Source: an uncultured delta proteobacterium (GTDB lineage Bacteria; Desulfobacterota; Binatia; UBA9968). From it: DNA of 64,000 nucleotides. The DNA lies in the NCBI GenBank assembly GCA_963737905.1, contig CAVTUQ010000007.1, positions 352,001 to 416,000 of the forward strand, in the 5' to 3' direction. The position numbers and the translations under genes are program-made. Shown here piece after piece: positions 1 to 64,000 of the stretch. The notes under the pieces were generated by a model. It saw only the letters and a list, made by a program, of their open reading frames with translations. It did no database searches and was not told the origin of the DNA. Position 1 is the first letter of the stretch; each line of letters opens with the position of its first letter.

Positions 1-59
1 CAATCCCCTGCTCGCGTCCCAAAATCGATCATGTTTCATCAGGGACGCGCAATTTACCA

Positions 60-137
60 CAGGATCGAACTGAACGCATCGGGCAAATCGTACAAATCGC
101 ACAGGATTTGATCGTCGGAGAAATCAGTTCAATCCTG
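60..137. repeat. ~70-78 bp repeat family R1, copy 1 (14-bp terminal inverted repeats)
   Basis: CAGGATCGAACTGA (60-73) ... AAATCGCACAGGATTT ... GGAGAAA-TCAGTTCAATCCTG (124-137); related copies at 1261, 2306, 5730, 9931, 10060. Confidence 0.8.
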
Positions 138-162
138 GCAGCGCAGCCTTAGTTTTCTGCCA

Positions 163-1149
163 TCACTTGATCACCTTATCCGCTCGGTACAGCACCGACT
201 GCGGAATTGTCACGCCGATCTGCTTGGCGGTTTTCAGATTAATCACCAGTTCAAATTTCATGGGTAGTTCGATTGGCAAGTCGGCGGGTTTCCTTCCCTT
301 GAGGAGCTTATCGACGTAAATCGCCGCGCGCTGATAAAGGTCAGCAAAGTTAATACCGTAAGCCATCAATCCGCCGTCTTCGACGAACTGGCGCGTCTGA
401 TACATTGACGGTAGTCGAAGTTTGACCGCGAGCTCGGCGATCCGCCGTGAATTTCGCGTCATGATTGGCCCTCCGGTTATCAGCAGTGCATTGCGGTTAC
501 GCGTTTTTAAATCATCAAAGGCGCGATCGATATCCCCGGCGCTCATGATCTCGTAAGTGTGGAGTTGCAGCCCAAGAGAATTGGCCCCCGTTTTCGCCTC
601 TTCAAGTACAAAACCTCCGATCGTGCGAGCTTCGGGGTTCCACAGTAATGTCACGACACTGATCTTGGGGACGGCCTCTTTGAATAGCGCCAACCGCTTG
701 CCCTCCATACCGGGGCCGGCGCTGCTTGAGAGACCGGTCAGGTTGCCCCCTGGCTGTGCCAGACTTTTGGCTAGACCCTGACGAACCAGGTCGCCGGCAC
801 CAACGGATACAATAGGAGTTGTGCTGGTCACGTGGAGAACGGCGCGGTTAGCTGAAACGGTCGTCGTCAGAATAACGTCAAGATTGAGCGCAACGAGCTC
901 TGCTGCCAGCGTTGGCAACGCGTCGTTCTTACCTTCCGCGTAGCGATAATCAATGACGATATTTTTGCCCTCGACGTAGCCCAGATCACGCAGTCCCTGG
1001 CGAAATGAGTCCAGGTGGGGTTGATCTTTAGAGCCGATGAAGAGAAAACCGATCCGCGGGATTTTCTTCGGCTGTTGCGCCTGGGCCATCACTCCAACAG
1101 CAAGCAGTACCGCTGCAACCAACATGGATGACCAACCAGTTGTTTTCAT
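163..1149 (-). CDS. ABC transporter substrate-binding protein (ABC_sub_bind/PF04392-like), orphan
   Basis: Signal peptide ending AQAQQP; motifs FRQGLRDLGYVEGKN, SLAQPGGNLTG, PADLPIELP, RADKVIK; start moved to MKTTGW. Confidence 0.9.
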   Translation of the reverse strand: MKTTGWSSMLVAAVLLAVGVMAQAQQPKKIPRIGFLFIGSKDQPHLDSFRQGLRDLGYVEGKNIVIDYRYAEGKNDALPTLAAELVALNLDVILTTTVSANRAVLHVTSTTPIVSVGAGDLVRQGLAKSLAQPGGNLTGLSSSAGPGMEGKRLALFKEAVPKISVVTLLWNPEARTIGGFVLEEAKTGANSLGLQLHTYEIMSAGDIDRAFDDLKTRNRNALLITGGPIMTRNSRRIAELAVKLRLPSMYQTRQFVEDGGLMAYGINFADLYQRAAIYVDKLLKGRKPADLPIELPMKFELVINLKTAKQIGVTIPQSVLYRADKVIK

Positions 1150-1260
1150 TGCGCACTTCACTGTTACGCTATTTATCACGAACATGGAAGCTGAGAAAAC
1201 TGTTGTTTACCGCGGAAGGCAAACCGGATTCGTCGAGGGCAAAAGTCCAAAATTCGACGT

Positions 1261-1290
1261 AGGATTGAACTGAACGACGCTTCAGCGCAA
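1261..1290. repeat. R1 repeat, partial copy (left end)
   Basis: AGGATTGAACTGAACGACGCTTCAG matches the left part of R1. Confidence 0.65.
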
Positions 1291-1466
1291 TTTGGGTTCA
1301 AACTCTGCGAGGGGCATTCCAATTTGTTTAAAGTCAGACTGAATCACTACCCACAGTCCCGCTCGTGGACCTCTCAATTTCAGGGGAGTAAGTCTACAAG
1401 TTTTAACGGGACATTTTGCACCTTGAATCAAGATTCTTAATCAACTAATTAGTTTAAAGGAGCTTT

Positions 1467-1560
1467 ACGAATTGCGCATCGGTGTGAGGGTGACTACCTG
1501 GAGGAGATGTGCGATTTTTGGGAAGGGATCTGCGAGCCGGTCATCCACTACCTGATTTAA
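1467..1560 (+). pseudogene. 3' remnant of a small Cys-rich protein gene, repeated at 11609-11701
   Basis: Reads RIAHRCEGDYLEEMCDFWEGICEPVIHYLI*; no start codon in frame; differs from the second copy by 5 substitutions and 1 indel. Confidence 0.6.
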
Positions 1561-1632
1561 ACGAGACGTTCGTCTTCACCAAAACGGCGGTTCTCGATTC
1601 AACTGAAAGCCCATGGCCATCCGCTCAGTTGC

Positions 1633-2055
1633 TCATCGCTTGCCTAGGCGGGAAGAGGAGGTTGAAGGCGTCCCAAAGCCGTACACGCTGAAATAGACGA
1701 TTGTGTAGAGGACAACCGTAGCATCCATAATGGCGCCGAGCCAAAAGCCCTCAGCATATGGGCGGCTGCCATTGGCTACCACGAGATAGACCATGAAGGC
1801 TTTCTCACAAGCGCTATAGATCAGAATCGGTTTCCGCCAGTCCGCCTGAAAGGCTGCGACGATCATGAAGATGCCCATCAGTCCCACCATGATGCCCCAG
1901 TGCTGCAGGATGATCGTGTACTCTTGGATGAACGCGATCTTCCCGATCGCCTCCACTGCCCACCGCGGCCAGAAGGCATAGAGGCTGGCCAACGCAGTTC
2001 CAGCCCCGGTGAGAACGAAGAAGGGGCGGAAAGTAAGATCGAAAAAGCGCTTCAT
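1633..2055 (-). CDS. hypothetical membrane protein (about 4 TM segments)
   Basis: 140 aa ORF with hydrophobic segments; AGGA upstream of the ATG. Confidence 0.8.
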   Translation of the reverse strand: MKRFFDLTFRPFFVLTGAGTALASLYAFWPRWAVEAIGKIAFIQEYTIILQHWGIMVGLMGIFMIVAAFQADWRKPILIYSACEKAFMVYLVVANGSRPYAEGFWLGAIMDATVVLYTIVYFSVYGFGTPSTSSSRLGKR

Positions 2056-2305
2056 ATCCTATGGTCGTCGCATGTGTCTCGATGGTCGGCATTCCGTCTT
2101 ATGGCCCGCGCGCCTATCGTCTCTCTAGTAAATAGCGGGAAACGTGTCTATTGGACTTTAGTCCAATATGCGGATAACTGGGCCTCGAATAGAAATTTTG
2201 ATCAAAATGAAGGCAAGGAGACGGTTCGAGAACGGAACTCTGAGGTGGCTACGCTCGCCGATTCCCGCGCGGTGCAGCAGCTGGAATTCCCACGTTAGCA
2301 GCCCA

Positions 2306-2381
2306 GCGCCTCTGACAAATTTATAAGGATTTGAACTGAACAACGCGTCTGGTGAATCTTACAGGATTTGGTCGATGGAGA
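2306..2381. repeat. R1 repeat, overlapping tandem partial copies
   Basis: GCGCCTCTGACAAATTTATAAGGATTT overlaps AGGATTTGAACTGAACAACGCGTCTGGTGAATCTTACAGGATTTGGTCGATGGAGA. Confidence 0.7.
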
Positions 2382-3163
2382 TCTCTAAACGGAACGACCG
2401 TGTCAACCCTGCGGCGATGAAAGTTTGTAAATTTTGTGCTTGCCAGTCAGAAAAAAACCTCCGCATTTCCTTTTAAACGCACGATCTCACTCAGACATGA
2501 CCTATGATATCCCCCTTTTTACCGAGCACCACCAGACTATTCGATCAACTTCGGGTAGCAACCCACACATCTCTTCGCGCCTCATTGAGCGCATGATCAC
2601 TCCTCCGGCGGTTTCTCCCTTACGACAAAACCGCCCATGAATGCCATTCCGTTTATGAGATCAATTCAGTTCAATCACAGGGGTAACGGTTAACGTCCTG
2701 GTGAACCGGGGGCCAGCGACGAAGGTTGATGAAGCATAGCGCTTGTGGCCCGTTCATTCCACTGGAGTTAGTGCGCGTGCCCATCAGGGCTCAACTTTCC
2801 AGAAATGATGTCAATCACGCGCTGCACCTCCTGGAATTCGGACTGCCCCATGTCGAAGATCACTTCGATTCTGTTGTTCCGATCTCTCGCAATTTCAAGA
2901 AGGAGGCGAGATGAACTGAACTCAATCGAACGTAAGTGAAAGTGCCCGATATGTCCCCATGTGATTCAAAGGTTGTACTCTCGCCGGCACTGACAATCCT
3001 CCAGGGCCACTAACGGCGCCCTGACCACTTTCACTTTTTGGAATAAGCAAGCGCAACTGTTCACCAACTCTTTCAACTAGCCCTGCTACGCTTTTACTCG
3101 AGGTAAGCACTGAGCTGCTTGGCGTCGTTGTACGCCTGCATCGCTTTAGCTGTTCGTGATCGA

Positions 3164-4315
3164 TCACGCGCCCAGCGCAGATCCGATCAACTTTGCAGAA
3201 GTGCGGATACCTGCCGTGAAGGCAAAAAAGGAGCCGAAGTCTTGGGTCGCGCACATGCTCGTAAAGAACAATCCTGGTAGGTTGCTCTGGAAATGCTCAT
3301 CTAGCACAGGGAAGCCGTTCCGGGTTTCGAGGCGCGCTAGGATGTTGCCTTTTGTCAGCAATGGAATTTGTTCCACATTCACCTTATAGCCTGTCGCTAA
3401 AATGATCTGGTCGGCCACGAATGCCGAGCCGTCTAAACTCACTTGAAGCTCACGATTGGGCAATTCCTTGCATCCGGTCACGTGCGACTGCGGAAATAGT
3501 TTAATAGCATCTGTACTGATTCGTGCTGCCAGCCATGGCTCCAATTTCAATCGTCCTTCTGCCCATAGCCGTTGATTGACCTGCTCCTTCTCCTCCACAG
3601 TCAAACGACGAAACCAGCTCGGATCTTCAACCATTGCATCCATAATCGGATTCACCCATGACCACTCCGATTGTTGGAAAACTGGAGTCGAGTGGCGATA
3701 AGACAGACTGACTGTGTCAGCGCCTTGTTCATTCAGTAGGGCCGCCCACTCAAATGCGCTTTGACGCCCGCCGATAACAAGCACGCGTTTGCCCTTCAAA
3801 AGCGCCAAATCCACCAAATCACACGTATGGGCGAAACGTCCAGGGGGAAATAAGGACGAATAAAATTCGGGCACATTCTTGAAGTAGCGGAAGCCCAGCG
3901 CGAGAACCACATTCCTGGCCGTCAAGATTTTCCCGTCCTGCAAGACAGCTTCGAAGAACGGGGGCGTGTCATGGACATAGTTGAGCTGTTGCACCCACGC
4001 GGGCAGGATCTCAATCCCTTTTTGCTTCACAAACCACTCGACGTAGCTCAGATAAAAGTCGAGCGCCAGCGGCTCAACCTCGACCGGTTTGAGGTTCCTG
4101 GTTTCGAGATAGCGTTCAAACGTATCCTCGTTGAATGGATCATAGTGCCAGTCGCAGGCGGAACGGAGGTACATGCCCTTCGGCATATTGGATTTCCAAA
4201 AATCCATCGTCTTGCCGAGGGCCATGTACTCGATGTGTTTGTGACGGGCATACGTCGCCATTGCCAGGCCATAAGGGCCAGCGCCGATGATAAGCAAGGG
4301 GAGGGGTCTTGCCAT
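3164..4315 (-). CDS. FAD/NAD(P)-dependent oxidoreductase (flavin monooxygenase-like)
   Basis: IIGAGPYG FAD motif, VIGGRQSA NAD(P) motif, ATGY motif; start MARPLP. Confidence 0.85.
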   Translation of the reverse strand: MARPLPLLIIGAGPYGLAMATYARHKHIEYMALGKTMDFWKSNMPKGMYLRSACDWHYDPFNEDTFERYLETRNLKPVEVEPLALDFYLSYVEWFVKQKGIEILPAWVQQLNYVHDTPPFFEAVLQDGKILTARNVVLALGFRYFKNVPEFYSSLFPPGRFAHTCDLVDLALLKGKRVLVIGGRQSAFEWAALLNEQGADTVSLSYRHSTPVFQQSEWSWVNPIMDAMVEDPSWFRRLTVEEKEQVNQRLWAEGRLKLEPWLAARISTDAIKLFPQSHVTGCKELPNRELQVSLDGSAFVADQIILATGYKVNVEQIPLLTKGNILARLETRNGFPVLDEHFQSNLPGLFFTSMCATQDFGSFFAFTAGIRTSAKLIGSALGA

Positions 4316-4331
4316 GGTTGTTTTCTCTTTT

Positions 4332-5537
4332 TCAGGTCTCGATGGCGATGGCGACGGCCTCACCGCCGCCCAAACAAAGCGCGGCTAGGCCACGCCGCAA
4401 ATAACGCTCGCGGAGTGCATGCACTAAAGTGACTAGCAGACGCGCGCCCGTGGCGCCGAGTGGATGGCCGAGCGCAATCGCACCGCCCTTGATATTGACC
4501 TTATCCCAATTCCAACCACTGTCCGCCAAAGCGTACCCATTCGCCAATATTTGTGCGGCAAATGCTTCGTTCAATTCGATCAAATCGACCTCATCGAGTG
4601 TCCAGCCAACCCGGGTCAGCAAACGCGGAATCGCTTTGGCCGGGGCATCGAAAATATATTTCGGTTCCACTGCCACCTGAGTATAACCAACAATGCGGGC
4701 CAGTGGTTGCGCGCCTGTGGCCTTGGCTTTCGCTTCGCTACCGATGACGAGCGCGCTGGCGGCATCGTTCAACCCTGGCGCATTGCCAGCCGTGACTCGA
4801 CCATCCGATCTGAAGGCCGGTGGAAGTTTAGCCAGTGCTTCTAGCGAGGTGTCGCGGCGCGGCCCTTCGTCCTGCTCCACTATGAAGGTTTCGCCTTTGC
4901 GTCCATTAATATGAACAGGAACGATTTCATCTTTGAATTTCCCACTCTCGATCGCGGTGATCGCTTTGCGATGACTCGACAGGGCATACTCATCCATTGC
5001 TTCGCGCGTCACTCCGTATTCGTCGGCAATAAATTCGGCTGCGTTGCCCATTGCCCAATCCTCGAAAGCGCACCATAACCCGTCCACGACCAACGCATCT
5101 TTGAGTTGGGCATGGCCGTAACGCAATTGGTTCAGATGCCTTTCGAGCAGATACGGCGCATTACTCATGCTTTCCACTCCGCCAACGACAAATACCTTGC
5201 CATCCCCAGCCCGGATTGCCTGGGTCGCGAGCATGGCGGCTTTGAGGCTCGCACCACAGACCTTATTCACAGTTGTCGCGCCGACACTGCTGGGCAGACC
5301 GCCTCGGATGGCGCACTGGCGTGCGATATTTTGACCCAAGCCGGCGGAGACGACATTGCCCATTAATAATTCGTCAATATCTTCGAGGTTGGGCACACCC
5401 GCTTGGGATACAGCGGCGCGCACAACCGCTGCACCCAACTGCACGGCGGACACTGAGGATAAAGCGCCTTGCAATCGCCCGATGGGGGTGCGGACTGCGC
5501 TCAAGATGAATGCTTGCGTTATCCCGTTCATACTCAC
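4332..5537 (-). CDS. acetyl-CoA C-acyltransferase (thiolase)
   Basis: NKVCGAS, NEAFA, GHPLGATG and CLGGG canonical thiolase motifs. Confidence 0.92.
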   Translation of the reverse strand: MSMNGITQAFILSAVRTPIGRLQGALSSVSAVQLGAAVVRAAVSQAGVPNLEDIDELLMGNVVSAGLGQNIARQCAIRGGLPSSVGATTVNKVCGASLKAAMLATQAIRAGDGKVFVVGGVESMSNAPYLLERHLNQLRYGHAQLKDALVVDGLWCAFEDWAMGNAAEFIADEYGVTREAMDEYALSSHRKAITAIESGKFKDEIVPVHINGRKGETFIVEQDEGPRRDTSLEALAKLPPAFRSDGRVTAGNAPGLNDAASALVIGSEAKAKATGAQPLARIVGYTQVAVEPKYIFDAPAKAIPRLLTRVGWTLDEVDLIELNEAFAAQILANGYALADSGWNWDKVNIKGGAIALGHPLGATGARLLVTLVHALRERYLRRGLAALCLGGGEAVAIAIET

Positions 5538-5729
5538 TCCGTTTTCATATCTCAGGCGTGTTGATCACTAACCCACTACTATTCGCGGCAGGCAATGCAC
5601 TTACAGTCGCTGGCTATATTCTAAAGCCAACGAGTAATGCTCCCGTACAGATTAAACCATAGATCCAGATCTCTGGCGATTGCCGCGAAACCGCTCAACC
5701 AATGAATACCTGCAAGGCACAACTGTACT

Positions 5730-5799
5730 CCACAGGATTGAACTAACCGAGCCTCAGACAAATCTCACAGGATTTAGCCGATGGAGAAATCAGTTCAAT
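5730..5799. repeat. R1 repeat, full copy
   Basis: CCACAGGATTGAACTAACCGAGCCTCAGACAAATCTCACAGGATTTAGCCGATGGAGAAATCAGTTCAAT. Confidence 0.8.
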
Positions 5800-5853
5800 T
5801 AGAAGCTTAACGTCCGATATGAGGGATTAGTGCCACTCTTGGACGCCATGCCC

Positions 5854-7452
5854 TTAGCGCGAAGAACTAGACGGCCCAGAGCTGAGAGCTACAGCTATAC
5901 AGCCAATACCAGAAAGGCTACGAAGGATCTCGCCAGAGCCGCGAATGGGCAACCAAACCTCCATACCCTCGAATACACATGTGAGCCGGTAAGTTCTCTT
6001 CAGGGCTCCCCACATCCTGTCGTCCCACTTCCGAAGACCACGGTAGCGGTTACCCTCGTGGTCCTCGGCCTCTCCATTCCGAATGACAATGAGATCGTAC
6101 ATGCCCGCGTCTATTTGAGTTACAACAGGCCCGGAGTTCCATCGGCCTCGGAGTTCGAGAACCGAATTCAAATATGGGTCGGGAATCTCCGGGGTCATGC
6201 TGTGAACTGTCACGTCTGGAAGAGTCGACAGCAACCTTCGCCCGGACACCGTGGACACGAAAGACTCCCACTTCGTCTTGCGAACTTGATAGTCGCTAAC
6301 ATTCGCATAACTACTCCTCAGATACTCAACTTCTTGCCGCAGCATCGGCATAAACGCCTGCAGGAGCAATACAAAGAGCATCGCTATGACCAGTATCGGA
6401 GTGCGATTTGCCTTCCGTTGAAGTTCGCACAGTCCCGGCCCAGCCAGGACTGCCGAGGCCACTAATGGTTCCCAGAAGTAGTTTATGTTGCCTCCCACTT
6501 GCGGAATAGTGAGACTCGCCACGAGCCACGCGACAATACAGTAAATGAGAAAGAGGAGCCGTTCAGGAGCACGTTTCCACAGAGCTAAGAAACCACCTAT
6601 AGCAGCGAGAGGCACCACTGGTTGAGACGCGGCGTTCCAAAGTATGGATAACGCCCCCGAGAATTCAAGGACCGGGTGCCGAAGAGCCGCGATGTGTTTC
6701 AGCATCAGAGGCTCACGCCACCACACAATTGCATATCCACCGGCAACGGTCAGCGCAACACCTGTAGCCCAGAGGATAGCCTCCTTGTATCGCCGCTGGT
6801 AGAGAAGCCAGCTAACAATAGCGATCGGCACGGAGAAGAATGTCGGCTTAACGAGAAGTGCAATCCCGGCGCAGATTGCGGCACCGATCGCCTGCGGGCG
6901 CGCATTCGTGAGGAGGAACCAGTAAACACTCAAAAGCGACAATGCAAGTGCTAGGAAATCGCCTCGAATCTGAGTTGTCCAGAAAGCTAGCGGATGCGCA
7001 GACACGGCGAATAGGGCGCAAAGCCACGCGATGGGGCGCGAGCTGTACAGTCGTCTGCTGATCAGGAATATGAGTAAAACGCACAGGCACAGCGCGCACA
7101 CTATAACGAGTCGCACCAGCACCTGAGGAGTGATGCCAGCGGCTTGCGCCAGCCTATAAGGAACTGTAAGGAGGACATAAGTCAATGGCCCGTAAATAGT
7201 AACTAAATACGGAGGGCGATCACTGTCGGGATAGATATGACCAGAACGGATGACTTGCTCAATTCTAAGCAGAGTGGCGCTGTCCGGATAATCCACGTCT
7301 CTAAAGTTCGCCAGCCCGAGAGCCGTGCCAACTGCTGTACACAAGGCACCTGCCAGCAAGAGGGCAACCACCGATCCACTCAATAGCGACTTGCACCGCA
7401 GTGCTTTAATCACGCGCCCAGCAGTCCCACGCTTTATGCCGCATGTCGCCAC
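5854..7452 (-). CDS. polytopic membrane glycosyltransferase (GT-C fold, ArnT/GT39-like)
   Basis: Many TM segments; YGPL and RGD motifs, LLVKPT; downstream of a GT2 gene. Confidence 0.7.
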   Translation of the reverse strand: MATCGIKRGTAGRVIKALRCKSLLSGSVVALLLAGALCTAVGTALGLANFRDVDYPDSATLLRIEQVIRSGHIYPDSDRPPYLVTIYGPLTYVLLTVPYRLAQAAGITPQVLVRLVIVCALCLCVLLIFLISRRLYSSRPIAWLCALFAVSAHPLAFWTTQIRGDFLALALSLLSVYWFLLTNARPQAIGAAICAGIALLVKPTFFSVPIAIVSWLLYQRRYKEAILWATGVALTVAGGYAIVWWREPLMLKHIAALRHPVLEFSGALSILWNAASQPVVPLAAIGGFLALWKRAPERLLFLIYCIVAWLVASLTIPQVGGNINYFWEPLVASAVLAGPGLCELQRKANRTPILVIAMLFVLLLQAFMPMLRQEVEYLRSSYANVSDYQVRKTKWESFVSTVSGRRLLSTLPDVTVHSMTPEIPDPYLNSVLELRGRWNSGPVVTQIDAGMYDLIVIRNGEAEDHEGNRYRGLRKWDDRMWGALKRTYRLTCVFEGMEVWLPIRGSGEILRSLSGIGCIAVALSSGPSSSSR

Positions 7453-7581
7453 ACTCCCAACAATTGACTCCTCCCGGTTGATACCCGAGGACCGAAGTGA
7501 GTTGTCGTGAAATCAGAAGTTTTTTTCATCGCCACTTAAACCTAAACGCGCGTAAATCGGAAGATGTACTTTGCATGGCCA

Positions 7582-8328
7582 CTATAATAGCCTGCTAGCT
7601 GCCGATTCTGGGCCATTTGGAATCGTCGTAAGTCGCCAGACAGCAATGATCGTTTTGCCAACGGAATATAGGAACAGCCTGTCAAAAACTCGCGAAATTG
7701 GGACGACCCAGCGATCCCAGAATCGAAGTTGAGATCTGGTCGGCATGGATTGCCGGAGCAATAGCCTGTTGGCGGCCGACAAGATCAAGCCGGCGCAATC
7801 CAGATATTGCATTCGTTCGAGTCGGAGCCTTGCAGGCGAAATCGCTCGCAGCATCGGGCGATTGTAACGCCGAAAGTGCCCGATGGCAGCATCAAACGGA
7901 GAAAAGAGGCGCTGGTGCGCGGGCGATAGGACGATGAGGTGACCGCCAGGCTGAAGGTGCGATGCCGCTTGATTCAGTTCTTCACGGTCGTTGTCGATGT
8001 GCTCCAAGACGTCAATGTAGATGATCGTATCGAACTTCTGGTCGGCCAGCGATTCTAATGTTCCGCAGACAGTTTCGTACGTGCGCCGTGGTTCCGTTTC
8101 TGCTAAATTCTTGCCTAACTGGACGATGAGTTCAGGATCGGGCTCCAGGCAAACCCACCGACCAGGGCCGGCGGGATCGAGAAATCTGGTGTTCGATCCA
8201 ATTCCGGCGCCCACTTCGAGAATATCGCCCACGAGAAACGGTCGTATCTGCCGGGACCAGTATGCCTTCCAGTTCCATACGGCAGCGAACAGGTGCAATT
8301 CTGAGCCAACATCCTTGAATTCACTCAT
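7582..8328 (-). CDS. class I SAM-dependent methyltransferase
   Basis: ILEVGAGIG motif I, DVLEHI, GHFRRY. Confidence 0.88.
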   Translation of the reverse strand: MSEFKDVGSELHLFAAVWNWKAYWSRQIRPFLVGDILEVGAGIGSNTRFLDPAGPGRWVCLEPDPELIVQLGKNLAETEPRRTYETVCGTLESLADQKFDTIIYIDVLEHIDNDREELNQAASHLQPGGHLIVLSPAHQRLFSPFDAAIGHFRRYNRPMLRAISPARLRLERMQYLDCAGLILSAANRLLLRQSMPTRSQLRFWDRWVVPISRVFDRLFLYSVGKTIIAVWRLTTIPNGPESAASRLL

Positions 8329-9301
8329 GAGAATAGATGTCTATGGCCCCTTCCACAAAAAATGAGTAATCCCGGAGAGGCACAAAGCCCAGGCTCGCCC
8401 TGTTGGAAAGCAGAAAGAATGCAAAGCTCGTCGCAATCGTGACCAACTGAATCACGACAATGGCGAGGATGCCGGTTGTATAGGTAGCCCACCCAGGTAT
8501 TGCCGGGTTGGTAAAGAGCCGGATCATGGTGATGAGAACCATTCCAAAGCCAGCCAGGAAGGAACCGGCTAAAGAACCGATCAGAAGACGCACGCCGACA
8601 ATGTCTCCGAACACCGAGAAGGCGCTGAGACCGTGGCAAACCAAAGCGACGAAGTTCATCCCGGAAGTTCCCGCGATCCGGGTTCCCCTGGCAATTGGGA
8701 TCATCGTAAAGGGAAGTTTACTTCTATATACAGCAGCAGCGTAATGATTCCACAGTTCGCTCATCACGACGAGCGTATTCAGGTACCGGAAGGGCAGAAT
8801 ACTGAAGTTTCCTACTTTTACACCGATGCCCGTCAGGCATCGATGCAGGAATTTGTAGAGATAATAAAAACATCGAAACACAAGAGACTCCGACCGGCGG
8901 CTCCGTTCCGCAAAAATGGCCTTTCCACCGTGGGTGTCCGAATAGGCGCGTAGAAGCTGTGCCACGCCCTCTGGTGTATCCTCTCCATCGGCATCCATCA
9001 CAATCACGGCGTCGCAGCTGGTGGTTTGCTGAACGTGGACAAGCCCAATTGCGATTGCCCGCTGGTGGCCAAGATTGCGGCGTAGACGCAGAGTCCGGAT
9101 GGCTCGCACAATTGAGAAGCCAATTTGGAAGTCGTTGCGATCGCACTTCTGCACCGAGCCATCATCGACCAGGAGAATCTCCATCGTGCACGTATCGGAA
9201 GAAATGGCTTTGTCAAGCCGCCGGATTAGTTCCGCGGCAGAGGGCCAGTCGTCTCGGAGCGGCATTAGCACTATCAGGCGCAACGGTGGATGTTGAGTCA
9301 T
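8321..9301 (-). CDS. glycosyltransferase family 2 (polyprenol-phosphate GT, GtrB-like)
   Basis: LVDDGS, RNLGHQRAI, MDADGED; two C-terminal TM helices. Confidence 0.88.
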   Translation of the reverse strand: MTQHPPLRLIVLMPLRDDWPSAAELIRRLDKAISSDTCTMEILLVDDGSVQKCDRNDFQIGFSIVRAIRTLRLRRNLGHQRAIAIGLVHVQQTTSCDAVIVMDADGEDTPEGVAQLLRAYSDTHGGKAIFAERSRRSESLVFRCFYYLYKFLHRCLTGIGVKVGNFSILPFRYLNTLVVMSELWNHYAAAVYRSKLPFTMIPIARGTRIAGTSGMNFVALVCHGLSAFSVFGDIVGVRLLIGSLAGSFLAGFGMVLITMIRLFTNPAIPGWATYTTGILAIVVIQLVTIATSFAFFLLSNRASLGFVPLRDYSFFVEGAIDIYSHE

Positions 9302-9664
9302 GTTGTACTTTCCAGGCGGCGGGGTTGAGAAATGCGATGTGCCGCCATTAAATCAGCCCTGGCGCAGTTAGGTCAAATCGCAATGCTCGTCGAGCGAAAT
9401 ATCAACCTACCCTTCGGTCGTAGAGATTCGGGCCAAGCCTTAAAGGACAAAGCAAATGTGTGGCCGCATCACAGCAACCTTCGAGTTTAGTGACATCCGG
9501 GGTTCGCTGGAACCTCGACCGCGACCTGCCGAAGTACACGCCGCGCTTTAAAGTCGCCCGAGACTTCGCCCAAAATTCCCGTCATTGTCCGGCGCAAGGG
9601 CAGCAGGGAGTGCAGGCTTATGCACTGGGGTTGATTTCGCATTGGGCCGCAGATCCTCAATCAT

Positions 9665-9851
9665 ATGATAAACTCCCGGCTCTTTTAGACCCTGCTGCAA
9701 TGCCTCAAGCCGGAGAGCTCGGGAAGAAGCAGGGGGTAAGCGTTAAAAAAACTATTCGAGGAATCTCTTTTTGCTGCTGCGCCTCGGCTATCACTCCAAC
9801 AGCAAGCAACGCCACTGCAACAAGGATTGACGGCACCGCAGCCTTCTTCAT
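9665..9851 (-). pseudogene. 5' fragment of an ABC_sub_bind paralog
   Basis: Reads MKKAAVPSILVAVALLAVGVIAEAQQQKEIPRIVFL, then degenerates (LQQGLKEPG); not in the ORF track. Confidence 0.75.
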
Positions 9852-9930
9852 TACACACCCCGTTCCGAGTGTTATTTATCACGCGGAACGAAGCGGTTTG
9901 TCAAATGAAGTTCTAGGACAAACGGAGATC

Positions 9931-9970
9931 AACGCCTCGGCCTAAACTCACAGGATTTGTGTGATGGAGA
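9931..9970. repeat. R1 repeat, partial copy
   Basis: AACGCCTCGGCCTAAACTCACAGGATTTGTGTGATGGAGA. Confidence 0.65.
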
Positions 9971-10059
9971 GAACGCAAATTGCCGATCTAAATATCCGTT
10001 TTTCACGACAATCAAACCACTCTCACTTAGCTCTGAGAATCGAAAAAATTCGGCGTAGC

Positions 10060-10125
10060 ATTGAATTGTACGACGCCTCAGACAAAAATTTCACAAGATT
10101 TCTTCGTTGGAGAAGTCAGTTCCAT
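10060..10125. repeat. R1 repeat, degenerate full copy
   Basis: ATTGAATTGTACGACGCCTCAGACAAAAATTTCACAAGATTTCTTCGTTGGAGAAGTCAGTTCCAT. Confidence 0.72.
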
Positions 10126-10155
10126 TTAACACTACTCTGGATTAGATCCACCTAT

Positions 10156-10350
10156 TTACTGCTCCACAAAACCTTCACGCTCCATCGCCATTAGATGCTG
10201 ATTTAGCCTCTGTCTGTGTTGATCGAGCTCGTGGAGAATGACGGCGCACTCATGATCGAACCGCATATGGTCAAAAAGCATTCCGGAGAGAACCCCCACG
10301 CTGAAGAGATATACACCCACAATAACAGCGGTGAATCGACGGTTTTCCAT
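10156..10350 (-). CDS. small hypothetical protein (N-terminal TM, helical C-terminus)
   Basis: 64 aa; AGGGGT RBS; sigma54-like promoter upstream. Confidence 0.6.
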   Translation of the reverse strand: MENRRFTAVIVGVYLFSVGVLSGMLFDHMRFDHECAVILHELDQHRQRLNQHLMAMEREGFVEQ

Positions 10351-10432
10351 TATGCTGCCACCCCTTTGAATATTTTAGCTGCATGTCTCTGTTTGAAGGA
10401 TCACAAGTTTTTGACTATTGCCTGTCTCGAGC

Positions 10433-10479
10433 GCAACGTACATGCCACGAATAGAAGCCCATAAAAATCACAACTTATG
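10433..10479 (-). promoter_or_regulatory. sigma54 (-24/-12) promoter plus conserved upstream 15-mer (imperfect IHF-like site)
   Basis: Minus strand TGGCATGTACGTTGC (GG-N10-GC); AAATCACAACTTATG at the same spacing as at 60638-60684. Confidence 0.6.
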
Positions 10480-10964
10480 AGTGAAGGGTATTGTCAAGAA
10501 CCGTCGCAAACTTGCTACAGTCGGAGTATCAGATTTTGAGGCACTTCACGTCGAGAACGCGACGGGGACTTAGTTGAGTAGGAAGGCCAGAATCAGCCTG
10601 AGATTGGATTGGGCTGCGACATCGGTTGCACTCTGAGCGTCTGTTGATTCCTCTCTCCTCTTTGGTTCTTCCGCACTTCCGACCGTCCCGGCCGTATCGT
10701 GTCAATTCTTGTCGCAGGAGTGCGTACGCTCTTTGGGAGACGAGCTCGTTAAGAATCAAGCGGAACCGCATGAACTGGGCGGCTGGCACACAGCCTGCTC
10801 CATTCCAGATACGCGAGGTAATGCGGCGGCAGCCGCAGGCGATTGGGGGCACCCGGCTAGTGAAAGAGCTCGCCTCCCAGCACCGGCGGCGCGACGCTTG
10901 CGGTGGGAGAAGATGGACGCGCACATTTCAGGTAGGAATACTAACTTTCTGAAAGGAGCATAGT

Positions 10965-11393
10965 ATGTTGTATCTCACAAAACTCATTCGGTCACATGTA
11001 ATGACTCTTGCGGCGTGTGGTGCAGTCTTGGCTACCATGCCCGTTGAGGCTGCTTTTGCAAAAGCCACTGATCCGAGTACGTATCAAGATTCTTGTCAAG
11101 CCCTTGATGTTGCCGGAGCAACCCTGACGGCAGTGTGTCGGAGAAAAGATGGCTCATTAAACGCGAGAACCGCAATTCGGATTCGCGGCATCGACAATGT
11201 GAACGGCAAGTTGGCCTATTCTCGTAATCCCGCTGCCATTAGTACGTATCAAGATTCTTGCGAGAACACTGGCGTTATTGGAGCGACCCTGACAGCAAAG
11301 TGTCGGAAAAAAGATGGCTCATTTAACGAAAAAACCACAATTCTGATTCGCGGCATCGATAATTTGAATGGAAAGTTGACCTATTCGAAGTAG
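10965..11393 (+). CDS. secreted cyanovirin-N homology (CVNH) lectin-like protein
   Basis: Signal peptide plus two ~50 aa repeats STYQDSC..GATLTAxCRxKDGS..IRGIDNxNGKL resembling CV-N repeats; AAAGGAG RBS. Confidence 0.82.
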   Translation: MLYLTKLIRSHVMTLAACGAVLATMPVEAAFAKATDPSTYQDSCQALDVAGATLTAVCRRKDGSLNARTAIRIRGIDNVNGKLAYSRNPAAISTYQDSCENTGVIGATLTAKCRKKDGSFNEKTTILIRGIDNLNGKLTYSK

Positions 11394-11537
11394 CAACTCG
11401 AGTGCGTTCGAGGTAGTTGTTTGCGTCCATGAGGGTGGAATGAATCTTGGTCGTTACCCCCTCCCGGCGTGGTGAGATGAGGGCATTTCCCTCGCTTTTG
11501 GAGCCATTGGAATGATCCGCCGGGAGGGGGGAACGCG

Positions 11538-11701
11538 ATGGTCTGACATCATGTTTCTACCAGTGTGTCCTGTGAGCTGTCTCTCACATGGAAGGAACCG
11601 CGTGAGCGACGAATTGCGCATCGGTGCGAGGGTGATTACCTGGAAGAGATCTGCGATTTTTGGGAAGGGGTCTGCGAGCCGGTTCATCCACTACCTGATT
11701 T
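11538..11701 (+). pseudogene. disrupted small Cys-rich protein gene (second copy of the 1467-1560 repeat)
   Basis: GGGAGGGGG RBS, ATG-GTC-TGA, then in frame HHVSTSVSCELSLTWKEPRERRIAHRCEGDYLEEICDFWEGVCEP; +1 indel relative to the 1467 copy. Confidence 0.55.
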
Positions 11702-11767
11702 CAAGTTATGTAAACTTAGACAAAGCGCCTATGACTGGCACCGATTATCAGACGTTACGCTTACGTC

Positions 11768-12463
11768 TCACTTTCCGACCGGCTGGGCGGCGAGCTTCGA
11801 TTCCAGCTCGCCTATTTGAAACCTGACATAGTTTGCGGACGGCGATTCGGCTTGGTCTTTTAGCAGCTGTCGATAAGCCGCGATGCCTCCCGTGACATCT
11901 CCCATTTGAACGGCACAACGCGCCTCGCCAAGAATGGCCCTGTCGCTGAACGCGCCTTTTATCTTTGCGGCTTCTTCGTAGTTTTTAATCGCTTCTTTAC
12001 ACTGCGATTGCCGCTCTTCGATGTCGGCTAACGTCAATAGGCCGATCTGGCGCATCAAGGAGTTTTGATCCGTGCCGGTTATAAATCGCTGTGCCGCAGT
12101 CGCTGCCTTGGTGAGATCGTTCAGGGCAAGGTAGCTATTCGCCTCGTAGAGATGAGCCAGATTAGCGTACCGCGACCATCGCTGGGCTTGAACCTTTTCC
12201 AGGCCCGCAATAGCTTCGCGATATTTTTCCGCATGATACTGAGCCATGGCCTGGCCGAACTCCTGCGCGGCGATTGAGTCCTGGCGCCCTTTGAAAACTG
12301 CCCAGCCCCAGATCCCGAGAAGTATCAAGATGGCGGCCGCGATCCCCAGGTAAACCGCGACACGCCGCCTCTGGTAGAACTCCAGGGCGTCTTCGGTAAC
12401 GGTTTGAAACCAATCCGGTTGCCGGAGCTCCTTGCGAGTAATTCGCCTACTAGTGGTCGCCAT
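11768..12463 (-). CDS. tetratricopeptide repeat protein (YfgM-like)
   Basis: RKELRQPDWF N-terminus, one TM helix, TPR-like helices. Confidence 0.8.
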   Translation of the reverse strand: MATTSRRITRKELRQPDWFQTVTEDALEFYQRRRVAVYLGIAAAILILLGIWGWAVFKGRQDSIAAQEFGQAMAQYHAEKYREAIAGLEKVQAQRWSRYANLAHLYEANSYLALNDLTKAATAAQRFITGTDQNSLMRQIGLLTLADIEERQSQCKEAIKNYEEAAKIKGAFSDRAILGEARCAVQMGDVTGGIAAYRQLLKDQAESPSANYVRFQIGELESKLAAQPVGK

Positions 12464-12532
12464 TACGTTTTGAGAGACCGCGAAATGTGCCGAACCTGGA
12501 AACAGCCGGAGAAATATTCGCGCGGTGAGAAA

Positions 12533-13060
12533 CTATTGCTTATACTTGAAGTCTTCCGGGGCCATCTTTTCAAGAATCTCGGCCCATTTTTCCTTGGAAA
12601 CGTTGGAGACATTCTCCACGGCGGCTTCTTTGGCCTCTTCGCTTTGCTGCAAGACGCTAGAGGCCTCCAACACCGCCTTGGCAACATAGATCGGGGCCTT
12701 GGTCCGCAAAGCCAGCGCGATGGCATCGCTGGGGCGCGAATCGACGACCAGCTCTCGTCCTCCGATGTTGATGTGAACCAGAGCGTAATAGGTGTTTTCC
12801 TTTAGTTCCGTAATCTCCACCGACTCAACGGCACAGCCTACTTCGCCAAGAATATTCTTGAGCAAGTCGTGAGTCATCGGTCGGGCCATCTTGATGCCTT
12901 CAATTTCGGTCGCCATGGCTGTGGCTTCCAGAAGGCCGATCCAGATCGGCAGGTTAAGCTTATTGTCTGTGTCCTTGAGGATGACGATCGGTGTCTTGGT
13001 TACCGGGTCGAGGGTTAAGCCTCCGACGGCCATCTGAATCGTATCTTCCCGTTTGGTCAT
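12533..13060 (-). CDS. bifunctional nuclease family protein (DUF151)
   Basis: LPIWIGLLEA, RPMTHDL, DSRPSDAIALA. Confidence 0.92.
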   Translation of the reverse strand: MTKREDTIQMAVGGLTLDPVTKTPIVILKDTDNKLNLPIWIGLLEATAMATEIEGIKMARPMTHDLLKNILGEVGCAVESVEITELKENTYYALVHINIGGRELVVDSRPSDAIALALRTKAPIYVAKAVLEASSVLQQSEEAKEAAVENVSNVSKEKWAEILEKMAPEDFKYKQ

Positions 13061-14421
13061 GCCATTTCTCCTTCTGACCGGAAGTCAGAAATATTTTCTG
13101 TTGTCAGCTCTTCCCCGATTAGCGAATTGGCAGTCGCCCCAATAATCCGAACGGGTATCAAAGATCCCACCAGAGTCTCGTCTCCCGCTAAATTTACAAT
13201 TCGATTGGCCCGCGTACGGCCCATCATCTGTCCGTTCTTGAGCCTCGATTTTCCGTCCACCAAAATTTTCTCCACGTTGCCAATGCTCTCGCGGTTCTTC
13301 TTCAAGGATATTTCCTTTTGCAAACTTTGCACTTGCTGCAGCCGTGCTTTCTTGATTTCGTCACCAATATCGTCGTCATAAATTTTTGCCGACACCGTTT
13401 GCAGTCGCGGCGAATACACGAACGAGTAAATTTCATCATACTCCACTTGTCTGAGCATTTCTAGAGTATCGGCAAATTCCGCGTCGGTTTCGCCGGGAAA
13501 ACCGACAATAATATCCGTGCTAAGCGCAACGTCTGGACAGCGCTGCCGCAGGCGATCAATCCGGGCGAGATATTCGTTGCGCGTGTAACCGCGGCGCATT
13601 CGAAACAAGACCGAATCCGCGCCCGACTGTACCGGCAAATGGAGATGTTCGCAGAGTTTGTCCAGAGTGGCGAACGCTTCGATCAGTTCCGGCGAAAGAT
13701 CCTGGGGATGCGACGTCGTGAAACGGATCCGCTGCAGGCCGTCAATCCCGTTGACTCGGCTGAGAAGCTCGGCAAAACTGATTTCGCCGGGCGATGTCTT
13801 GCCGTAGGAATTGACATTTTGCCCCAACAGCATGACTTCCTTTACTCCTTGGCGGATCAATGATTCAATCTCGTCAACGATCTTCCCGCTTGGCCGGCTT
13901 ACTTCGCGGCCACGAACGTAGGGCACGATGCAGAAGCTACAGACTTTATTGCATCCCTGCATGATCGTGACGAAGGCTTTGGCGCCCCGCACGTCTGGTC
14001 GGTTCTGCGGATCTTCCATGTAGGACGGCTCGCGATAGAAAGCGGTTTCCACCGGGCGGGTGCGCGACACTTGAACCTGTTCGACCATCTGCGGGAGTTT
14101 GTGAATGTTGTGGGTGCCGAAAACAAGATCCAGGTGGGGCAAGCGTTTTAGCAGCTTCGCACCCTCTTGCTGCGCAACGCAACCACCCACGCCGATAACG
14201 ACGCCTTCCCGCTGTTCTTTTAGTTCCTTCCATCTCCCCAGCGCGCTGTAGACTTTTTGTTCCGCTCTATCGCGTACGCTGCAGGTGTTAAGAATAACCA
14301 AATCCGCCGTCTCGATGCGATCTGTCCGCTCGTAATCCATAGGGCCCATGACCTGCGCGATGCGCTCGGAGTCGTACTGGTTCATCTGACAACCGTGGGT
14401 CTGCAGATAAAGCTTCTTCAT
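13057..14421 (-). CDS. miaB: tRNA-2-methylthio-N6-dimethylallyladenosine synthase
   Basis: GCQMNQYDS, NTCSVR, radical SAM CNKVCSFC motif, TRAM C-terminus. Confidence 0.95.
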   Translation of the reverse strand: MKKLYLQTHGCQMNQYDSERIAQVMGPMDYERTDRIETADLVILNTCSVRDRAEQKVYSALGRWKELKEQREGVVIGVGGCVAQQEGAKLLKRLPHLDLVFGTHNIHKLPQMVEQVQVSRTRPVETAFYREPSYMEDPQNRPDVRGAKAFVTIMQGCNKVCSFCIVPYVRGREVSRPSGKIVDEIESLIRQGVKEVMLLGQNVNSYGKTSPGEISFAELLSRVNGIDGLQRIRFTTSHPQDLSPELIEAFATLDKLCEHLHLPVQSGADSVLFRMRRGYTRNEYLARIDRLRQRCPDVALSTDIIVGFPGETDAEFADTLEMLRQVEYDEIYSFVYSPRLQTVSAKIYDDDIGDEIKKARLQQVQSLQKEISLKKNRESIGNVEKILVDGKSRLKNGQMMGRTRANRIVNLAGDETLVGSLIPVRIIGATANSLIGEELTTENISDFRSEGEMA

Positions 14422-15824
14422 GGCGCGATCAGATCGACGACTTTATAAAGCTGATTGATGTTACGACATTCCTCGGCGACATCACAATAAGGCGAGTACC
14501 GCGGCATTTCGCTGTCTCCCACGCCCCATGTCATGCGGCTCTCGGGGTTCAGCCAAATCAGTTGTTTCGCCTTCTGCTGTATCTCCCGCAACACCCACTC
14601 GTTGGGACGGTTGTAGTTGTTTCGGCCATCACCGATGATCAGTACGGTGGTCCTGCTCGTGACGGCGGCGAAATGGTTTTTAAAAAACAACTCGAATGCG
14701 CGACCGAAATTGGAATGCGAAAAGACATCGATGACTTCGCCTTTGAGTGCCGTCTCCACGGCGCGATGGATCTCGTACTCCTCGAAGAGTTTGGTGACCT
14801 CGCCGATATCGCTGACAAAAACAAAACTCCGAACTTTGGTGTACAAGTCCTGCACCGAATAGACGAACTGCAGCATAAAGCGAGAGGCGTTCAACACCGA
14901 GTCCGAGATGTCGCACAGGATCATCACTTGCGGTTTGGTCTTCTTGCGCCGGTCCAGCTCGATGTGAAACGGCACCCCGCCGTATTGCATGTTGGTGCGA
15001 AGGGTTGCTTTAACGTTGAAGCGCCCGCGGGCGGCCTTTTTACGGCGCACGGACAGCCGATTTTTTAGCCGCTGCGCCAGGCGCGCCACGGCTTCGTTCA
15101 TCCGCCTTATGTCATCCTCGGTGTAAAAGGAAAAACTCTTGTCGGCGAACGAGCTGCGCTGGCTGTAATCGGTTGGCTCGACGCCGCGTTTTCTTTGCTC
15201 CTGTTGAATAACTTCCCTCAGCAGACGGTTGAGGTCGCGCATCCGTTCATCCAGGTAGCGCATTACGTTTTGTAAATTTTCGCCGCCCTCGGCCAGCATT
15301 TGAAGCATGGCCTTGAAGCCTTCCACCTCGGTGCGCACGCGATCGAGTTGCAGCCGGCCGGCCATCCTTGTGTAGGGCGTCAGGCGAAAACTGTCGAGGG
15401 AGGCGGCTTCGGCTTCCTGGCTCGCGGCCTCTCGCAGCAGACGTTCCAATTCGCCCCGGTTTCCGGTGAGCAGCGCTCGAGTGAGCGGAGACAGCTCCCC
15501 TTCCATCTCCTTCAAGAGTCGCTGAATCTGTTCAAGCATTTGCTGGAACTGCTGTGGAGTGAGCCCCAGCTCTTCCATGATCCGTCTGTCCAGGGCATCG
15601 ATGGCTTCCCCGATGCCGAGGAAGAAAAAGTTAAACAGCTCTTCGAAAGGCTTAATATCGCTCGCCCGCTTAACCAGAGTCGACCGCAGAGCGTTGCGAA
15701 ACAAGTGCGGGTCTCCGATACCGACAAGGCCGAGAGCCCGGAAAGCATCCATGTTCTCAGACAGCGATACACGGACGCCGTTGCGGCGCAGGACGTTCGC
15801 GAATTCGACAATGCGATCTTTCAT
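14418..15824 (-). CDS. VWA domain protein (CoxE-like)
   Basis: CDISDS MIDAS motif, IIGDGRNN, WLNPE. Confidence 0.88.
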   Translation of the reverse strand: MKDRIVEFANVLRRNGVRVSLSENMDAFRALGLVGIGDPHLFRNALRSTLVKRASDIKPFEELFNFFFLGIGEAIDALDRRIMEELGLTPQQFQQMLEQIQRLLKEMEGELSPLTRALLTGNRGELERLLREAASQEAEAASLDSFRLTPYTRMAGRLQLDRVRTEVEGFKAMLQMLAEGGENLQNVMRYLDERMRDLNRLLREVIQQEQRKRGVEPTDYSQRSSFADKSFSFYTEDDIRRMNEAVARLAQRLKNRLSVRRKKAARGRFNVKATLRTNMQYGGVPFHIELDRRKKTKPQVMILCDISDSVLNASRFMLQFVYSVQDLYTKVRSFVFVSDIGEVTKLFEEYEIHRAVETALKGEVIDVFSHSNFGRAFELFFKNHFAAVTSRTTVLIIGDGRNNYNRPNEWVLREIQQKAKQLIWLNPESRMTWGVGDSEMPRYSPYCDVAEECRNINQLYKVVDLIAP

Positions 15825-15848
15825 CTGTGAAACCGCGGTCTCGGAGTC

Positions 15849-16811
15849 TTAGTGCAAGTGATCTTTGTCACTGTCGCCCGCGCTCGGTCCCTGGCGGGCT
15901 TTCCGCTCGGCAAGATAGGCTTTGAGTTCCTGGTGGGCTTTGCGAATATCGGCTTCGTACTTCATGAGCGTCGAAAGAGTTTGCTCAACGAGCTCGTTAT
16001 CCAACTGTTTGATATTGAGCAAAGTCAGGGCCTTTACCCAGTCGAGGGTTTCACTGATACTGGGTGTTTTCTTCAAGTCAAGTTTGCGCACTCGGTGCAG
16101 AAGCTGAACGACTTCCCGGGCGATTTGATCCCCGACGTCTGGCACCTTCAACTTGATGATTTCCATTTCTCTCTCGGAGTCCGGAAAATCCAAATAGAGA
16201 TGAAGGCAACGCCGCTTCAATGCATCGGACATTTCGCGGCTGTTGTTGCTGGTCAACACGACCAGTGGGATGTGCTTCGCCTTCAACGTGCCAATTTCAG
16301 GAACGGTGATCTGAAAGTCGCTGAGGACTTCCAACAAAAAGGCTTCGAACTCGGCGTCGGACTTGTCCACTTCGTCAATCAATAGAACCGACGGCTGGTC
16401 CGCAAGGAGCGCCTTTAACAGAGGTCGCGGCAATAAGAACCTATCGGAAAAAAAAACCCCATCCTGGTTGGCTATGCACTCGATCGCTTCTTGCAAGGTT
16501 TGGGTGCCCTGAAGAACTTCGCCGATTTTATCCTTGAGGATCTGCGTGTAAAGCAGTTGCTTGGCGTACTCCCACTCGTAGAGCGACTTGGCTTCGTCGA
16601 GCCCTTCGTAGCATTGGAGCCTGATCAAATCCATCCCCAGGGCGCCCGCCAACACCTTGCCCAGTTCGGTCTTACCGACGCCGGCCGGTCCCTCAACCAG
16701 AATCGGCTTTTGCAGTTGGGTTCCGAGGTAGACCACCGTGGCGACATTTTTGTTGCAAATGTAACTTTGGCTCCCCAGGCCCGTGACAACATCATCCACT
16801 GACTGAAACAT
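15849..16811 (-). CDS. MoxR-family AAA+ ATPase (CoxD-like)
   Basis: EGPAGVGKT, RLQCYEG, LLIDEVD, DALKRRC. Confidence 0.9.
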   Translation of the reverse strand: MFQSVDDVVTGLGSQSYICNKNVATVVYLGTQLQKPILVEGPAGVGKTELGKVLAGALGMDLIRLQCYEGLDEAKSLYEWEYAKQLLYTQILKDKIGEVLQGTQTLQEAIECIANQDGVFFSDRFLLPRPLLKALLADQPSVLLIDEVDKSDAEFEAFLLEVLSDFQITVPEIGTLKAKHIPLVVLTSNNSREMSDALKRRCLHLYLDFPDSEREMEIIKLKVPDVGDQIAREVVQLLHRVRKLDLKKTPSISETLDWVKALTLLNIKQLDNELVEQTLSTLMKYEADIRKAHQELKAYLAERKARQGPSAGDSDKDHLH

Positions 16812-16917
16812 GGTCGCCCTTTCCAAGAATTTGAAACTAACATAAACAACCATCGACGACAATCAGCAGTTGGAAAGCATGTTTGCAGAACCTCTGAGCT
16901 TTCGGTAAACGATAGAT

Positions 16918-17682
16918 GTGTGCACGTTAGCGCTTTACTTTCGCATGGTTGACCGCTACCCGGTGATCGTCGCCGCGAACCGCGATGAGCATTATGACCG
17001 CCCTTCTGCGCCGCCCGCCCTATGGTCTACGGAACCCGAGATTCTTGCCGGGAAGGATCTCCTGGCGGGCGGTACCTGGCTTGGAGTCAATGAGCATGGG
17101 CTACTGGTGGGTATTCTCAATCGCCGGTCGAACGGCGAGCCGGATTCACACACCCAGACGCGTTCTCGTGGTCTTCTCTGTCTGGATCTCTTGAGACTCA
17201 AATCCGCCGCGGACGCCCATGCGTTCATGAACCGGCACGAACAAGCCTATCAACCGTTTACCGTTGTTTTTGTCGATCCGAAGGAGGCATGGATCGCGTA
17301 TAACATACGGCGACAGATCAAGACCCATAAGCTCGAAAAAGGATTGCACGTCTACAGCAGCGCGGCCGATCTCTCTGTGCGATCTGAAAAAGTCGATCGG
17401 GCCCACATGCAGTTCTCTCGAGTATTCGATGAGTTGGGATCGACGTGCAGCGACAAATCGGTGTGGGTGCGTTCTTTGCGCACGATCCTCGGCGATCACG
17501 CCTTGGGTAACGGTTCCAAAGAGCCGAGGGACGCTATTTGTGTTCATGGAGACGTTGCCGGCACCGTCTCTTCCACGATTATCTTTCACGATCAATCCGA
17601 ACGGTGCCTTTACACTTTTAACTGCCCCGGGCCTCCTTGCCAGGAATGCTTCGCCGAAGCCCTCAAGCTCAATGTCCGATGA
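16918..17682 (+). CDS. NRDE/TANGO2 family protein
   Basis: N-terminal MCTL, AANRDE, GGTWLG. Confidence 0.9.
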   Translation: MCTLALYFRMVDRYPVIVAANRDEHYDRPSAPPALWSTEPEILAGKDLLAGGTWLGVNEHGLLVGILNRRSNGEPDSHTQTRSRGLLCLDLLRLKSAADAHAFMNRHEQAYQPFTVVFVDPKEAWIAYNIRRQIKTHKLEKGLHVYSSAADLSVRSEKVDRAHMQFSRVFDELGSTCSDKSVWVRSLRTILGDHALGNGSKEPRDAICVHGDVAGTVSSTIIFHDQSERCLYTFNCPGPPCQECFAEALKLNVR

Positions 17683-18425
17683 GTGGACCGCAGAAATCGA
17701 GACAGGCAGCCACCGTCATTCTGCTCCGCCCCGCCGAGGCGAATGGTTTTGAAGTATTTCTCACCCGCCGCCCGGACGCAATGGCGTTTCTCGGCGGGAT
17801 GTACTGCTTCCCGGGTGGCGCCATGCAAAAAGACGATTGCTCTCCGGAGATGCTGCGGCTTTGCCATGGTTTGTCACCCGTCGATGCGCGGAAAATCGTT
17901 GGCGCTCAATTTTCGCCGCCAGAAGCACTGGGGCTCTGGATTGCCGGTATTCGAGAGCTCTTCGAGGAGGTGGGAATTTTGCTGGCCGTCAACAAGCTGG
18001 GCCAACCTGTAGACCAGGATCGTAGAAACAGTCTAGCTGAGAAGCATGCCGCTTTGCTTGAAAATACCATTCGCTTCCGATCTCTGCTTGAAAGCGAAGA
18101 CCTGCTGTGTAACGCACTAGGTCTCGCTTATTTCTCTCACTGGCAAACTCCGGAAGAAGTTTCGACTCGTTTCGATACGCGGTTCTTTCTTGCCGCCTTA
18201 CCAAAAGATCAGACTCCCCTGGCAACCTCGCCTGAAGTTGTCCATAGCCTTTGGCTTACACCCGATCGCGCCCTGGAGCTTTTCGCCCAGGATAAACTGC
18301 CGATGATTTTTCCAACCTTTGCCTCGCTTCGAACTCTGGCTGACTTCGAGTCGCTGGAGAGCCTATGGAGAGAATACGGGCGAAATTTGACCGCGGCATC
18401 AAAGAAGGCCTCAAAGGGTCGCTGA
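17679..18425 (+). CDS. NUDIX hydrolase
   Basis: AATVIL, FPGG, RELFEEVG, RFDTRFF; ATGA overlap with the upstream gene. Confidence 0.88.
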   Translation: MSGPQKSRQAATVILLRPAEANGFEVFLTRRPDAMAFLGGMYCFPGGAMQKDDCSPEMLRLCHGLSPVDARKIVGAQFSPPEALGLWIAGIRELFEEVGILLAVNKLGQPVDQDRRNSLAEKHAALLENTIRFRSLLESEDLLCNALGLAYFSHWQTPEEVSTRFDTRFFLAALPKDQTPLATSPEVVHSLWLTPDRALELFAQDKLPMIFPTFASLRTLADFESLESLWREYGRNLTAASKKASKGR

Positions 18426-18437
18426 CAGGCCGTGTCC

Positions 18438-19115
18438 TTAGCCCTTCTGGTCGAGCGCTTTGCGCAACATTTCCATTTGGTTGTTCAAATGACGGACCAT
18501 CGTGCTCTCGGCGAGCTGTGGATTTTTTTTGAGGAAGGCGTCCATGATCTGATCATGCTCGCGCATGGAATAGTCGAGCCGTTGCGGTAAATGGAGCGAG
18601 AGAATTCGCGTCTTTTGAATCTCTTGGCGCAACTGATCGACGAGCCGGTAAAGGCGTTCGTTGCGGGCTATTTCAGCAATGAAGCGATGAAAGCTGCTGT
18701 TGGCGTCAAAATAGCGCCTCAGGTCCCGTTTTTGACAGGCTTCTTTGAGAAGCTGGTGCAGTTCTCGCAAATGGGCGATCTCTTCCGGTTGCGCGTTCTC
18801 GACCGCTAGCCGCGCCGCCAGTCCTTCGAGCACGCTGGCGATGGTGTAGTAGTCTTGAACGTCCTCGCGGGTGGGCTTGCTGACCGCCACTTCATTATTG
18901 GGCAGAAATGTCACGTAGCCCTCCGTCTCAAGCAGCCGCAGAGCTTCCCGCAGCGCTACTCGGCCGACATGCAGCGAGGCGCTCAAGGTTTCCTCCGAGA
19001 GTCTTTCTCCCGGAGCGAATTTGCCGCCGACGATCGCCTCCCGGAGCTTTTCGGTCAGGAGCTTGGTCAGGGACTTGAATTTTTTTTCCGCTCGACTTGC
19101 GCCGCCACCGATCAT
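18438..19115 (-). CDS. GntR family transcriptional regulator (FCD domain)
   Basis: PGERLSE..VGRVALREAL HTH; FH..EH..H FCD residues. Confidence 0.9.
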   Translation of the reverse strand: MIGGGASRAEKKFKSLTKLLTEKLREAIVGGKFAPGERLSEETLSASLHVGRVALREALRLLETEGYVTFLPNNEVAVSKPTREDVQDYYTIASVLEGLAARLAVENAQPEEIAHLRELHQLLKEACQKRDLRRYFDANSSFHRFIAEIARNERLYRLVDQLRQEIQKTRILSLHLPQRLDYSMREHDQIMDAFLKKNPQLAESTMVRHLNNQMEMLRKALDQKG

Positions 19116-19411
19116 AGCTTTTTCTCCACTGGACTCTCTTCGTTAGAGGAGGATGCGGTTCCGCGCCGCAGGAGTCTTTTCAATGATTCCTGCACCTTCT
19201 GAAGCTGGCTCTTGACGGTGAATAGATAAACGTCGTCCATCCGCCTGAGATAAACCTCCCGGCCGATTTTTAGCTGTACGTTGTCCTCTCCCTGTGCCAT
19301 AAGCAAGCGGCCGTTGCTGTCTCGTATCAATGCCAGGGCCACAGGCGGAAGAAAGCCGTCCGGTGTCACGTAGAGAATCGTGAACGTCTCGATTTCACCT
19401 TCATCGCGCAT
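19112..19411 (-). CDS. OB-fold (DUF35-like) thiolase partner; possibly the C-terminal domain of the upstream gene split by a frameshift
   Basis: GEIETFTILYVTPDGF..ALI..G..L.AQ pattern; a Pro/Ala linker lies in the same frame upstream. Confidence 0.6.
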   Translation of the reverse strand: MRDEGEIETFTILYVTPDGFLPPVALALIRDSNGRLLMAQGEDNVQLKIGREVYLRRMDDVYLFTVKSQLQKVQESLKRLLRRGTASSSNEESPVEKKL

Positions 19412-20630
19412 AGCTGCCGGCGAAGCCGCCTTTTTCGGAGCGATCCCAGGTGCTGGGGCTGATAAAGGCTGTATCGTACTTTGAACGCGCGCGTGAGTCT
19501 GTGCTTTCCAGGATGGTGACAAAATTATTGGTTCCCAGACCGCCGGTGCTCTGGGCAAGGCCGCGCTTAAACTCGCGCTTGGCTCGTGTTTGCCCTCGGA
19601 GCCGTTTTGTTACTTCTACGACTTGGGCCAATCCGCTTGCGCCAACCGGATGCCCGCGAGCTTTCAAGCCACCCGAAGGGTTAATCGGCAATCTCCCTTC
19701 GAGAGCGGTTTTTCCTTCCACCGCCGCCTCACCTCCCTTGCCCGGGGGAAAGAATCCCAAATCTTCGGTAGTGATAATTTCGAAAGGAGTGAAGGCATCG
19801 TGGACTTCGGCAAAGTCGATGCCCTGGGGTGAGGTCTCCGCCATCTGATAGGCCCGGGCTGCAGCGATCCGTGTGGCCGGAAAAGAGGTAAAAATGTCTC
19901 TTTCCCGCAAGCTCAAGGGTCCTGTTCCCTGCCCTATTCCTGCCAACCGCACGTCGGTTTTTTCGCTCGTGAGGACCAGGGCTGCAGCCCCATCCGTGAT
20001 CGGCGCGCAATCGTAGAGGCGCAGCGGCGTGGCGATAAATTTGCTCTCCAGGTAAGCCTCTCGCGTAATCGCTTTTTGGAACTGGGCCAAAGAATTGCGT
20101 GAACCGTTGAGATGATTCTTCAATGCCACGCTGCAAAGCATATTTTCCAAACGGGACTGAGAGAGGCGAAATTTTTGCCGGTACTTCTCGGTAATCATCG
20201 CTGCCAGCGCCGGCATGGTCGCGCCGCACTGGCGTTCCTGCTTGTCGATGACCTCTGCCAGGATGCGCGTGGTGGCGCTGGTGCTGAGATGGGTCATCTT
20301 CTCTCCGCCCAGGACCAAGACCCGGCGATAGTATCCGGAAGCAACGGCCTGAAAGCCGGCTTGAAGAGCGGCGGCCCCGGCCGAGGAGGCGGTCTCGATT
20401 CGCAGGGCCGGAATGCCGGTTAAACCCAGCGCCTCGGCAATCTGGGAGGCGATGTTACTTTCGCCGGTAAACTCCTCGGGGTTCATGGATCCGATATAGA
20501 TAGCCTCCACCGGCTTTCCCTCGGAGGCGGCAAGTGCCTCTTGACCCGCCTGGCAAAAGATCTCGACGATGGGCCTAGGATCTTTGCCGAACTTGGTCAT
20601 ACCGATGCCGTCCACGTATACCGACTGCAT
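19401..20630 (-). CDS. SCP2-type thiolase-family protein lacking the N-terminal catalytic Cys
   Basis: GMTKFG, ETASSAG (no Cys), EVHDAF, GHPVGASG. Confidence 0.85.
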   Translation of the reverse strand: MQSVYVDGIGMTKFGKDPRPIVEIFCQAGQEALAASEGKPVEAIYIGSMNPEEFTGESNIASQIAEALGLTGIPALRIETASSAGAAALQAGFQAVASGYYRRVLVLGGEKMTHLSTSATTRILAEVIDKQERQCGATMPALAAMITEKYRQKFRLSQSRLENMLCSVALKNHLNGSRNSLAQFQKAITREAYLESKFIATPLRLYDCAPITDGAAALVLTSEKTDVRLAGIGQGTGPLSLRERDIFTSFPATRIAAARAYQMAETSPQGIDFAEVHDAFTPFEIITTEDLGFFPPGKGGEAAVEGKTALEGRLPINPSGGLKARGHPVGASGLAQVVEVTKRLRGQTRAKREFKRGLAQSTGGLGTNNFVTILESTDSRARSKYDTAFISPSTWDRSEKGGFAGSYAR

Positions 20631-20896
20631 AGCAGTTCAATTTTATACCGCTGGACGCGTTAATTCCATGATGTAGCTGCTCGAAATTCTAGACGAAGGA
20701 TGACCGACTTGCCGCCCTCGATATCAGACTAAAAGATTCTGGGCATCTTTTCCGATACGAAGAGATTAAGTTTATGTTAACTACGTGTCGCCGGCATTTG
20801 GGAACCCCCGAGAAAAATGTGTCTGTGAATATTGACTTCGCATTCGCCTTTGCATAGGTAAGCAGTGTCAGACTATTTTATTAGCGGAGGATTAGT

Positions 20897-21565
20897 ATGG
20901 GACAGATGGTGAGTTTCAAGCGGCCCGACGGCAAAGATTGTAATAGCTATCTCGCCAGTCCTGCGGGCAGTGACAAGGCCCCGGGTGTGGTCGTCATCCA
21001 GGAATGGTGGGGTCTAAACGATCAGATTAAAGGTGTGGCAGAACGGCTCGCCGCCCTTGGCTACCGCGCACTGGTTCCCGACCTCTACAAGGGCAAGGTT
21101 ACCCTCGACGCCGCCGAGGCCAAGCATATGATGACCAATCTCAACTTCGGCGATGCGGCGACACAGGATGTTCGCGGCGGGGCCCAGTATCTCAAGCAAT
21201 CCAGCACCAAAGTTGGCGTTGTAGGTTTTTGCATGGGTGGCGCTCTAACCGTGCTCGCGGCGCTCTATGTCAAGGAAGCCAATGCTTGCTCTTCCTGGTA
21301 TGGTTTTCCACCCGAACAAGCCGGCGATGTCAAAACCATCACCGTACCGCTGCAGCTTCATCTCGCGGAGAAAGACGCCTCCTTTAGTCCCGACGGAGCG
21401 CGAGCCCTCGAAGCCAAGCTGAAAGAAGGCAAAGTGCCATTTGAGTCCTATTGGTATGACGCCGGCCATGCCTTCGGCAATGAGACGGGTGCGAACTATA
21501 ATGCGCAATGCGAAAAGCTCGCCTGGGACCGCACCACGGAGTTCTTCGCGAAGCACCTGAAATAA
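20897..21565 (+). CDS. dienelactone hydrolase family protein
   Basis: IQEWWG, GFCMGG, AGHAF. Confidence 0.93.
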   Translation: MGQMVSFKRPDGKDCNSYLASPAGSDKAPGVVVIQEWWGLNDQIKGVAERLAALGYRALVPDLYKGKVTLDAAEAKHMMTNLNFGDAATQDVRGGAQYLKQSSTKVGVVGFCMGGALTVLAALYVKEANACSSWYGFPPEQAGDVKTITVPLQLHLAEKDASFSPDGARALEAKLKEGKVPFESYWYDAGHAFGNETGANYNAQCEKLAWDRTTEFFAKHLK

Positions 21566-21667
21566 AAACCACCTTCGCAATACCCGGCACGGACGGCCTA
21601 TCCTATGCCTTAGGCGGCCAGCAACAGCGCAGCCTAAACGGCTCACTGAATAGTTCTCCGTCCTAAC

Positions 21668-21955
21668 CTACTTTTTGCTCTTCAAAATCCCTTCCAGCTT
21701 TCTGCGGTCGTCTTCGCCGATTCTTTCTTGAGCACTTTTGTCGGACGGTTTGGTTGACCTATCTATTTGCTTGCTCGCTTTCGTCGTTGGCATCCTATCC
21801 TCTCGGTCAACACGGCCAGTGATATCGTACCAGTAGAACCAGAGCAGAAAGGCGAGAAACCATATGAGGAGCGGGGTGAAGAGGAATGTGCAGATGTAGA
21901 GAAGCAGGTTTCTGAGCCAACTTCTCTTGCTTGTTTTTTTCTTAGCCACTGCCAA
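21668..21955 (-). CDS. small hypothetical membrane protein
   Basis: Basic N-terminus and one TM helix; last gene of the minus-strand operon. Confidence 0.65.
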   Translation of the reverse strand: MAVAKKKTSKRSWLRNLLLYICTFLFTPLLIWFLAFLLWFYWYDITGRVDREDRMPTTKASKQIDRSTKPSDKSAQERIGEDDRRKLEGILKSKK

Positions 21956-21958
21956 GGC

Positions 21959-22023
21959 GGTTCAAAGTTCAAGGTTCAATGTTTTAGACCCGGAGGCTGG
22001 ACTTTGAACGCTGAACCTCGAAC
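21959..22023. repeat. heptamer-repeat hairpin
   Basis: (GTTCAAA/GTTCAAG/GTTCAAT) ... (TTTGAAC/GCTGAAC/CTCGAAC). Confidence 0.75.
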
Positions 22024-22029
22024 GTTACG

Positions 22030-22980
22030 TCAGTAGTTGGGTTTATGTTCGAAGTAGTGGGTGGCGTTGATGATGCGAATGGTGCGGGTACTCGAGCGCA
22101 TCACCACCGACTGGGTCGTCGCGCCGCCGGGAAAAAAATGTACGCCCTGCAGGTAGTCGCCGTCGGTGACTCCCGTTGCCGCAAACATCACATCGCCCGC
22201 CGCCAGCTCTTCGATGGAAAACTTTTTGTTGATATCTTTGATTCCCATCTTCGTGGCCCGCTCGATTTCGTCGTCGTTTCTCGGTTTAAGACGGCCCTGC
22301 ATGTCCCCTCCGACACAGCGCAGCGCGGCGGCGGCCAGGACTCCTTCGGGAGCGCCGCCGATCCCCATCAAGAGATCAATACCGGTCTCCGGCTTGGTCG
22401 TCGCGATGGCCGCAGAGACGTCGCCGTCGCCGATCAAGCGAATGCGCGCGCCGGCTTGGCGGACTTCTTTGATAAGCGCTTCGTGGCGCGGACGGTAGAG
22501 AATAATCACCGTCAGGTCTTCGACCTTGCACTTCTTCGATTCGGCGAGCGCGTTGAGATTTTGTGTCGGGGTTTTGTCGAGATCGACGACGCCTTTTCCG
22601 GCTGGGCCGACGGCGATCTTATCCATGTAGGTGTCCGGACTATGGAGAAAGTTTCCATGCTCGGCCATGGCGATAACGGCCAGCGCGTTGGGGGCGCCGT
22701 TGGCGCAGATCGTCGTCCCTTCCAACGGATCCAAAGCGATGTCGACCTTCGGTCCCCCAGCTCCGACCTTTTCACCGATGTAGAGCATCGGCGCCTCGTC
22801 CCGCTCGCCTTCGCCGATGACGATGGTCCCATCGATGGTGAGGGCATTAAAAGCCCGGCGCATCGCATCGACTGCCGCCTGGTCCGCGGCCGTTTCGTCG
22901 CCACGCCCTGTTAGCCGGGCACAGCTCAGTGCCGCCGCTTCAGTAACGCGAACAGCTTCTAAGGCTAAGTTTCGGTCCAC
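22030..22980 (-). CDS. glpX: class II fructose-1,6-bisphosphatase
   Basis: VIGEGERDEAPMLY, DPLEGT, GGAPEG, ATGVTDG. Confidence 0.96.
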   Translation of the reverse strand: MDRNLALEAVRVTEAAALSCARLTGRGDETAADQAAVDAMRRAFNALTIDGTIVIGEGERDEAPMLYIGEKVGAGGPKVDIALDPLEGTTICANGAPNALAVIAMAEHGNFLHSPDTYMDKIAVGPAGKGVVDLDKTPTQNLNALAESKKCKVEDLTVIILYRPRHEALIKEVRQAGARIRLIGDGDVSAAIATTKPETGIDLLMGIGGAPEGVLAAAALRCVGGDMQGRLKPRNDDEIERATKMGIKDINKKFSIEELAAGDVMFAATGVTDGDYLQGVHFFPGGATTQSVVMRSSTRTIRIINATHYFEHKPNY

Positions 22981-24185
22981 GTTGACCTCCCTTCGATCAG
23001 CGCCTCCATTAATTTGAAGGCTTGTTTTGCGACTATGCCGGTTTTAGCGGCATCCATTTCGTTGTAGCCCACAGTGCCGTTATTGCGAGGTTCTGCCGCG
23101 GAATAGAGAACAAAGGGCACCGGATCGGAGACATGGGTTTTCAGCGCGATCGCAGTGGGATGATCGGGCATCAAAAGAACACGCCAATCTTTTCTATGGG
23201 CCATTCTCGCGAGCACGGTACCAACGACTTTTTCGTCGAAGTCTTCGATGGCCTGAATCTTTTTCTCAACATCGCCCATATGACCGGCCTCGTCAATGGC
23301 TTCGACATGGATGAAGACAAAATCATTTTTCTCCAAAGAGTTGACGCCGTACTCGCCCTTGCCTCTGTAGTTGGTGTCTAAGAAACCGGTGATGCCCGGC
23401 ACAAAGATGCGTTCGAGGCCGGCGTATACGCCCAGCCCGTGTATGATATCCACCGCCGAAATCACTCCGCCGCGAATGCCGAATCTTTCGGTCAAAGAAG
23501 GCAGCGCCGGCGCCCTCCCCTGCCCCCAAAGCCAGATGGAAGTGGCGGTCCGGCGACCTTCTACCGCTCGTTTTTTGTTGACAGGATGATCAGCAAGGAT
23601 CGGCTTCGAAGCCTCCATGAGTTCGCGCAGCACTTCGGCACCGTCGCCGTTCGGCATATAGGATGCGATCTTCTGGTCCGTGATGTCGTGCGGCGGGGTT
23701 GTTTCCATTTTTTCTTTGCCATCCCGCCAGACCATCAGATGGCGATAGCTCACACCCGGGAAGAATTCGATCCCATTTCCACCCAGTTCTTTTGCGATGT
23801 CATGGATGATCGCGCTCGCTTCTTCGGTAGATATGTGCCCGGAAGTGAAATCCTCCATGAACGTATCACTACCGCTCCCGCCCAGAGTCACCAGGTTGCA
23901 GCGAAAAGCGATGTCCTTGGGTCCCAGTGCCACACCCATGCTGGCCGCTTCGAGGGGCGAGCGACCGGTGTGATAGACCGCCGGATCGTAGCCCATGATG
24001 CTCATGTTGCCCACATCGCTGCCAGGTGGAAATCCCTTGGGTATCACGTGAGCCAGGCCAAATACGCCGCGCGTAGCGAGCCAATCCATGTGGGGCGTCT
24101 TGGCGGCCTCCAGCGGGGTTTTTCCTCCTAAAACATCTAACGGATAATCGGCCATGCCGTCGCCCTGAAGGATGATGTACTTCAC
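22965..24185 (-). CDS. apgM: cofactor-independent phosphoglycerate mutase (archaeal type)
   Basis: GDGMAD, GSDVGN, DEAGH, PDHPT; start set at the GTG of VKYIIL. Confidence 0.9.
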   Translation of the reverse strand: MKYIILQGDGMADYPLDVLGGKTPLEAAKTPHMDWLATRGVFGLAHVIPKGFPPGSDVGNMSIMGYDPAVYHTGRSPLEAASMGVALGPKDIAFRCNLVTLGGSGSDTFMEDFTSGHISTEEASAIIHDIAKELGGNGIEFFPGVSYRHLMVWRDGKEKMETTPPHDITDQKIASYMPNGDGAEVLRELMEASKPILADHPVNKKRAVEGRRTATSIWLWGQGRAPALPSLTERFGIRGGVISAVDIIHGLGVYAGLERIFVPGITGFLDTNYRGKGEYGVNSLEKNDFVFIHVEAIDEAGHMGDVEKKIQAIEDFDEKVVGTVLARMAHRKDWRVLLMPDHPTAIALKTHVSDPVPFVLYSAAEPRNNGTVGYNEMDAAKTGIVAKQAFKLMEALIEGRSTWTET

Positions 24186-24225
24186 TGGTGTAAACCCACC
24201 CTGAAAGTTTTTCTTGTTCGCTCTC

Positions 24226-24277
24226 GGTTCGAGTTTCCAGGTTCGAAGATCAACGTTGAACCCGAAACTTGGAATTC
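24226..24277. repeat. heptamer-repeat hairpin
   Basis: GGTTCGAGTTTCCAGGTTCGA ... TTGAACCCGAAACTTGGAATT between hom and apgM. Confidence 0.65.
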
Positions 24278-24309
24278 TGAACAGCGCGAGGGCGCCGCGC
24301 GCCTTCGCC

Positions 24310-25702
24310 TCACTTCGTTCCCCACATCGGAAACCAAACGGGATCGACAAGGATATAATCCCGATCGCGAATAGAATCCAGAGCCTCACGCATCTGCCGC
24401 AGAGTCGCGCGTTCCAGAGTGATCACAAAGGGCAAAATCGCTCTCGGGTTTTCTTTCAGATTATAGCTCTCCGTCAAGGCTCGCAACTCTTCTTCGTTGT
24501 GTCGAAGCTGCCAGATCTCGGAAATATTTACCGCCAAACGGCCGAAGGTCTGGCCGATGTCGCCGACGATGCCGGCACGATCTTTGACAATGAAGCGGAC
24601 ATAGAAAGAGCCTTCGATCTCTTCTGCCGGTTGAATTTCAAGCGACCCTTCCGGCACCAGACTCGGGAGACCAGCGAATCGGCCGTTTCCCCGCGCGAGT
24701 TCACAAACGTCGCCGAGCACGGCGACGGCCGTGGGGCCGCCGCCCGCACCCGGACCGACCAGAACATAATCGCAATCTCGATCGGCTTGCGCCCCGCCAC
24801 TTTTCTTACCCTTGAAGCAAATGGCATTGGTGGCGCCGTCAATTCCGGAGAGAAAATGTGCCGCGCGGCAGTAATACGGGAGAGACAAAAACTTCGACGG
24901 CCTGACCCTTCCGTTTAGCCACGGCGAGGTGCTTGATGGTGCTCGCACCGGTCCTTCCCGCGTAGCGGAAGTCGACGGCATGAATGTCCTCGATGCCTTT
25001 ACGCCAGGTTGTGCCGGGTTGGAGCTGAAGGCCGAAAACCACGGCGTTCAAAAGCAATAATTTGGCTTCCGCGTCGCTGCCGCTAACATCTGCCGTCGGA
25101 TTGGTTTCGGCGTAGCCTTTCTGTTGCGCCTCTTTTAAAGCATCGGCATACGGTTTAGCGCTTTTCTCCATCTGCGAGAGGATGTAGTTGCACGTTCCGT
25201 TGACAATACCAAAGACTGTTTCAGGTTCCTCAACGGCGAAGCTTTCCGTCAGCGAGCGTATGATCGGAATGCCGCCGCCGACGCACGCCTCGAATCGCAG
25301 TTGCCGGCCATGTTTTTCAGCCGCTGCCCATAGCTCTTTGCCGAATCGAGCCAGCACCGCCTTGTCGGAGGTAACAACCGATTTTCCCTTCCCGAGCGCT
25401 CGCAGGATGTAGTCTCGAAATATGGGAAGCTGCGCTTCGTGCTGAAAGCCGAGGACCTCGACAACGATCTCCACGCCTGGATCGTCAATGACGTCCTCCG
25501 CTTTTGTTGCAAAGAGGGACGAGCGGTTGGGGAACCACTTCTTTTCTTTCGGTGTGCGTGTGTAGATCTTGCGGATCTCCAACTCCAGGTCGCTCCCCAC
25601 TTGACCCTTAAGATCAAAGACAATGTCCTGAATTGCCTCGCCCACCACACCGGAGCCGAGCAAACCGAGACCAACCTTATGCCGTGTCTTAACGGATGCC
25701 AT
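24310..25702 (-). CDS. hom: homoserine dehydrogenase with ACT domain (one frameshift near 24865, probably an assembly error)
   Basis: GSGVVG, FEACVGGGIP, GIVNGTCNYIL, GYAE in 24839-25708; IDGATNAI, GPGAGG and ACT domain in 24310-24981. Confidence 0.9.
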
Positions 25703-25773
25703 TATCAAACCTCATCTCGAGTATTCGCAGCGGAGTGACTGTGGTGTGAGCCTCTCCAGTCGCGGGCAAACTC

Positions 25774-25839
25774 AGTTTCGAGTTCCGAGTTTAAAGTTCC
25801 GGGTTCTGACTCGAAACGCAGAACTCGAAACCCGAAACT
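25774..25839. repeat. heptamer-repeat hairpin
   Basis: AGTTTCGAGTTCCGAGTTT ... ACTCGAAACGCAGAACTCGAAACCCGAAACT. Confidence 0.75.
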
Positions 25840-25842
25840 TGT

Positions 25843-27021
25843 TTAGTCGAGCAACTTGCCCAACGCTCGCCGGATGTTGCGTACTGCCTGCTTGGTGCGA
25901 TGTTCGTTTTCGATCAAGGCAAAGCGGACGTGATCGTCGCCGTACTGGCCGAAACCGATGCCGGGTGACACCGCGACCTTAGCTTCCTGAAGCAAGAATT
26001 TGGAAAACTCCACGGAACCCATCTTCTTCGCCGGCTCCGGGATCTCCGCCCAGACAAACATCGTGCCCTTTGGTTTCGCTATTTTCCAACCTGCCCGGTC
26101 AAGGCTATCAACCAATGAGTCCCTGCGCTTTTGATACATCAGCCGGATCCCTTCGACGCAGTCTTGAGGGCCCTTCAAGGCGTGAATCGCAGCGATCTGG
26201 ATCGGCTGAAAAATCCCGTAGTCGAGGTAACTCTTGATTCGCGCCAGGGCATGGATAATATCCCGATTACCGACCGCAAACCCCACCCGCCACCCGGGCA
26301 TGTTGTAACTTTTCGACAGCGAAAAAAATTCGACGCCGATTTCTTTGGCGCCCGGAACCTGAAGAAAGCTCGGCGCCTGGTAGCCGTCGAAGGTCAAATC
26401 CGCATACGCCAAGTCGTGAATGACGATCAGCTCATTTTCCTGCGCGAACTTAACAATGCGCTCGAAGAAATCCAGCTCCACCACTTCCGTCGTTGGATTA
26501 TGAGGAAAACTGATGATAAGCAGTTTGGGCTTCGGCCACGTCTGCTTCACTGCTTCTTCGAGGTGGCCCAAAAACCCCTCGCTACTAATAAGCGGAATAC
26601 AACGAAGATCGCCGCCCGCCAAGATCATGGCAAATTGATGGATCGGATACGTCGGGCTGGGACACAGGACAACGTCTCCGGGGTCCACAATCGCCCACGC
26701 CAAATGCGACAACCCTTCCTTGGCGCCGATAGTGACGATCGCCTCGCTGTCGGGATCAAGGCCCACCTGATAGCGCCGCTTGTACCAATCGCAGATAGCA
26801 ACACGGAGCTTGTAAATGCCCCGGGACACGGAGTACCGATGATTTTGCGGTTTGCTCGCCGCTTCGACCAGCTTGGCGACAACGTGCGGCGGCGTTGGTA
26901 AATCCGGGTTACCCATGCCGAAGTCGACGATATCTTCGCCCCGACGACGCGCCTCCATTTTCATGCCGTCGATGATGCTGAAGACATAGGGGGGAAGCCG
27001 TTTGATTCGTTGAAATTCCAC
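25843..27021 (-). CDS. alaC: class I/II PLP aminotransferase, AlaC type
   Basis: [35 protein letters not shown]; upstream of hom. Confidence 0.85.
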
Positions 27022-27109
27022 TAAGCTCTACCTCATGCGCTTAAGTAGTGCATTCTAAACTACTTTTATAGGCGATGGTAGCGAAGGGTGCAACTTGGGA
27101 AAATCTGGA

Positions 27110-27186
27110 GTTCAAGGTTTAAAGTTCAATGTTCAAAGTCGCGCGAACGAGTTGAAACGTTGAACCTGGAACATTGAACCTTGAAC
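27110..27186. repeat. heptamer-repeat hairpin
   Basis: GTTCAAGGTTTAAAGTTCAATGTTCAA ... TTGAACCTGGAACATTGAACCTTGAAC. Confidence 0.78.
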
Positions 27187-27203
27187 GGGGCCTTCATCGT
27201 GCA

Positions 27204-29411
27204 CTAGCCAACCGCGCCCAGCTGCAGCCGTTGCCCCCAACGATGCAGCAAGACTTCTCGAAGCTCTGAAGATTCCGAGCGGCTTAGCTCGGGGTCCTTT
27301 TCAAGCCAGGCTTGGGCTTCTTTGCGCGCTTCCATCAAGATCTTGGCGTCGCGGACGAGATTGGCCAAGCGGAAATCTCCTAAACCGGATTGGCGCGTGC
27401 CTAAGAACTCACCCGGACCCCGCATGGCAAGATCGGCTTCAGCGATCTTGAAACCGTCGCGTTCCCGCTCCATGACACGCAGCCTCTTTTCCGCCAGTGG
27501 ATTACGCGGCGCGCGATTGATCAGCAAGCAGTATCCTGCCGCACTCCCTCGACCTACCCGGCCCCGAAGCTGATGCAACTGGGAAAGTCCAAAGCGCTCC
27601 GCATGCTCGATGACCATGACCGTGGCACTAGGAATATCGATGCCGACCTCGATGACAGTGGTGGCGACGAGCACGCCGATGGCGCCGTCTCTGAAGGAGC
27701 GCATGACGTCGTCCCGCTCCGCCGTGGACATTTTGCCATGCACAAGACCGACCCCGAAGTCTTTAAACACTCCCTGCCGCATCTTTTCCGCCATTTGCGT
27801 CGCGTCTCGGACCCGTACGAGCTCTTCAGAGGCCTCAACCAAAGGATAGACGATAAAGGCTTGACGCCCCGCGCGAAGCTCTTTGATGACCAATTGGTAA
27901 ACCGACCGGCGGCATTGCTCGTAATAAACTTTAGTTTGAGTCGGCAAACGTCCTGGTGGCATTTCATCTAAAAAGGATACCTCCATGTCGCCATAAAGAA
28001 CCATGGCCAAACTGCGTGGAATCGGCGTCGCGCTCATGAGCAGCATGTGCGGCTGCTTCCCTATGGGAGCGGTGCCCGACTCGGTGGATAACAAACGCTG
28101 GAGTGATAGCCGTTGCATCACGCCGAACCGGTGCTGTTCATCGATGACTCCCAGTCCCAATTTCGGAACCGAGACTCCCTCCTGAATGAGAGCATGGGTG
28201 CCAACGACAAACTGAATTGCGCCACCACCGATACCTTCTAGCGTAGCCTTCCTATCTTTGGCCGCTTGGGATCCGGTTAGAAGTGTGGCTTTAACGCCCA
28301 ATGCGTCAGCGTAAGGACTCAAGTTGCGGAAATGCTGCTCAGCTAGCAGTTCAGTCGGCGCCATCCAGACCGCCTGGTAGCCGTTCTCAATGACCCGCAA
28401 GGACGCCAACCACGCCACCATCGTTTTGCCTGAACCGACATCGCCCTGGACGAGCCGCTGCATCGCCTGCCCTGAGCTCATGTTCTGATCGATCTCGCGC
28501 AGCACTCGCTCCTGTGCCCTGGTTAATTTAAACGGCAATAACTCGCTCATTCTCACCGTCAGCCGTTGCCGCGCAGGTTTGAAAGGTACGCCCGCTTCCC
28601 GCCTGCGTCCCTGCTTCCTCAGGCCCAAACCGAGTTGCAGATAGAAAAGCTCGTCGAAGACCACCGAGCGATGCGCAGAAGAAAAAAAACCGTTCAACGC
28701 GGTGAGGTCTGCCGTCGCACCGGGCTCGTGCAGTTGCGCCAATGCGTCGGCCAGAGTCATAAGACCTTGGCGTTGTTTGGTCGGCGCTGGTAAGTAACTC
28801 GGCAAAAAACGTGCGTACTGGCAGAGCGCTTGATGTACCCAATTTCGAAGCAAAGATAACGATACTGCGGCGGGGTGAACATAGACCGGCAATATTTTCT
28901 GCAACGACTCGTTGTCATCGGCTTCCAGCACCTCGAACTCCGGGTGAATGATCCGCTTTTGTCCGTTGAGCCCCGGTTCCACTTTACCGTGCACAAGAAG
29001 TCGTTGCCCCCGCGTTAAGCTATCGCTCAGGTACGCCGGCGCGCGATACCAGAGCAAGCCCAAGTTCCCGGTATCGTCTATGAGAGAACCGACCAGAAGC
29101 TGCGCCCGGCGGCGGGGATTGTATTTTTTTTGAAGCCCACGGATCTCTCCGACGAAAGTCTCCTCTCGTCCGATCATGGCATCAGAAATTTTTTTGATTT
29201 GCCTCCGGTCTTCGTAACGGAACGGCAGATGATAGAGCAGATCTTCGACTGATTTCAGGCCAAATTTTTCTAGTTCCTCGGCACGCTTGGGCCCGATCCC
29301 CTTGAGGAATCGGAGCGGCGTTTGCAAAACGCCAAGGGATTCTCTGATGGAAGGTCTTTTGCTTGGGTTCGGTACGGGTCGATTCGGCAAACTCTGATCC
29401 GACGGATTCAT
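27204..29411 (-). CDS. recG: ATP-dependent DNA helicase RecG
   Basis: QGDVGSGKT, DEQHRFG, SATPIPR, QLRGRVGRG. Confidence 0.97.
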   Translation of the reverse strand: MNPSDQSLPNRPVPNPSKRPSIRESLGVLQTPLRFLKGIGPKRAEELEKFGLKSVEDLLYHLPFRYEDRRQIKKISDAMIGREETFVGEIRGLQKKYNPRRRAQLLVGSLIDDTGNLGLLWYRAPAYLSDSLTRGQRLLVHGKVEPGLNGQKRIIHPEFEVLEADDNESLQKILPVYVHPAAVSLSLLRNWVHQALCQYARFLPSYLPAPTKQRQGLMTLADALAQLHEPGATADLTALNGFFSSAHRSVVFDELFYLQLGLGLRKQGRRREAGVPFKPARQRLTVRMSELLPFKLTRAQERVLREIDQNMSSGQAMQRLVQGDVGSGKTMVAWLASLRVIENGYQAVWMAPTELLAEQHFRNLSPYADALGVKATLLTGSQAAKDRKATLEGIGGGAIQFVVGTHALIQEGVSVPKLGLGVIDEQHRFGVMQRLSLQRLLSTESGTAPIGKQPHMLLMSATPIPRSLAMVLYGDMEVSFLDEMPPGRLPTQTKVYYEQCRRSVYQLVIKELRAGRQAFIVYPLVEASEELVRVRDATQMAEKMRQGVFKDFGVGLVHGKMSTAERDDVMRSFRDGAIGVLVATTVIEVGIDIPSATVMVIEHAERFGLSQLHQLRGRVGRGSAAGYCLLINRAPRNPLAEKRLRVMERERDGFKIAEADLAMRGPGEFLGTRQSGLGDFRLANLVRDAKILMEARKEAQAWLEKDPELSRSESSELREVLLHRWGQRLQLGAVG

Positions 29412-29419
29412 GAAATCCG

Positions 29420-32400
29420 CTACGGCAGGGTTAAAGCGCCATAGTCCTGAAGGGCTCGCACTTCGAATTCATTCTGTCTCAGAAAGTCGATCCCTTCGGC
29501 AGCCGCCTCCGCGCCGGCGACAGTCGTGAAATAAGGCACCTGATAATCCAAGGCGCAGCGACGGAGGTAATAGGAATCCGCTTGTGAATAAGCATCCGTG
29601 GGAGTGTTGATTACCATGGCAATCTCGCCGTTCTTGATCTGATCCGCGATGTGCGGGCTGCCTTCTTGGACTTTGTTGACGATGTCCGCGGGAATTCCCC
29701 GCGCGATAAAATGGGCGGCCGTTCCTCGGGTCGCTACGATTTGAAAGCCGGCCCGGTGAAGTTTCTCGGCCGCTGCGGTTACAGCCTTCTTATCTTCGTC
29801 CCGCACGCTGATAAAAACCTTGCCGCTGTTAGGCAGACGCATACCGCCGCCCAACTGCGCTTTTGCGAAGGCCAAACCAAAGGAGACATCGATGCCCATG
29901 ACTTCCCCCGTCGATTTCATCTCCGGGCCCAACAGGGTATCGACGCCGGGGAATTTGTTGAATGGGAAAACCGCTTCTTTAACCGAAACATGTTTCGGAA
30001 GGACTTCAGTCCTGAAGCCGAGATCTCTGAGTTTTTTGCCGACCATGATGCGAGCGGCCAGTTTGGCTAGCGGGACGCCAATCGCTTTGCTGACAAAAGG
30101 CACCGTGCGCGATGCTCGCGGGTTGACTTCAAGAACAAAGACGTTGGTTCCCTGCACGGCAAACTGAATATTCATCAGGCCGCAAACATTCAAGGCTTTC
30201 GCCAGCGATATCGTATGCCGGCGAATTTCGTCCTGGACTTCCCGGCTAATGGATTTGGGCGGCAGGCTGCAGGCGCTGTCGCCAGAATGAACGCCAGCGC
30301 GTTCGATATGCTCCATGATGCCGCCGATCACGACCTCTTCGCCATCACCCAGAGCGTCCACGTCCAGCTCTATGGCGTCGTCAAGGAATTTGTCGATCAA
30401 AACCGGATGCTCCGGCGAAGCGGAAACGGCGTGAGTCATGTAATGCCTGAGCGCATCGCGGTCGTAGACGATCTCCATGGCTCGGCCGCCAAGCACATAG
30501 GACGGCCGAACCAGAATGGGATAGCCCAAACGCTCGGCGATCTTGAACGCCTCCTCATAGGAACGAGCGACACCATTCTCCGGCTGTTTGATGCCGAGTC
30601 GGGTCAGCAGTTTCGCAAACCTTTCTCGATCTTCGGCCAAATCGATGCTGTCCGGCGAGGTGCCGATAATTTTTACTCCAGCCCGCTCCAAAGGGAGGGC
30701 CAGCTTCAAAGGTGTTTGGCCCCCAAACTGAACGATCACCCCGTCAGGATTTTCCCGTTCCACGATGTTCAAGACCTCTTCCAGGGTGAGAGGCTCGAAA
30801 TAAAGCTTGTCCGAAGTGTCGTAATCCGTGCTGACGGTTTCTGGATTGCAGTTGACCATGATGGTTTCATAACCCTCTTCTTTGAGGGCGAAGGCTGCGT
30901 GCACACAGCAGTAATCAAACTCAATGCCTTGACCGATGCGATTGGGACCGCCGCCGAGAATCATGATTTTTTTTCGCTGGGTCGGCTTGGATTCATCCTC
31001 CCCTTCGTAGGTTGAATAAAGATACGGTGTGAAGGCGGCAAACTCAGCGCCGCAGGTATCCACGGAACAGAACACCGCTTCGATATCCTTTTCCTTGCGG
31101 AGTTTTCGGATCTCCGCTTCGGTGCTGTCCGTGAGCGTAGCAAGGCGGCCATCCGCGAAGCCCATCTGCTTCCAGGACTGTAAATTTTCGCGGCCCACCT
31201 CCGGTGCCTTGCCACGGCAAGCTTGAATCTGGTTCTCTGTCGCGATGATCTCTCCGATCTTATCGAGAAACCAAGGGTCGATGCCGGAGAGCTGATAAAT
31301 CTCTGCGGTGGTCATTCCCAATCGAAAGGCGTCACCGATATACCAAAGGCGCTGAGCATTGGGGTTCTGTAATTTCCCGCGGATGATGGGCAAGGTTTCG
31401 TCTGGACCGTCCGCCGAAGCGTTCAACTTCGACTCGAAACCATAGGAGCCGATCTCGAGGGACCGCATCGCCTTTTGCAATGATTCTTTGAACGTTCGGC
31501 CGATGGCCATGGCCTCTCCCACGGATTTCATCTGAGGAGTCAAGAGATCCTTGGCTTGGGGGAACTTTTCGAAGGTAAAGCGCGGCACCTTGACGACCAC
31601 GTAATCGATGGTCGGCTCAAAACAGGCCGGCGTCTCGCGGGTAATGTCATTGGGGATTTCATCCAGTGTGTATCCCACGGCGAGCTTCGCAGCGATCTTG
31701 GCGATGGGAAAGCCGGTGGCTTTGCTTGCCAGTGCCGAGCTGCGGGAGACACGAGGGTTCATCTCGATCACCACCATGCGCCCGTCCTTCGGGTTGACCG
31801 CAAACTGGATGTTCGACCCACCGGTATCGACCCCGATTTCGCGGATCACCCGGAGGGCGGCATCGCGCATGATTTGATACTCTTTGTCCGTTAACGTTTG
31901 CGCCGGTGCAACGGTGATCGAGTCGCCGGTGTGAACGCCCATCGGATCAAAATTCTCGATGGAACAGATGATCACCACGTTGTCCTTATGATCGCGCATT
32001 ACCTCCAACTCGAACTCTTTCCAACCGAGGACAGACTCTTCGATCAAAACTTCATGCACGGGTGAGATACTGAGGCCCGCCTGGACAACCTCTTTGAAGT
32101 CTTGTGGCCCGAAGGCAAAATTACCGCCGCTGCCGCCGAGGGTACGCGAGGCCCGGATGATGACGGGAAAATTCAGCCGTTTCTGGATGCGCATGGCATC
32201 CTTCATGCTCCTTGCGTATCCGCTGCGGGGAAGGTCCAGGCCGGCTTTGCGCATGGCCGATTTAAAAAGATCTCGATCTTCCGCCTTTTTGATCGAATCG
32301 AGCTTCGCGCCGATCATCTCGACACCGTAGCGATCCAGAATGCCACGCTCGGCCAGGTCGATGGCAAGGTTGAGCGCTGTTTGCCCTCCAAGAGTTGGCA

Positions 32401-32659
32401 GCAGCACATCGGGGCGTTCCTTTTGAATAATCTTCTCGACGATATCCGTGGTGATCGGTTCGATATACGTCCGATCGGCGAAGCCGGGGTCGGTCATGAT
32501 AGTTGCGGGATTCGAATTGACCAGAATAACTCGATAACCCTCTTCCTTGAGTGCTTTCAGTGCCTGGGTGCCCGAATAGTCGAATTCGCAGGCCTGTCCA
32601 ATAATAATTGGCCCGGAACCAATGAGGAGAATGGATTTGATGTCGGTGCGTTTGGGCAT
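29420..32659 (-). CDS. carB: carbamoyl-phosphate synthase large subunit
   Basis: [19 protein letters not shown], duplicated ATP-grasp domains, MGS domain. Confidence 0.98.
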
Positions 32660-32668
32660 GGATTGCTT

Positions 32669-33838
32669 TTACGCGCGGTGCCTCGCCATCAAATCCATGA
32701 AGCGACGGAAGAGATAATTCGCGTCATGCGGTCCCGGCGAAGATTCGGGATGATACTGCACGGAAAAGATGGGCAGGTCCCGGTGCGCTAAGCCCTCCAC
32801 TGTGTTGTCATTGAGGTTTAGATGCGTCACCTCCGCCGCCCCTTTGAGGGAATCGGCGTCCACCGCGAAACCGTGGTTCTGTGCGGTGATTTCTACTTTC
32901 CGCGTCGTCAGGTCCATCACTGGTTGATTGCCGCCATGGTGACCGAACTTGAGCTTGTAGGTCTTGCCGCCCAGGGCGAGCCCCATGATCTGATGACCGA
33001 GGCATATCCCGAAAATCGGCTTTTTGCCGATCAACTTCTGGACATTCTCTTTGGCGTAGGGCACAGCATCAGGATCACCGGGGCCGTTGGAAAGAAAAAT
33101 GCCGTCGGGATTCATCGCCAGCACGTCTTCGGCTGGCATCGCAGCCGGAACTACTTTCACCCGACAACCCGACTCGGCCAGGTTGCGGAGAATGTTGAAC
33201 TTGATCCCATAATCGTAGGCCACGACAAAAAAAGCGGGAGCCCGAAAGGAGCCCGCTTTCTTACCTCTCCTCTTCGTGGCAACGTCGCGCTTTTTGTAAC
33301 CCTCTCCCAGATCCCACATCCCTTCATTCCAATCATAGGAGTTCCCACAGGTCACGTTGCGTACCAGATCGAGTCCAACGAGTCCGGGGGATCCGTTAGC
33401 TTTGGCGACGAGCGCATTGGAATCACTCTCTGATGTGGAAATGATCGCCTCTTGCGAGCCGTGATCACGCAGATGACGCACAAGGGAGCGCGTGTCGATA
33501 CCTTCGATGCCCACGATTCCATGACGTTTCATGTATTCATGAAGCGGTTCGCTAGAGCGCCAGTTGCTGGGCTGGAACGTATACTCTTTGACGATGAATC
33601 CTTTCACGAACGGTTGCCTGGATTCGACATCCTCTGGGTTTACGCCGACGTTGCCGATCTGCGGGTAGGTCATCGCCACCAGTTGACCCTCGTAAGACGG
33701 GTCGGTGAGAATTTCCTGATAGCCGGTCATGCTGGTATTGAAAACCACTTCGCCCACCACCTCGCCTTCGGCGCCAAAGGAAAGGCCCTGGTAATACCGG
33801 CCATCGGCGAGTGCTAGTATGGCGGTTCTTCTTGTCAT
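32669..33838 (-). CDS. carA: carbamoyl-phosphate synthase small subunit
   Basis: [33 protein letters not shown]; ATGA overlap with the upstream fusion gene. Confidence 0.97.
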
Positions 33839-35766
33839 CGGGCTTTCCATTCTATCGTCTCAGTCGGGCTGATGATCGAATAAATCACCACCTTATCTTT
33901 CTCGTCGTGCTCCGCCTCGCGCAATTTCACCCGCACTCGCTCTCGTTCTGAGCTTGGGATGTTCTTGCCGACATAATTCGGTCGCACCGGTAGTTCTCTG
34001 TGCCCACGATCGATCAACACAGCCAGGCGCACCGATTGCGGGCGGCCCGATCTGAAAATAATCGTCAGCGCGTTTTTGACAGTTCTCCCGGTATAGATGA
34101 CATCATCAACCAAAATGATCGTTCGATCCTTTAGGCTCATCGGACCGGCTTCGGTGTCGTTGGGTGAGATTCTTCGAAGCTCGTCGCCGGAACCATAAAT
34201 TTCGATCTCGCCCACTTCCGGTTTGCGCTTCTGTTGGTGCTCCAACTCCGTGGCAATCCGTTGCGCGAGCAAGGAGCCCTTGGTACGAATGCCGAGGATG
34301 AGCAGTCGATCGAGATCGTTGTGGTCCCGCGCGATCTGCCGGCTGATTTCCTTCACGGCCGATTGAATTTCATCCTCGTCCATGACGGTTCTCTGGGGCC
34401 CGCTTTTATACGGCTCGTAACCTAATTCTTCCGCTTCTTTGATGGAATTGAAGATCGCCAGCTCTTTTTTCTTTAGCCATTCCTTGACCGTGTCGGCCAA
34501 TCCGGTGTGATAGGTGCAATAACGCTTGGACTTCACGTGGCCGACGAGCTGCACCCTGAAACGATGATCGCAGTAAATGCAGCGCAGCATCAAGGCCCCG
34601 CCGGCCCCGGAGAAAAGAATATCAAATCTCTTCCGCGTGGAGACCGCTTCCGTGACGGTAATGCAATTGACGTTGGCACATTGCGGGCCGAATCGTTCAG
34701 GACTCTCATACCGGGCCCTGTTTCGTTTGCCTGATGTTTCTTTGCCTTCACGGTGGTTAAAAAGAAATTTGAGCAGAGCCATTCGGACCGGAACACCGTA
34801 GGCCGCCTGTTTGAAGTAAATTCCTCTGCGGTCTTTATCGACCTCCGGGGAAAGCTCATCCACGCGGGGCAGCGGATGCATGACCACTGTATTCTTGAAG
34901 CGTTGTTCGCGAAGAAATCCGGGACCGATGGTCGGATAGCTCCCACCGGTCGTCCCCTCCTTCATGCGCTCCTTTTGCTTTCGCGTCATGTAAAACGCGT
35001 CATAGCGCAAACCGGAAACCATTGAGCTCAAGCGGCTTTGAACGGCTAAATCGACCTCAGTAAAAAGAGCCAACTGATGAGGCTGCTTAGGGGTCAAATA
35101 AAGGGCGTCGGTCTCGGTTACAACGGCGCTTAGATCATCGGAGGCGACCGGCGCCAATGAATAACCGTATTCCCTCTCCAGACGTTCGAGCACGTATTGC
35201 GGGAGTTCCATGCCATTGGCCGCGAGCGTCACTATGTTCGCTTCGAAGCGAGCAAGGGCGCAAACAAGAGAATGTATCGTTCTGCCGTTTTTAAGGTCGC
35301 CGCAGATCACGACCGTTAGGCCCTTCAGTTCGCCTTTTTCCTTTTTCAGGGTGTACAGATCGCAGAGGGTCTGCGTCGGATGCTCGTGAGCCCCGTCTCC
35401 GGCATTGATCACAGGGACATCGGCATACTCGGCCATGGCTTGCACGGCCCCGTCCCAGTAATGGCGTACCACGAGCACGTCTGCGTAACTCGAAACGACC
35501 CGGGCGGTGTCGGCAACCGTTTCGCCCTTCGCTGTCGATGAAGCTCGCATATCCGAACAGCTGATCACCGAGCCGCCGAGACGTTGCATGGCCGACTCGA
35601 AGGAAAGCCGCGTGCGGGTGCTGGGTTCGTAAAAGAGCGTAGCCATAATCTGCCCAACGGCCACTTTGTCGCTCCTGAGCTTGGGCGCGGAATCCGCCAG
35701 ATCGAAAATCTCCTCGATCTCGTCATTGCTCAGATCAGCAATCGATATAAGGTTTCGCCAGGACAT
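33835..35766 (-). CDS. pyrB: aspartate carbamoyltransferase fused to a PyrI-like Zn-binding domain and a PyrR-like PRTase domain
   Basis: [21 protein letters not shown]; then CANVNC..RCIYC; then [25 protein letters not shown]. Confidence 0.9.
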
Positions 35767-35777
35767 CGTCTGAATCT

Positions 35778-36335
35778 TTACACCGCGGTTTTTGTCTTCC
35801 AGCGGACGACGGCAACTCGGTCGATCCCATCACATTCTTCAAGCATCACATTAATTCTTTCATCTTCCCCTGCCTCCACATTCTTGCCGACAATATCCGC
35901 TCGAATCGGCAGCTCCCGGGCGCCGCGATCTATCAGAACAGCAACCAGGATGCGCTTCGGCTGTCCAAGCCGGCCAACAGCTTCCAGGGCCGCCCGGATC
36001 GTGCGGCCACGAAAGATCACGTCATCTACCAATACAACGGTCTTGTCGTCGACAGCGACCGGAACTTCAAAAGGGACGACGGCCGCAGCGGCCAAGTCAT
36101 GGGTTCGGTCATCTCGATATTGACTAATGTCGATGACGCCGACGGGAGGAATCGTTTTGGTGACCGCCTCGATCTTTCTCGCTATGCGCCGGGCCAGATG
36201 CACGCCGCGGGAACGAATGCCGATGAGCGCCAGCTCGTTGGGGGTCGTTGTTTTCTCGACGACCTCATGGGCCATACGGCTGAGGGTTCTACTCAGTTCC
36301 TCTGGCTCTAACAAAATCTGTGTCTCTTGGGTCAT
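35778..36335 (-). CDS. pyrR: pyrimidine operon attenuation regulator PyrR
   Basis: RMAHEV, GIRSRG, DISQYRDD, LVDDVIFRGRT, RELPIRAD. Confidence 0.9.
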   Translation of the reverse strand: MTQETQILLEPEELSRTLSRMAHEVVEKTTTPNELALIGIRSRGVHLARRIARKIEAVTKTIPPVGVIDISQYRDDRTHDLAAAAVVPFEVPVAVDDKTVVLVDDVIFRGRTIRAALEAVGRLGQPKRILVAVLIDRGARELPIRADIVGKNVEAGEDERINVMLEECDGIDRVAVVRWKTKTAV

Positions 36336-36339
36336 GATC

Positions 36340-36374
36340 AAAAAAAAGACCCCCTCGGGAATCCGAGAGAGTCT
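36340..36374 (-). terminator. attenuator terminator of the pyr leader, overlapping the pyrR RBS
   Basis: Minus strand hairpin AGACTCTCTCGG-ATTC-CCGAGGGGGTCT followed by a T run. Confidence 0.85.
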
Positions 36375-36413
36375 AATGCATTACCGTCTATTAGGATTAC
36401 TTTCGTCATGCAA

Positions 36414-36446
36414 CCTTTTCCGATCTCACAGGATCGAGTTAAAAGG
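36414..36446 (-). promoter_or_regulatory. PyrR-binding RNA element
   Basis: Minus strand CCTTTTAACTCGATCCTGTGAGATCGGAAAAGG fits the CUUUAA...UCCNGNGAG..AAGG PyrR binding loop; upstream of pyrR. Confidence 0.82.
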
Positions 36447-36512
36447 AATAATCTTTTGTAGCGTGCGCGGCAGTGAAAGTCAATTGGGATCGCATGCGAA
36501 GGTAGTAACTCA

Positions 36513-36576
36513 TCTCCTTCACTTCGTTCAGAATGGACAACCAGTCAAATGTCATTCTGAGCAGAGCGAAGAATCT
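36513..36576. repeat. REP-like inverted repeat pair
   Basis: CCTTCACTTCGTTCAGAATGGACA ... TGTCATTCTGAGCAGAGCGAAGAATCT. Confidence 0.6.
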
Positions 36577-36629
36577 TTCTTTGTCCGGTTCAGTTTAACC
36601 GGCTGCCGTTCGCAAACGAGTCACTAGCT

Positions 36630-37125
36630 TTACACGGGCAATTCGATGATCTCAGCGTTGATTTGCTTATTTTGAATGAAAAGCCTTCCCACCGCGACGG
36701 GCAATTTGAATCGTCTCGGTCCGGCGCTTCCGGGATTCAAGTAGAGAACACCGTTGCGTGTCGATACTGAAGGGTTGTGGGAATGGCCGCTGACGACGAC
36801 CTGATAGCCTCGCGCGGCGGGATCGCAATCCAGCTCCTTCACGTTGTGAATGATGAACAGCCGCTTACCGCCCGCCCGTACCAACTTGGTATCCGGTAAA
36901 GGCTTGGCCCAAATTCCCGTATCGTTATTTCCTTTGATGGCGACCACCGGAGCAACGACTTTCAAGGCGCTCAATGACTTCGGGCTTTCCGATGTCGCCG
37001 GCGTGGAGAATAAGCTCGACGCCCTGAAGAGCCTCGAGAGCCTGCGGCCGTATCAAGCCATGGGTGTCGGAAATAAGGCCGATCACATGGAGATCGATTT
37101 GCTTTTTTGTTCGTGCACGAGACAA
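36630..37125 (-). CDS. YfcE-type metallophosphoesterase (one frameshift near 36968)
   Basis: ISDTHG and HAGDIG in one frame; GNND, GHSH and NPGSAGP in the next. Confidence 0.85.
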
Positions 37126-37205
37126 AAGAAACTCGTCAAGTAATAATTGGGTTGATTTGAGTTTTGCGGTGACCCTATACTAACTTTGACAAGTAGGGAG
37201 GTGTT

Positions 37206-37713
37206 ATGTTCCCTCATCTCAAAGGCTTCAGTCTTCAACAGTGGATCGATGAGAACCGCGGCAACTGGGGACAGCGCAGAGTCATTTGGGAAAATTCGGA
37301 CTTCATTGCTTTTGTTACCCGAGGTCCCAACCGGCGCAAAGATTTTCACATCAACCCTGGAGATGAGATCTTCTACCAACTCGAAGGCGAACTCAATCTC
37401 CATTATCTTGGGAAGGATGGTAAATCGGAGCTCGCTCGTTTTAAAGGCCGGGGACTTATTTCTTCTGCCGGCCAACATTCCCCATTCGCCGCGGCGCGCC
37501 GACGGTTCGTGGACCTTTGTCGTCGAGCGAACACGCCAAGCGAAGGAGCAGGACCGGTTTATCTGGATTTGCGAAGAGTGCGGCGATACGTTGCACGAGA
37601 CCACCGTCCGTTTCGACGAACCCTCCGACGCGGTTGCCACAGCAACCGCTGCGATGAAGGCCGACCCCAAGCTGGCCACCTGTAATCGGTGCGGAGGGAT
37701 TTTGGAGTTATGA
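37206..37713 (+). CDS. nbaC: 3-hydroxyanthranilate 3,4-dioxygenase (one frameshift near 37438)
   Basis: GPNRRKDFHINPGDEIFYQLEG, then PHSPRR, VVER and CEEC..CNRC rubredoxin-like site in the next frame. Confidence 0.85.
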
Positions 37714-37718
37714 AAGTT

Positions 37719-37827
37719 CGTCATGCCCCGGAAGGCATGTCCTGAGCCGCGTCGAAGGGCGGGCATCCAGGTCGCAAGCACGGGGCAAAAGTTTTTGAGA
37801 CTGGATTCCGTTTTCACGGGAATGACG
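37719..37827. repeat. REP-like palindrome between convergent genes (probable bidirectional terminator)
   Basis: CGTCATGCCC..[CCTGAGCCGCGTCGAAGG]..GCGGGCATCCAG ... CTGGATTCCG..CGGGAATGACG. Confidence 0.7.
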
Positions 37828-37850
37828 GCGGATTACGAAGGTGCTTCGGA

Positions 37851-40178
37851 TCACAAATCTTTTTTCTGGCAGACTAACCAGCTTGCTGCTTTGCTTGTAA
37901 TTGCCCGCCAAACATTAGGCGGTGTTAACGGTAGTGTTTGGATTCTTACTCCAACGGCTCGCGACACCGCGTTGGCGATGGCCGATGCCACTGGAAGCAG
38001 CCCACCTTCACCGAGCCCTTTCGAACCGAACGGGCCCGGGCCATTGCCGTTTTCGATCAGGATCGTTTGCAAGTGTTGCGGTAGGTCTTCAAACATAGGC
38101 ACTCGATAATCAACGAGATTGGGATTCAATAACTGGCCATCCTCGTAAACCATTTCCTCCATCAAGGTATGGCCGATGCCAAACATTACGGCGCCCTCAT
38201 CTTGACCGATACACTGATCGGGGTTGATGGCCTTGCCGGCATCTGCCGCTGAGACGTATTTGAGTAGACGAATCACCCCGGTTTCTGGATCTACTTCGAC
38301 TTCGACAGCGCCCCAGCCGATCTCCCAAAACGTTGTCGTGGAACCCAAGATCGCCTTTTTGCTCCTTTTGTCTTTATAGAGCCCTTTACCTATGATTTCT
38401 CCCGCTTTGCTGCCAAAAAAATCTACAATCACTTTACCATAAGGAACACCTTCGCCCTCGCCTAAATGAACTTTTCCCTGGTGAAGCGCGAGGTGATCAA
38501 CTTTTTGTTTCAGCACTTTCGCGGCGCACTGGAGCAATTGCTTTTTTGCGTCCTGCGCCGCCCGTTGCACCGCTGTGCCCATGACAACCATCGAACTGCT
38601 CGCACTCGTGGAGATATCGTAGGGTGTCATGTCGGTATCGAGTTGCGCCACGGTGATTTGATCCAGGTTTATGGCAAGCTCCTCTGCCACGACTTGGCTG
38701 AGCGCCGTTCGCGGGCCCTGGCCCACTTCGACAGTACCGGTGAGAAGCACCACGCTGCCGTCCGACGACATTTTCACCGTAGCGCCGGCAACTTTGTAAG
38801 TCCCGCCGGCGTCTTTCATGCAGCAGCTGATGCCTTTCGCACTATTGGGTTTCGTGCTCTTCTGCCGCCAATTGATGGCGTCGGCAACTTTCACTAGACC
38901 TTCCTTCAGATCGCAATCCACCGGAGTGTCACCCGCAGTGTAAAGATCGCCCTTCTTGAGGAGGTTTTTGACGCGAAAGTCCAAAGGATCGATACCAAGC
39001 CGCTCGGCAATCATGTCCATTTGAGATTCATAGGCCCAGGTCACCTGCAGCGCGCCAAAACCTCGGAACGCACCCGCCGGAACCGTATTTGTATAAACCC
39101 CGTAAGCTTCAACCTTTGCCTGAGGGGTTTTGTAAGGGCCTAAAGAACGGTAGCCAGCTTTCTGTGTTACCCGAGGTCCCGCGTCGGCATAGGCTCCGGT
39201 GTCCATATAGACTTGGCATTCTCGAGCGACCAACCGACCGTCTTTCGTCACTCCGGTCTTAACCGTTACCCGCGCCGGATGGCGAGTCACGGTCTTGAAG
39301 CTTTCGCTGACGGATAGTGCGAGCTTTACCGGCCGCTGGGTCTTCCACGACAGCGCCGCTGCGATGGGCTCCGCCTTGACGTAGAGCTTGCCGCCGTATC
39401 CTCCGCCCACATAGGGAACGATAACCCGAACGCGGCTAAGCGGCAGCCGAAAGATTCCCGACAAATGGTCCCGGAGTGTAAACGGATCCTGGCATGAGGC
39501 CCAAACTGTAAGCTTATCGCCATCATAGTAGGCAATGTTAATGTGCGGCTCTAAGGAATAGTGCTGTACCTTCTGGAATCGAAATGTGTCCTCGAACACA
39601 AAATCAGACTCAGCGAAACCTTTCTCCACATCGCCGCGATTGAATCCAAGGTAATAACAAATATTGGTGCCATTAAATCTTTCAGGCGTCCCGTAAACCG
39701 AGCCGCGCAGCTCCGCCCGGGCGACGTCGCCTTCGTGGACCTGGATGGCACCCGGCCGGATGGCTTCTTCTATATCCGTAACCTTGGGCAACTCGTCGTA
39801 TTCCACTTCGATAAGATCCAAAGCTTCGTCCGCAAGCGCCGGGTCTTCGGCGACAACGGCAGCCACCGGATCGCCGACGTATCTCACCTTGTCCACAGCG
39901 ACGATGGATTGATCTTTGTAGGTCGCGCCGTATTTGTAATTGAATTCCTTGATGTCGTCTCGGGTGAGAGTGGCGATGACGCCGGTCAACTGTTGGGCCT
40001 TGGAAGCATCCACTTTCACCAAGCGGGCATGCGCCACGGGGCTGCGCAGAATCTTGGCGTAGGCCATCCCGGGCAACTGCAGATCGCCGGTATAGAGCGC
40101 CTTGCCGGTGACTTTTTCGATGCCGTCGACCCGGCGCGCATTTTTCCCGGCAACGTTGAAGCTATGCGTCGTTTTCAT
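37851..40178 (-). CDS. xanthine dehydrogenase family molybdopterin-binding large subunit
   Basis: KVTGKALY, GGGYGGK, GAFRGFG, GQG, KGLGE; lacks the CODH AYxCSFR motif. Confidence 0.9.
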   Translation of the reverse strand: MKTTHSFNVAGKNARRVDGIEKVTGKALYTGDLQLPGMAYAKILRSPVAHARLVKVDASKAQQLTGVIATLTRDDIKEFNYKYGATYKDQSIVAVDKVRYVGDPVAAVVAEDPALADEALDLIEVEYDELPKVTDIEEAIRPGAIQVHEGDVARAELRGSVYGTPERFNGTNICYYLGFNRGDVEKGFAESDFVFEDTFRFQKVQHYSLEPHINIAYYDGDKLTVWASCQDPFTLRDHLSGIFRLPLSRVRVIVPYVGGGYGGKLYVKAEPIAAALSWKTQRPVKLALSVSESFKTVTRHPARVTVKTGVTKDGRLVARECQVYMDTGAYADAGPRVTQKAGYRSLGPYKTPQAKVEAYGVYTNTVPAGAFRGFGALQVTWAYESQMDMIAERLGIDPLDFRVKNLLKKGDLYTAGDTPVDCDLKEGLVKVADAINWRQKSTKPNSAKGISCCMKDAGGTYKVAGATVKMSSDGSVVLLTGTVEVGQGPRTALSQVVAEELAINLDQITVAQLDTDMTPYDISTSASSSMVVMGTAVQRAAQDAKKQLLQCAAKVLKQKVDHLALHQGKVHLGEGEGVPYGKVIVDFFGSKAGEIIGKGLYKDKRSKKAILGSTTTFWEIGWGAVEVEVDPETGVIRLLKYVSAADAGKAINPDQCIGQDEGAVMFGIGHTLMEEMVYEDGQLLNPNLVDYRVPMFEDLPQHLQTILIENGNGPGPFGSKGLGEGGLLPVASAIANAVSRAVGVRIQTLPLTPPNVWRAITSKAASWLVCQKKDL

Positions 40179-40422
40179 TCAATGGAGGCTCAGATAACAA
40201 ACGGCCCGGTACCTTCGGCGCGGTGGCTGATGGCGCTACTTACGAATCTTCGGACTGTCTTTTTCCGGAAAATAGAGATTGCAGTACGGACAATGAAAAT
40301 CCATTCCCGAACCTAACATATGCGGATTGACAACAAATATTTTCTTGCACGTTGGACATGTAACTTCTACTGCCTGACCCATCGCCTACCTCGCAATCAT
40401 CTTGATTTTGAAAAATTCAATT

Positions 40423-40478
40423 AACCGCAAAGAACACATAGACCTCTTTCCTCTGCGTCCTTTGCGTTCTCTGCGGTA
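40423..40478. repeat. nonamer-repeat hairpin downstream of the UbiD gene
   Basis: AACCGCAAAGAACACATAGA ... CTCTGCGTCCTTTGCGTTCTCTGCGGT. Confidence 0.55.
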
Positions 40479-40509
40479 AAATTCTTCTCTTCTCTCTTTT
40501 GTTTCGCAA

Positions 40510-41955
40510 TTACGCCCAGTACGTGGTTCGGTCGGTTGGAATATGCTGGAGCACCTCTCCAGGTACGTAATCTTCCAACTTGATGCGCGCCATTGCATCA
40601 TCCGGGCACTTGGATACCGGCGAGAATGGCCGATCCAAAGGCCTGGTCGCGTCGACGATCATGCCGGAGGTCTTGATCTCATCCAGTAACGAAGGATCCA
40701 AAAAGTTGCCGCGGAACAACGGCTGAAGGATCGACACCTGCTTGTGCGGTTGCACGCGCGTGGCAAACGCCCAGAGAATATCGGTCGGGTTAAACACGTC
40801 AATGTCATCATCGAACACGAACACGTTCTTAGTGTGATCAAAAGTCAGCGCCGCAGCCGCGGCGCGGCCGGGATCGCCCTCCGACATCTTTTTCATCGAG
40901 ATAAAAACATTGTAATGCGCATGGCGCCCCTGTTTACAAACCGCGGTGACACCTGGGACGGCCTCGCGGCAGCGGCGGAGGTAAGCTCCTTCACGCGGCA
41001 GGTCCATCCAGGGCTTATCGCCTTCCGGCGTAATGACTGACTGATACATGGCGCCGTTCCGATAATTGATGGCTTTTATCTGGTACTCGGCGCACGTCGT
41101 ATAGCGTTGGGGCCCAAGATAGCCCGGCGCCTCGCCGAAGGGTCCCTCAACCACCCGTTTGTTCGGGATCAACACTCCTTCGATGACGATCTCCGCATCG
41201 GCTGGAATCAAAAGATCCTCGCCGAAGGTTTCCGACGGCGTCAAACGGAGCGGCTCGCCCAGGTAACCCCCAATAACGTCGTACTCACTGACTTCGAACG
41301 GGCCGCTGTAACAGGCGCCCATGTGGAACGCCGGATGATGGCCGAGAACGGTCGCAACGGGCATTTCCTCGTTGCGCGACTCATAATCGCGGTAAATCTT
41401 CCAGAGATGACGCGGCGAAGCGTACAGCGCGGTGGTGTTCTTCGACTTGACCTCCATACGGTGGTACGAACAGTTGTAAATCCCGCTTTTCTTGTCTTTG
41501 GTCACGGTCGATAAAACGATATAGGGCCCGCCGTCCATCTCGTGGTGGCGCATGATGGGAATTTCATAAAGATCCACTTCTTTCCCGGTCATGACGTTTT
41601 CCTTAACCGGAGCGCTCCTCTTGTCCACGATGGTGGGAGGAATGCGATGTTCTTCCATTTCCAGACACTTTTCGGCCATCTCGGGACGGCTTGACGACCT
41701 CGGCATGCCCAAAGCGATCTGCGCCTTTCCCTGGGAGATTTCGCAGTTCATCGTTAGCTTGATCGGCCCGATTTTACCGTTAAGATTCAACGGCTTATCA
41801 AAGATGATGATCGGAAATTTTTTCTGCGCGCCAAGATGTTTGATGATCGCCGTGACGTCGTAATTAGCCGGATTGACTTCTTTGCTGATGTGAATCACTT
41901 CACCGGGAAGCTCCCGTTGGCAGTCTTCGATAAAGGTCCTCAGGCTCTTAGGCAT
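40510..41955 (-). CDS. UbiD family (prFMN-dependent) decarboxylase
   Basis: DGGPYI, PADAEIVIEG, EGPFGE, DDDIDV..WAFATR, VDAT. Confidence 0.92.
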   Translation of the reverse strand: MPKSLRTFIEDCQRELPGEVIHISKEVNPANYDVTAIIKHLGAQKKFPIIIFDKPLNLNGKIGPIKLTMNCEISQGKAQIALGMPRSSSRPEMAEKCLEMEEHRIPPTIVDKRSAPVKENVMTGKEVDLYEIPIMRHHEMDGGPYIVLSTVTKDKKSGIYNCSYHRMEVKSKNTTALYASPRHLWKIYRDYESRNEEMPVATVLGHHPAFHMGACYSGPFEVSEYDVIGGYLGEPLRLTPSETFGEDLLIPADAEIVIEGVLIPNKRVVEGPFGEAPGYLGPQRYTTCAEYQIKAINYRNGAMYQSVITPEGDKPWMDLPREGAYLRRCREAVPGVTAVCKQGRHAHYNVFISMKKMSEGDPGRAAAAALTFDHTKNVFVFDDDIDVFNPTDILWAFATRVQPHKQVSILQPLFRGNFLDPSLLDEIKTSGMIVDATRPLDRPFSPVSKCPDDAMARIKLEDYVPGEVLQHIPTDRTTYWA

Positions 41956-42115
41956 GTAATCCCTCCAAAAATATTATGAAAAATTTTATGCAAAAGATTT
42001 ATCCAAAGCTCCGAATTTTGTCAATCGAGGTATCTTTGATGATCTCCGTGATTCTGATTTCGAATTGAACAATGCCTTTCCGAGGATCTTGTTATCGCGC
42101 CCGACGACCGCGATC

Positions 42116-43342
42116 CTATTCGCGGCGACGGTACACAAGAAGGATCATCAATCCGAGCGCGTAGCCGCCGACAAGGCTTGTAAACGCCACGCCCCAGGCG
42201 AACACGCTACGATTTCCGCCAGCGAAGTCGAGCACAGCACCGAAAATGACCGGGGCGACGAAGGCCGCACCGAAGCCAAGAAAGGAATGCGCCGCCATCG
42301 CAACGCCTCGTTGCTGCGGCTCTGCAGACGTGAGTAACCCCGCAGTAAGTGCGGCGGAATCAGCCATGATCACGAGAAAGTACACGCACGCAAGCGCAAA
42401 AACGAATGGCCCTGGTAACACGGCACCGAACCCCACCGCGCAGGCAAGGGCTGCCGACACGCTCATGATTGCGACCACAACGCGCGGCCGACCGAACCGC
42501 GCGGCGATTTCATTGCCGAGGATACTGGCAGTGGGACCGATAAGATTGATCGCCGCCGCCAATGTGGCGGCGCTCGCAAGCATCGGTTCAGCCGGAGCGC
42601 GTATAGCGCCCGCAAAGGCAAAAAACGCGACCATCCAGGAACGGAAGCCGAACAATTCCCAGCAGTGAGCGGCGTACGCGAGGATGTAGCCACCGGCAGC
42701 GCGGTTGCGGAAGACCGATCCGAAATTAAGCGACATCGAGGCGATCTCCGCTGCGGGATGCGGAGAGCGCGGCGGCATCCGCAAAAATACCAGCAGCCCC
42801 GCGGTGATCGGTCCGACGCCGGCTGCCGCGAACGCCCAGCGCCACCCGGCTGCGGTCGTAACAGCGCCAGCCATCCATAACGACAGAGCCGCGCCGACAC
42901 CGAACGTGGAGGTATAGATGGCGACCGAGCGGCTTTGATGCGGACCTTCGATATGATCGGAGAGAATTTTCAAGCCTGGCATATAAGTTCCCGCAAGGCC
43001 CGCGCCGGCAATCCCTTGCACCATGAGTGCCGACCAGAAACCATTAGCGAAGAGTGCAAATCCAAACGCAGCGACACTCGATAACATGCAGGAGAACAGA
43101 TAGATACGGCGCGCGTCGATCCGATCGGTCATGCCCGTAAGAAACGGCACGGCGGCCATATAGCCGGCATAGTACACGCCGCTAATCGTGCCCGCTTCAG
43201 AATTGCTAACGCTCCAGGTTGTAATGAGCAGAGGCAGCAACGCGGCAAAGGTGGCATAGCCGGTCATGCTCATCGCGTGCGCGCAGCTCAAAAGCAAAGT
43301 GACGCGCTGTGCCGGCAGGGAAACATGGCGCCGGGGAATCAC
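42116..43342 (-). CDS. MFS transporter
   Basis: About 12 TM segments; TDRIDARR motif A variant; WRWAF. Confidence 0.88.
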   Translation of the reverse strand: MIPRRHVSLPAQRVTLLLSCAHAMSMTGYATFAALLPLLITTWSVSNSEAGTISGVYYAGYMAAVPFLTGMTDRIDARRIYLFSCMLSSVAAFGFALFANGFWSALMVQGIAGAGLAGTYMPGLKILSDHIEGPHQSRSVAIYTSTFGVGAALSLWMAGAVTTAAGWRWAFAAAGVGPITAGLLVFLRMPPRSPHPAAEIASMSLNFGSVFRNRAAGGYILAYAAHCWELFGFRSWMVAFFAFAGAIRAPAEPMLASAATLAAAINLIGPTASILGNEIAARFGRPRVVVAIMSVSAALACAVGFGAVLPGPFVFALACVYFLVIMADSAALTAGLLTSAEPQQRGVAMAAHSFLGFGAAFVAPVIFGAVLDFAGGNRSVFAWGVAFTSLVGGYALGLMILLVYRRRE

Positions 43343-43346
43343 GCTG

Positions 43347-44207
43347 TCAGCCGCCGAGAAATAAGCGCCCGACGTCCGGATGCTGGAGGAGGCTGTCGCC
43401 GGTATCGGCCATGGCGACCGAACCGGATATCAAGAGATAACCGATGTCGGCAAATTCCAGTCCCTTTTTGGCATTCTGCTCAACCATGACAATCGCCTTG
43501 CCCTCATCGTGTTGCAGGCCAGAGAGAATCTCGAACACCATGTCGATATAGCGCGGTTCCAGACCGATGGACGGTTCATCTACGAGTAGAATTCGTGGCT
43601 CCATGACCAGAGCCCGTCCGATCTCGAGTAGCCGCCGTTCTCCGCCGGAGAGTACGCGCGCAGGTTGCTTGCGGCGCTCGGCCAGCGGCTTATACTTTTC
43701 AAATACGCGCTCGGACGCCTCTTTTGACTGCGCCGGGCTCGCCAGCAGATAGCCGCCCATCCATAGGTTTTCTTCGACCGTCATATCGGGAAATACGGAG
43801 TTGTCCTGCAAGATATAAGCGATGCCTGCCCGCTGAAGCTTCTTATTTGCCGTGAGCCGGGTGATGTCTTCGCCACTGACGTGGATAGCGCCACTGTAGA
43901 TACGGGTGAAGCCGTAAATCGAGTGGAGCACGGTTGATTTGCCAGCGCCGTTGGGTCCGATCAGGCAAAGCGATTGTCCGCTGGCGACCTGGAGATCAAT
44001 GCCGTGGAGGATCTCCATCTTACCGTAACCCGCGTGTAGTTTTTGGATCGCAAGCAGCGGCTTGCCGGCAGCAAGCTCGGCAAGCCGGTCTTCGCTCGGG
44101 CCTTCGCCCGCGATACGCGCTGCCTGGTGCGCCACTTCATCGGCAGAAATCACGTCGTCGCCAAAGTCGGCCTCGCCATCGACAGGCGGGAGAGTTTTCG
44201 CGCTCAT
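43347..44207 (-). CDS. branched-chain amino acid-type ABC ATPase (LivF-like)
   Basis: GPNGAGKST, LSGGE, LVDEPSIGL, VEQN. Confidence 0.9.
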   Translation of the reverse strand: MSAKTLPPVDGEADFGDDVISADEVAHQAARIAGEGPSEDRLAELAAGKPLLAIQKLHAGYGKMEILHGIDLQVASGQSLCLIGPNGAGKSTVLHSIYGFTRIYSGAIHVSGEDITRLTANKKLQRAGIAYILQDNSVFPDMTVEENLWMGGYLLASPAQSKEASERVFEKYKPLAERRKQPARVLSGGERRLLEIGRALVMEPRILLVDEPSIGLEPRYIDMVFEILSGLQHDEGKAIVMVEQNAKKGLEFADIGYLLISGSVAMADTGDSLLQHPDVGRLFLGG

Positions 44208-44950
44208 TAGTGCGTCCCCAGATAGGCTTCGATCACCCGGCTGTCCTTCCTGACCTTCTCAGGCTCGCCCTCGGCGAGCAACTCACCGTGTGCGAGACAA
44301 TAAATGTATTCGGCGAGATTCATGATCACACGCATGTTGTGCTCGATCACTAGCAAAGTGATGCCGAATTCACGGTTAGCTCGACGTAACCGATTCATCA
44401 AGCCGTTGATAAGCGTCGGATTGATGCCGGCCGTCGGTTCGTCGAGGAGCAACATTCGCGGCTGATTCATCAACGCCATCGCGAGCTCGAGCAACTTTTG
44501 CTGCCCGAAGGACATGTCCCCCGCGGGCAGCAGACGCTTGGCGTACAAACCGACGAATTGCAATAATTCTTCCGCACGACGCAAATCCTGGGGCGTGGAG
44601 CGGCGCAACATCGACCACCAGCGTTGCCGGGCTCGCGGCACGCTCACGAGCATATTTTGAACGCAGGTCATCTTTTCGAAGATGCGGGTCTGCTGGAACG
44701 TGCGGAGGAGACCGAGACGGGCGATCTGGCTAACGCCGAGCGTTGCCAGCTCGTGACCTTCAAACCGAATTGAGCCGGCGTCAATCGGGTGGTAGCCGAC
44801 AATCGAGTTAAAAAGCGTGGTCTTGCCCGAGCCATTGGGTCCGATCAAGCCGACGATCTTACCTTCCGGCACTTCGAGAGTGATCTTGTCGTTCGCCACG
44901 ACGCCGCCGAAAGCTTTGGTGACGCCTCTCACTTCAAGAATGGGTTTCAC
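44207..44950 (-). CDS. branched-chain amino acid-type ABC ATPase (LivG-like)
   Basis: GPNGSGKTT, RTFQ, LLDEPTAG, EAYLG. Confidence 0.9.
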   Translation of the reverse strand: MKPILEVRGVTKAFGGVVANDKITLEVPEGKIVGLIGPNGSGKTTLFNSIVGYHPIDAGSIRFEGHELATLGVSQIARLGLLRTFQQTRIFEKMTCVQNMLVSVPRARQRWWSMLRRSTPQDLRRAEELLQFVGLYAKRLLPAGDMSFGQQKLLELAMALMNQPRMLLLDEPTAGINPTLINGLMNRLRRANREFGITLLVIEHNMRVIMNLAEYIYCLAHGELLAEGEPEKVRKDSRVIEAYLGTH

Positions 44951-45938
44951 TGGCGGTCTCCGGCGGTAGGATCTTCGAATCGACACGGTAACCAAATCGC
45001 TCGGGCCAGCGCTCACGCGCCCAGCCGAGAATTCCCAAAGGAAAAAAGACGACTGTCAAAGCGATCAGTAGCCCCAGAGCCACGCGTTGCCAGCCGAGAA
45101 AGTAGGTCCAGAAGACTTCCTGGGTCACATGAAAGATGACTGCGCCAATGACCGGCCCCCACAGCGTACCCTTGCCGCCCAATATCGCCATGAGCACCAT
45201 CCATACGCCGTAGGTGGAACCGGCAAAAGCGACATCCCGCGGATCGATAAAGCCGACTATATTGCCCACGACTCCGCCGGTGAGCCCGAGAAAAAACGCC
45301 GCGATGCACCATGCGGTGGTTTTGTGGCGTGTCGTGCGGATTCCTAAAGCTTCGGCCTTGTCCTCATCGTCGCGAATCGCGTTGATCGTCAAGCCGAACT
45401 GTCCGGAATACAACCAGCGCAAGACTGGGAATGTGAGCGCCGCAATGGCAAACATGAGATAATAGAAAAAAGTCTCGCGTGCTCCGGCCGGGCCGGGATA
45501 GAGCGGAGTCACCATACCCGAGCCCGCGCCGATGTAGTCCCAGCCGCTGGCAAATTCCCCCGCGGCAACCCCAAGGCCCAGCGTCCCGATGGCAAAATAG
45601 TGCCCACGCAGACCAAGGATGGCTGAACCAAGCAAGGCCGCAAGAGCGACCGCGAGCACGGCCCCCATACCCATGCCCGTGAATAACGCCGCGTAGTAGC
45701 CAAGTCCGGAATCGCGCTGAACGACCGCGCAGGCGTACATGCCGACACCGAAAAACACAATATTGCCGAACGAGTTATAACCCATCTGCCCGCCGAGAAG
45801 ATCCCACGTGAGCGCAAATACGATCATTAACCAGAGAAATGCCAACTGAGTTCGGTAATCCGGTGCCAGGACAGGCGCCGCAATGGCAACGGCAATAAGA
45901 CCAGCGTAAAGTAGAAGACCTGCGACTGTCCGGCTCAT
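44934..45938 (-). CDS. branched-chain amino acid-type ABC permease (LivM-like)
   Basis: LRGHYFAI, AIRDDE, LGGKGTLWGP. Confidence 0.9.
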   Translation of the reverse strand: MSRTVAGLLLYAGLIAVAIAAPVLAPDYRTQLAFLWLMIVFALTWDLLGGQMGYNSFGNIVFFGVGMYACAVVQRDSGLGYYAALFTGMGMGAVLAVALAALLGSAILGLRGHYFAIGTLGLGVAAGEFASGWDYIGAGSGMVTPLYPGPAGARETFFYYLMFAIAALTFPVLRWLYSGQFGLTINAIRDDEDKAEALGIRTTRHKTTAWCIAAFFLGLTGGVVGNIVGFIDPRDVAFAGSTYGVWMVLMAILGGKGTLWGPVIGAVIFHVTQEVFWTYFLGWQRVALGLLIALTVVFFPLGILGWARERWPERFGYRVDSKILPPETASETHS

Positions 45939-46834
45939 TGCAGGTATCTCCGCTCTCGACCAAGCCAGAACCGGCGCCACACCAAGATCATTACCAGCAG
46001 ACTAAAAACGAAAGCAGCCTGATATTCCGTCCCCAGAATAAAACCTGCAAAGTTCTCGGCAATGCTGAGAGCGATTCCCGCGCCAAGTACGGCGCCCACG
46101 TTACCGAGACCGGCGACGATCACGATCATAAACGATCGTAGCGTATAGGGTAATCCGAGATACGGATGAATGATCCAGGTCATCGCGACGAGCGCCCCTA
46201 CGGCGCCACAAATGGCTGCATTGAGCGCGAAAGTCCAGGCATAAACCTGGTCTGTGGCGACACCCAGAATTCGCGCGGCGCGCGCGTTCTGGGCCGTCGC
46301 GCGGATTGCCTGACCCATACGCGAGCGCTTGAGAAACAGCATTGTCACCCCGCCCACAATCAGCGCAGCAGCAAATGCGACGAGTTTAATTTCCGGAACC
46401 GTCACGAGACCACCGAATAGAAGGATCGTTTCAAGACCGGAATCCGCTGTGCGAACGTCGGCGCCGAACAACTGGTTCGCGACCTGCTGCAGTACGATAC
46501 TCAGGCCAAACGTTGCCAGGATCGAGATGAACAGGTCTTTGTCGACGACCCGGTAAATGACGGTCTTATAAAGAGCCCAGCCGAAAATAAATAACAAGAC
46601 CGCTGCGAGGGGGATGCCAAACAGTGGGTGGATTCCAGCAATATACAAATAATATGCAGTGTAACCGCCGAGCATAACGAACTCCCCCTGGGCGATGTTG
46701 ATAATATTCATTACGCCCCACACGAGAGCCATGCCGAAGGCGGCGAGCGCGAAAATCGCTCCAATCAGAAGTCCGTCCAGCAACAGCTGAACGGACAAAA
46801 TCGGCGCATTGAAAAGTAGTTCGATATTTTCCAT
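45935..46834 (-). CDS. branched-chain amino acid-type ABC permease (LivH-like)
   Basis: GVMNIINIAQGEF, GQAIRATAQN. Confidence 0.9.
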   Translation of the reverse strand: MENIELLFNAPILSVQLLLDGLLIGAIFALAAFGMALVWGVMNIINIAQGEFVMLGGYTAYYLYIAGIHPLFGIPLAAVLLFIFGWALYKTVIYRVVDKDLFISILATFGLSIVLQQVANQLFGADVRTADSGLETILLFGGLVTVPEIKLVAFAAALIVGGVTMLFLKRSRMGQAIRATAQNARAARILGVATDQVYAWTFALNAAICGAVGALVAMTWIIHPYLGLPYTLRSFMIVIVAGLGNVGAVLGAGIALSIAENFAGFILGTEYQAAFVFSLLVMILVWRRFWLGRERRYLQ

Positions 46835-46843
46835 TGCGGCAGA

Positions 46844-46880
46844 TTTGTCCCGATCCGGCGTTCGGTTGGATCGGGACAAA
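46844..46880 (-). terminator. intra-operon hairpin between the SBP and permease genes (mRNA stabiliser or partial terminator)
   Basis: TTTGTCCCGATCC ... GGATCGGGACAAA, 13-bp stem. Confidence 0.65.
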
Positions 46881-46900
46881 CGCGTCAACGGAGTCAGGTT

Positions 46901-48130
46901 TTACTTGAGCGGGAATTTGACTTCCGCTTCGGCCCATTTGGTGGGCGCCACTACCCGGTACTTACCATCCTGGATTTGGTACAGGATCATCGGTTTGGCG
47001 ATGTTCTTGCCGGTCTGGTCAAACTTGATGTGACCGTAGAAAGTCTCCATCTCGGTAGCCGCGATCGCGTCACGTAGCTTTTCCGGCTCGAAACACTGAC
47101 AGCGTTGGAACGCATCGGCGAACACCTGTACCGTAGCCGACGACTCGGCGGCCTGGTAGGGTGGCTCATATTGATACGTCTTCGCAAAAAGCTTGGCATA
47201 GTCTTCGGCTCGCCCAAATAACTTGTCCGAGTATTTCAGGCTACTGTCCCATTGCGAGGCGCATAGGAATCCTTGCGCCGCCGCGGGCATCGTCTCGGCG
47301 ACTTTAGCCGAGTCGCAGTGCGTGGTTGCCATCATCGGCGTCCGCACTTTCATCTGATTCGTTTGCCGCACGACCAACGTCGCGCCCTTTTCATGCCCCG
47401 ACACCACCAGAAGATCGGGCTTGAGCGCCTTGACCTTGGTTAAAGTCGCAGCCATGTCATTGATTTCGGGCGGCAACTTGTCGTCGATAACGATTTTCAT
47501 GCCGTACTTCTTGGCGTCTTCGACGACACCGGATCGGACGTCCCGGCTGAACGGATCGTTCTCGAATGCCATGGCGATCGTGCCCTGGTCCGGCTTCTTA
47601 CCAATGGCCGGAGCCTTCTCGGCCATGAGAGTAATCGCTGATTTGAGATAGTAATCGGTGCTGGATAGCGTAGCGAACAGATATTTGTAACCTTTATCGA
47701 ACAGCGAAAGCGCGGCTCCGTTACCTTCAATCATAGGGATCTTGTACTTCTCAGTCACCGGCGCCATTGCTGTGGTCAGTCCGGAACTATAGGGACCCAG
47801 CATGTATTTTACGTTGTCCTGGTTGATAAGACGCTCTGCAAGCTGGGCCGCGCGGGCCGGCGTAGACTCATCGTCATAGTAAACGATTTTTAGCTTATAA
47901 GTCTTGCCTGCGATCTTGAGTCCACCGCTCTCATTGATTCGTTGCACTGCCAAATCGTACCCGTGCTGTGTATTCTTGCCGTTGGTGGAATATTTGCCGG
48001 TCAGTGAAACCGCCGCGCCCAGAATTATCGTATCCCCCTCTACCTTGGCGGTCGCGTTTTCACTGCCCGCGATGAGCAGTGCGCCGGCAACGAGCGAAGC
48101 CAAACCAGTCTTAAAAATGAATTTCAGCAT
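46901..48130 (-). CDS. branched-chain amino acid-type ABC substrate-binding protein (LivK-like)
   Basis: Signal peptide, SLTG, YYDDES, LGPYSS; heads the complete Liv-type operon. Confidence 0.9.
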   Translation of the reverse strand: MLKFIFKTGLASLVAGALLIAGSENATAKVEGDTIILGAAVSLTGKYSTNGKNTQHGYDLAVQRINESGGLKIAGKTYKLKIVYYDDESTPARAAQLAERLINQDNVKYMLGPYSSGLTTAMAPVTEKYKIPMIEGNGAALSLFDKGYKYLFATLSSTDYYLKSAITLMAEKAPAIGKKPDQGTIAMAFENDPFSRDVRSGVVEDAKKYGMKIVIDDKLPPEINDMAATLTKVKALKPDLLVVSGHEKGATLVVRQTNQMKVRTPMMATTHCDSAKVAETMPAAAQGFLCASQWDSSLKYSDKLFGRAEDYAKLFAKTYQYEPPYQAAESSATVQVFADAFQRCQCFEPEKLRDAIAATEMETFYGHIKFDQTGKNIAKPMILYQIQDGKYRVVAPTKWAEAEVKFPLK

Positions 48131-48679
48131 GGTTTAATCCTCCTTTTAGTCGATCGTTTCGCATATGCCGTTACCATAAAAACAGCCGATAAAGAGGACC
48201 GATGCGATTTGACGGAAGATACTACCACTCGACGAAGTGCATCGCGGAGTTTCTGCGGGCTCTACTTAGAAGGGAACCTCCTAAGCCGAGATTACCAATC
48301 CAAGTATTCGTTAGCTTGCCCGGACCCTCGGCGATCGCGGAACGCACTGGCCGAGCGAATCGGTCCTGAGTCTAGGCTATCGCACGGCATGGTTAAGTCA
48401 ACTGGCCTGCTTTCAAGGCGTAGTTGACATAAAAGTGCGATAGCGAGGCGATATAGCCGTCGTTATGAAGGATTCTGCTGAACCCGACTATTCAGGAAAA
48501 TTCGGGATGATGAAACAATCGACCATAGAGAAAAAGTAGATTGTCGAATTCACGAGAGAATTTTTTTGATATCATTTTATTTTTGGCAGAAGACCATCGC
48601 GCGATTAGAGAAGTGAGACGAAAGAAGCACGGGCCAGGTTTAGTGCTTTTCTACAGCCGTCTCAAGTCGGCTATTTGGG

Positions 48680-48699
48680 TGTCAGCTGTTTAGCTGACA
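48680..48699. repeat. palindromic direct repeat, left copy (candidate att or operator site)
   Basis: TGTCAGCT-GTTT-AGCTGACA; 18/19 match to 62251-62269. Confidence 0.6.
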
Positions 48700-48844
48700 G
48701 GGCGACCGAGGACAAAGATGATACGCAAATAGAAATGAGGTTAGAGAGTAAGTGATGGTGAGGAAAGATACTCCGCCAGGATGGATTTGATCGTAGGAGA
48801 AAATTGAGCTCACCGTTTGCCAGCCCAGCCGGACCATCGTTCTG

Positions 48845-49729
48845 TCAACGCGGCCTGATTGGGAACAGCCAGAATGCAAGAAAGTTGGTTGCCGCATGCA
48901 ATACAATGCACCAGATGATTCCCAAGCGTATTCTCGTAAAGGCTAAAATGAAGCCCCCGATAATCTGCGGCAACACCAACAGTGGAGCCAACACCAGAGT
49001 CTCAGCAGAAAACGATGAGAATCGGTAGTTGGTGAGGTGGAACAGCCCGAAAGCGAAGCAGCTAATGTAAACGACGGCTCTAAAGTGACCGAACCATATC
49101 CTAGTGGTAAAGCGTTTGACCGGCTCGGTCCGCAGCACAACATGTACAACGGATGCTACCAATAGCGCAAAAACTGCGCTCCATAACCACCGTGTTGCCA
49201 AGCCAAAAATTCCGAGCTTTAGAAGCAGCCGTCGGACCGTAAATAACACAACGATCAGGGCCGAGATCGTAAGATTGATTTCGCTGTATCTTAGAGGGAG
49301 CCGAAAAGTGAGTTCTTCGGCAACGGGAGCGAGTAGAACCGAGATCCAGAGACGCGATCCCGCTAGACCCACTATAGGAGACACTCCGAGATGCTTTAAT
49401 ATGGGAATGCCGACGAAGAATGCGCTGATGAGCGTAAGGAACACGTCGTACCCAAGCAAAGAGCAGCCCAGGATCAACGGGTTAGCCCCTTTCGTGACCG
49501 GTTTAGAGGGGTTGAAGCAGAATCTAGTAAGAGCTGAGATGGTGGAAATTCCGGACCTGCCACAAAGCAAGCCAAGGGACAAAAGAAGCAGCAATAACGC
49601 AAAGGCCAAGTTGCCAGCGCGCACGTATAACCCCGCACCCCATAGCCCCGCGGCCCAGCCAACAACCCAAAGCACATTCCATAAAACGCGCCATGGATAC
49701 CAGGTTGATTGTACGCGTGGCATAGCCAC
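48845..49729 (-). CDS. CPBP family intramembrane metalloprotease (CAAX/Abi-like)
   Basis: EELTFR, FGLFH and LHAATN motifs; multiple TM segments. Confidence 0.85.
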   Translation of the reverse strand: MAMPRVQSTWYPWRVLWNVLWVVGWAAGLWGAGLYVRAGNLAFALLLLLLSLGLLCGRSGISTISALTRFCFNPSKPVTKGANPLILGCSLLGYDVFLTLISAFFVGIPILKHLGVSPIVGLAGSRLWISVLLAPVAEELTFRLPLRYSEINLTISALIVVLFTVRRLLLKLGIFGLATRWLWSAVFALLVASVVHVVLRTEPVKRFTTRIWFGHFRAVVYISCFAFGLFHLTNYRFSSFSAETLVLAPLLVLPQIIGGFILAFTRIRLGIIWCIVLHAATNFLAFWLFPIRPR

Positions 49730-49837
49730 CCATCAAGATCAGGTAAATGATTGGATGACGATCTTACTTTAGCCGCTTCCGGTCATAATTCGTTAGAAAG
49801 AAAATTCAACCGGCATCGCCGGCTTGTTTTTCTGCCA

Positions 49838-50833
49838 TCACTTAATCACTTTATCCGCCCGCGCCAACACATTCGGCGGGATTGTAAGGCCTATCTGTTT
49901 AGCGGTTTTCAGATTGATGACGAACTCGAACTTTGTCGGTTGCTCGACTGGCAGGTCGCTGGGCTTGGCTCCCTTCAAGATTCTGTCCACGAAATAGGCG
50001 ACGCGCCGGTAACTGTCCGCGAGGTCCGCCCCGTAGTACATGAGGCCGCCGGCATCTACAGCTTCTTCGACGCCATACATCGCCGGCAGTCGGTTCTTTA
50101 ACGCAAAGCCCGCAATCCGTTGTACGTTAGCACGTATTTGCCGGCCTCCGCCGGGCACAAAGATTCCATCCGGGCGCTGCTTATTTAGGGCAGCGAATAC
50201 CTTCTCTAAACCGTCCGCATCGCGTACCTCCCAAGACTTAAGAGTCAATCCCAGCGCACGCGCCGTGACAGGGAGACCCTTTCTTACCTCGTTCGCAGTG
50301 CCCTGAGCGGCAGGATCGTAGAGAACCGCGACACTGGAAACCTTGGGAACGGCTTCTTTGAATAGCTCAAGCCGCTTACCACCTAGTTCACGGCCAAGGT
50401 TTGTGATGCCGGTAACGTTGCCACCGGGACGGGCAAGGCTTTCAACGAAGCCTGCTTTCACAGGATCAGTCCCAACGCCCACCATGACGATCGGAATCGT
50501 CTTGGTTGCATTCTTGGCTGCCCGGATCTCCGGGTCCCCTCCCGATACCACGATCAAATCAACCTTCAGACGCACCAGTTCAACGGCAAGTTCAGGAAGC
50601 CGATCGAGCTTACCTTGCGAATAGCGATAATCGAAGGCGATGTTTTGTCCTTCTGTGTAGCCAAGCTCACGTAGTGCCATCCGAATCGGCTTAGAACGCC
50701 GGAAATCAGTAGTGGGGTCGGTCGACGATAGATACCCTACTCGGGAAACTTTCTTCGGCTGCTGCGCGGCGGTGAGATTGCAAAGCGCTAAGAGCAGAGC
50801 GCCAAGCGCGAAAAGCAGGACATTTTTTCTCAT
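49838..50833 (-). CDS. ABC_sub_bind paralog I (array)
   Basis: Signal peptide AAQQP; [30 protein letters not shown]. Confidence 0.92.
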   Translation of the reverse strand: MRKNVLLFALGALLLALCNLTAAQQPKKVSRVGYLSSTDPTTDFRRSKPIRMALRELGYTEGQNIAFDYRYSQGKLDRLPELAVELVRLKVDLIVVSGGDPEIRAAKNATKTIPIVMVGVGTDPVKAGFVESLARPGGNVTGITNLGRELGGKRLELFKEAVPKVSSVAVLYDPAAQGTANEVRKGLPVTARALGLTLKSWEVRDADGLEKVFAALNKQRPDGIFVPGGGRQIRANVQRIAGFALKNRLPAMYGVEEAVDAGGLMYYGADLADSYRRVAYFVDRILKGAKPSDLPVEQPTKFEFVINLKTAKQIGLTIPPNVLARADKVIK

Positions 50834-50882
50834 CTGTTCTCCGGTTCTTTCCGCTTGGCTCTTTACCCCATGCGCTTTGCCG

Positions 50883-50946
50883 TCATCGGATTACCTTATC
50901 GGCTCGATACGGCACGGACTGCGAAATCGTCACGCCGACCTGAGCT
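50883..50946 (-). pseudogene. orphan 3' tail of an ABC_sub_bind gene
   Basis: Reads QVGVTISQSVPYRADKVIR*, resembling the tail of 163-1149. Confidence 0.75.
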
Positions 50947-51010
50947 TGACTCTAACGTTGATACCGACTCCAACTTGTCTGTAATCTAATGCCATTGTAA
51001 ACTCCAAGCG

Positions 51011-51295
51011 GTGTTAATCGATGAATTGCTGTGGCCTCAGGATCGAATTAATCATATCGGTAGACACCGCGTGCGACCGGAAGAGGTTGAAGAAGTATGT
51101 TTCGGCAACCCCTGGGTACGACGCACCAAAGCAACTGGCAAAAACCCAGTTTACTATGTCCTCGGCCAAACCCGTTCTGGCCGGTACTTGTTTTGTGTTG
51201 TGGTCCAGTTTCCCAATCGCAAAGGTTTCCCGGTCACCGCTCGAGCTATGACGGAAAAAGAAAAGCGACAATTCAGGCGATGGAAAAGACAATGA
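51011..51295 (+). CDS. BrnT-family toxin
   Basis: W..H..RH.V..EEVEEV, GQT..GRYL..V, VTARAM..KE. Confidence 0.85.
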   Translation: MLIDELLWPQDRINHIGRHRVRPEEVEEVCFGNPWVRRTKATGKNPVYYVLGQTRSGRYLFCVVVQFPNRKGFPVTARAMTEKEKRQFRRWKRQ

Positions 51296-51570
51296 AAGCA
51301 CGTAAGATCCCTTCCACTGATTCAATCGAAGAACTTGCTCGGTTCTGGGACCGCCATGACCTGACAGATTTCGAGGACCAACTTGAGGAAGTCAGTGCTC
51401 CGGTATTTACTCGTAAGTCCACCACAGCGGTGACGGTTCGATTGCGTCCTAACGAAGCCAAAGAAATCAAGCGAGTTGCCAAAACCAAACGTGTGCCAGA
51501 AGCGACGTTAATACGCCGCTGGGTCATCGAGAAACTGCGCGCCTCCGGCACGTCGTCTAGAAAGCGCTGA
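51292..51570 (+). CDS. CopG/BrnA-type antitoxin
   Basis: EELARFWDRHDLTDF plus C-terminal RHH (VTVRL..LIRRW); ATGA-coupled to the toxin. Confidence 0.85.
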   Translation: MKARKIPSTDSIEELARFWDRHDLTDFEDQLEEVSAPVFTRKSTTAVTVRLRPNEAKEIKRVAKTKRVPEATLIRRWVIEKLRASGTSSRKR

Positions 51571-51613
51571 TCTTCACGGGTGGATACAACCCTAGCCTTT
51601 CGCCCCTCTTGGG

Positions 51614-51660
51614 TCACCGAATCACCCTGTCCGCTCGCGCCAATACGTTGGGTGGGATCG
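51614..51660 (-). pseudogene. orphan 3' tail ('empty slot' 1)
   Basis: AAAATAGGTAGGC joined directly to GATCCCACCC... = [14 protein letters not shown]. Confidence 0.8.
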
Positions 51661-51728
51661 CCTACCTATTTTAGATTTTCGATTTTGGATACATCAACTC
51701 CGCTCAGTACAGGTTTTAGATTGTTCGA

Positions 51729-52708
51729 TCATCGGATAACTCGATCTGCTCTGGCCAATACGTTCGGGGGTATGGTCAATCCGATCTGTTTCGCTGCTTT
51801 CAGATTGATGATGAACTCGAACTTCTTCGGCTGCTCCACCGGGAGATCGGCGGGCTTGGCACCTTTAAGAATCTTATCAACGTAAGTGGCGGCGCGTCGA
51901 AACAAGTCTGTAATGCTCACACTGTAGGTCATGAGACCACCGTCTTCGACAAATTCTCCATGGAGTGGTATATCGCCGGGATTCGGTTTTTGACCGCGAG
52001 TTCTACAACCTGTTTTCGTCCAAAAGTGATGACGGGGTTCTGCAACGTAAGAACTGCGGCAGCACGACCCTTACTCGCGCTTGGAACGCAATCTCCAAAT
52101 CTTTGGGAACTCTTACTTCTAAGTATTGAACTTGCACCCCCAGCACTCCTGCAGCGAGTTCTATGTCTTTTAACGCTTGCGTATTGCCTGGCTCGGCCGA
52201 AGTCCCGAAGACGGCTAGGCGGGAGAGTCTAGGAATAGTCTCCTTTAGAATCTCTAGTTGTTTGCCGCTTATCACTGGGGAGAGATTTGACATCCGGTAA
52301 TGTTTCCGCCAGGTCGCGCAAGGCTCGCAACAAAACCCGACCCTACGGGGTCACCTTCATTACCCATGACAATGGGAATCGTAGCTGTCGCTTCCTTGGC
52401 GGAACGGGTCGCTGCCGGACCAGCCGTGACGATGACATCAACCTTGGAACGCGCTAGTTCCACCGCGAGGCTAGTTACTTCATTCGATTTGCCCTCTCCA
52501 AACCGATACTCAATGATAATATTTTTTCCCTCCAAGTATCCAAGTTCACGCAGCCCTTCGCGGAAGGCCTCTACCCGGGCCGCCACAATAGAAGCGGAGG
52601 CCGCGCCTAGCAAAGCAATCCGAGGAATTTTCGCTGGCTGCTGCGCCCAAACTGGATCGCAAAGCGCAGGAGCAAGGGTAAGCGCAAACCAATAACTGTC
52701 TTTCTCAT
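51729..52708 (-). pseudogene. ABC_sub_bind paralog H (several frameshifts)
   Basis: ORF pieces 52272-52760, 52003-52293 and 51729-51932 concatenate to one paralog; start MRKTVIG. Confidence 0.85.
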
Positions 52709-52761
52709 TAGGCTTTTCCCGGTGTTTTTCTTGCTCTCTGGCCCTTGCTCCTTGCTCCATG

Positions 52762-53790
52762 CTATTTAATTACTTTATCCGCTCGCGCCAGCACATTCGG
52801 CGGAATCGTGAGGCCGATCTGCTTGGCGGCTTTCAGATTGATGATGAATTCAAAGTTTATCGGTTGCTCCACGGGAAGATCGGCTGGCTTAGTTCCCTTT
52901 AGAATCTTGTCTACGAACACCGCTGCTCGTCGCGCCAAGTCGTCACGCCGCGCGTTGTAGCTCATAAGCCCACCGTCCTCGACAAATTCTCGCCTATAGT
53001 AAATCGCAGGAAGCTGACTCTTGGCTGCAAATTCCACAATCCGTTTCCTCTGTGCAGTAGCGAACGGGCCATTTGTTACAATGAGAGCTTCGGTACGCGC
53101 CTTGGAGATGGCTTCCAATGCGCGACTAAGATCGTCGGGGTTTTTTACCACCTCAAATTGAAGCTTGAGTCCCAATGATCGGGCTGCTTCTTCGGTATCT
53201 TTCAGTGTCACCGTAGAGCCGAGGGTACCCGGGCCCCGAAGGTCAATTACGTGTGAGAGCCGTGGAAGGGTTTCCTTGAGCAACTCAAGCAGTTTCCCTC
53301 TTAGTTCAGCGGAAAGACTCGCCAGCCCCGTGATATTACCGCCAGGCCGGGCAAGGCTCGCGACCAAACCTGCTCCTACGGGATCAGTTTCATTTGTCAT
53401 AACAATGGGAATCGTGCTCGTTGCTCCTTTGGCTGCGCGTGTATCTGCCGCGCCGCCCGTAACGATGACATCAACCTTTAGCTGGACTAGCTCAGCCGCA
53501 TTTCGTCGGACCTGAGCGGGCCTTCCCTGCGCAAATCGCCATTCAATGACGATGTTCTGCCCTTCGACGTATCCCAGTTCGCGCAGTCCCTGGCGAAATG
53601 CCTCTTCGTTGTTTTCTCCGGAACTACTCGCTGATTGATAGCCGATCCGTGGGATTTTAGTTGGCTGCTGCGCCTGAGCGGGGAAGCAGGGAGCAAGGAG
53701 CATGGAGCAAAGAGCCAGAAACACAGCGGCGCAAAGGCCTCGCGCTAATTGCCACACGCTGAACGACCTTTCAACGAATTTTTTCCTCAT
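52762..53790 (-). CDS. ABC_sub_bind paralog G (array)
   Basis: Intact; family motifs; signal ending LALCSMLLAPCFPAQAQQP. Confidence 0.92.
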   Translation of the reverse strand: MRKKFVERSFSVWQLARGLCAAVFLALCSMLLAPCFPAQAQQPTKIPRIGYQSASSSGENNEEAFRQGLRELGYVEGQNIVIEWRFAQGRPAQVRRNAAELVQLKVDVIVTGGAADTRAAKGATSTIPIVMTNETDPVGAGLVASLARPGGNITGLASLSAELRGKLLELLKETLPRLSHVIDLRGPGTLGSTVTLKDTEEAARSLGLKLQFEVVKNPDDLSRALEAISKARTEALIVTNGPFATAQRKRIVEFAAKSQLPAIYYRREFVEDGGLMSYNARRDDLARRAAVFVDKILKGTKPADLPVEQPINFEFIINLKAAKQIGLTIPPNVLARADKVIK

Positions 53791-53841
53791 TAGTTCTCCA
53801 GTGTGTTTTCTGGCTCCCTGCCCACAGCTCCGTGCTCCCTG

Positions 53842-54875
53842 CTATTTGATGACCTTATCCGCCCTCGCCAGCACGTTGGGCGGAAAGTGAGCCCGATCTG
53901 CTTGGCGGCTTTGAGATTAATGATGAGATCGAACTTGATCGGCTGCTCCACGGGAAGGTCCGCTGGCTTTGCGCCCTTCAAAATCTTGTCCACATAAGTG
54001 GCCGCGCGCCGGTGCAGGTCGGCCAAGTTCGTCCCGTAGGACATGAGGCCACCGGACTCCACAAACAAGCTAAAGGGGTACATCCCCGGCAGCCGGTTCT
54101 TTGCCGACAGGTCCACGATCTGCGTTCGACGTTCGATGGTGACAGCATGCGGCAGTACGATAAGCCCCTGGGGATGGCCCTTGGTGAGATTCGCGAAGGC
54201 GTGCTCGATCTCGGCTGGTCCCACCACCTCTTGGCGCTGGGGAGTCACCTTCAACGCTTGGGCCGTCGCTTGGATCTGTGCCCAATAGGTGCGGTGGGAC
54301 GAGGTCTGGGAAACTGCGAGGACGGCGACGCGGGAGATCTTGGGAACCGCCTCCCTGAGCAGCTCCACCCATTTCCCTGCGAACTCTTCGGCTTGATTTG
54401 AGAAGCCGGTAATGTTCCCGGCCGGCCGCGCGAGGCTGGCGACGAAGCCGCTCTCAACAGGATCGCCCATACCCGCCACGACGATGGGTACGGTTCGGCT
54501 CGCCTGCCGAAGAGCTGCCACCGCTGCGTTGCTCTGTGTAACGATCACGTCTACCCTGAGATTGATCAGCTCGTCGGCAAGGGCCGGGAAGCGATCGGGC
54601 GTTCCCTCCGCCCAGCGGTAGTCAATGAAGATGTTCCGGCCCTCGACGTAGCCAAGTTCGCGCAGCCCTTGGCGGAAAGCTTCAAGGAGGGGGGCGCCCG
54701 CGGAAGGGGTGAAGGCACCCAGGTAACCTATCCGCGGGATCTTCGCCGGCTGCTGCGCGTGGGTGGGGAGGCAAGGAGCGAGGAGCATGGAGCAAAGAGC
54801 AAGAAACACTGCGGCGTAACGGCTTCGCGCCAAGAGCGAAGCGTTAAACGAATTGTCCAAGACCTGTCTTCTCAT
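53842..54875 (-). CDS. ABC_sub_bind paralog F (frameshift near 53886 at the T-I-P-P codons)
   Basis: Start MRRQVLD; the [13 protein letters not shown] tail is present in the shifted frame. Confidence 0.85.
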
Positions 54876-54929
54876 TGAGTTCTCCCATGGGTTTTTCTGG
54901 CTCCCTGCTCTTAGCTCCATGCTTCCGTG

Positions 54930-54976
54930 CTATCTTATGACCTTGTCCGCCCTTGCCAGCGCGTTAGGCGGGATCG
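54930..54976 (-). pseudogene. orphan 3' tail ('empty slot' 2)
   Basis: AAAATAGGTAGGC joined to GATCCCGCCT... = IPPNALARADKVIR*. Confidence 0.8.
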
Positions 54977-55044
54977 CCTACCTATTTTAGATTTTCGATT
55001 TTGGATACATCGACTCCGCTCAGTACAGGTTTTAGATTGTTCTA

Positions 55045-56030
55045 TCATCGGATAACTCGATCTGCTCTGGCCAATACGTTCGGGGGTATTGCCAATCCGA
55101 TCTGCTTGGCTGCTTTCAGATTGATGATGAACTCGAACTTCGTCGGTTGCTCCACAGGCAGGTCAGCCGGCTTGGCGCCTTTCAAAATCTTGTCAACATA
55201 AGTAGCAGCGCGACGAAACAAGTCGGCACCGCTCACGCCATATATCATCAGCCCGCCGGCTTCCACAAATTCTTCCCTGTAGTATATCGCCGGTAGCCGG
55301 TTTTTTACCGCGAGGTCAATTATCTGTGCTCGCTGAGTATTAGCGACGGGGTTCTGTAGTACGAGGAAAGCTTCCGCGCGCCTTTTGATGGCGGCTTGGA
55401 ATGCATTCTCGACATCCTGTGGACTTAGAACGTCGAAGTATTGAAGCTTAACCTTGAGAGCCCCAGCAGCAATTTCCACCTCTTTTAGCACTTGTGCGTT
55501 GCCCGAGTAGGTTGAAGTCCCGAAGACGGCCACGCGAGAGAGCTTGGGAATCATCTCCTTCAGAAGCTCCAACTGTTTTCCGCTTATTTCTGGCGCAAGC
55601 GTGGACAATCCCGTAATGTTCCCGCCAGGCCGCGCAAGACTGGCCACGATCCCAGAACCGACCGGATCGCTATCGTTAGTCATGACAATGGGAATCGTAA
55701 CGGTTGCTTCCTTGGCGGGACGAGTCGCCGCGGGACCAGCCGCGACAATGACGTCGACTTTGAGCCGAACCAGTTCGGCCGCAAGGTCAGGCAGCCGATC
55801 GAGTTTTCCATTCGCCCACCGCCAATCGATAAGAATGGTTTTACCCTCGACATGCCCGAGCTCGCGCAATCCCTGCCGGAATGCTTCAGTGCGGGTCGCG
55901 TTAGCGGAAGGGACGGTAGTAGCTAGGTATCCGATCGCGGGATTGTCGTCCGTTGCTGCGCCGTGGCCGCAGCCACACAGGTCGCCAAAGTCACAAAGAT
56001 TGGAAAGAGTCGCACGACGATGTGCTTCAT
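55045..56030 (-). CDS. ABC_sub_bind paralog E (frameshift near 55938, just after the signal peptide)
   Basis: GGAGG RBS; MKHIVVRLFPIFVTLATCVAAATAQQRTTIP, then IGYLATT in the next frame. Confidence 0.85.
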
Positions 56031-56057
56031 GCCTCCACCTATTTTCGATTTTAGATT

Positions 56058-56474
56058 TTAGATTGCCGATTGAACGGAGAACTTCCATTTACGCCTTTGA
56101 AGTGCTCGAATCGACGCTACCGTCATCGCTATGATCTCATTGGTTTCCTGCAACAATTCCGACAGCCGAGCCTCTGCTATGAGCTCGGATTCAATAAGTA
56201 GTTCCATCCAGTACCCTGATTCGTCCGCCTCTTCTTCAACTATCCGGAGTTTGGCGATCACATCGGCTGTGGACTTGCCGCGACACGCTGCTCGATAGTT
56301 AACGCCAATCGAAGTGCCAGATCGGATCAACTGTCTACCTAGGACATCCGCGCTCCGGTTCCTCGGCAAGGCGTTCGACGACTTTGATGACGCGTAATGT
56401 AGCTGCTTTGTGCGCTTCTTGAATAAGTTTTCATCTATCTTTTTTCTCCCGCAATCGAAAATCGAAAATGTCAT
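56058..56474 (-). CDS. four-helix bundle protein (23S rRNA IVS/TIGR02436-like), possibly degenerate
   Basis: GRQLIRSGTSIGVNYRAACR, KLRIVEEEADES..W; compensating indels convert the expected KQLALRVIKVVEA into KQLHYASSKSSNA. Confidence 0.85.
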   Translation of the reverse strand: MTFSIFDCGRKKIDENLFKKRTKQLHYASSKSSNALPRNRSADVLGRQLIRSGTSIGVNYRAACRGKSTADVIAKLRIVEEEADESGYWMELLIESELIAEARLSELLQETNEIIAMTVASIRALQRRKWKFSVQSAI

Positions 56475-57433
56475 CTTATGACCCGATCCGCCCGCGCTAG
56501 AACGTTCGGCGGAATTGTTAATCCGATCTGCTTAGCCGCCTTCAGGTTGATTACGAACTCGAATTTTGTCGGTTGCTCGACCGGTAGATCTTGCGGCTTG
56601 GCACCCTTGAGAATCTTGTCCACGTAGGTGGCGGCGCGGCGGTACAGATCGCTAAGCAGAGGACCATAAGCCGCGATGCCGCCTTCCTCGGCAAATTGTC
56701 GAGTCGGATACATGCCAGGAAGGCGATGCTTTAGCGCCAGCTCGGCAATCTGTTTTGAGTGAAGGGTAACAAGCGGACTCAATACAACCAAAAGGGCATC
56801 AACGTGAGCCTTCGACATCTCTACAAATGCCTTGTCGATGTCATCAGCCTCGCGCAACTCAATGGGATGTAGCGGTACCGATAACGCTTTTGCCGCATCC
56901 TGAGTTTCCTTGAAACCTAAGCTGACCCTACTCCACAGCGCCGCTACGCGGCGGCTTTTTGGAAACGCTTCTTTGAGCAGCTCGACCCGTTTGCCGCTGA
57001 GATCGGACGCAAGGACCGTCAGACCCGTAATATTTCCCCCGGGCTTCGCTAAACTCTCCGCCAAGCCTCGCTCTATCGGACCGCCGCTGGTCATGACGAT
57101 CGGCACGGTGCTCGTCACCTTGCGCGCCGCCTGAGCGCTGAGCGACGAGGTGGTAACGATGACATTTACTTGTTTTTGTACCAGATCGGCAGCCAGATCC
57201 GGCAAGCGATCGTAATTGCCTTCGGCAAAGCGGTATTCGAAAATTACGTTCTTTCCTTCGGTGTAGCCACGTTCGCGCATCCCTTGTTTAAACGATTCCA
57301 GGTGCGGCTGATCCTGCCCGCCAACGAAGAGAATCCCGACGTGGGGAATTTTTGGGGTCTGCTGCGCCCAAACTAGAGCGCAAAGCGCATGGAGCAAAGC
57401 GGTAAGCGCAAAGCCAATAACTGTCTTTCTCAT
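56471..57433 (-). CDS. ABC_sub_bind paralog D (array)
   Basis: Intact; DQPHLxSF motif shared with 163-1149. Confidence 0.92.
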   Translation of the reverse strand: MRKTVIGFALTALLHALCALVWAQQTPKIPHVGILFVGGQDQPHLESFKQGMRERGYTEGKNVIFEYRFAEGNYDRLPDLAADLVQKQVNVIVTTSSLSAQAARKVTSTVPIVMTSGGPIERGLAESLAKPGGNITGLTVLASDLSGKRVELLKEAFPKSRRVAALWSRVSLGFKETQDAAKALSVPLHPIELREADDIDKAFVEMSKAHVDALLVVLSPLVTLHSKQIAELALKHRLPGMYPTRQFAEEGGIAAYGPLLSDLYRRAATYVDKILKGAKPQDLPVEQPTKFEFVINLKAAKQIGLTIPPNVLARADRVIR

Positions 57434-57478
57434 AGATTTCTCCCGGTGTTTTTCTTGCTCTTTGCCCTTTGCTCCATG

Positions 57479-58513
57479 CTATTTAATTACTTTATCCGCT
57501 CTCGCCAGCACGTTGGGCGGGATCGTCAAACCGATCCGTTTCGCGGTTTTAAGATTGATGATAAACTCAAACTTCTTCGGCTGCTCTACCGGTAAATCCG
57601 CCGGCTTGGCGCCTTTCAAAATCTTGTCAACGTAAGTAGCAGCGCGACGAAACAAATCGGTATAGCTGACGCCGTAGAACACGAGGCCACCGTCTTCCAC
57701 ATACTCTGGCCTGCTGTATATTGCGGGAAGCCGGTTTTTTATCGCGCGGTCTGCCACCTGTCCTCTTTGAGCGGTGAGGAGAGGGGTCGTCACCACGAGG
57801 ACTGCATCGGCGTGCTGTTTGGTTGCGGCGTGGAAGGCAGTCTCGATATCCTTGGGTTCTCGTATTTCCAGATATTGAATCTGCACCCGTAACGCATCCG
57901 CGGCGAGGTTGATCTCTCTTAAGGCTTGCGGGTGGCCCGGTTGGCTCGCATTCCCGAGAACGGCCACGCGGGAGAGCTTAGGAACGATTTCCTTTAGAAG
58001 CTCTATTTGCTTTCCGCTTATCTCCGGAGCAAGGGTTGCCAGTCCAGTTATGTTCCCGCCAGGGCGGGCAAGGCTCTCAACAAATCCGCTGCCGACAGGA
58101 TCATCATCATAGCCCATGACGATGGGAATCGTAGCAGTCGCTTGCTTCGCAACGCGAGTGGGTGGCGGCCCCCCCGAGACGATCACGTCTACGTTAAGAC
58201 GCACTAGCTCGGCTGCAAGTGCAGACAAGCGATCCGCTTTCCCTTCTGAAGATCGCCACTCGATAACAATGTTTTTTCCCTCCACGTACCCAAGCTCACG
58301 CAGGCCCTGTCGGAACGCCTCGATACGAGCCGAGATAGTGGAAGGCGGTACAGCAAGGAGAAACCCGATGTGGGGGACCTTCGCCGGCTGCTGCGCCTGG
58401 GCGGGGAAGCAGGGAGCAAGGAGCATGGAGCAAAGAGCCAGAAACACAGCGGCGCAACGGCTTCGCGCTAAGAGGGAAGCATTAAACGAACTGTCCAAGA
58501 CCTGTTTTCTCAT
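57479..58513 (-). CDS. ABC_sub_bind paralog C (array)
   Basis: GGGAG RBS; start MRKQVLD; family motifs. Confidence 0.92.
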   Translation of the reverse strand: MRKQVLDSSFNASLLARSRCAAVFLALCSMLLAPCFPAQAQQPAKVPHIGFLLAVPPSTISARIEAFRQGLRELGYVEGKNIVIEWRSSEGKADRLSALAAELVRLNVDVIVSGGPPPTRVAKQATATIPIVMGYDDDPVGSGFVESLARPGGNITGLATLAPEISGKQIELLKEIVPKLSRVAVLGNASQPGHPQALREINLAADALRVQIQYLEIREPKDIETAFHAATKQHADAVLVVTTPLLTAQRGQVADRAIKNRLPAIYSRPEYVEDGGLVFYGVSYTDLFRRAATYVDKILKGAKPADLPVEQPKKFEFIINLKTAKRIGLTIPPNVLARADKVIK

Positions 58514-58567
58514 TGAGTTCTCCCGTGGGTTTTTCTGGCTCCCTGCTCTTAGCTTCATGCTTCCCTG

Positions 58568-59599
58568 CTATCTTATGACCTTGTCTGCCCTCGCTAGCAC
58601 GTTGGGCGGGATCGTGAAGCCGATTTGCTTAGCTGCTTTGAGGTTGACGATGAATTCGAACTTTGTGGGTTGTTCGACGGGCAGGTCGGCCGGCTTGGCG
58701 CCCTTCAGAATCTTGTCCACATAGGTGGCGGCGCGGTGGTACAGGGCAGCAAAGCTTACGCCATAGCTCATCAGCCCTCCATCGTCCACCCACTGGGACT
58801 GCGGGTAGATTGCCGGCAGCCGATTCTTTAGCGCGAGTTCCGCGATCTGTTTGCGTTTGGGATTGAAAACCGGAGTCTGCAACACGAGCATTGCGCCGGC
58901 CCGTTCTTTATTTGCGGCTTGGAATGCAGGCTCAATATCTCGCGGATCTGCTATCTCGAGGTATTGAAGCTTTACCCCAAAGGCCCCCGCGGCAAGTTCA
59001 ATTTCTCTCAAGGTTTGCGCGTTACCCGGTTCGGCTGAAGTTCCCAGAACAGCCACGCGGGAGAGCCGTGGAACGATCTCCTTGAGAAGCTCCAGTTGTT
59101 TTCCGCTCAACTCCGGTGAAAGCGCCGATAGACCCGTGATGTTTCCTCCCGGCCGCGCAAGACCGGCAATGAAACCATTGCCGACGGGGTCGGGATCAAA
59201 TGCCATGACGATGGGAATCGTAGCTGTTGCCTGTTTGGCCGCGCGGGTCATGGTCGGGCCGCTCGTAACGATGACATTTACTTTGAGGCGCACGACCTCG
59301 GCGGCTAGTTCACTCTGTCGTTCGACCTTGCCGTCTCCAGATCGCCACTCGATGACGATATTTTTCCCTTCTACGTAACCCAGTTCCCGCATCCCCTGAC
59401 GGAAGGCCTCGTTGCGAGCGACGTTTGAGGAAAGCGACGAGATGGTCAGGTATCCCACGTGCGGGATTTTTCTCTGTTGTTGGGCCGACGCGGTCGAACA
59501 AACCGCAAAGAGTGTGGCGCATATTAGAATTGCGGATTTGAGATTGCGGAATGCGGATTTTAGGTCAATGTCGAGACAGTGAAACAAAATTCGATCCAT
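58568..59599 (-). CDS. ABC_sub_bind paralog B (array)
   Basis: Intact; N-terminus contains heptamer-derived KSAFRNLKSAI. Confidence 0.92.
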   Translation of the reverse strand: MDRILFHCLDIDLKSAFRNLKSAILICATLFAVCSTASAQQQRKIPHVGYLTISSLSSNVARNEAFRQGMRELGYVEGKNIVIEWRSGDGKVERQSELAAEVVRLKVNVIVTSGPTMTRAAKQATATIPIVMAFDPDPVGNGFIAGLARPGGNITGLSALSPELSGKQLELLKEIVPRLSRVAVLGTSAEPGNAQTLREIELAAGAFGVKLQYLEIADPRDIEPAFQAANKERAGAMLVLQTPVFNPKRKQIAELALKNRLPAIYPQSQWVDDGGLMSYGVSFAALYHRAATYVDKILKGAKPADLPVEQPTKFEFIVNLKAAKQIGFTIPPNVLARADKVIR

Positions 59600-59636
59600 T
59601 GCTGTTTCCCCTCAATTCGAAATTCGCAATCCGAAA

Positions 59637-60620
59637 TTATCTAATAACCTTGTCCGCCCGCGCCAGCACATTCGGCGGAATCGTGAGCCCGATCTGCTTC
59701 GCCGTTTTGAGATTTACCACCAGCTCGAACTTTGTCGGCTGCTCCACCGGTAGGTCGGCAGGCTTACGGCCTTTCAAGATTTTATCCACAAAGCTCGCTA
59801 CTCGTTCATACATCTCCATAACGTCCGCACCGTAAAACATGAGCCCACCTACATCCACCGCATCTCTGGCGTCATACATTGACGGCAACCGGCTCTTTAT
59901 GGCAAAGGCCGTAGTTCGTTCAAAGCTACGTTGCATCAGTGGGCCGCCAAGCACAGAGATTCCATCAGGGCGCTCCTTGTTTATCGACGCGAATACTCTG
60001 TAAAAGCCATTCGCATCGCGTACATCACGACGCAATATCGTTAGATTCAGCGCGCGCGCCGATGATGAGAGCACTTCCTTGAACTCCAACATGTTGCGCT
60101 TATTGTTAGCCTCGTAAAGGATGGCGATGCGGGTAGCTTTCGGAACCGCTTCTTTGAGCAGCTCCAGCCGTTTGCCGCCGAGATAACCAGAGATATTTAT
60201 ATAACCGGTAATGTTCCCGCCGGGACGGGCAAGACTTTCGATCAGGCCGGCCTCGACGGGATCGGTCCCACCACCCACCATAACAATCGGAATCGTCTGG
60301 GTCGCATTCTTGGCTTCCAGGATCGGCCTGTAGCCTCCCGCTACGAGAATGACGTCAACCTTCAGATTCACCAGTTCGGCCGCAAGCCCAGGAAGCCGAT
60401 CAAGCTTGCCTTCTGCACTTCGGTACTCCATCGAAATATTCCGTCCTTCGACGTAACCGAGGACTTGCAATGCCCGGCGAATCTCCTGCTTGCGGTCGGA
60501 GTCAAGTGCCGCCGGCTGCGTGGTCAGATACCCGATCCGTGCAACTTTTTGCTGCGCCTCGGCGAACCTGCCTGCCGCAAGAAGGCCAAGTGTAACTAGG
60601 CAGACAACTTTCTTATTCAT
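59637..60620 (-). CDS. ABC_sub_bind paralog A (first gene of the array)
   Basis: Intact; family motifs. Confidence 0.92.
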   Translation of the reverse strand: MNKKVVCLVTLGLLAAGRFAEAQQKVARIGYLTTQPAALDSDRKQEIRRALQVLGYVEGRNISMEYRSAEGKLDRLPGLAAELVNLKVDVILVAGGYRPILEAKNATQTIPIVMVGGGTDPVEAGLIESLARPGGNITGYINISGYLGGKRLELLKEAVPKATRIAILYEANNKRNMLEFKEVLSSSARALNLTILRRDVRDANGFYRVFASINKERPDGISVLGGPLMQRSFERTTAFAIKSRLPSMYDARDAVDVGGLMFYGADVMEMYERVASFVDKILKGRKPADLPVEQPTKFELVVNLKTAKQIGLTIPPNVLARADKVIR

Positions 60621-60637
60621 GGCCTTTCCCTTTTAGC

Positions 60638-60684
60638 GCAATGGTTATGCCAAAAAACGGAGGCTATGCAAATCACAACTTATG
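60638..60684 (-). promoter_or_regulatory. sigma54 (-24/-12) promoter plus conserved 15-mer at the head of the array
   Basis: Minus strand TTGGCATAACCATTGC (GG-N10-GC); AAATCACAACTTATG identical to 10465-10479. Confidence 0.55.
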
Positions 60685-61041
60685 GATGAATACGGGCTAA
60701 AAAGCGTCTCAAATTTGCTACAGGAAGAGTAGCAAATTTGATTCAATTGAAAAGGAAATGTTGAAAAAGTCTTGGCATACATCAGTTCGATGAAACGAAA
60801 GCACATTGAAATCCTTGAATTCCACAAGAGGTGGCGTGCTATTTTCAGCATCTCAACTGTAATCTTCAGCCAAAGCCAGACTGGGCACGCTTTTTAGCTT
60901 TCATTGCTGCCAGTGCAACTTAACGAGGAGATATGAGAACCGACTGCGGTCGCGCAAGGTGCACCTAGCATGATGTTTCGTAAATCAGTCGACGTTTGGC
61001 GTTGTGAGAATTTCGTTCCTCTGATCAGGGCTTATTTCCTA

Positions 61042-62043
61042 TTAGTCTGCATAGAGTCGGTCTATGAATCCGCTTCGCTCAAGTTCATCGATGAACGACG
61101 AATCAGTAATGTCGGATTCCTTCAGCGACACCGCGGCCGGGTATTTCTTCACAAGAAAGTGACGCAACGACTGCATTTCTGGAAATGATGGCCGCGGAAC
61201 CCGTTGAAATACCGGTACGTGAAAGGCGTGCAGTTCCTCCGCCGCTTTTCGATCCTCGATCTTCAAGTAGCGTTGCAACAAAGGCACCACGATGTCCGGC
61301 CGCGTCTTAAACAAATGAATCGTCTCGACGAAACCCTTCATGACGTTCATCACAAGCTCGCGGTTGGAAGCGATCAACTTCCGCGTGGTCGCGAATATGG
61401 ACGGCGTATCGAAGGAAGACATCGGAAAGGCATTCCAGCCGTAGCGAACTTGGCCGCTAAAGCGCAGATCGATCGGCAGCGCTCCCGCGTCGATTTCTCC
61501 GGATGCCAATGCATCATAGATTCGCTCGAATTTGATTAAGGGCAGGTAGATTGCAGTGGCGCCCGCTTTCTCGATCGTGATCCGGGTCGCCACGCTGGTC
61601 TGTCCGGTGTCAGTCAGCACTCCGACTTTCTTTCCGCCGAGCTGTGCCAATTGAGTGATCTCCTTCCTGGTCATGACGAAGGACATCGGGAAGACCGATG
61701 TGGGCGTCGCCAGGATCACCACGTCCCGGCCTTTGAGGACTTCTTCCGCCACTGGCACGGTTCCGGTGTGGGCGAACTCCCAATCGCCGCGGACGAGCCC
61801 GCCCGCAGCCTCCGGACCTCCGACCGCAATGGCCGGCAGGGTCATGTCGATCCCTCGCTTTTTGAAGAGACCGGCTTCGGCTCCGAGCCAAGCGGTACTT
61901 TGCCAGGTTGCTAGCAGCCCGGTTGCGACTCGAACACGCTGTGAAGTCGTCGAAGAGCCTTGCGCCCGCGCGAAGTGCGCAGCGGCCGGAAGCACGGCAG
62001 CTGCCGCAGCGAGACGCAAAAAATTGCGGCGACAAAGTTTCAT
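61042..62043 (-). CDS. NitT/TauT (NMT1-like) ABC substrate-binding protein with Tat signal
   Basis: AGGAGG RBS; RRNFL Tat motif; EAGLFKKRGID, ALASGEIDA, DSSFIDELERSGFI. Confidence 0.85.
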   Translation of the reverse strand: MKLCRRNFLRLAAAAAVLPAAAHFARAQGSSTTSQRVRVATGLLATWQSTAWLGAEAGLFKKRGIDMTLPAIAVGGPEAAGGLVRGDWEFAHTGTVPVAEEVLKGRDVVILATPTSVFPMSFVMTRKEITQLAQLGGKKVGVLTDTGQTSVATRITIEKAGATAIYLPLIKFERIYDALASGEIDAGALPIDLRFSGQVRYGWNAFPMSSFDTPSIFATTRKLIASNRELVMNVMKGFVETIHLFKTRPDIVVPLLQRYLKIEDRKAAEELHAFHVPVFQRVPRPSFPEMQSLRHFLVKKYPAAVSLKESDITDSSFIDELERSGFIDRLYAD

Positions 62044-62250
62044 GGTGTCCTCCTGGCCAACGCGGAGCACGGCGCCGCATCTCATGATGCCCAACTATTA
62101 AGTGAACTGCCGGCTCTTCCGGCGGCGTATTCGGGATCACTGCATCTTAGAGGAGCAAAATCTGCTGCGATATCCTTTCAACAAGGCGACCTTTTCAACC
62201 TTCTCCCGGCAGCGCAACTGACTGTTAATCCTTTCTAGAAACGGGATCAA

Positions 62251-62269
62251 GTCAGCTGTTCAGCTGACA
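62251..62269. repeat. palindromic direct repeat, right copy
   Basis: GTCAGCTG-TT-CAGCTGAC-A; matches 48681-48699. Confidence 0.6.
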
Positions 62270-62492
62270 CCTCGGAAAGTAGGACCAACAGGGTCTTTAC
62301 CATCGGCCTTTGGTTCGATGGGGCGGGCCATCAGGCTCAAAATAGTGAACGTGATCGCCCATTAGCACATGCGCATAGAGCCGGTAACCAAATCGCACGG
62401 AAGGCGGTGCAGGCCACTGCCTTGACTTCTTCTGCCTTGTCGGGATATCTCGGGCTTAGCGATAGTCATCTCCCGCTCTTTGAGACACTCCT

Positions 62493-63245
62493 ATGCTGAC
62501 CGATAACCCGAAAGGCAATTTTAGGTTCATCACAGGCATTGCCCCTTTTTCTTTCGGCGTCGTCGCGAACCCGGGCTATGAGATTGTGCACGTGACCTTT
62601 CATCCTCTTCCCCACTTGCAGAGAGGCTTCACCTTGATTGAGCGCCATCTGCAGAGCCTGCAGCGACCATTGCAAGCGTTGTGTGGCATGGAGTTACGTA
62701 TTTCTAGTCCGCTTTCGCCCCAAGCCTTCGACGAGTTCAACCAGCCTTACATTGAGAAGCTCGCGAGCTGGAACATGTTGGTTGACGGCCTCAATCCGGT
62801 GGCGCGGAGTAATCTCGCTCTTGCTGTCAATCCCGTCCATGAGCCGTCGGTTTACGGATTCTCTTACACTGTGCCTGCATCTCGGGAAGGTACCACTTTT
62901 CTTGTGGCCGGCACCCCTGAAGTGCGGGCGAGATCGGGGGCCGAACGCGATATTGTCGCTCCGGGTGATGTCTCGCCGGTCGGGTTGCGGCAAAAAGCCG
63001 CGTATGTCCTCGAAGCCTTGACGGCGCGGTTGCGGGAGCTACAGGTTACCTGGACAGAGGTCACTACCGTCGAGGTTTATACGGTGCACGATCTCTATCC
63101 TGTACTGGCAACCACGCTTCTCCCCGCCTTGCAGGGCGCGGGTCGCCACGGCATCCGCTGGCATTACGCCCGTCCGCCTGTGATCGAGGTGGAATACGAG
63201 ATGGACGTGCGCGGGGTGCACCACGAATTGATCTTGCCAGGATAA
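62493..63245 (+). CDS. CnbZ-like (2-amino-5-chloromuconate deaminase/RidA-related) protein
   Basis: GNFRFI.GI.PFS.GV, LCGMELR, NPVARSN, RPPV..EYEMDVRGV recalled family motifs. Confidence 0.7.
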   Translation: MLTDNPKGNFRFITGIAPFSFGVVANPGYEIVHVTFHPLPHLQRGFTLIERHLQSLQRPLQALCGMELRISSPLSPQAFDEFNQPYIEKLASWNMLVDGLNPVARSNLALAVNPVHEPSVYGFSYTVPASREGTTFLVAGTPEVRARSGAERDIVAPGDVSPVGLRQKAAYVLEALTARLRELQVTWTEVTTVEVYTVHDLYPVLATTLLPALQGAGRHGIRWHYARPPVIEVEYEMDVRGVHHELILPG

Positions 63246-63431
63246 CCCGCGAAAAAACTTCAATACACTTGGCCGGTGCAGTGTGGTCGTTAATCTCAAT
63301 TATCGTGAACCGGTCTTCGCCGACGAAATTCCAGCCGTGCATTAATCGTGCGAGCGAAGCGAATGCCCTGAACATCGCGAGGCTGCTGCACCCACGTCTT
63401 CTGGTAAGCCGTGGACCAGCTCGCAGGGATA

Positions 63432-63627
63432 TCAGGGCTTCTGCGTAGACCCCTTCTCCCTGATCGCAGCACGGACCTTGCTAGCAACGTCGGGTGGAAA
63501 TCTGCTGAAGCCCGTGAGCTGTCTTCGCGTGTTCTGCCGCCTTGGCCATCACTTCAGCCTCGTCCTTGCCCTCCATAACGGCCTGGCAACCCGGCATCAA
63601 ATCTCCGCATCTGAGTTCCTTAGCCAT
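63432..63627 (-). CDS. DUF1059 small metal-binding protein (+1 T frameshift near 63499; absent from the ORF track)
   Basis: AAGGAGG RBS; MAKELRCGDLMPGC..EAEVMAKAAEHAKTAHG.., then PPDVASKVRAAIRE in the next frame. Confidence 0.8.
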
Positions 63628-63654
63628 ATCGCCTCCTTTCTTCCTTCGAACCGA

Positions 63655-64000
63655 TTAAAACTCCATCAGGTCTTTGGCGACCAGCACCTGGCCGGAAAAG
63701 TGTTTCTTCACCTCCTCGGCCCATGACGTGTAATCTTCAGTACCGACCCTCTGGGTCAGGTGCGACAGCACCACGGTCTTGACATTGGCGCGTGTCGCCA
63801 TCGTCGCAATATCGTCCAGCGTCATATGACCCTGAGTGGCCTGTCGCATAATGCCTTCCTGCTCTGCAGGGGTCATGGCTTGCCAACGGCCGTCATTGAT
63901 CATCATTTGCTTCCGATCCTCGCACGAAGAAGTTTCGGTGACGAGTACATCGGCGCCTTTCGCAAGTTCGGTGACGGCATCGCTTGGGCCGGTATCCCCA
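63655..64000 (-). CDS. MBL-fold metallo-hydrolase (RNase Z/arylsulfatase-like), C-terminal part, truncated by the window edge
   Basis: GDTGPS..LAKGADVLVTE, GH, VVLSHL, VAKDLMEF. Confidence 0.85.
   Translation of the reverse strand, partial: GDTGPSDAVTELAKGADVLVTETSSCEDRKQMMINDGRWQAMTPAEQEGIMRQATQGHMTLDDIATMATRANVKTVVLSHLTQRVGTEDYTSWAEEVKKHFSGQVLVAKDLMEF

Follow-up and report, generated by a model that had tools for sequence, protein, structure and literature searches.

Separate histories of junctions and mature bodies in a tandem array of substrate-binding-protein genes, with probable recombination at two conserved sites

About nine look-alike nutrient-binding-protein genes form an array in a soil bacterium. 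Here, we report that the junctions between these genes and the mature bodies they encode have separate histories, and that the two have been repeatedly swapped by recombination at two conserved sites. The array lies within the window, the stretch of 64,000 nucleotides that was analysed, which comes from a 6.7-Mb Binatia-like metagenome-assembled genome (MAG) whose best relatives are at most 80% identical.

The array and its paired junctions

The genes are paralogs of PF04392 ABC substrate-binding proteins (Pfam, E ~1e-46 to 1e-53). Of about 108 chained PF04392 loci in the genome, 52 are intact, each with its own ribosome-binding site (RBS) and start codon, 19 have the full length but are broken, and the other 37 are partial. 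Two blocks conserved family-wide recur in each repeat unit, one made up of the signal-peptide end, with its A-Q-Q cleavage motif, and the first mature residues, the other of the final 50-80 codons through the stop. The genes of the array are as follows.

Gene A, 59637..60620, minus strand: intact PF04392 paralog (ORF, seed-alignment member; family HMM covers 3-329)
Gene B, 58568..59599, minus strand: intact PF04392 paralog (Pfam E 1.2e-46)
Tail of gene B, 58569-58614, minus strand: its final 46 nt, within junction a; tail family D6
Gene C, 57479..58558, minus strand: intact PF04392 paralog (Pfam E 1.8e-53); first post-AQQ base 58387
Gene D, 56471..57433, minus strand: intact PF04392 paralog (Pfam E 5.4e-46)
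Gene E, 55045..56088, minus strand: PF04392 body intact (Pfam E 6.4e-50)
Gene F, 53790..54920, minus strand: mosaic with C-like flanks and a body like that of C29_91029
Gene G, 52762..53790, minus strand: intact, with C-like flanks on both sides and a body unrelated to C; first post-AQQ base 53664
Gene H, 51730..52760, minus strand: PF04392 pseudogene in four frame pieces (ORF fragments; HMM chain 8-329)
Gene I, 49838..50833, minus strand: intact PF04392 paralog past a toxin-antitoxin pair (ORF and family HMM)

In the body tree, gene C belongs, together with H, E and B, to a clade of 13 rows, and the body of gene I clusters with paralogs from six other contigs. Comparison of frames at the AQQ site shows that the signal-peptide region of gene E is out of frame, so that its AQQ codons are read in another frame.

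The junctions between these genes fall into several types.

Junction a, 58374..58614, minus strand: tail of B from I-P-P, spacer, and signal peptide of C through AQQ-PAK; 91% identical to 54736-54976
Junction a', 54736..54930, minus strand: second a copy; spacer and signal peptide of F through AQQ-PAK, extending to 54736-54976 with the orphan tail
Orphan tail, 54931..54976, minus strand: preceded by no gene body and coding just for I-P-P-N-A-L-A-R-A-D-K-V-I-R-stop, I being exactly its first codon; reference copy of tail family D6
Junction a'', 53642..53900, minus strand: tail of F, spacer and signal peptide of G; a-type, 81% identical to junction a
Junction b, 57345..57565, minus strand: tail of C, spacer and signal peptide of D up to AQQ; 84-86% identical to 52624-52848
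Junction b', 52624..52848, minus strand: second b copy; tail of G, spacer and signal peptide of H
Junction c, 54967..55266 with core 54970-55141, minus strand: 3' end of E, spacer and first bases of the orphan tail; 88% identical over 300 nt
Junction c', 51615..51825, minus strand: second c copy, with its own orphan tail at 51615-51660, whose I codon begins at 51658
Fourth type, ~55965..56640 (derived from relative positions), minus strand: 3' end of D, a 23S-rRNA-IVP gene and start of E

The spacer of junction a is 55 nt long and purine-rich, and the sequence reads GGGAGAA ahead of a likely start ATG at 58513; that of junction c has 70 nt with an AAAATC-type repeat. A third c copy is found at C29:92926-93042 (86%). 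The fourth type encloses a whole 23S-rRNA-IVP gene (PF05635, 56058-56474) and recurs ahead of C27_8177 on contig C27 (HSP 86% over 229 nt), where identity to E is 0.67-0.93 from -690 to -15 and then ~0.55 in the body.

The initial annotation had described three junction types, each present twice at high identity between strongly different gene bodies, and global alignment bears this out. Pair a (58379-58614 and 54741-54976) is identical at 215/236 positions (91%) with no gaps, pair b (57359-57526 and 52638-52809) at 152/176 (86%) with small indels, and pair c (54970-55141 and 51654-51825) at 166/172 (96.5%), exactly the six mismatches estimated by eye, while the bodies between paired junctions are only ~54-59% identical. 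BLAST of 300-nt chunks finds the same pairs and extends them slightly (a, 54736-54976 and 58374-58614; b, 52624-52848 and 57345-57565; c, 51651-51950 and 54967-55266). The described loss of similarity after AQQ was also seen: in windows of 30 nt, C and F are 0.80-0.97 identical from 58615 to 58376 and then 0.33-0.87, mostly ~0.5, in the body, and the peptide continuations that had been quoted are present in the ORF translations. High identity extends from -274 to +14 relative to the AQQ end for D and H, and from -348 to +2 for C and G. As the background for the 110 nt before the AQQ end has a median identity of 0.53 and a 99th percentile of 0.72 (1711 locus pairs of the genome), chance likeness of the paired junctions is excluded.

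Histories and breakpoints of junctions and bodies

Junctions and bodies differ in age. In junction-sharing pairs, the four-fold sites of the bodies are 0.22-0.47 identical and the junctions 0.74-0.90 (C29_85085/C29_88255 is an exception, its codon phase being unreliable owing to frameshifts); in body-sharing pairs the order is reversed, with four-fold sites of the bodies at 0.72-0.94 and junctions at 0.37-0.65. The bodies of junction-sharing pairs are saturated at these sites (20/90, 20/67 and 34/86 identical), while their non-coding spacers are 0.84-0.97 identical. Thus C and F, with 34/86 identical body sites, share a junction at 0.88-0.94, whereas F and C29_91029, with 133/158, have junctions at 0.35-0.51. 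Across 1711 pairs, junction identity is nearly uncorrelated with body identity (Spearman 0.076), and the nearest neighbour by junction is also the nearest by body for only 3 of 59 loci.

Phylogenetic tests point the same way. Body data reject four of five junction-defined clades in AU tests: (C,F) at p = 2e-43, (C,F,G) at 6e-63, (C1_66016,C19_49127) at 1e-5 and (C29_85085,C29_88255) at 0.039. The D/H clade is not rejected (p = 0.30), with the D body on a long, poorly placed branch, and the tests from the junction side, which have only 117 columns, are marginal (0.034 and 0.049) or not significant (0.36). Unequal synonymous divergence and incongruent trees, by which the initial annotation had put body exchange to the test, are both found. 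The same pattern is found across this genome, and the same step at AQQ is found in other MAGs (the L069 pair, L021/L079, L033/L040 and L061/L067).

Where the histories change was located by three-way informative-site analysis of four triplets, with 300 permutations each, none of which reached the statistic in any triplet. Positions are given relative to the AQQ end (Q) or the I-P-P codons (T). All four 5' breaks fall at -14..+9 of the AQQ end and three of four 3' breaks at T-1..T+32. The breaks are at +8/+9 and +860/+868 for F (IPP ~+861), at -12..+3 and +869..+872 for G against C (IPP +858), at -14/-12 and +880/+897 for C29_88255, and at -11..+5 and +773/+779 for C19_49127. Likewise, seven of eight HSPs of at least 700 nt start at Q-49..Q-9 and five end at T+7..T+40. 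All ten junction-type tracts end at Q-31..Q+29, their 3' ends being biased towards AQQ since the pairs were picked by identity in -110..0. An unbiased census took in 158 sharp HSP ends, with just 26 of them at -60..+30 of AQQ and 47 at T-10..T+60; other accumulations, at +30..+89 (17) and T-180..T-90 (28), coincide with the margins of conserved coding blocks, so that the clustering partly reflects conservation and detectability, not recombination preference. Some tracts end within bodies (Q+436, T-144, T-141, T-100 and +773/+779) or at the stop codon instead of IPP. The AQQ and I-P-P codons, put forward as fixed crossover zones, are therefore preferred zones but not exclusive ones.

Gene F shows directly what moved. 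Its body resembles that of C29_91029 (92-94% identical; 92.3% over 951 nt to C29:91055-92001), while both its flanks match those of C, displaced by 3.64 kb. Of the informative sites, those shared with the junction parent outnumber those shared with the body parent by 99:12 in the 5' flank and by 23:7 in the 3' flank; in the middle the ratio is 15:318. The 5' break, between 54741 and 54740, directly follows AQQ-PAK, and the 3' break, between 53889 and 53881, is at the I-P-P codons. In the tail alignment, a one-base deletion with frameshift at the I codon sits exactly on the 3' break, and because of it the F ORF overruns the original stop near 53843. Because both flanks match C, a single body replacement accounts for F; had the junctions been replaced, two in-register events would be required. 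For gene G, the alignment of both flanking junctions with those around C has an offset of ~4.72 kb (BLAST diagonal 4722), and the informative sites are 55:8 and 62:16 in the flanks and 135:112 in the middle; no donor for the G or C body was found in the search, the nearest being 73% identical. Exchange of bodies between the two zones is thus observed in F, and body replacement is the more parsimonious reading for G.

Proposed explanation and its alternatives

We consider it probable that the array arose by tandem duplication followed by ectopic gene conversion bounded by the two conserved blocks. Local tandem duplication of whole units would have made the array grow, as suggested by the junction pairs flanking a body, which fall on a single alignment diagonal. 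The segment between the blocks may then have been overwritten with that of a paralog from another locus by ectopic homologous recombination, of which gene conversion or gap repair would be the simplest form; tracts would end in the blocks because only there are donor and recipient alike. Two modules with separate genealogies would result, the junction (tail after I-P-P, RBS spacer and signal peptide) and the body (mature domain). The mosaic structure, the unequal ages and the breakpoint positions are observed; the enzymology presumably involves no dedicated recombinase but RecA-type general recombination or else template switching. With unequal divergence, incongruent trees and breakpoints at the predicted zones, the body-exchange model of the initial annotation essentially holds. 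That an incoming body gains an RBS, a signal peptide and a C-terminus stands as a consequence of the exchange, not as its purpose.

As a new feature, an inverted repeat is often formed between the 5' spacer and the region that codes for the signal peptide.

Inverted repeat at C, 58401..58568, no strand assigned: spacer arm 58529-58568 pairs with signal-peptide coding arm 58401-58447, enclosing the RBS and start codon; RNA fold z -2.81
Inverted repeat at G, 53685..53843, no strand assigned: same repeat as at C; 37-nt arms, 81% complementary, 85 nt apart; RNA fold z -4.08, with 0/200 shuffles folding as well
Inverted repeat at D, 57382..57484, no strand assigned: of the same kind as at C; 30-nt arms, 80% complementary; RNA fold z -1.36, alone not significant
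Inverted repeat at F, 54784..54923, no strand assigned: same repeat as at C; 18-nt arms, 94% complementary; RNA fold z -3.30

These repeats bear on the alternative that junctions move and bodies stay, by local concerted evolution within arrays. The palindromic region would break or template-switch and repair from a neighbouring paralog would homogenise the junctions of an array, with bodies kept distinct by rejection of mismatch-rich heteroduplex or by selection against the products. Inverted repeats lie within every examined junction-type tract and at 22/82 loci against 1/82 body controls. Moreover, 7 of 13 junction-sharing pairs belong to one array, compared with 147 of all 1711 pairs (8.6%) and 7 of 66 body-sharing pairs (Fisher p = 0.0012), a locality that also fits body exchange in a locally duplicated array, and one body clade, 80-87% identical and spread over seven contigs, has six or more signal peptides that are unrelated to one another. 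The two readings are mutually compatible and predict nearly the same present-day pattern, but the in-register argument made for F applies to G and C too, and we regard movement of junctions instead of bodies as unlikely. The arms, 18-37 nt long and 43-106 nt apart, also have REPIN-like dimensions, their motifs occur in unrelated intergenic regions (for example, 13 matches in an exopolysaccharide cluster on contig C28), and the genome has five PF01797 (Y1_Tnp) matches, all of which could suggest a dedicated or selfish system, either a mobile palindromic element (REPIN- or MITE-like, with a RAYT-type transposase) or programmed cassettes with a site-specific recombinase of the integron or antigenic-variation type. 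This reading is already weakened, and we hold it to be improbable: the three arm classes occur at only 26, 2 and 15 places, none of them in the loci flanking the five Y1_Tnp genes; outside the family, GCGCAGCAG shows no over-representation (its two 8-mers have z 2.25 and -0.12); a scan of 52 ORFs of the window found no gene for a recombinase or mobile element, and there is no Rfam match within 49000-61000; the identity of junctions reaches past the palindrome, extending into the tail as well as through AQQ-PAK; and 52 intact loci with their own RBS and start leave no single expression site.

An artefact, with paralogs mis-joined at shared words during assembly or contigs of different organisms binned together, is very improbable. 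The MAG is 87.5% complete with 6.7% contamination, and the several frame pieces of 19 of the 71 full-length loci could partly be indel errors. However, the identity of the shared segments is 86-96% and falls short of 100% through differences scattered over their length, and mis-joining swaps partners and creates no diverged copies. The array sits inside a 488-kb contig among housekeeping genes, the pattern recurs in MAGs of other studies, and independent contigs from public runs (Logan) span the AQQ boundary of C (X1 record 8, 373 nt, 8 differences) and the tail of B with the start of C (X2 record 13, 247 nt, 1 difference). Whole-unit duplication without recombination, with bodies diverging fast under diversifying selection and junctions kept by purifying selection, would fit the obvious protein constraint on cleavage motifs and C-terminal tails in all paralogs. 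The four-fold-site comparison of bodies and junctions refutes it, and we give it a negligible chance: saturated bodies accompany well-conserved non-coding spacers, bodies at 0.82-0.84 four-fold identity carry junctions of random-level identity, and there are several distinct junction types, so that no single conserved element is maintained.

Relation to known systems

The proteins of known structure that match the family, 3LKV, 3LFT and 6HNI, are PF04392 / COG2984-type substrate-binding proteins of the same sequence family (E of 1e-35, 4e-31 and 4e-24, covering nearly the full mature domain), but their genes are single and belong to ordinary transporters, whereas the window genes form an array with mosaics. 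In Borrelia burgdorferi, the upstream-homology-box or Erp-Elp genes reportedly combine near-identical leader peptides and upstream regions with mature lipoprotein parts that are unrelated, attributed to recombination. The organism is a pathogen that carries them on plasmids or prophages, and we know of no second fixed 3' crossover zone described for them. REPs and REPINs are short dispersed intergenic inverted repeats, able to form hairpins when transcribed as part of an operon. The arms here are likewise short and dispersed between genes, but they have low copy numbers (2-35 places) and no association with Y1 transposase genes, and one arm lies within coding sequence, in the hydrophobic region of the signal peptide.

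The closest known systems are the lpl cluster of S. aureus and cassette gene conversion. As in lpl, tandem paralogs encode secreted products, and phylogenies are incongruent on either side of a conserved intragenic region, which is explained by homologous recombination there (unequal crossing-over, apparent conversion). The lpl ORFs have one central conserved region and two variable halves; here each unit has two blocks, the AQQ block and the C-terminal block with I-P-P, so that exchange separates the whole mature domain from the module for export and translation start. The lpl evidence comes from more than ten strains, ours from paralogs of one MAG and other MAGs, and the family here has ~108 loci over many arrays. 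As in cassette gene conversion, conserved homologies at the 5' side (start or leader of the gene) and the 3' side bound the replacement of a variable coding segment in the centre, with many donor copies, pseudogenes included. Such systems have a single expression site with silent donors and switch at high frequency for immune evasion; here, the 52 intact copies each have their own RBS and start, in a free-living soil bacterium.

Layout of the array and its junctions

We found nine tandem units of a single gene family (genes A to I) on the minus strand at 49.8-60.7 kb of the window, three of which (H, F and E) are damaged.

Features of the array (window positions)
59637-60620, minus strand, gene A
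58568-59599, minus strand, gene B
57479-58558, minus strand, gene C
56471-57433, minus strand, gene D
56058-56474, 23S-rRNA-IVP gene between D and E, assigned to PF05635 by Pfam
55045-56088, minus strand, gene E, signal-peptide region out of frame
54931-54976, orphan tail of 46 nt, coding I-P-P to stop only
53790-54920, minus strand, gene F, tail frameshifted
52762-53790, minus strand, gene G
about 51730-52760, minus strand, gene H, in four frame pieces
51615-51660, orphan tail of 46 nt, coding I-P-P to stop only
51011-51570, plus strand, BrnT/BrnA-like pair between H and I
49838-50833, minus strand, gene I

The four genes scanned, C, B, E and D, match PF04392 (ABC transporter substrate-binding protein) with 182, 160, 170 and 158 bits against a Pfam cutoff of 25.9, over model positions 15-19 to 292-293 of 293, and the closest solved structures to the array proteins are 3LKV, 3LFT and 6HNI. 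A fifth member of the family in the window lies at 163-1185. Inspection of the sequences showed hydrophobic N-termini with A-x-A followed by Q-Q, a putative export signal, in 50 of 52 aligned intact loci. There is no permease or ATPase gene inside the array, and the paralogs are 'orphan' binding proteins. The surroundings are ordinary chromosomal genes (carAB, pyrB, recG and a Liv-type transporter).

The Liv-type ABC transporter just downstream of the array (43347-48130, minus strand) is complete, with its own Peripla_BP_6 binding protein, two permeases and two ATPases, and is a candidate membrane partner for the orphan proteins. Convergent to the array, between the orphan tail of H and gene I, the pair at 51011-51570 encodes a BrnT-like toxin (under the Pfam cutoff) and a CopG-type antitoxin. 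Elsewhere in the window, a 643-aa ORF (33835-35766, minus strand) has both aspartate/ornithine carbamoyltransferase domains and a phosphoribosyltransferase domain, and might represent either a pyrB-pyrR-like fusion or a read-through; another phosphoribosyltransferase gene comes next at 35778-36341.

The assembly (6.7 Mb, 46 contigs, 54.5% GC) is 87.5% complete and 6.7% contaminated, and is thus a MAG; the closest named records with relatives of protein C come mostly from soil MAGs labelled 'Candidatus Binatia' or 'Deltaproteobacteria'. The family HMM chains 108 PF04392 loci in this genome: 52 are intact, a further 19 are broken although full-length, and the other 37 are partial. They lie in arrays on contigs C2, C7 (that of the window, which is its 352001-416000), C19, C26, C27, C29, C31, C33 and C37. 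The broken or partial loci, about half of the total, may be true pseudogenes or partly assembly indels. The family is multi-copy in relatives too, with matches in 24 of the 31 genomes searched, a tally that takes in the present genome itself and two flagged unpublished (G006 and G012). Among the genomes searched, no orthologous array for polarising events was closer than ~80% identity.

A junction here is the 3' tail of one gene, the spacer and the signal peptide of the next, and the body is the mature domain. The initial annotation had noticed three junction types, each present twice beside dissimilar bodies. All three were confirmed, with 215 of 236 positions identical in pair a (58379-58614 and 54741-54976), 152 of 176 in pair b (57359-57526 and 52638-52809) and 166 of 172 in pair c (54970-55141 and 51654-51825), and were also recovered by BLAST on sequence chunks. 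Since junction identity over 1711 locus pairs has a median of 0.53 and a 99th percentile of 0.72, these pairs lie far outside the background. The described loss of similarity after the AQQ cleavage motif was likewise seen in sliding identity, where C and F are 0.80-0.97 identical over 58615-58376 and mostly about 0.5 beyond, with step-like edges. One tail family (D6) is present in 11 copies and the C-terminal block D1/D2 in 9, and AQQ occurs in nearly all loci. A fourth junction type in the window encloses the whole 23S-rRNA-IVP gene and recurs on C27 ahead of an unrelated body.

Genes or ORFs for four-helix proteins of this 23S-rRNA-intervening-sequence type are scattered among unrelated genes (56058-56474; C27:7834-8063; C28:165851-166216 and 194668-195090, the two on C28 assigned from their N-terminal sequence alone). 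The copy on C27 is 86% identical in DNA to that in the window. One copy sits inside a binding-protein junction of which another contig has a duplicate.

The I codon is the exact starting point of four orphan tails (window 51658 and 54976, C29:93072 and C42:955), and all are directly preceded by an AAAATC-type repeat; three of them, of the c-junction family, may descend from one event. This short palindromic AAAATC/GATTTT-type repeat lies in junction c at 54977-55044 and 51661-51729, where it translates as '...NLKSKIENR...'. It occurs at 35 places genome-wide, many of them intergenic (further sites include C29:93072, C42:955 and L091:3150-3500), and among the junction palindromes of other Binatia-like MAGs it is the most frequent.

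Separate histories of junctions and bodies

From the repeated junctions, the initial annotation had proposed that bodies are exchanged between two fixed crossover zones, one at AQQ and the other at the I-P-P codons of the tail. Our results support the exchange of bodies, with caveats that concern the D/H clade, the weak topology tests on junctions and crossover zones that are not exclusive.

Synonymous divergence at four-fold degenerate sites is unequal between junction and body, and in both directions. In junction-sharing pairs, the four-fold sites of the bodies are saturated (identity of 34/86 for C/F, 20/90 for C/G, 20/67 for D/H and 29/86 for C1_66016/C19_49127, two loci named by contig and number), and the junctions of these pairs are 0.84-0.94 identical, non-coding spacer included. 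In body-sharing pairs, four-fold identity is 0.72-0.94 (131/160 for C29_84082/C29_88255 and 133/158 for F/C29_91029) and junction identity is 0.35-0.65, which is the random level. These opposite patterns refute co-divergence of junction and body, and the four-fold sites of both pair classes also refute fast divergence of the bodies under selection. Genome-wide, junction and body identities show almost no correlation (Spearman 0.076), and the nearest neighbour is the same for junction and body in only 3 of 59 loci.

Built from 61 loci, the body tree places C, H, E and B within one well-supported clade of 13 rows, pairs F with C29_91029 (support 100) and puts D elsewhere on a long branch. The junction alignment of 117 columns groups (D,H), (C29_85085,C29_88255) and (C1_66016,C19_49127) at 99. 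Incongruence of the two trees, which the initial annotation had predicted, was borne out by AU tests. Body data reject four of the five junction-defined clades, (D,H) being the exception; junction data, with 117 columns only, reject two of three clades marginally and do not reject (F,C29_91029).

AU tests of clades
Body data, (C,F): p 2e-43
Body data, (C,F,G): p 6e-63
Body data, (C1_66016,C19_49127): p 1e-5
Body data, (C29_85085,C29_88255): p 0.039
Body data, (D,H): p 0.30, not rejected
Junction data, (C29_84082,C29_88255): p 0.034
Junction data, (C19_49127,C2_248165): p 0.049
Junction data, (F,C29_91029): p 0.36, not rejected

Breakpoints were located by a three-way informative-site analysis, in which none of 300 permutations reached the statistic for any of the four loci F, G, C29_88255 and C19_49127.

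Informative sites and breakpoints (counts are sites where the child equals the junction parent : sites where it equals the body parent; positions from the first base after AQQ)
F (flank parent C, body parent C29_91029): 5' flank 99:12, middle 15:318, 3' flank 23:7; 5' break +8/+9 (window 54741/54740), 3' break +860/+868 (window 53889/53881), IPP about +861
G (flank parent C, unrelated control body): 5' flank 55:8, middle 135:112, 3' flank 62:16; 5' break -12..+3, 3' break +869..+872, IPP +858
C29_88255: 5' flank 94:6, middle 16:225, 3' flank 12:16; 5' break -14/-12, 3' break +880/+897, IPP +865
C19_49127: 5' flank 64:8, middle 24:261, 3' flank 28:19; 5' break -11..+5, 3' break +773/+779, IPP +873

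Alignment of the tails shows that F is C29_91029-like up to '...CTCAC' and C/G-type from the I-P-P codons on, with a one-base deletion exactly at the join, which looks like a recombination scar.

In all-against-all comparisons at 86% identity or more, seven of the eight tracts of at least 700 nt begin 49 to 9 nt before AQQ and five of the eight end at +7 to +40 relative to I-P-P; at least five distinct loci have tracts that end, on the same count, at +5 to +8, just 3' of these codons. All ten junction-type tracts end between 31 nt before and 29 nt after AQQ, a figure biased by their selection for identity in -110..0. In an unbiased census of 158 sharp HSP ends, 26 fall within -60..+30 of AQQ and 47 within -10..+60 of I-P-P, and the remaining clusters lie at the borders of conserved coding blocks. 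The two proposed zones are thus strongly preferred and not exclusive, and the clustering partly tracks where homology exists.

Which part moved is suggested by the flanks. The junctions on both sides of G align with both junctions flanking C on one diagonal at an offset of about 4.72 kb, and the corresponding offset for both flanks of F against the flanks of C is 3.64 kb. Because identity runs high, low and high along a single diagonal, the simplest account would be a tandem duplication of the whole unit, followed by replacement of the segment between the two conserved blocks. The partner for the replaced body of F is 92-94% identical to it, about the same divergence as between the junctions of F and C (91%). 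Starting about 12 nt before the end of AQQ, the 13 loci of one body clade, spread over seven contigs, are nearly identical, yet they carry at least six unrelated signal peptides. Pairs sharing a junction lie in the same array in 7 of 13 cases, compared with 147 of all 1711 pairs and with 7 of 66 pairs sharing a body (Fisher p 0.0012), and such local sharing of junctions with dispersed sharing of bodies fits local duplication plus ectopic conversion of bodies. Local homogenisation of junctions, with the bodies left in place, predicts much the same pattern and requires two in-register events per unit; we regard it as rather unlikely. For the replacement of bodies, we infer a general homology-bounded recombination, with no dedicated system.

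In public run X1, from a related population, a 417-nt contig of depth 4.5 joins 58607 to 51654, placing a C-like body and junction a directly on a c-type spacer ('c-a-C'), an arrangement not found in the window. With a short side of 42 nt, this contig does no more than hint that other pairings of junction and body exist in nature. Among the Logan contigs listed, which are short and of depth 2-6, the joints have sides of 20-42 nt and mostly involve related paralogs or organisms, and none crosses the breakpoints of F.

An inverted repeat at gene starts

A feature additional to those of the initial annotation concerns C, F, G, D and I, where the purine-rich spacer that follows the upstream stop codon repeats, in inverted orientation, the sequence coding for the hydrophobic core of the signal peptide. 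The arms are 18-41 nt long, 71-94% complementary and 19-106 nt apart, with the RBS and start codon lying between them in C, F, G and D.

Inverted repeats (window positions)
58401-58568, gene C
57382-57484, gene D
54784-54923, gene F
53685-53843, gene G
50780-50880, a further inverted repeat

The same stem is present in the fold of H, and the RNA fold z of the five leaders tested was -2.8, -3.3, -4.1, -1.4 and -1.9. Counting as positive a score reached by at most 1 of 200 shuffles, we found inverted repeats in 22 of 82 junction windows and 1 of 82 body controls in this genome (Wilcoxon p 9e-8), and in 14 of 114 and 1 of 114 in other MAGs (p 8e-6). Every junction-type tract examined has one. At least three unrelated arm sequences are in use, and of the arm classes checked genome-wide, two are found in unrelated intergenic regions as well. 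In a covariation test of the hairpin, the consensus that RNAalifold drew from 11 junctions was weak (-2.28 kcal/mol) and had a different short stem, owing to the unequal lengths of a-type and b-type leaders.

Spacers alone gave no signal of structured RNA (z -0.15 for c, +1.31 for its further copy c', +1.17 for a and -0.68 for b), and Rfam had no match in 49000-61000 at E up to 0.1. Enrichment of promoter-like (2 against 4.1 expected) or terminator-like sites (14 against 11.1) was rejected. On contig C28, the intergenic regions of an exopolysaccharide or O-antigen-like gene cluster (165000-210000, L089-L091), judged from ORF N-termini alone, are packed with the same two repeat motifs as the junctions.

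The predicted hairpin could act either in RNA, on translation or stability, or in DNA, through breaks that seed conversion. Together with the scar in F, an inverted repeat that encloses the start codon suggests palindrome-provoked, homology-bounded repair, and these two features are the most testable leads. That the two conserved blocks and the palindromic junction form an evolved exchange system, beyond leftovers of constraint, is in our view rather unlikely. If it were true, breaks or template switches would be drawn to the hairpin-forming junction (spacer arm and signal-peptide coding arm), and the AQQ and I-P-P blocks would be nucleotide-level adapters by which any of about 100 ligand-binding bodies fits any expression and export context. 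Soil Binatia would then gain a combinatorial, fast-evolving repertoire for nutrient capture, a free-living counterpart of antigenic-variation cassettes.

Generality and comparison with known systems

Among 118 full-length loci in fragments of other public MAGs, 13 of 6903 pairs have junctions at least 0.80 identical, several of them with dissimilar bodies. Identity drops just after AQQ in all four pairs profiled, most sharply in the first three listed and more shallowly in L061/L067.

Junction and body identity in pairs from other MAGs
L069 pair: junction 0.88, body 0.60
L021/L079: junction 0.91, body 0.72
L033/L040: junction 0.84, body 0.66
L061/L067: junction 0.82, body 0.65

In this array, cleanly and quantifiably, the gene is not the unit of inheritance. 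One module for export and translation start (tail, RBS and signal peptide) and another for ligand binding have recombined repeatedly at the signal-peptidase site and a C-terminal motif, in a family of about 108 members of an uncultured soil lineage. For such families, work on whole genes will yield wrong trees, orthology calls and dN/dS scans. The family also offers natural data on the freedom with which related mature domains can exchange their signal peptides.

Several known systems were rejected. Among 52 window ORFs scanned (10 + 42) there is no recombinase, integrase or mobile-element gene, and the boundaries lie inside coding sequence (AQQ and I-P-P), which argues against an integron or other site-specific cassette array. 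REPIN/RAYT elements are not indicated, as the three arm classes, found at 26, 2 and 15 places genome-wide, have 0 matches in the loci around five PF01797 (Y1_Tnp) matches. A Chi-like hotspot was rejected from the GCGCAGCAG 8-mers, which outside family loci have z of 2.25 and -0.12 and rank 1405 and 35486 of 65536. The 10 matches of the signal-peptide module outside the family are truncated PF04392 5' fragments or short intergenic repeats, which argues against its use by other protein families.

Our literature searches returned nothing specific on such shuffling of junctions and bodies in PF04392 or Binatia. The 'upstream homology box / OspE-F-like leader peptide' genes of Borrelia burgdorferi offer an analogy. 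In relapsing-fever Borrelia and Anaplasma, according to PMC4534519, gene conversion of cassettes takes place between upstream and downstream homology sequences, with one expression site and a role in immune evasion. Programmed conversion into a single expression site does not apply here, as intact loci number 52 of 108 and those that were aligned have an N-terminal leader of their own.

By analogy, the closest precedent is the lpl cluster of S. aureus. [quoted passage not shown] The present array likewise has such units in pairs a, b and c and in the IVP-containing junction, tandem paralogs with highly conserved intragenic nucleotide blocks, and incongruent trees on the two sides of a conserved block. 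It differs from lpl in having two conserved blocks, so that the whole mature domain behaves as a cassette.

Follow-up and report, generated by a model that had tools for sequence, protein, structure and literature searches.

The window (the whole 64,000-nt stretch of DNA that was analysed) carries on its minus strand a tandem gene array whose members were all assigned by profile search to PF04392, and the two genes that flank the B-C junction score 182.3 and 159.7 bits (Pfam gathering score 25.9). Between them lies a long imperfect inverted repeat (Table 1). Both of its arms, which had been quoted in an earlier note on this DNA, are present in the sequence and were recovered by the repeat search as two arm pairs, 58412-58447/58529-58564 (36 nt, 75%) and 58401-58431/58538-58568 (31 nt, 81%). 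In mRNA sense, which is the minus strand, the 5' arm opens inside the TAG stop of gene B. Translation of the 3' arm yields VFLALCSMLLAPC, which forms the hydrophobic core of the signal peptide of gene C. The loop of 81–106 nt holds the RBS of gene C (GGGAGAA, 58524-58518) and its true ATG (58513-58511), both in the loop as the note had it, within 58448..58528, together with n-region codons that encode MRKQVLDSSFNASLLARSRCAA. Folded as RNA, 58398-58572 reaches -71.7 kcal/mol (z -4.75), and 0/200 dinucleotide shuffles were as good.

Table 1. Coordinates of the array junctions, the B-C hairpin with its flanking genes, related intergenic elements and the integron integrase
Feature	Coordinates	Strand	Description
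Gene B	58568..59599	minus	PF04392 ABC_sub_bind binding protein, E 1.2e-46
Gene C	57479..58513	minus	PF04392 ABC_sub_bind binding protein, E 1.6e-53
B-C junction inverted repeat	58401-58568	minus	imperfect arms of 31-37 nt, from repeat search
B-C 5' arm	58529..58568	minus	post-stop spacer, about 5 AGCAGGG-type heptamer units
B-C loop	58448..58528	minus	A-rich tract, RBS, ATG, n-region codons
B-C 3' arm	58401..58447	minus	GCTCCTT-type heptamer array, translated
A-B junction inverted repeat	59536..59637	minus	24 nt, 75%; TTTCGGA/AATCCGC family; weak
C-D junction hairpin	57382..57484	minus	30 nt, 80%; 43-nt loop with RBS and ATG
D-E junction	56041..56474	minus	PF05635 (23S_rRNA_IVP) gene between inverted GATTTTA-type heptamer arrays
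Empty slot-F junction hairpin	54784..54923	minus	18-nt core at 94%, longer in the fold
F-G junction hairpin	53685..53843	minus	37 nt, 81%; 85-nt loop; strongest of the set
G-H junction	52640..52775	minus	weaker hairpin, upstream of broken paralog H
Tail-I junction hairpin	50780..50880	minus	41 nt, 71%; 19 nt separate the arms
Short-loop intergenic element 1	27109..27186	unstranded	GTTCAAN arms, 16-nt loop; ordinary member of the class
Short-loop intergenic element 2	21960..22030	unstranded	between convergent genes
Short-loop intergenic element 3	25774..25840	unstranded	GTTCCGA-type arms
Integron integrase	G000:C7:226384-227478		TIGR02249, 456 bits; 125 kb from the window

Hairpins of this design had been claimed for seven named junctions of the array. 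The repeat search gives arms of 18–41 nt with 71–94% complementarity in the window array, and the fold of each junction was compared with 200 dinucleotide shuffles. Four of the seven stand out clearly, namely B-C, F-G (53680-53848; -86.8 kcal/mol, z -8.14, 0/200), empty slot-F (54780-54927; z -3.74, 0/200) and tail-I (50775-50885; z -4.84, 0/200; ATG of gene I at 50833), while C-D (57378-57490; z -2.23, 3/200) and G-H (52640-52775; z -1.81, 8/200) are marginal, and A-B (59530-59645), whose 3' arm encodes LKSAFRNLKSAIL in the n-region, folds no better than its shuffles (z -0.07, 87/200). As a codon-preserving control, 1000 synonymous resamplings were made per junction and counted when they reached the observed arm complementarity, which happened 0 times for F-G, 4 for C-D, 10 for tail-I, 16 for B-C, 33 for A-B and 57 for slot-F. 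Codon choice in the translated arm fits the upstream arm more than the peptide alone demands, and selection for pairing, instead of co-inheritance, could explain this excess. The idea that structure is conserved while sequence is not holds between junctions, where the heptamer families differ and each comes with its own complement; it does not hold within a group of eight homologous junctions, where the arms are simply conserved, and such fixed conservation could in principle reflect purifying selection on the RNA or on a protein-binding site. Compensatory changes between the arms, sought in this one group, are scarce, with two-sided change in 3/40 pairs and a covariation term of +1.8. Promoter and terminator scans gave no enrichment (2 found against 6.0 expected, and 14 against 13.9), and Rfam gave no match in 50000-61000 at E<=1. 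The heptamer arrays of the D-E junction lie at 56041-56064 and 56453-56469. When four soil DNA runs were compared over 50500-61000, one soil-metagenome contig had 14 extra bases (two units) at 56450, and the contigs of these runs were mostly paralog and other-organism noise with no usable joints.

Arm pairing across the paralog family was scored by local-alignment complementarity (SW), RNA.duplexfold energies being too noisy to discriminate. With SW of at least 24, 29 of the 176 cognate junctions pair against 3.6% of non-cognate pairs, and with SW of at least 30 the figures are 19/176 and 1.5%, which is a 4.6- to 7-fold enrichment of cognate over non-cognate pairing. In this genome 17/54 junctions beat all 30 of their shuffles. 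In about 84% of the 176 junctions the cognate arms are not complementary, and in some of these the arrays on the two sides do not match each other; pairing is therefore not obligatory for PF04392 genes. Tandem arrays detected by TRF fall within the signal-peptide region at about 23 of 99 paralog N-termini, which together with the codon match to the upstream arm bears out the suggestion that heptamer repeats serve as signal-peptide coding DNA.

Four other junctions are 92, 83, 75 and 75% identical to that of B-C while their gene bodies are 66–67% identical, and the closest gene bodies (72–75% nt) have unrelated junctions (59–63%). Exchange of junction modules is independent of the gene bodies, and the DNA-level recombination logic proposed in the earlier note is borne out insofar as the junction is an exchangeable DNA module (92% junction against 67% body identity).

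Beyond the array, period-7 arrays make up 661 of the 2780 TRF rows of the genome and comprise 188 canonical heptamers; those of the window have 2.1–5.4 copies. Among 193 pairs of adjacent arrays no more than 600 nt apart, 92 are inverted and 13 direct, with the other 88 in neither class. Arm polarity is fixed per family (18:1, 15:1, 6:0), these being counts in which few families dominate and which are not independent events, and in 70/92 inverted pairs G exceeds C in the first arm. AGCNNGG arrays fill 163-208 kb of contig C28, a region without binding-protein genes; GATTTTA, AGCATGG, GTCAGA and CAGTGAG arms occur at the flanks of PF05635 genes as well as at binding-protein junctions; and short-loop intergenic hairpins are built from the same arm families as the junctions. 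The first of the short-loop elements in Table 1 has dozens of matching places in three related genomes. At two orthologous intergenic sites of a congeneric genome, one of them that of the second short-loop element, the element is absent and other sequence is found. MITEs combine terminal inverted repeats with target-site duplication and presence/absence polymorphism; of these, inverted repeats and polymorphism are seen here, and where we call the elements mobile the word refers to this polymorphism and to copy number only. We consider it probable that the junction hairpins are local copies of lineage-wide palindromic elements with heptamer arms, one arm of which was recruited for the secretion signal.

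The same kind of repeat surrounds genes of PF05635, the 23S-rRNA IVS protein. Taking as a flank an inverted repeat scoring at least 26 around the gene, 11 of 11 such genes in this genome are flanked, and the association extends to 25/28 family genomes (4.4% of 500 in the null) and, over the phylum, to 26/27 genomes (0/131 in the null), where most arms have a period of 7. In the Coxiella 23S IVS the loop contains a PF05635-type ORF that has an SD of its own, RNase III cuts in the middle of a 28-bp terminal inverted-repeat stem, and the 5' part carries tandem heptamer repeats whose copy number varies between strains (PMC4990558). The 23S rRNA IVSs of Coxiella and Leptospira share the long terminal inverted-repeat stem and the heptamer units with the window elements, and the D-E cassette at 56041-56474, with its PF05635 ORF in the loop, has exactly the 23S IVS build (PMC4990558). 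The window arms, at 18–41 nt, are also of the length of IVS stems (about 20–30 bp or more). The IVS sits in helix 25 or 45 of 23S rRNA, whereas the window hairpins lie between protein genes, in mRNA intergenic spacers; and unlike the IVS, most window-type copies have no ORF, with no PF05635 ORF in the loop at B-C or the other binding-protein junctions, where the loop holds the start of the next gene and one arm is coding. This genome has an RNase III gene, and by analogy with the IVS its cleavage of the stem is plausible.

Two known classes of bacterial repeats come close to these elements. STRR are heptamer tandem repeats of cyanobacteria, and the window repeats agree with such heptamer tandem repeats in their 7-nt units, intergenic location and position near start codons. 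TAACTGA repeats have a patchy distribution in Beggiatoaceae, Cyanobacteria and Bacteroidetes and no known function, and they consist mainly of one heptamer in direct orientation (169 direct sets, one indirect; PMC4679880). Repeats of the TAACTGA/STRR type are likewise arrays of 2–6 heptamers, mostly intergenic and often shortly upstream of start codons, whereas here there are many canonical heptamers, typically in inverted pairs of fixed polarity and also in coding DNA; TAACTGA (canonical rotation AACTGAT) is absent from the 40 commonest of the 188. REP/BIME and REPIN elements are mobilised by RAYT Y1 transposases and are likewise abundant intergenic palindromes, often inverted doublets after stops, dispersed and polymorphic between relatives (PMC3333891, PMC8049555). 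Each of these is one GC-rich palindrome of 20–40 nt, whereas here the arms are tandem heptamer arrays and the associated gene is PF05635. An association with RAYT genes was looked for and rejected, since none of the 5 Y1_Tnp (PF01797) genes is flanked by arrays and their inverted-repeat scores, 16–22, do not rise above background.

It may be asked whether the complementarity is merely a by-product of composition, with a purine-rich spacer lying beside a pyrimidine-rich Leu/Ala/Cys-coding signal peptide, both periodic. Cognate arms pair 4.6- to 7-fold above non-cognate ones, four junctions fold better than all 200 of their shuffles, none of 1000 synonymous resamplings reaches F-G and the hydrophilic-coding GATTTTA-type arms pair equally well; against this, much pairing survives dinucleotide and synonymous shuffles, 3.6% of non-cognate arms pair and A-B equals its shuffles. 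We regard this explanation as largely refuted and give it very little credence. The attC-like reading raised in the earlier note, taken here in the form that the hairpins are folded single-strand sites where an integron integrase shuffles binding-protein cassettes, is also highly improbable. Many attC sites begin right at, or inside, the stop of the preceding ORF, and their core motifs are RYYYAAC (inverse core, 5' end) and GTTRRRY (core, 3' end). They belong to arrays of unrelated promoterless cassettes beside intI/attI, and IntI recombines their folded bottom strand, which has extrahelical bases. The junction arms do start there as well, and they form imperfect palindromes of 60–170 nt in a tandem gene array, as attC sites do, but RYYYAAC/GTTRRRY was found near the arm ends in 0/6 window junctions when both strands were scanned. 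A full integron integrase is encoded on the same contig, with 456 bits against a cut-off of 265 for TIGR02249, yet it lies 125 kb off and its flanks hold no array of these repeats. Paralogs swap junction modules, but every "cassette" is of one family, the same elements are scattered over ordinary intergenic DNA, and the 3' arm lies inside the 5' end of the next ORF, so that a cassette boundary there would truncate that gene.

Another possibility, which we hold to be unlikely, is that the stem is a selected mRNA structure for which the repeats were raw material, serving cistron insulation, an open-loop RBS, 3' stabilisation of the upstream message or a translation-sensitive RNase III switch. 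These stems have high stability and outdo shuffles at 4–6 of 7 junctions, the RBS and ATG are in the loop every time, the stop codon is the start of the 5' arm, and the codons of the 3' arm favour pairing beyond the needs of the peptide (0–57 of 1000 resamplings). Moreover, IVS stems of like build are RNase III substrates (PMC4990558), and the RNase III gene is at hand. However, the 29 stems contain 673 Watson-Crick pairs, 57 transversion-type mismatches, 17 G.U and 16 A.C, so that G.U is not above A.C and mismatches are distributed as at random; two-sided change is as scarce as stated above; and the antisense strand folds slightly better, at B-C with -76.7 against -71.7 kcal/mol for the sense RNA. 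No strand-specific RNA signature is visible in the stems by mismatch counts, covariation or antisense folding. Pairing is missing at about 5/6 of the junctions of the family, and cleavage would ruin the downstream message. Translational coupling, a further suggestion of the note, is unlikely given that the stem does not sequester the RBS, which lies in the loop.

The best reading, in our view, is that the junction hairpins are IVS-type palindromic repeats that would have spread at the DNA level and been co-opted as spacer, initiation region and signal peptide. Their arms are short imperfect tandem arrays, in most cases with a 7-nt unit in which about 4 bases are fixed and 3 vary, and the G-rich arm comes first. 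The loop is empty (15–25 nt), carries a PF05635 "IVS protein" gene (about 380–520 nt) or contains the start of the next PF04392 gene with its RBS, ATG and n-region (40–110 nt). In PF04392 arrays the ribosome reads the C/T-rich 3' arm as the hydrophobic core of a Sec signal peptide. The whole module of post-stop spacer, RBS and signal peptide passes from paralog to paralog independently of the gene body, which would happen through gene conversion, element turnover or recombination at the DNA level, and the arms would stay complementary because both are co-inherited in it. A wider scenario is offered tentatively, and is rather doubtful as a whole: PF05635 four-helix-bundle genes with inverted heptamer flanks may be IVS-type cassettes of both mRNAs and rRNA, excised from transcripts by RNase III, with the ORF-less copies being non-autonomous, and may have been domesticated here as a source of new and exchangeable signal peptides and initiation regions for about 100 binding-protein paralogs, any one of which could be silenced by 7-nt slippage in its translated arm.

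Our literature search on heptamer-built signal peptides, on repeats in Binatia-like genomes and on PF05635 with repeats turned up no account of the present arrangement, the Coxiella IVS paper excepted. We know of no function that has been assigned, over decades, to bacterial heptamer repeats or to the S23p/PF05635 protein of rRNA IVSs; the two are linked here outside rRNA, and the stem, its loop cargo, RNase III and the four-helix-bundle protein together offer a testable system. The C/T-rich strand of a 7-nt array runs through three frames, and the product, hydrophobic and rich in Leu/Ala/Cys/Pro, acts as the core of a Sec signal peptide. These junctions provide a concrete path from selfish repeat DNA to coding sequence, with modules that shift among the paralogs of a hugely expanded transporter family. 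A transcribed stem of 30–40 bp may be an RNase III substrate, as in the 23S rRNA IVS, and cleavage would then strip the downstream gene of its initiation region unless translation keeps that region open. If RNase III does cut these stems, the message of each paralog would carry a built-in, translation-sensitive off switch.

At the right end of the window, from about 49.8 to 60.6 kb, genes for PF04392 (ABC_sub_bind) binding proteins, here called SBPs and lettered A to I, form a tandem array on the minus strand. Most of their junctions had been described in an earlier note as long hairpins, in which the spacer after one stop codon pairs with signal-peptide codons of the next gene and the RBS and ATG lie in the loop. 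The type case, the B-C junction, lies within 58408-58569. On the mRNA strand about five imperfect 7-nt units (AGCAGGG AAGCATG AAGCTAA GAGCAGG GAGCCAG) directly follow the TAG stop of gene B, and these are succeeded by an A-rich tract, the RBS, the ATG, an n-region of 22 codons and then another heptamer array, which codes for VFLALCSMLLAPC and precedes a cleavage-type motif, AQA-QQ. A repeat search recovered the two arrays as inverted repeats, one 36 nt long at 75% and one 31 nt long at 81%. The anatomy reported for this junction was accurate. The long loops also share a conserved feature within their n-region codons (58452-58468 and 53729-53745), a short GC-rich hairpin with a U-rich run after it (GCGCGAAGCCGTTGCGC CGCTGTGTTT); a terminator scan showed no overall enrichment. 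At two other places in the array (54927-55045 and 51650-51700) all that is left of an SBP gene is its terminal ~45 nt, ending in PPNALARADKVI and the stop, both of these "empty slots" being attached to an identical GGGATCGCCTACCT + ATTTTAGATTTTCGATTTTGG array, and gene H (52003-52760) is broken across two frames.

Features of the SBP array and of heptamer-armed elements in the window, with folding of the mRNA strand at seven junctions
Feature	Window position	Strand	Result
Gene B	58568-59599	minus	Pfam PF04392 ABC_sub_bind, 159.7 bits
Gene C	57479-58513	minus	Pfam PF04392 ABC_sub_bind, 182.3 bits
Gene C RBS, GGGAGAA	58524-58518	minus	
Gene C ATG	58513-58511	minus	
A-B junction	59530-59645		-22.9 kcal/mol, z -0.07, 87/200 shuffles as good
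B-C junction	58398-58572		-71.7 kcal/mol, z -4.75, 0/200 shuffles as good
C-D junction	57378-57490		-33.5 kcal/mol, z -2.23, 3/200 shuffles as good
Empty slot-F junction	54780-54927		-58.9 kcal/mol, z -3.74, 0/200 shuffles as good
F-G junction	53680-53848		-86.8 kcal/mol, z -8.14, 0/200 shuffles as good
G-H junction	52640-52775		-41.8 kcal/mol, z -1.81, 8/200 shuffles as good
Tail-I junction	50775-50885		-47.7 kcal/mol, z -4.84, 0/200 shuffles as good
PF05635 (23S_rRNA_IVP) gene at D-E junction	56058-56474		53.6 bits, own RBS
Inverted GATTTTA-type arrays around the PF05635 gene	56041-56064 and 56453-56469		
Intergenic heptamer-armed member	21960-22030		
Intergenic heptamer-armed member	25774-25840		
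Intergenic heptamer-armed member	27109-27186		

Seven junctions had been named as hairpins, and against 200 dinucleotide shuffles per junction the fold is clear at four of them (B-C, F-G, empty slot-F and tail-I), marginal at C-D and G-H, and fails at A-B. Codon-preserving shuffles had been offered in the earlier note as a way to refute the hairpins. When the signal-peptide codons were resampled synonymously 1000 times, the observed arm complementarity was reached by 0 resamplings at F-G, 4 at C-D, 10 at tail-I, 16 at B-C, 33 at A-B and 57 at empty slot-F, against 804 at gene A, a control lacking an upstream paralog; a row for gene E, after the PF05635 gene, was left out of the count, its coordinate being no start codon. 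Arm pairing is partly explained by the peptide, and codon choice contributes further.

Homologues of gene C are numerous, with 65 tblastn matches longer than 250 residues in the window's own genome (G000), 110 matches in a genome search, and 1 to 101 per genome in all 12 of the other genomes searched from the same taxonomic family; related records are titled as Candidatus Binatia, Deltaproteobacteria, Syntrophobacteraceae and Thermodesulfobacteriota MAGs. With start codons chosen by a simple SD rule, the 75 nt upstream of each start were scored for pairing with the cognate signal-peptide codons, and 17 of 54 junctions in G000 scored above all 30 shuffles. Among 176 distinct junctions in G000 and related genomes, which like all paralog and kin counts are non-independent observations, 29 score at least 24 and 19 at least 30, vs 3.6% and 1.5% of non-cognate pairs. 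The genomes G006, G012 and G053, flagged as unpublished, enter this count, that of homologous junctions and the PF05635 count across the taxonomic family as single rows, and are the sole basis of no claim. Many junctions carry an array on a single side, or non-complementary arrays at both; the hairpin design recurs in paralogs and relatives, yet it is not obligatory. The arms fall into several families (AGCAGGG/GCTCCTT, GCAAAGC/GCGCTTT, CAGTGAG/CTTACTG, CAGTTGC/GGCAACTG and GATTTTA/TAAAATC). That the heptamers serve as signal-peptide H-regions fits the B-C array, whereas the translated arm of the GATTTTA type is hydrophilic (DNRKSKIENLK) and extends the n-region, so that a translated arm need not be an H-region.

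Two readings had been proposed for these hairpins, RNA processing or translational switches and attC-like sites. A signature of selection for RNA pairing was looked for in mismatch types, covariation and strand bias (29 stems, an eight-junction alignment and the B-C fold), and none was seen. Across the 29 significant stems there are 673 Watson-Crick pairs, with mismatches of the transversion type at 57 positions, G.U at 17 and A.C at 16; G.U and A.C are about equal, in the proportions of random mismatches and with no tilt to the mRNA strand. In eight aligned homologous long-loop junctions (six from G000, one each from the genomes G054 and G063) the arms are more conserved than the loop, and compensatory changes are scarce, a two-sided change of any kind affecting 3 of 40 pairs and the RNAalifold covariation term being +1.8. 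The antisense RNA of B-C (-76.7, z -5.0) forms a slightly more stable fold than its sense RNA, and the sense strand folded as DNA gives -33.8 (z -3.13, 1/200 shuffles as good). As to attC, only the palindrome and the position at an ORF end are common to both kinds of hairpin; core sites were found at 0 of 6 window junctions, and the sole integron integrase of the genome, a full-length one (TIGR02249, 456 bits, G000:C7:226384-227478), lies 125 kb upstream of the window, with no attC array identified around it. Its left flank holds two PF05635 cassettes whose period-9 arms are of the GTTCAA type, together with ORFs that we take to be lexA-like and imuA/imuB-like from translations read by eye, not from database assignment. 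The right flank of the integrase carries small ORFs that look like toxin-antitoxin genes.

The arms belong to a much wider set of repeats. In G000 (6.7 Mb, 46 contigs, 54.5% G+C) TRF gave 2780 rows, 661 of them with period 7 and representing 188 canonical heptamers. Neighbouring period-7 arrays at most 600 nt apart (n=193) are inverted complements in 92 cases, direct in 13 and neither in 88. Array polarity is fixed inside families (18:1, 15:1, 6:0), G exceeds C in the first arm of 70 of the 92 inverted pairs, and loop lengths peak at 15-25 nt, tail over 40-150 nt and in seven cases reach 378-517 nt. Three ordinary intergenic members lie in the window, two of which were also folded. Of 701 merged arrays, 60 are found within 250 nt upstream of any of 99 paralog N-termini, the remainder being elsewhere in G000, and the AGCNNGG family, which provides the arms of B-C, also fills intergenic DNA of contig C28 (163-208 kb), a region without SBP genes. 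The junction hairpins belong to a class of heptamer-armed palindromes that is dispersed and polymorphic.

Over the 45 kb of G000:C28:163000-209000 arrays of the AGCNNGG (about 37), TTTCGGA and GTCAGA families crowd nearly all intergenic spacers, sometimes with the families alternating in the order A, B, A', B', and four PF05635 genes are present. At G000:C43:10255-10289 an AGCATGG-type array stands within an apparent long ORF and would there code for a hydrophilic insert, so arrays are not limited to spacers and signal peptides.

A second gene type bears such arms regularly. PF05635 is the family of the 23S rRNA IVS protein (S23p), and the 5' arm of the cassette at the D-E junction (56041-56474) begins 1-2 nt past the stop of gene D. 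All 11 PF05635 genes of G000 have flanking inverted repeats, with scores of 26-54 and arms from six or more heptamer or nonamer families, against 0 of 5 Y1-transposase genes at that level (scores 16-22); arrays of any kind occur in only 386 of 5000 segments of 900 nt placed at random in G000. With one best match taken from each genome, a score of 26 is passed in 25 of 28 from the same taxonomic family, one locus being too close to a contig end (null, 4.4% of 500 random placements), and phylum-wide in 26 of 27, three loci being too close to contig ends (null, 0/131), with arms mostly of period 7. In one soil-metagenome contig (depth 9) the cassette's 5' arm is longer by 14 bases at window 56450, equal to two heptamer units, a weak hint of between-strain variation in unit number. 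According to the passages of PMC4990558 on the Coxiella 23S rRNA IVS, that element has an S23p ORF inside its loop, a stem formed by a 28-bp terminal inverted repeat that RNase III cuts mid-stem, and tandem heptamers of strain-variable number in its 5' part; in loop ORF, inverted-repeat arms and heptamers the anatomy described there is the same as that of the PF05635 cassettes here.

The junctions behave as DNA modules that can be exchanged. Over 190 nt, B-C is 92, 83, 75 and 75% identical to four other junctions, whose gene bodies are only 66-67% identical to C (52-57% in protein), and the closest paralogs of C (72-75% nt, 68-72% aa) have unrelated junctions (59-63%). The module of spacer, RBS and signal peptide moves among paralogs independently of the gene body. 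In the copy at ~11.3 kb of contig C27 (G000:C27:11286-11480, locus L126) the translated arm is short of exactly one 7-nt unit and the loop ATG is not in frame with the mature protein. The loop ATG is likewise out of frame in two GATTTTA-type paralogs (C7 near 453001 and C29 near 93320), and such cases may reflect slippage-driven on/off switching, or decay. The intergenic element at 27109-27186 has dozens of matching places in three related genomes (74-97% identity), and a congeneric genome with flanking genes 89-91% identical has other sequence where the element would be at two intergenic sites orthologous to those of G000. At locus L165 (G001:C456, ~1528-1763) of the congeneric genome, orthologous to window 27105-27190, the GTTCAAN hairpin of G000 is replaced by an unrelated element of ~215 nt, which is bounded by terminal inverted repeats of its own. 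Spacers of this kind seem to attract different palindromic elements as hot spots.

We infer that the arms remain complementary through joint inheritance or installation at the DNA level, and not through selected RNA pairing. In the paralog arrays the hairpins flank the translation-initiation region, with one arm translated, and an RNase III gene is present in G000. By analogy, a transcribed stem of 30-40 bp should be an RNase III substrate; cuts in each arm would shorten the upstream message to just past its stop and would also strip the downstream gene of its RBS, ATG and n-region, a loss that initiating ribosomes holding the stem open would prevent.
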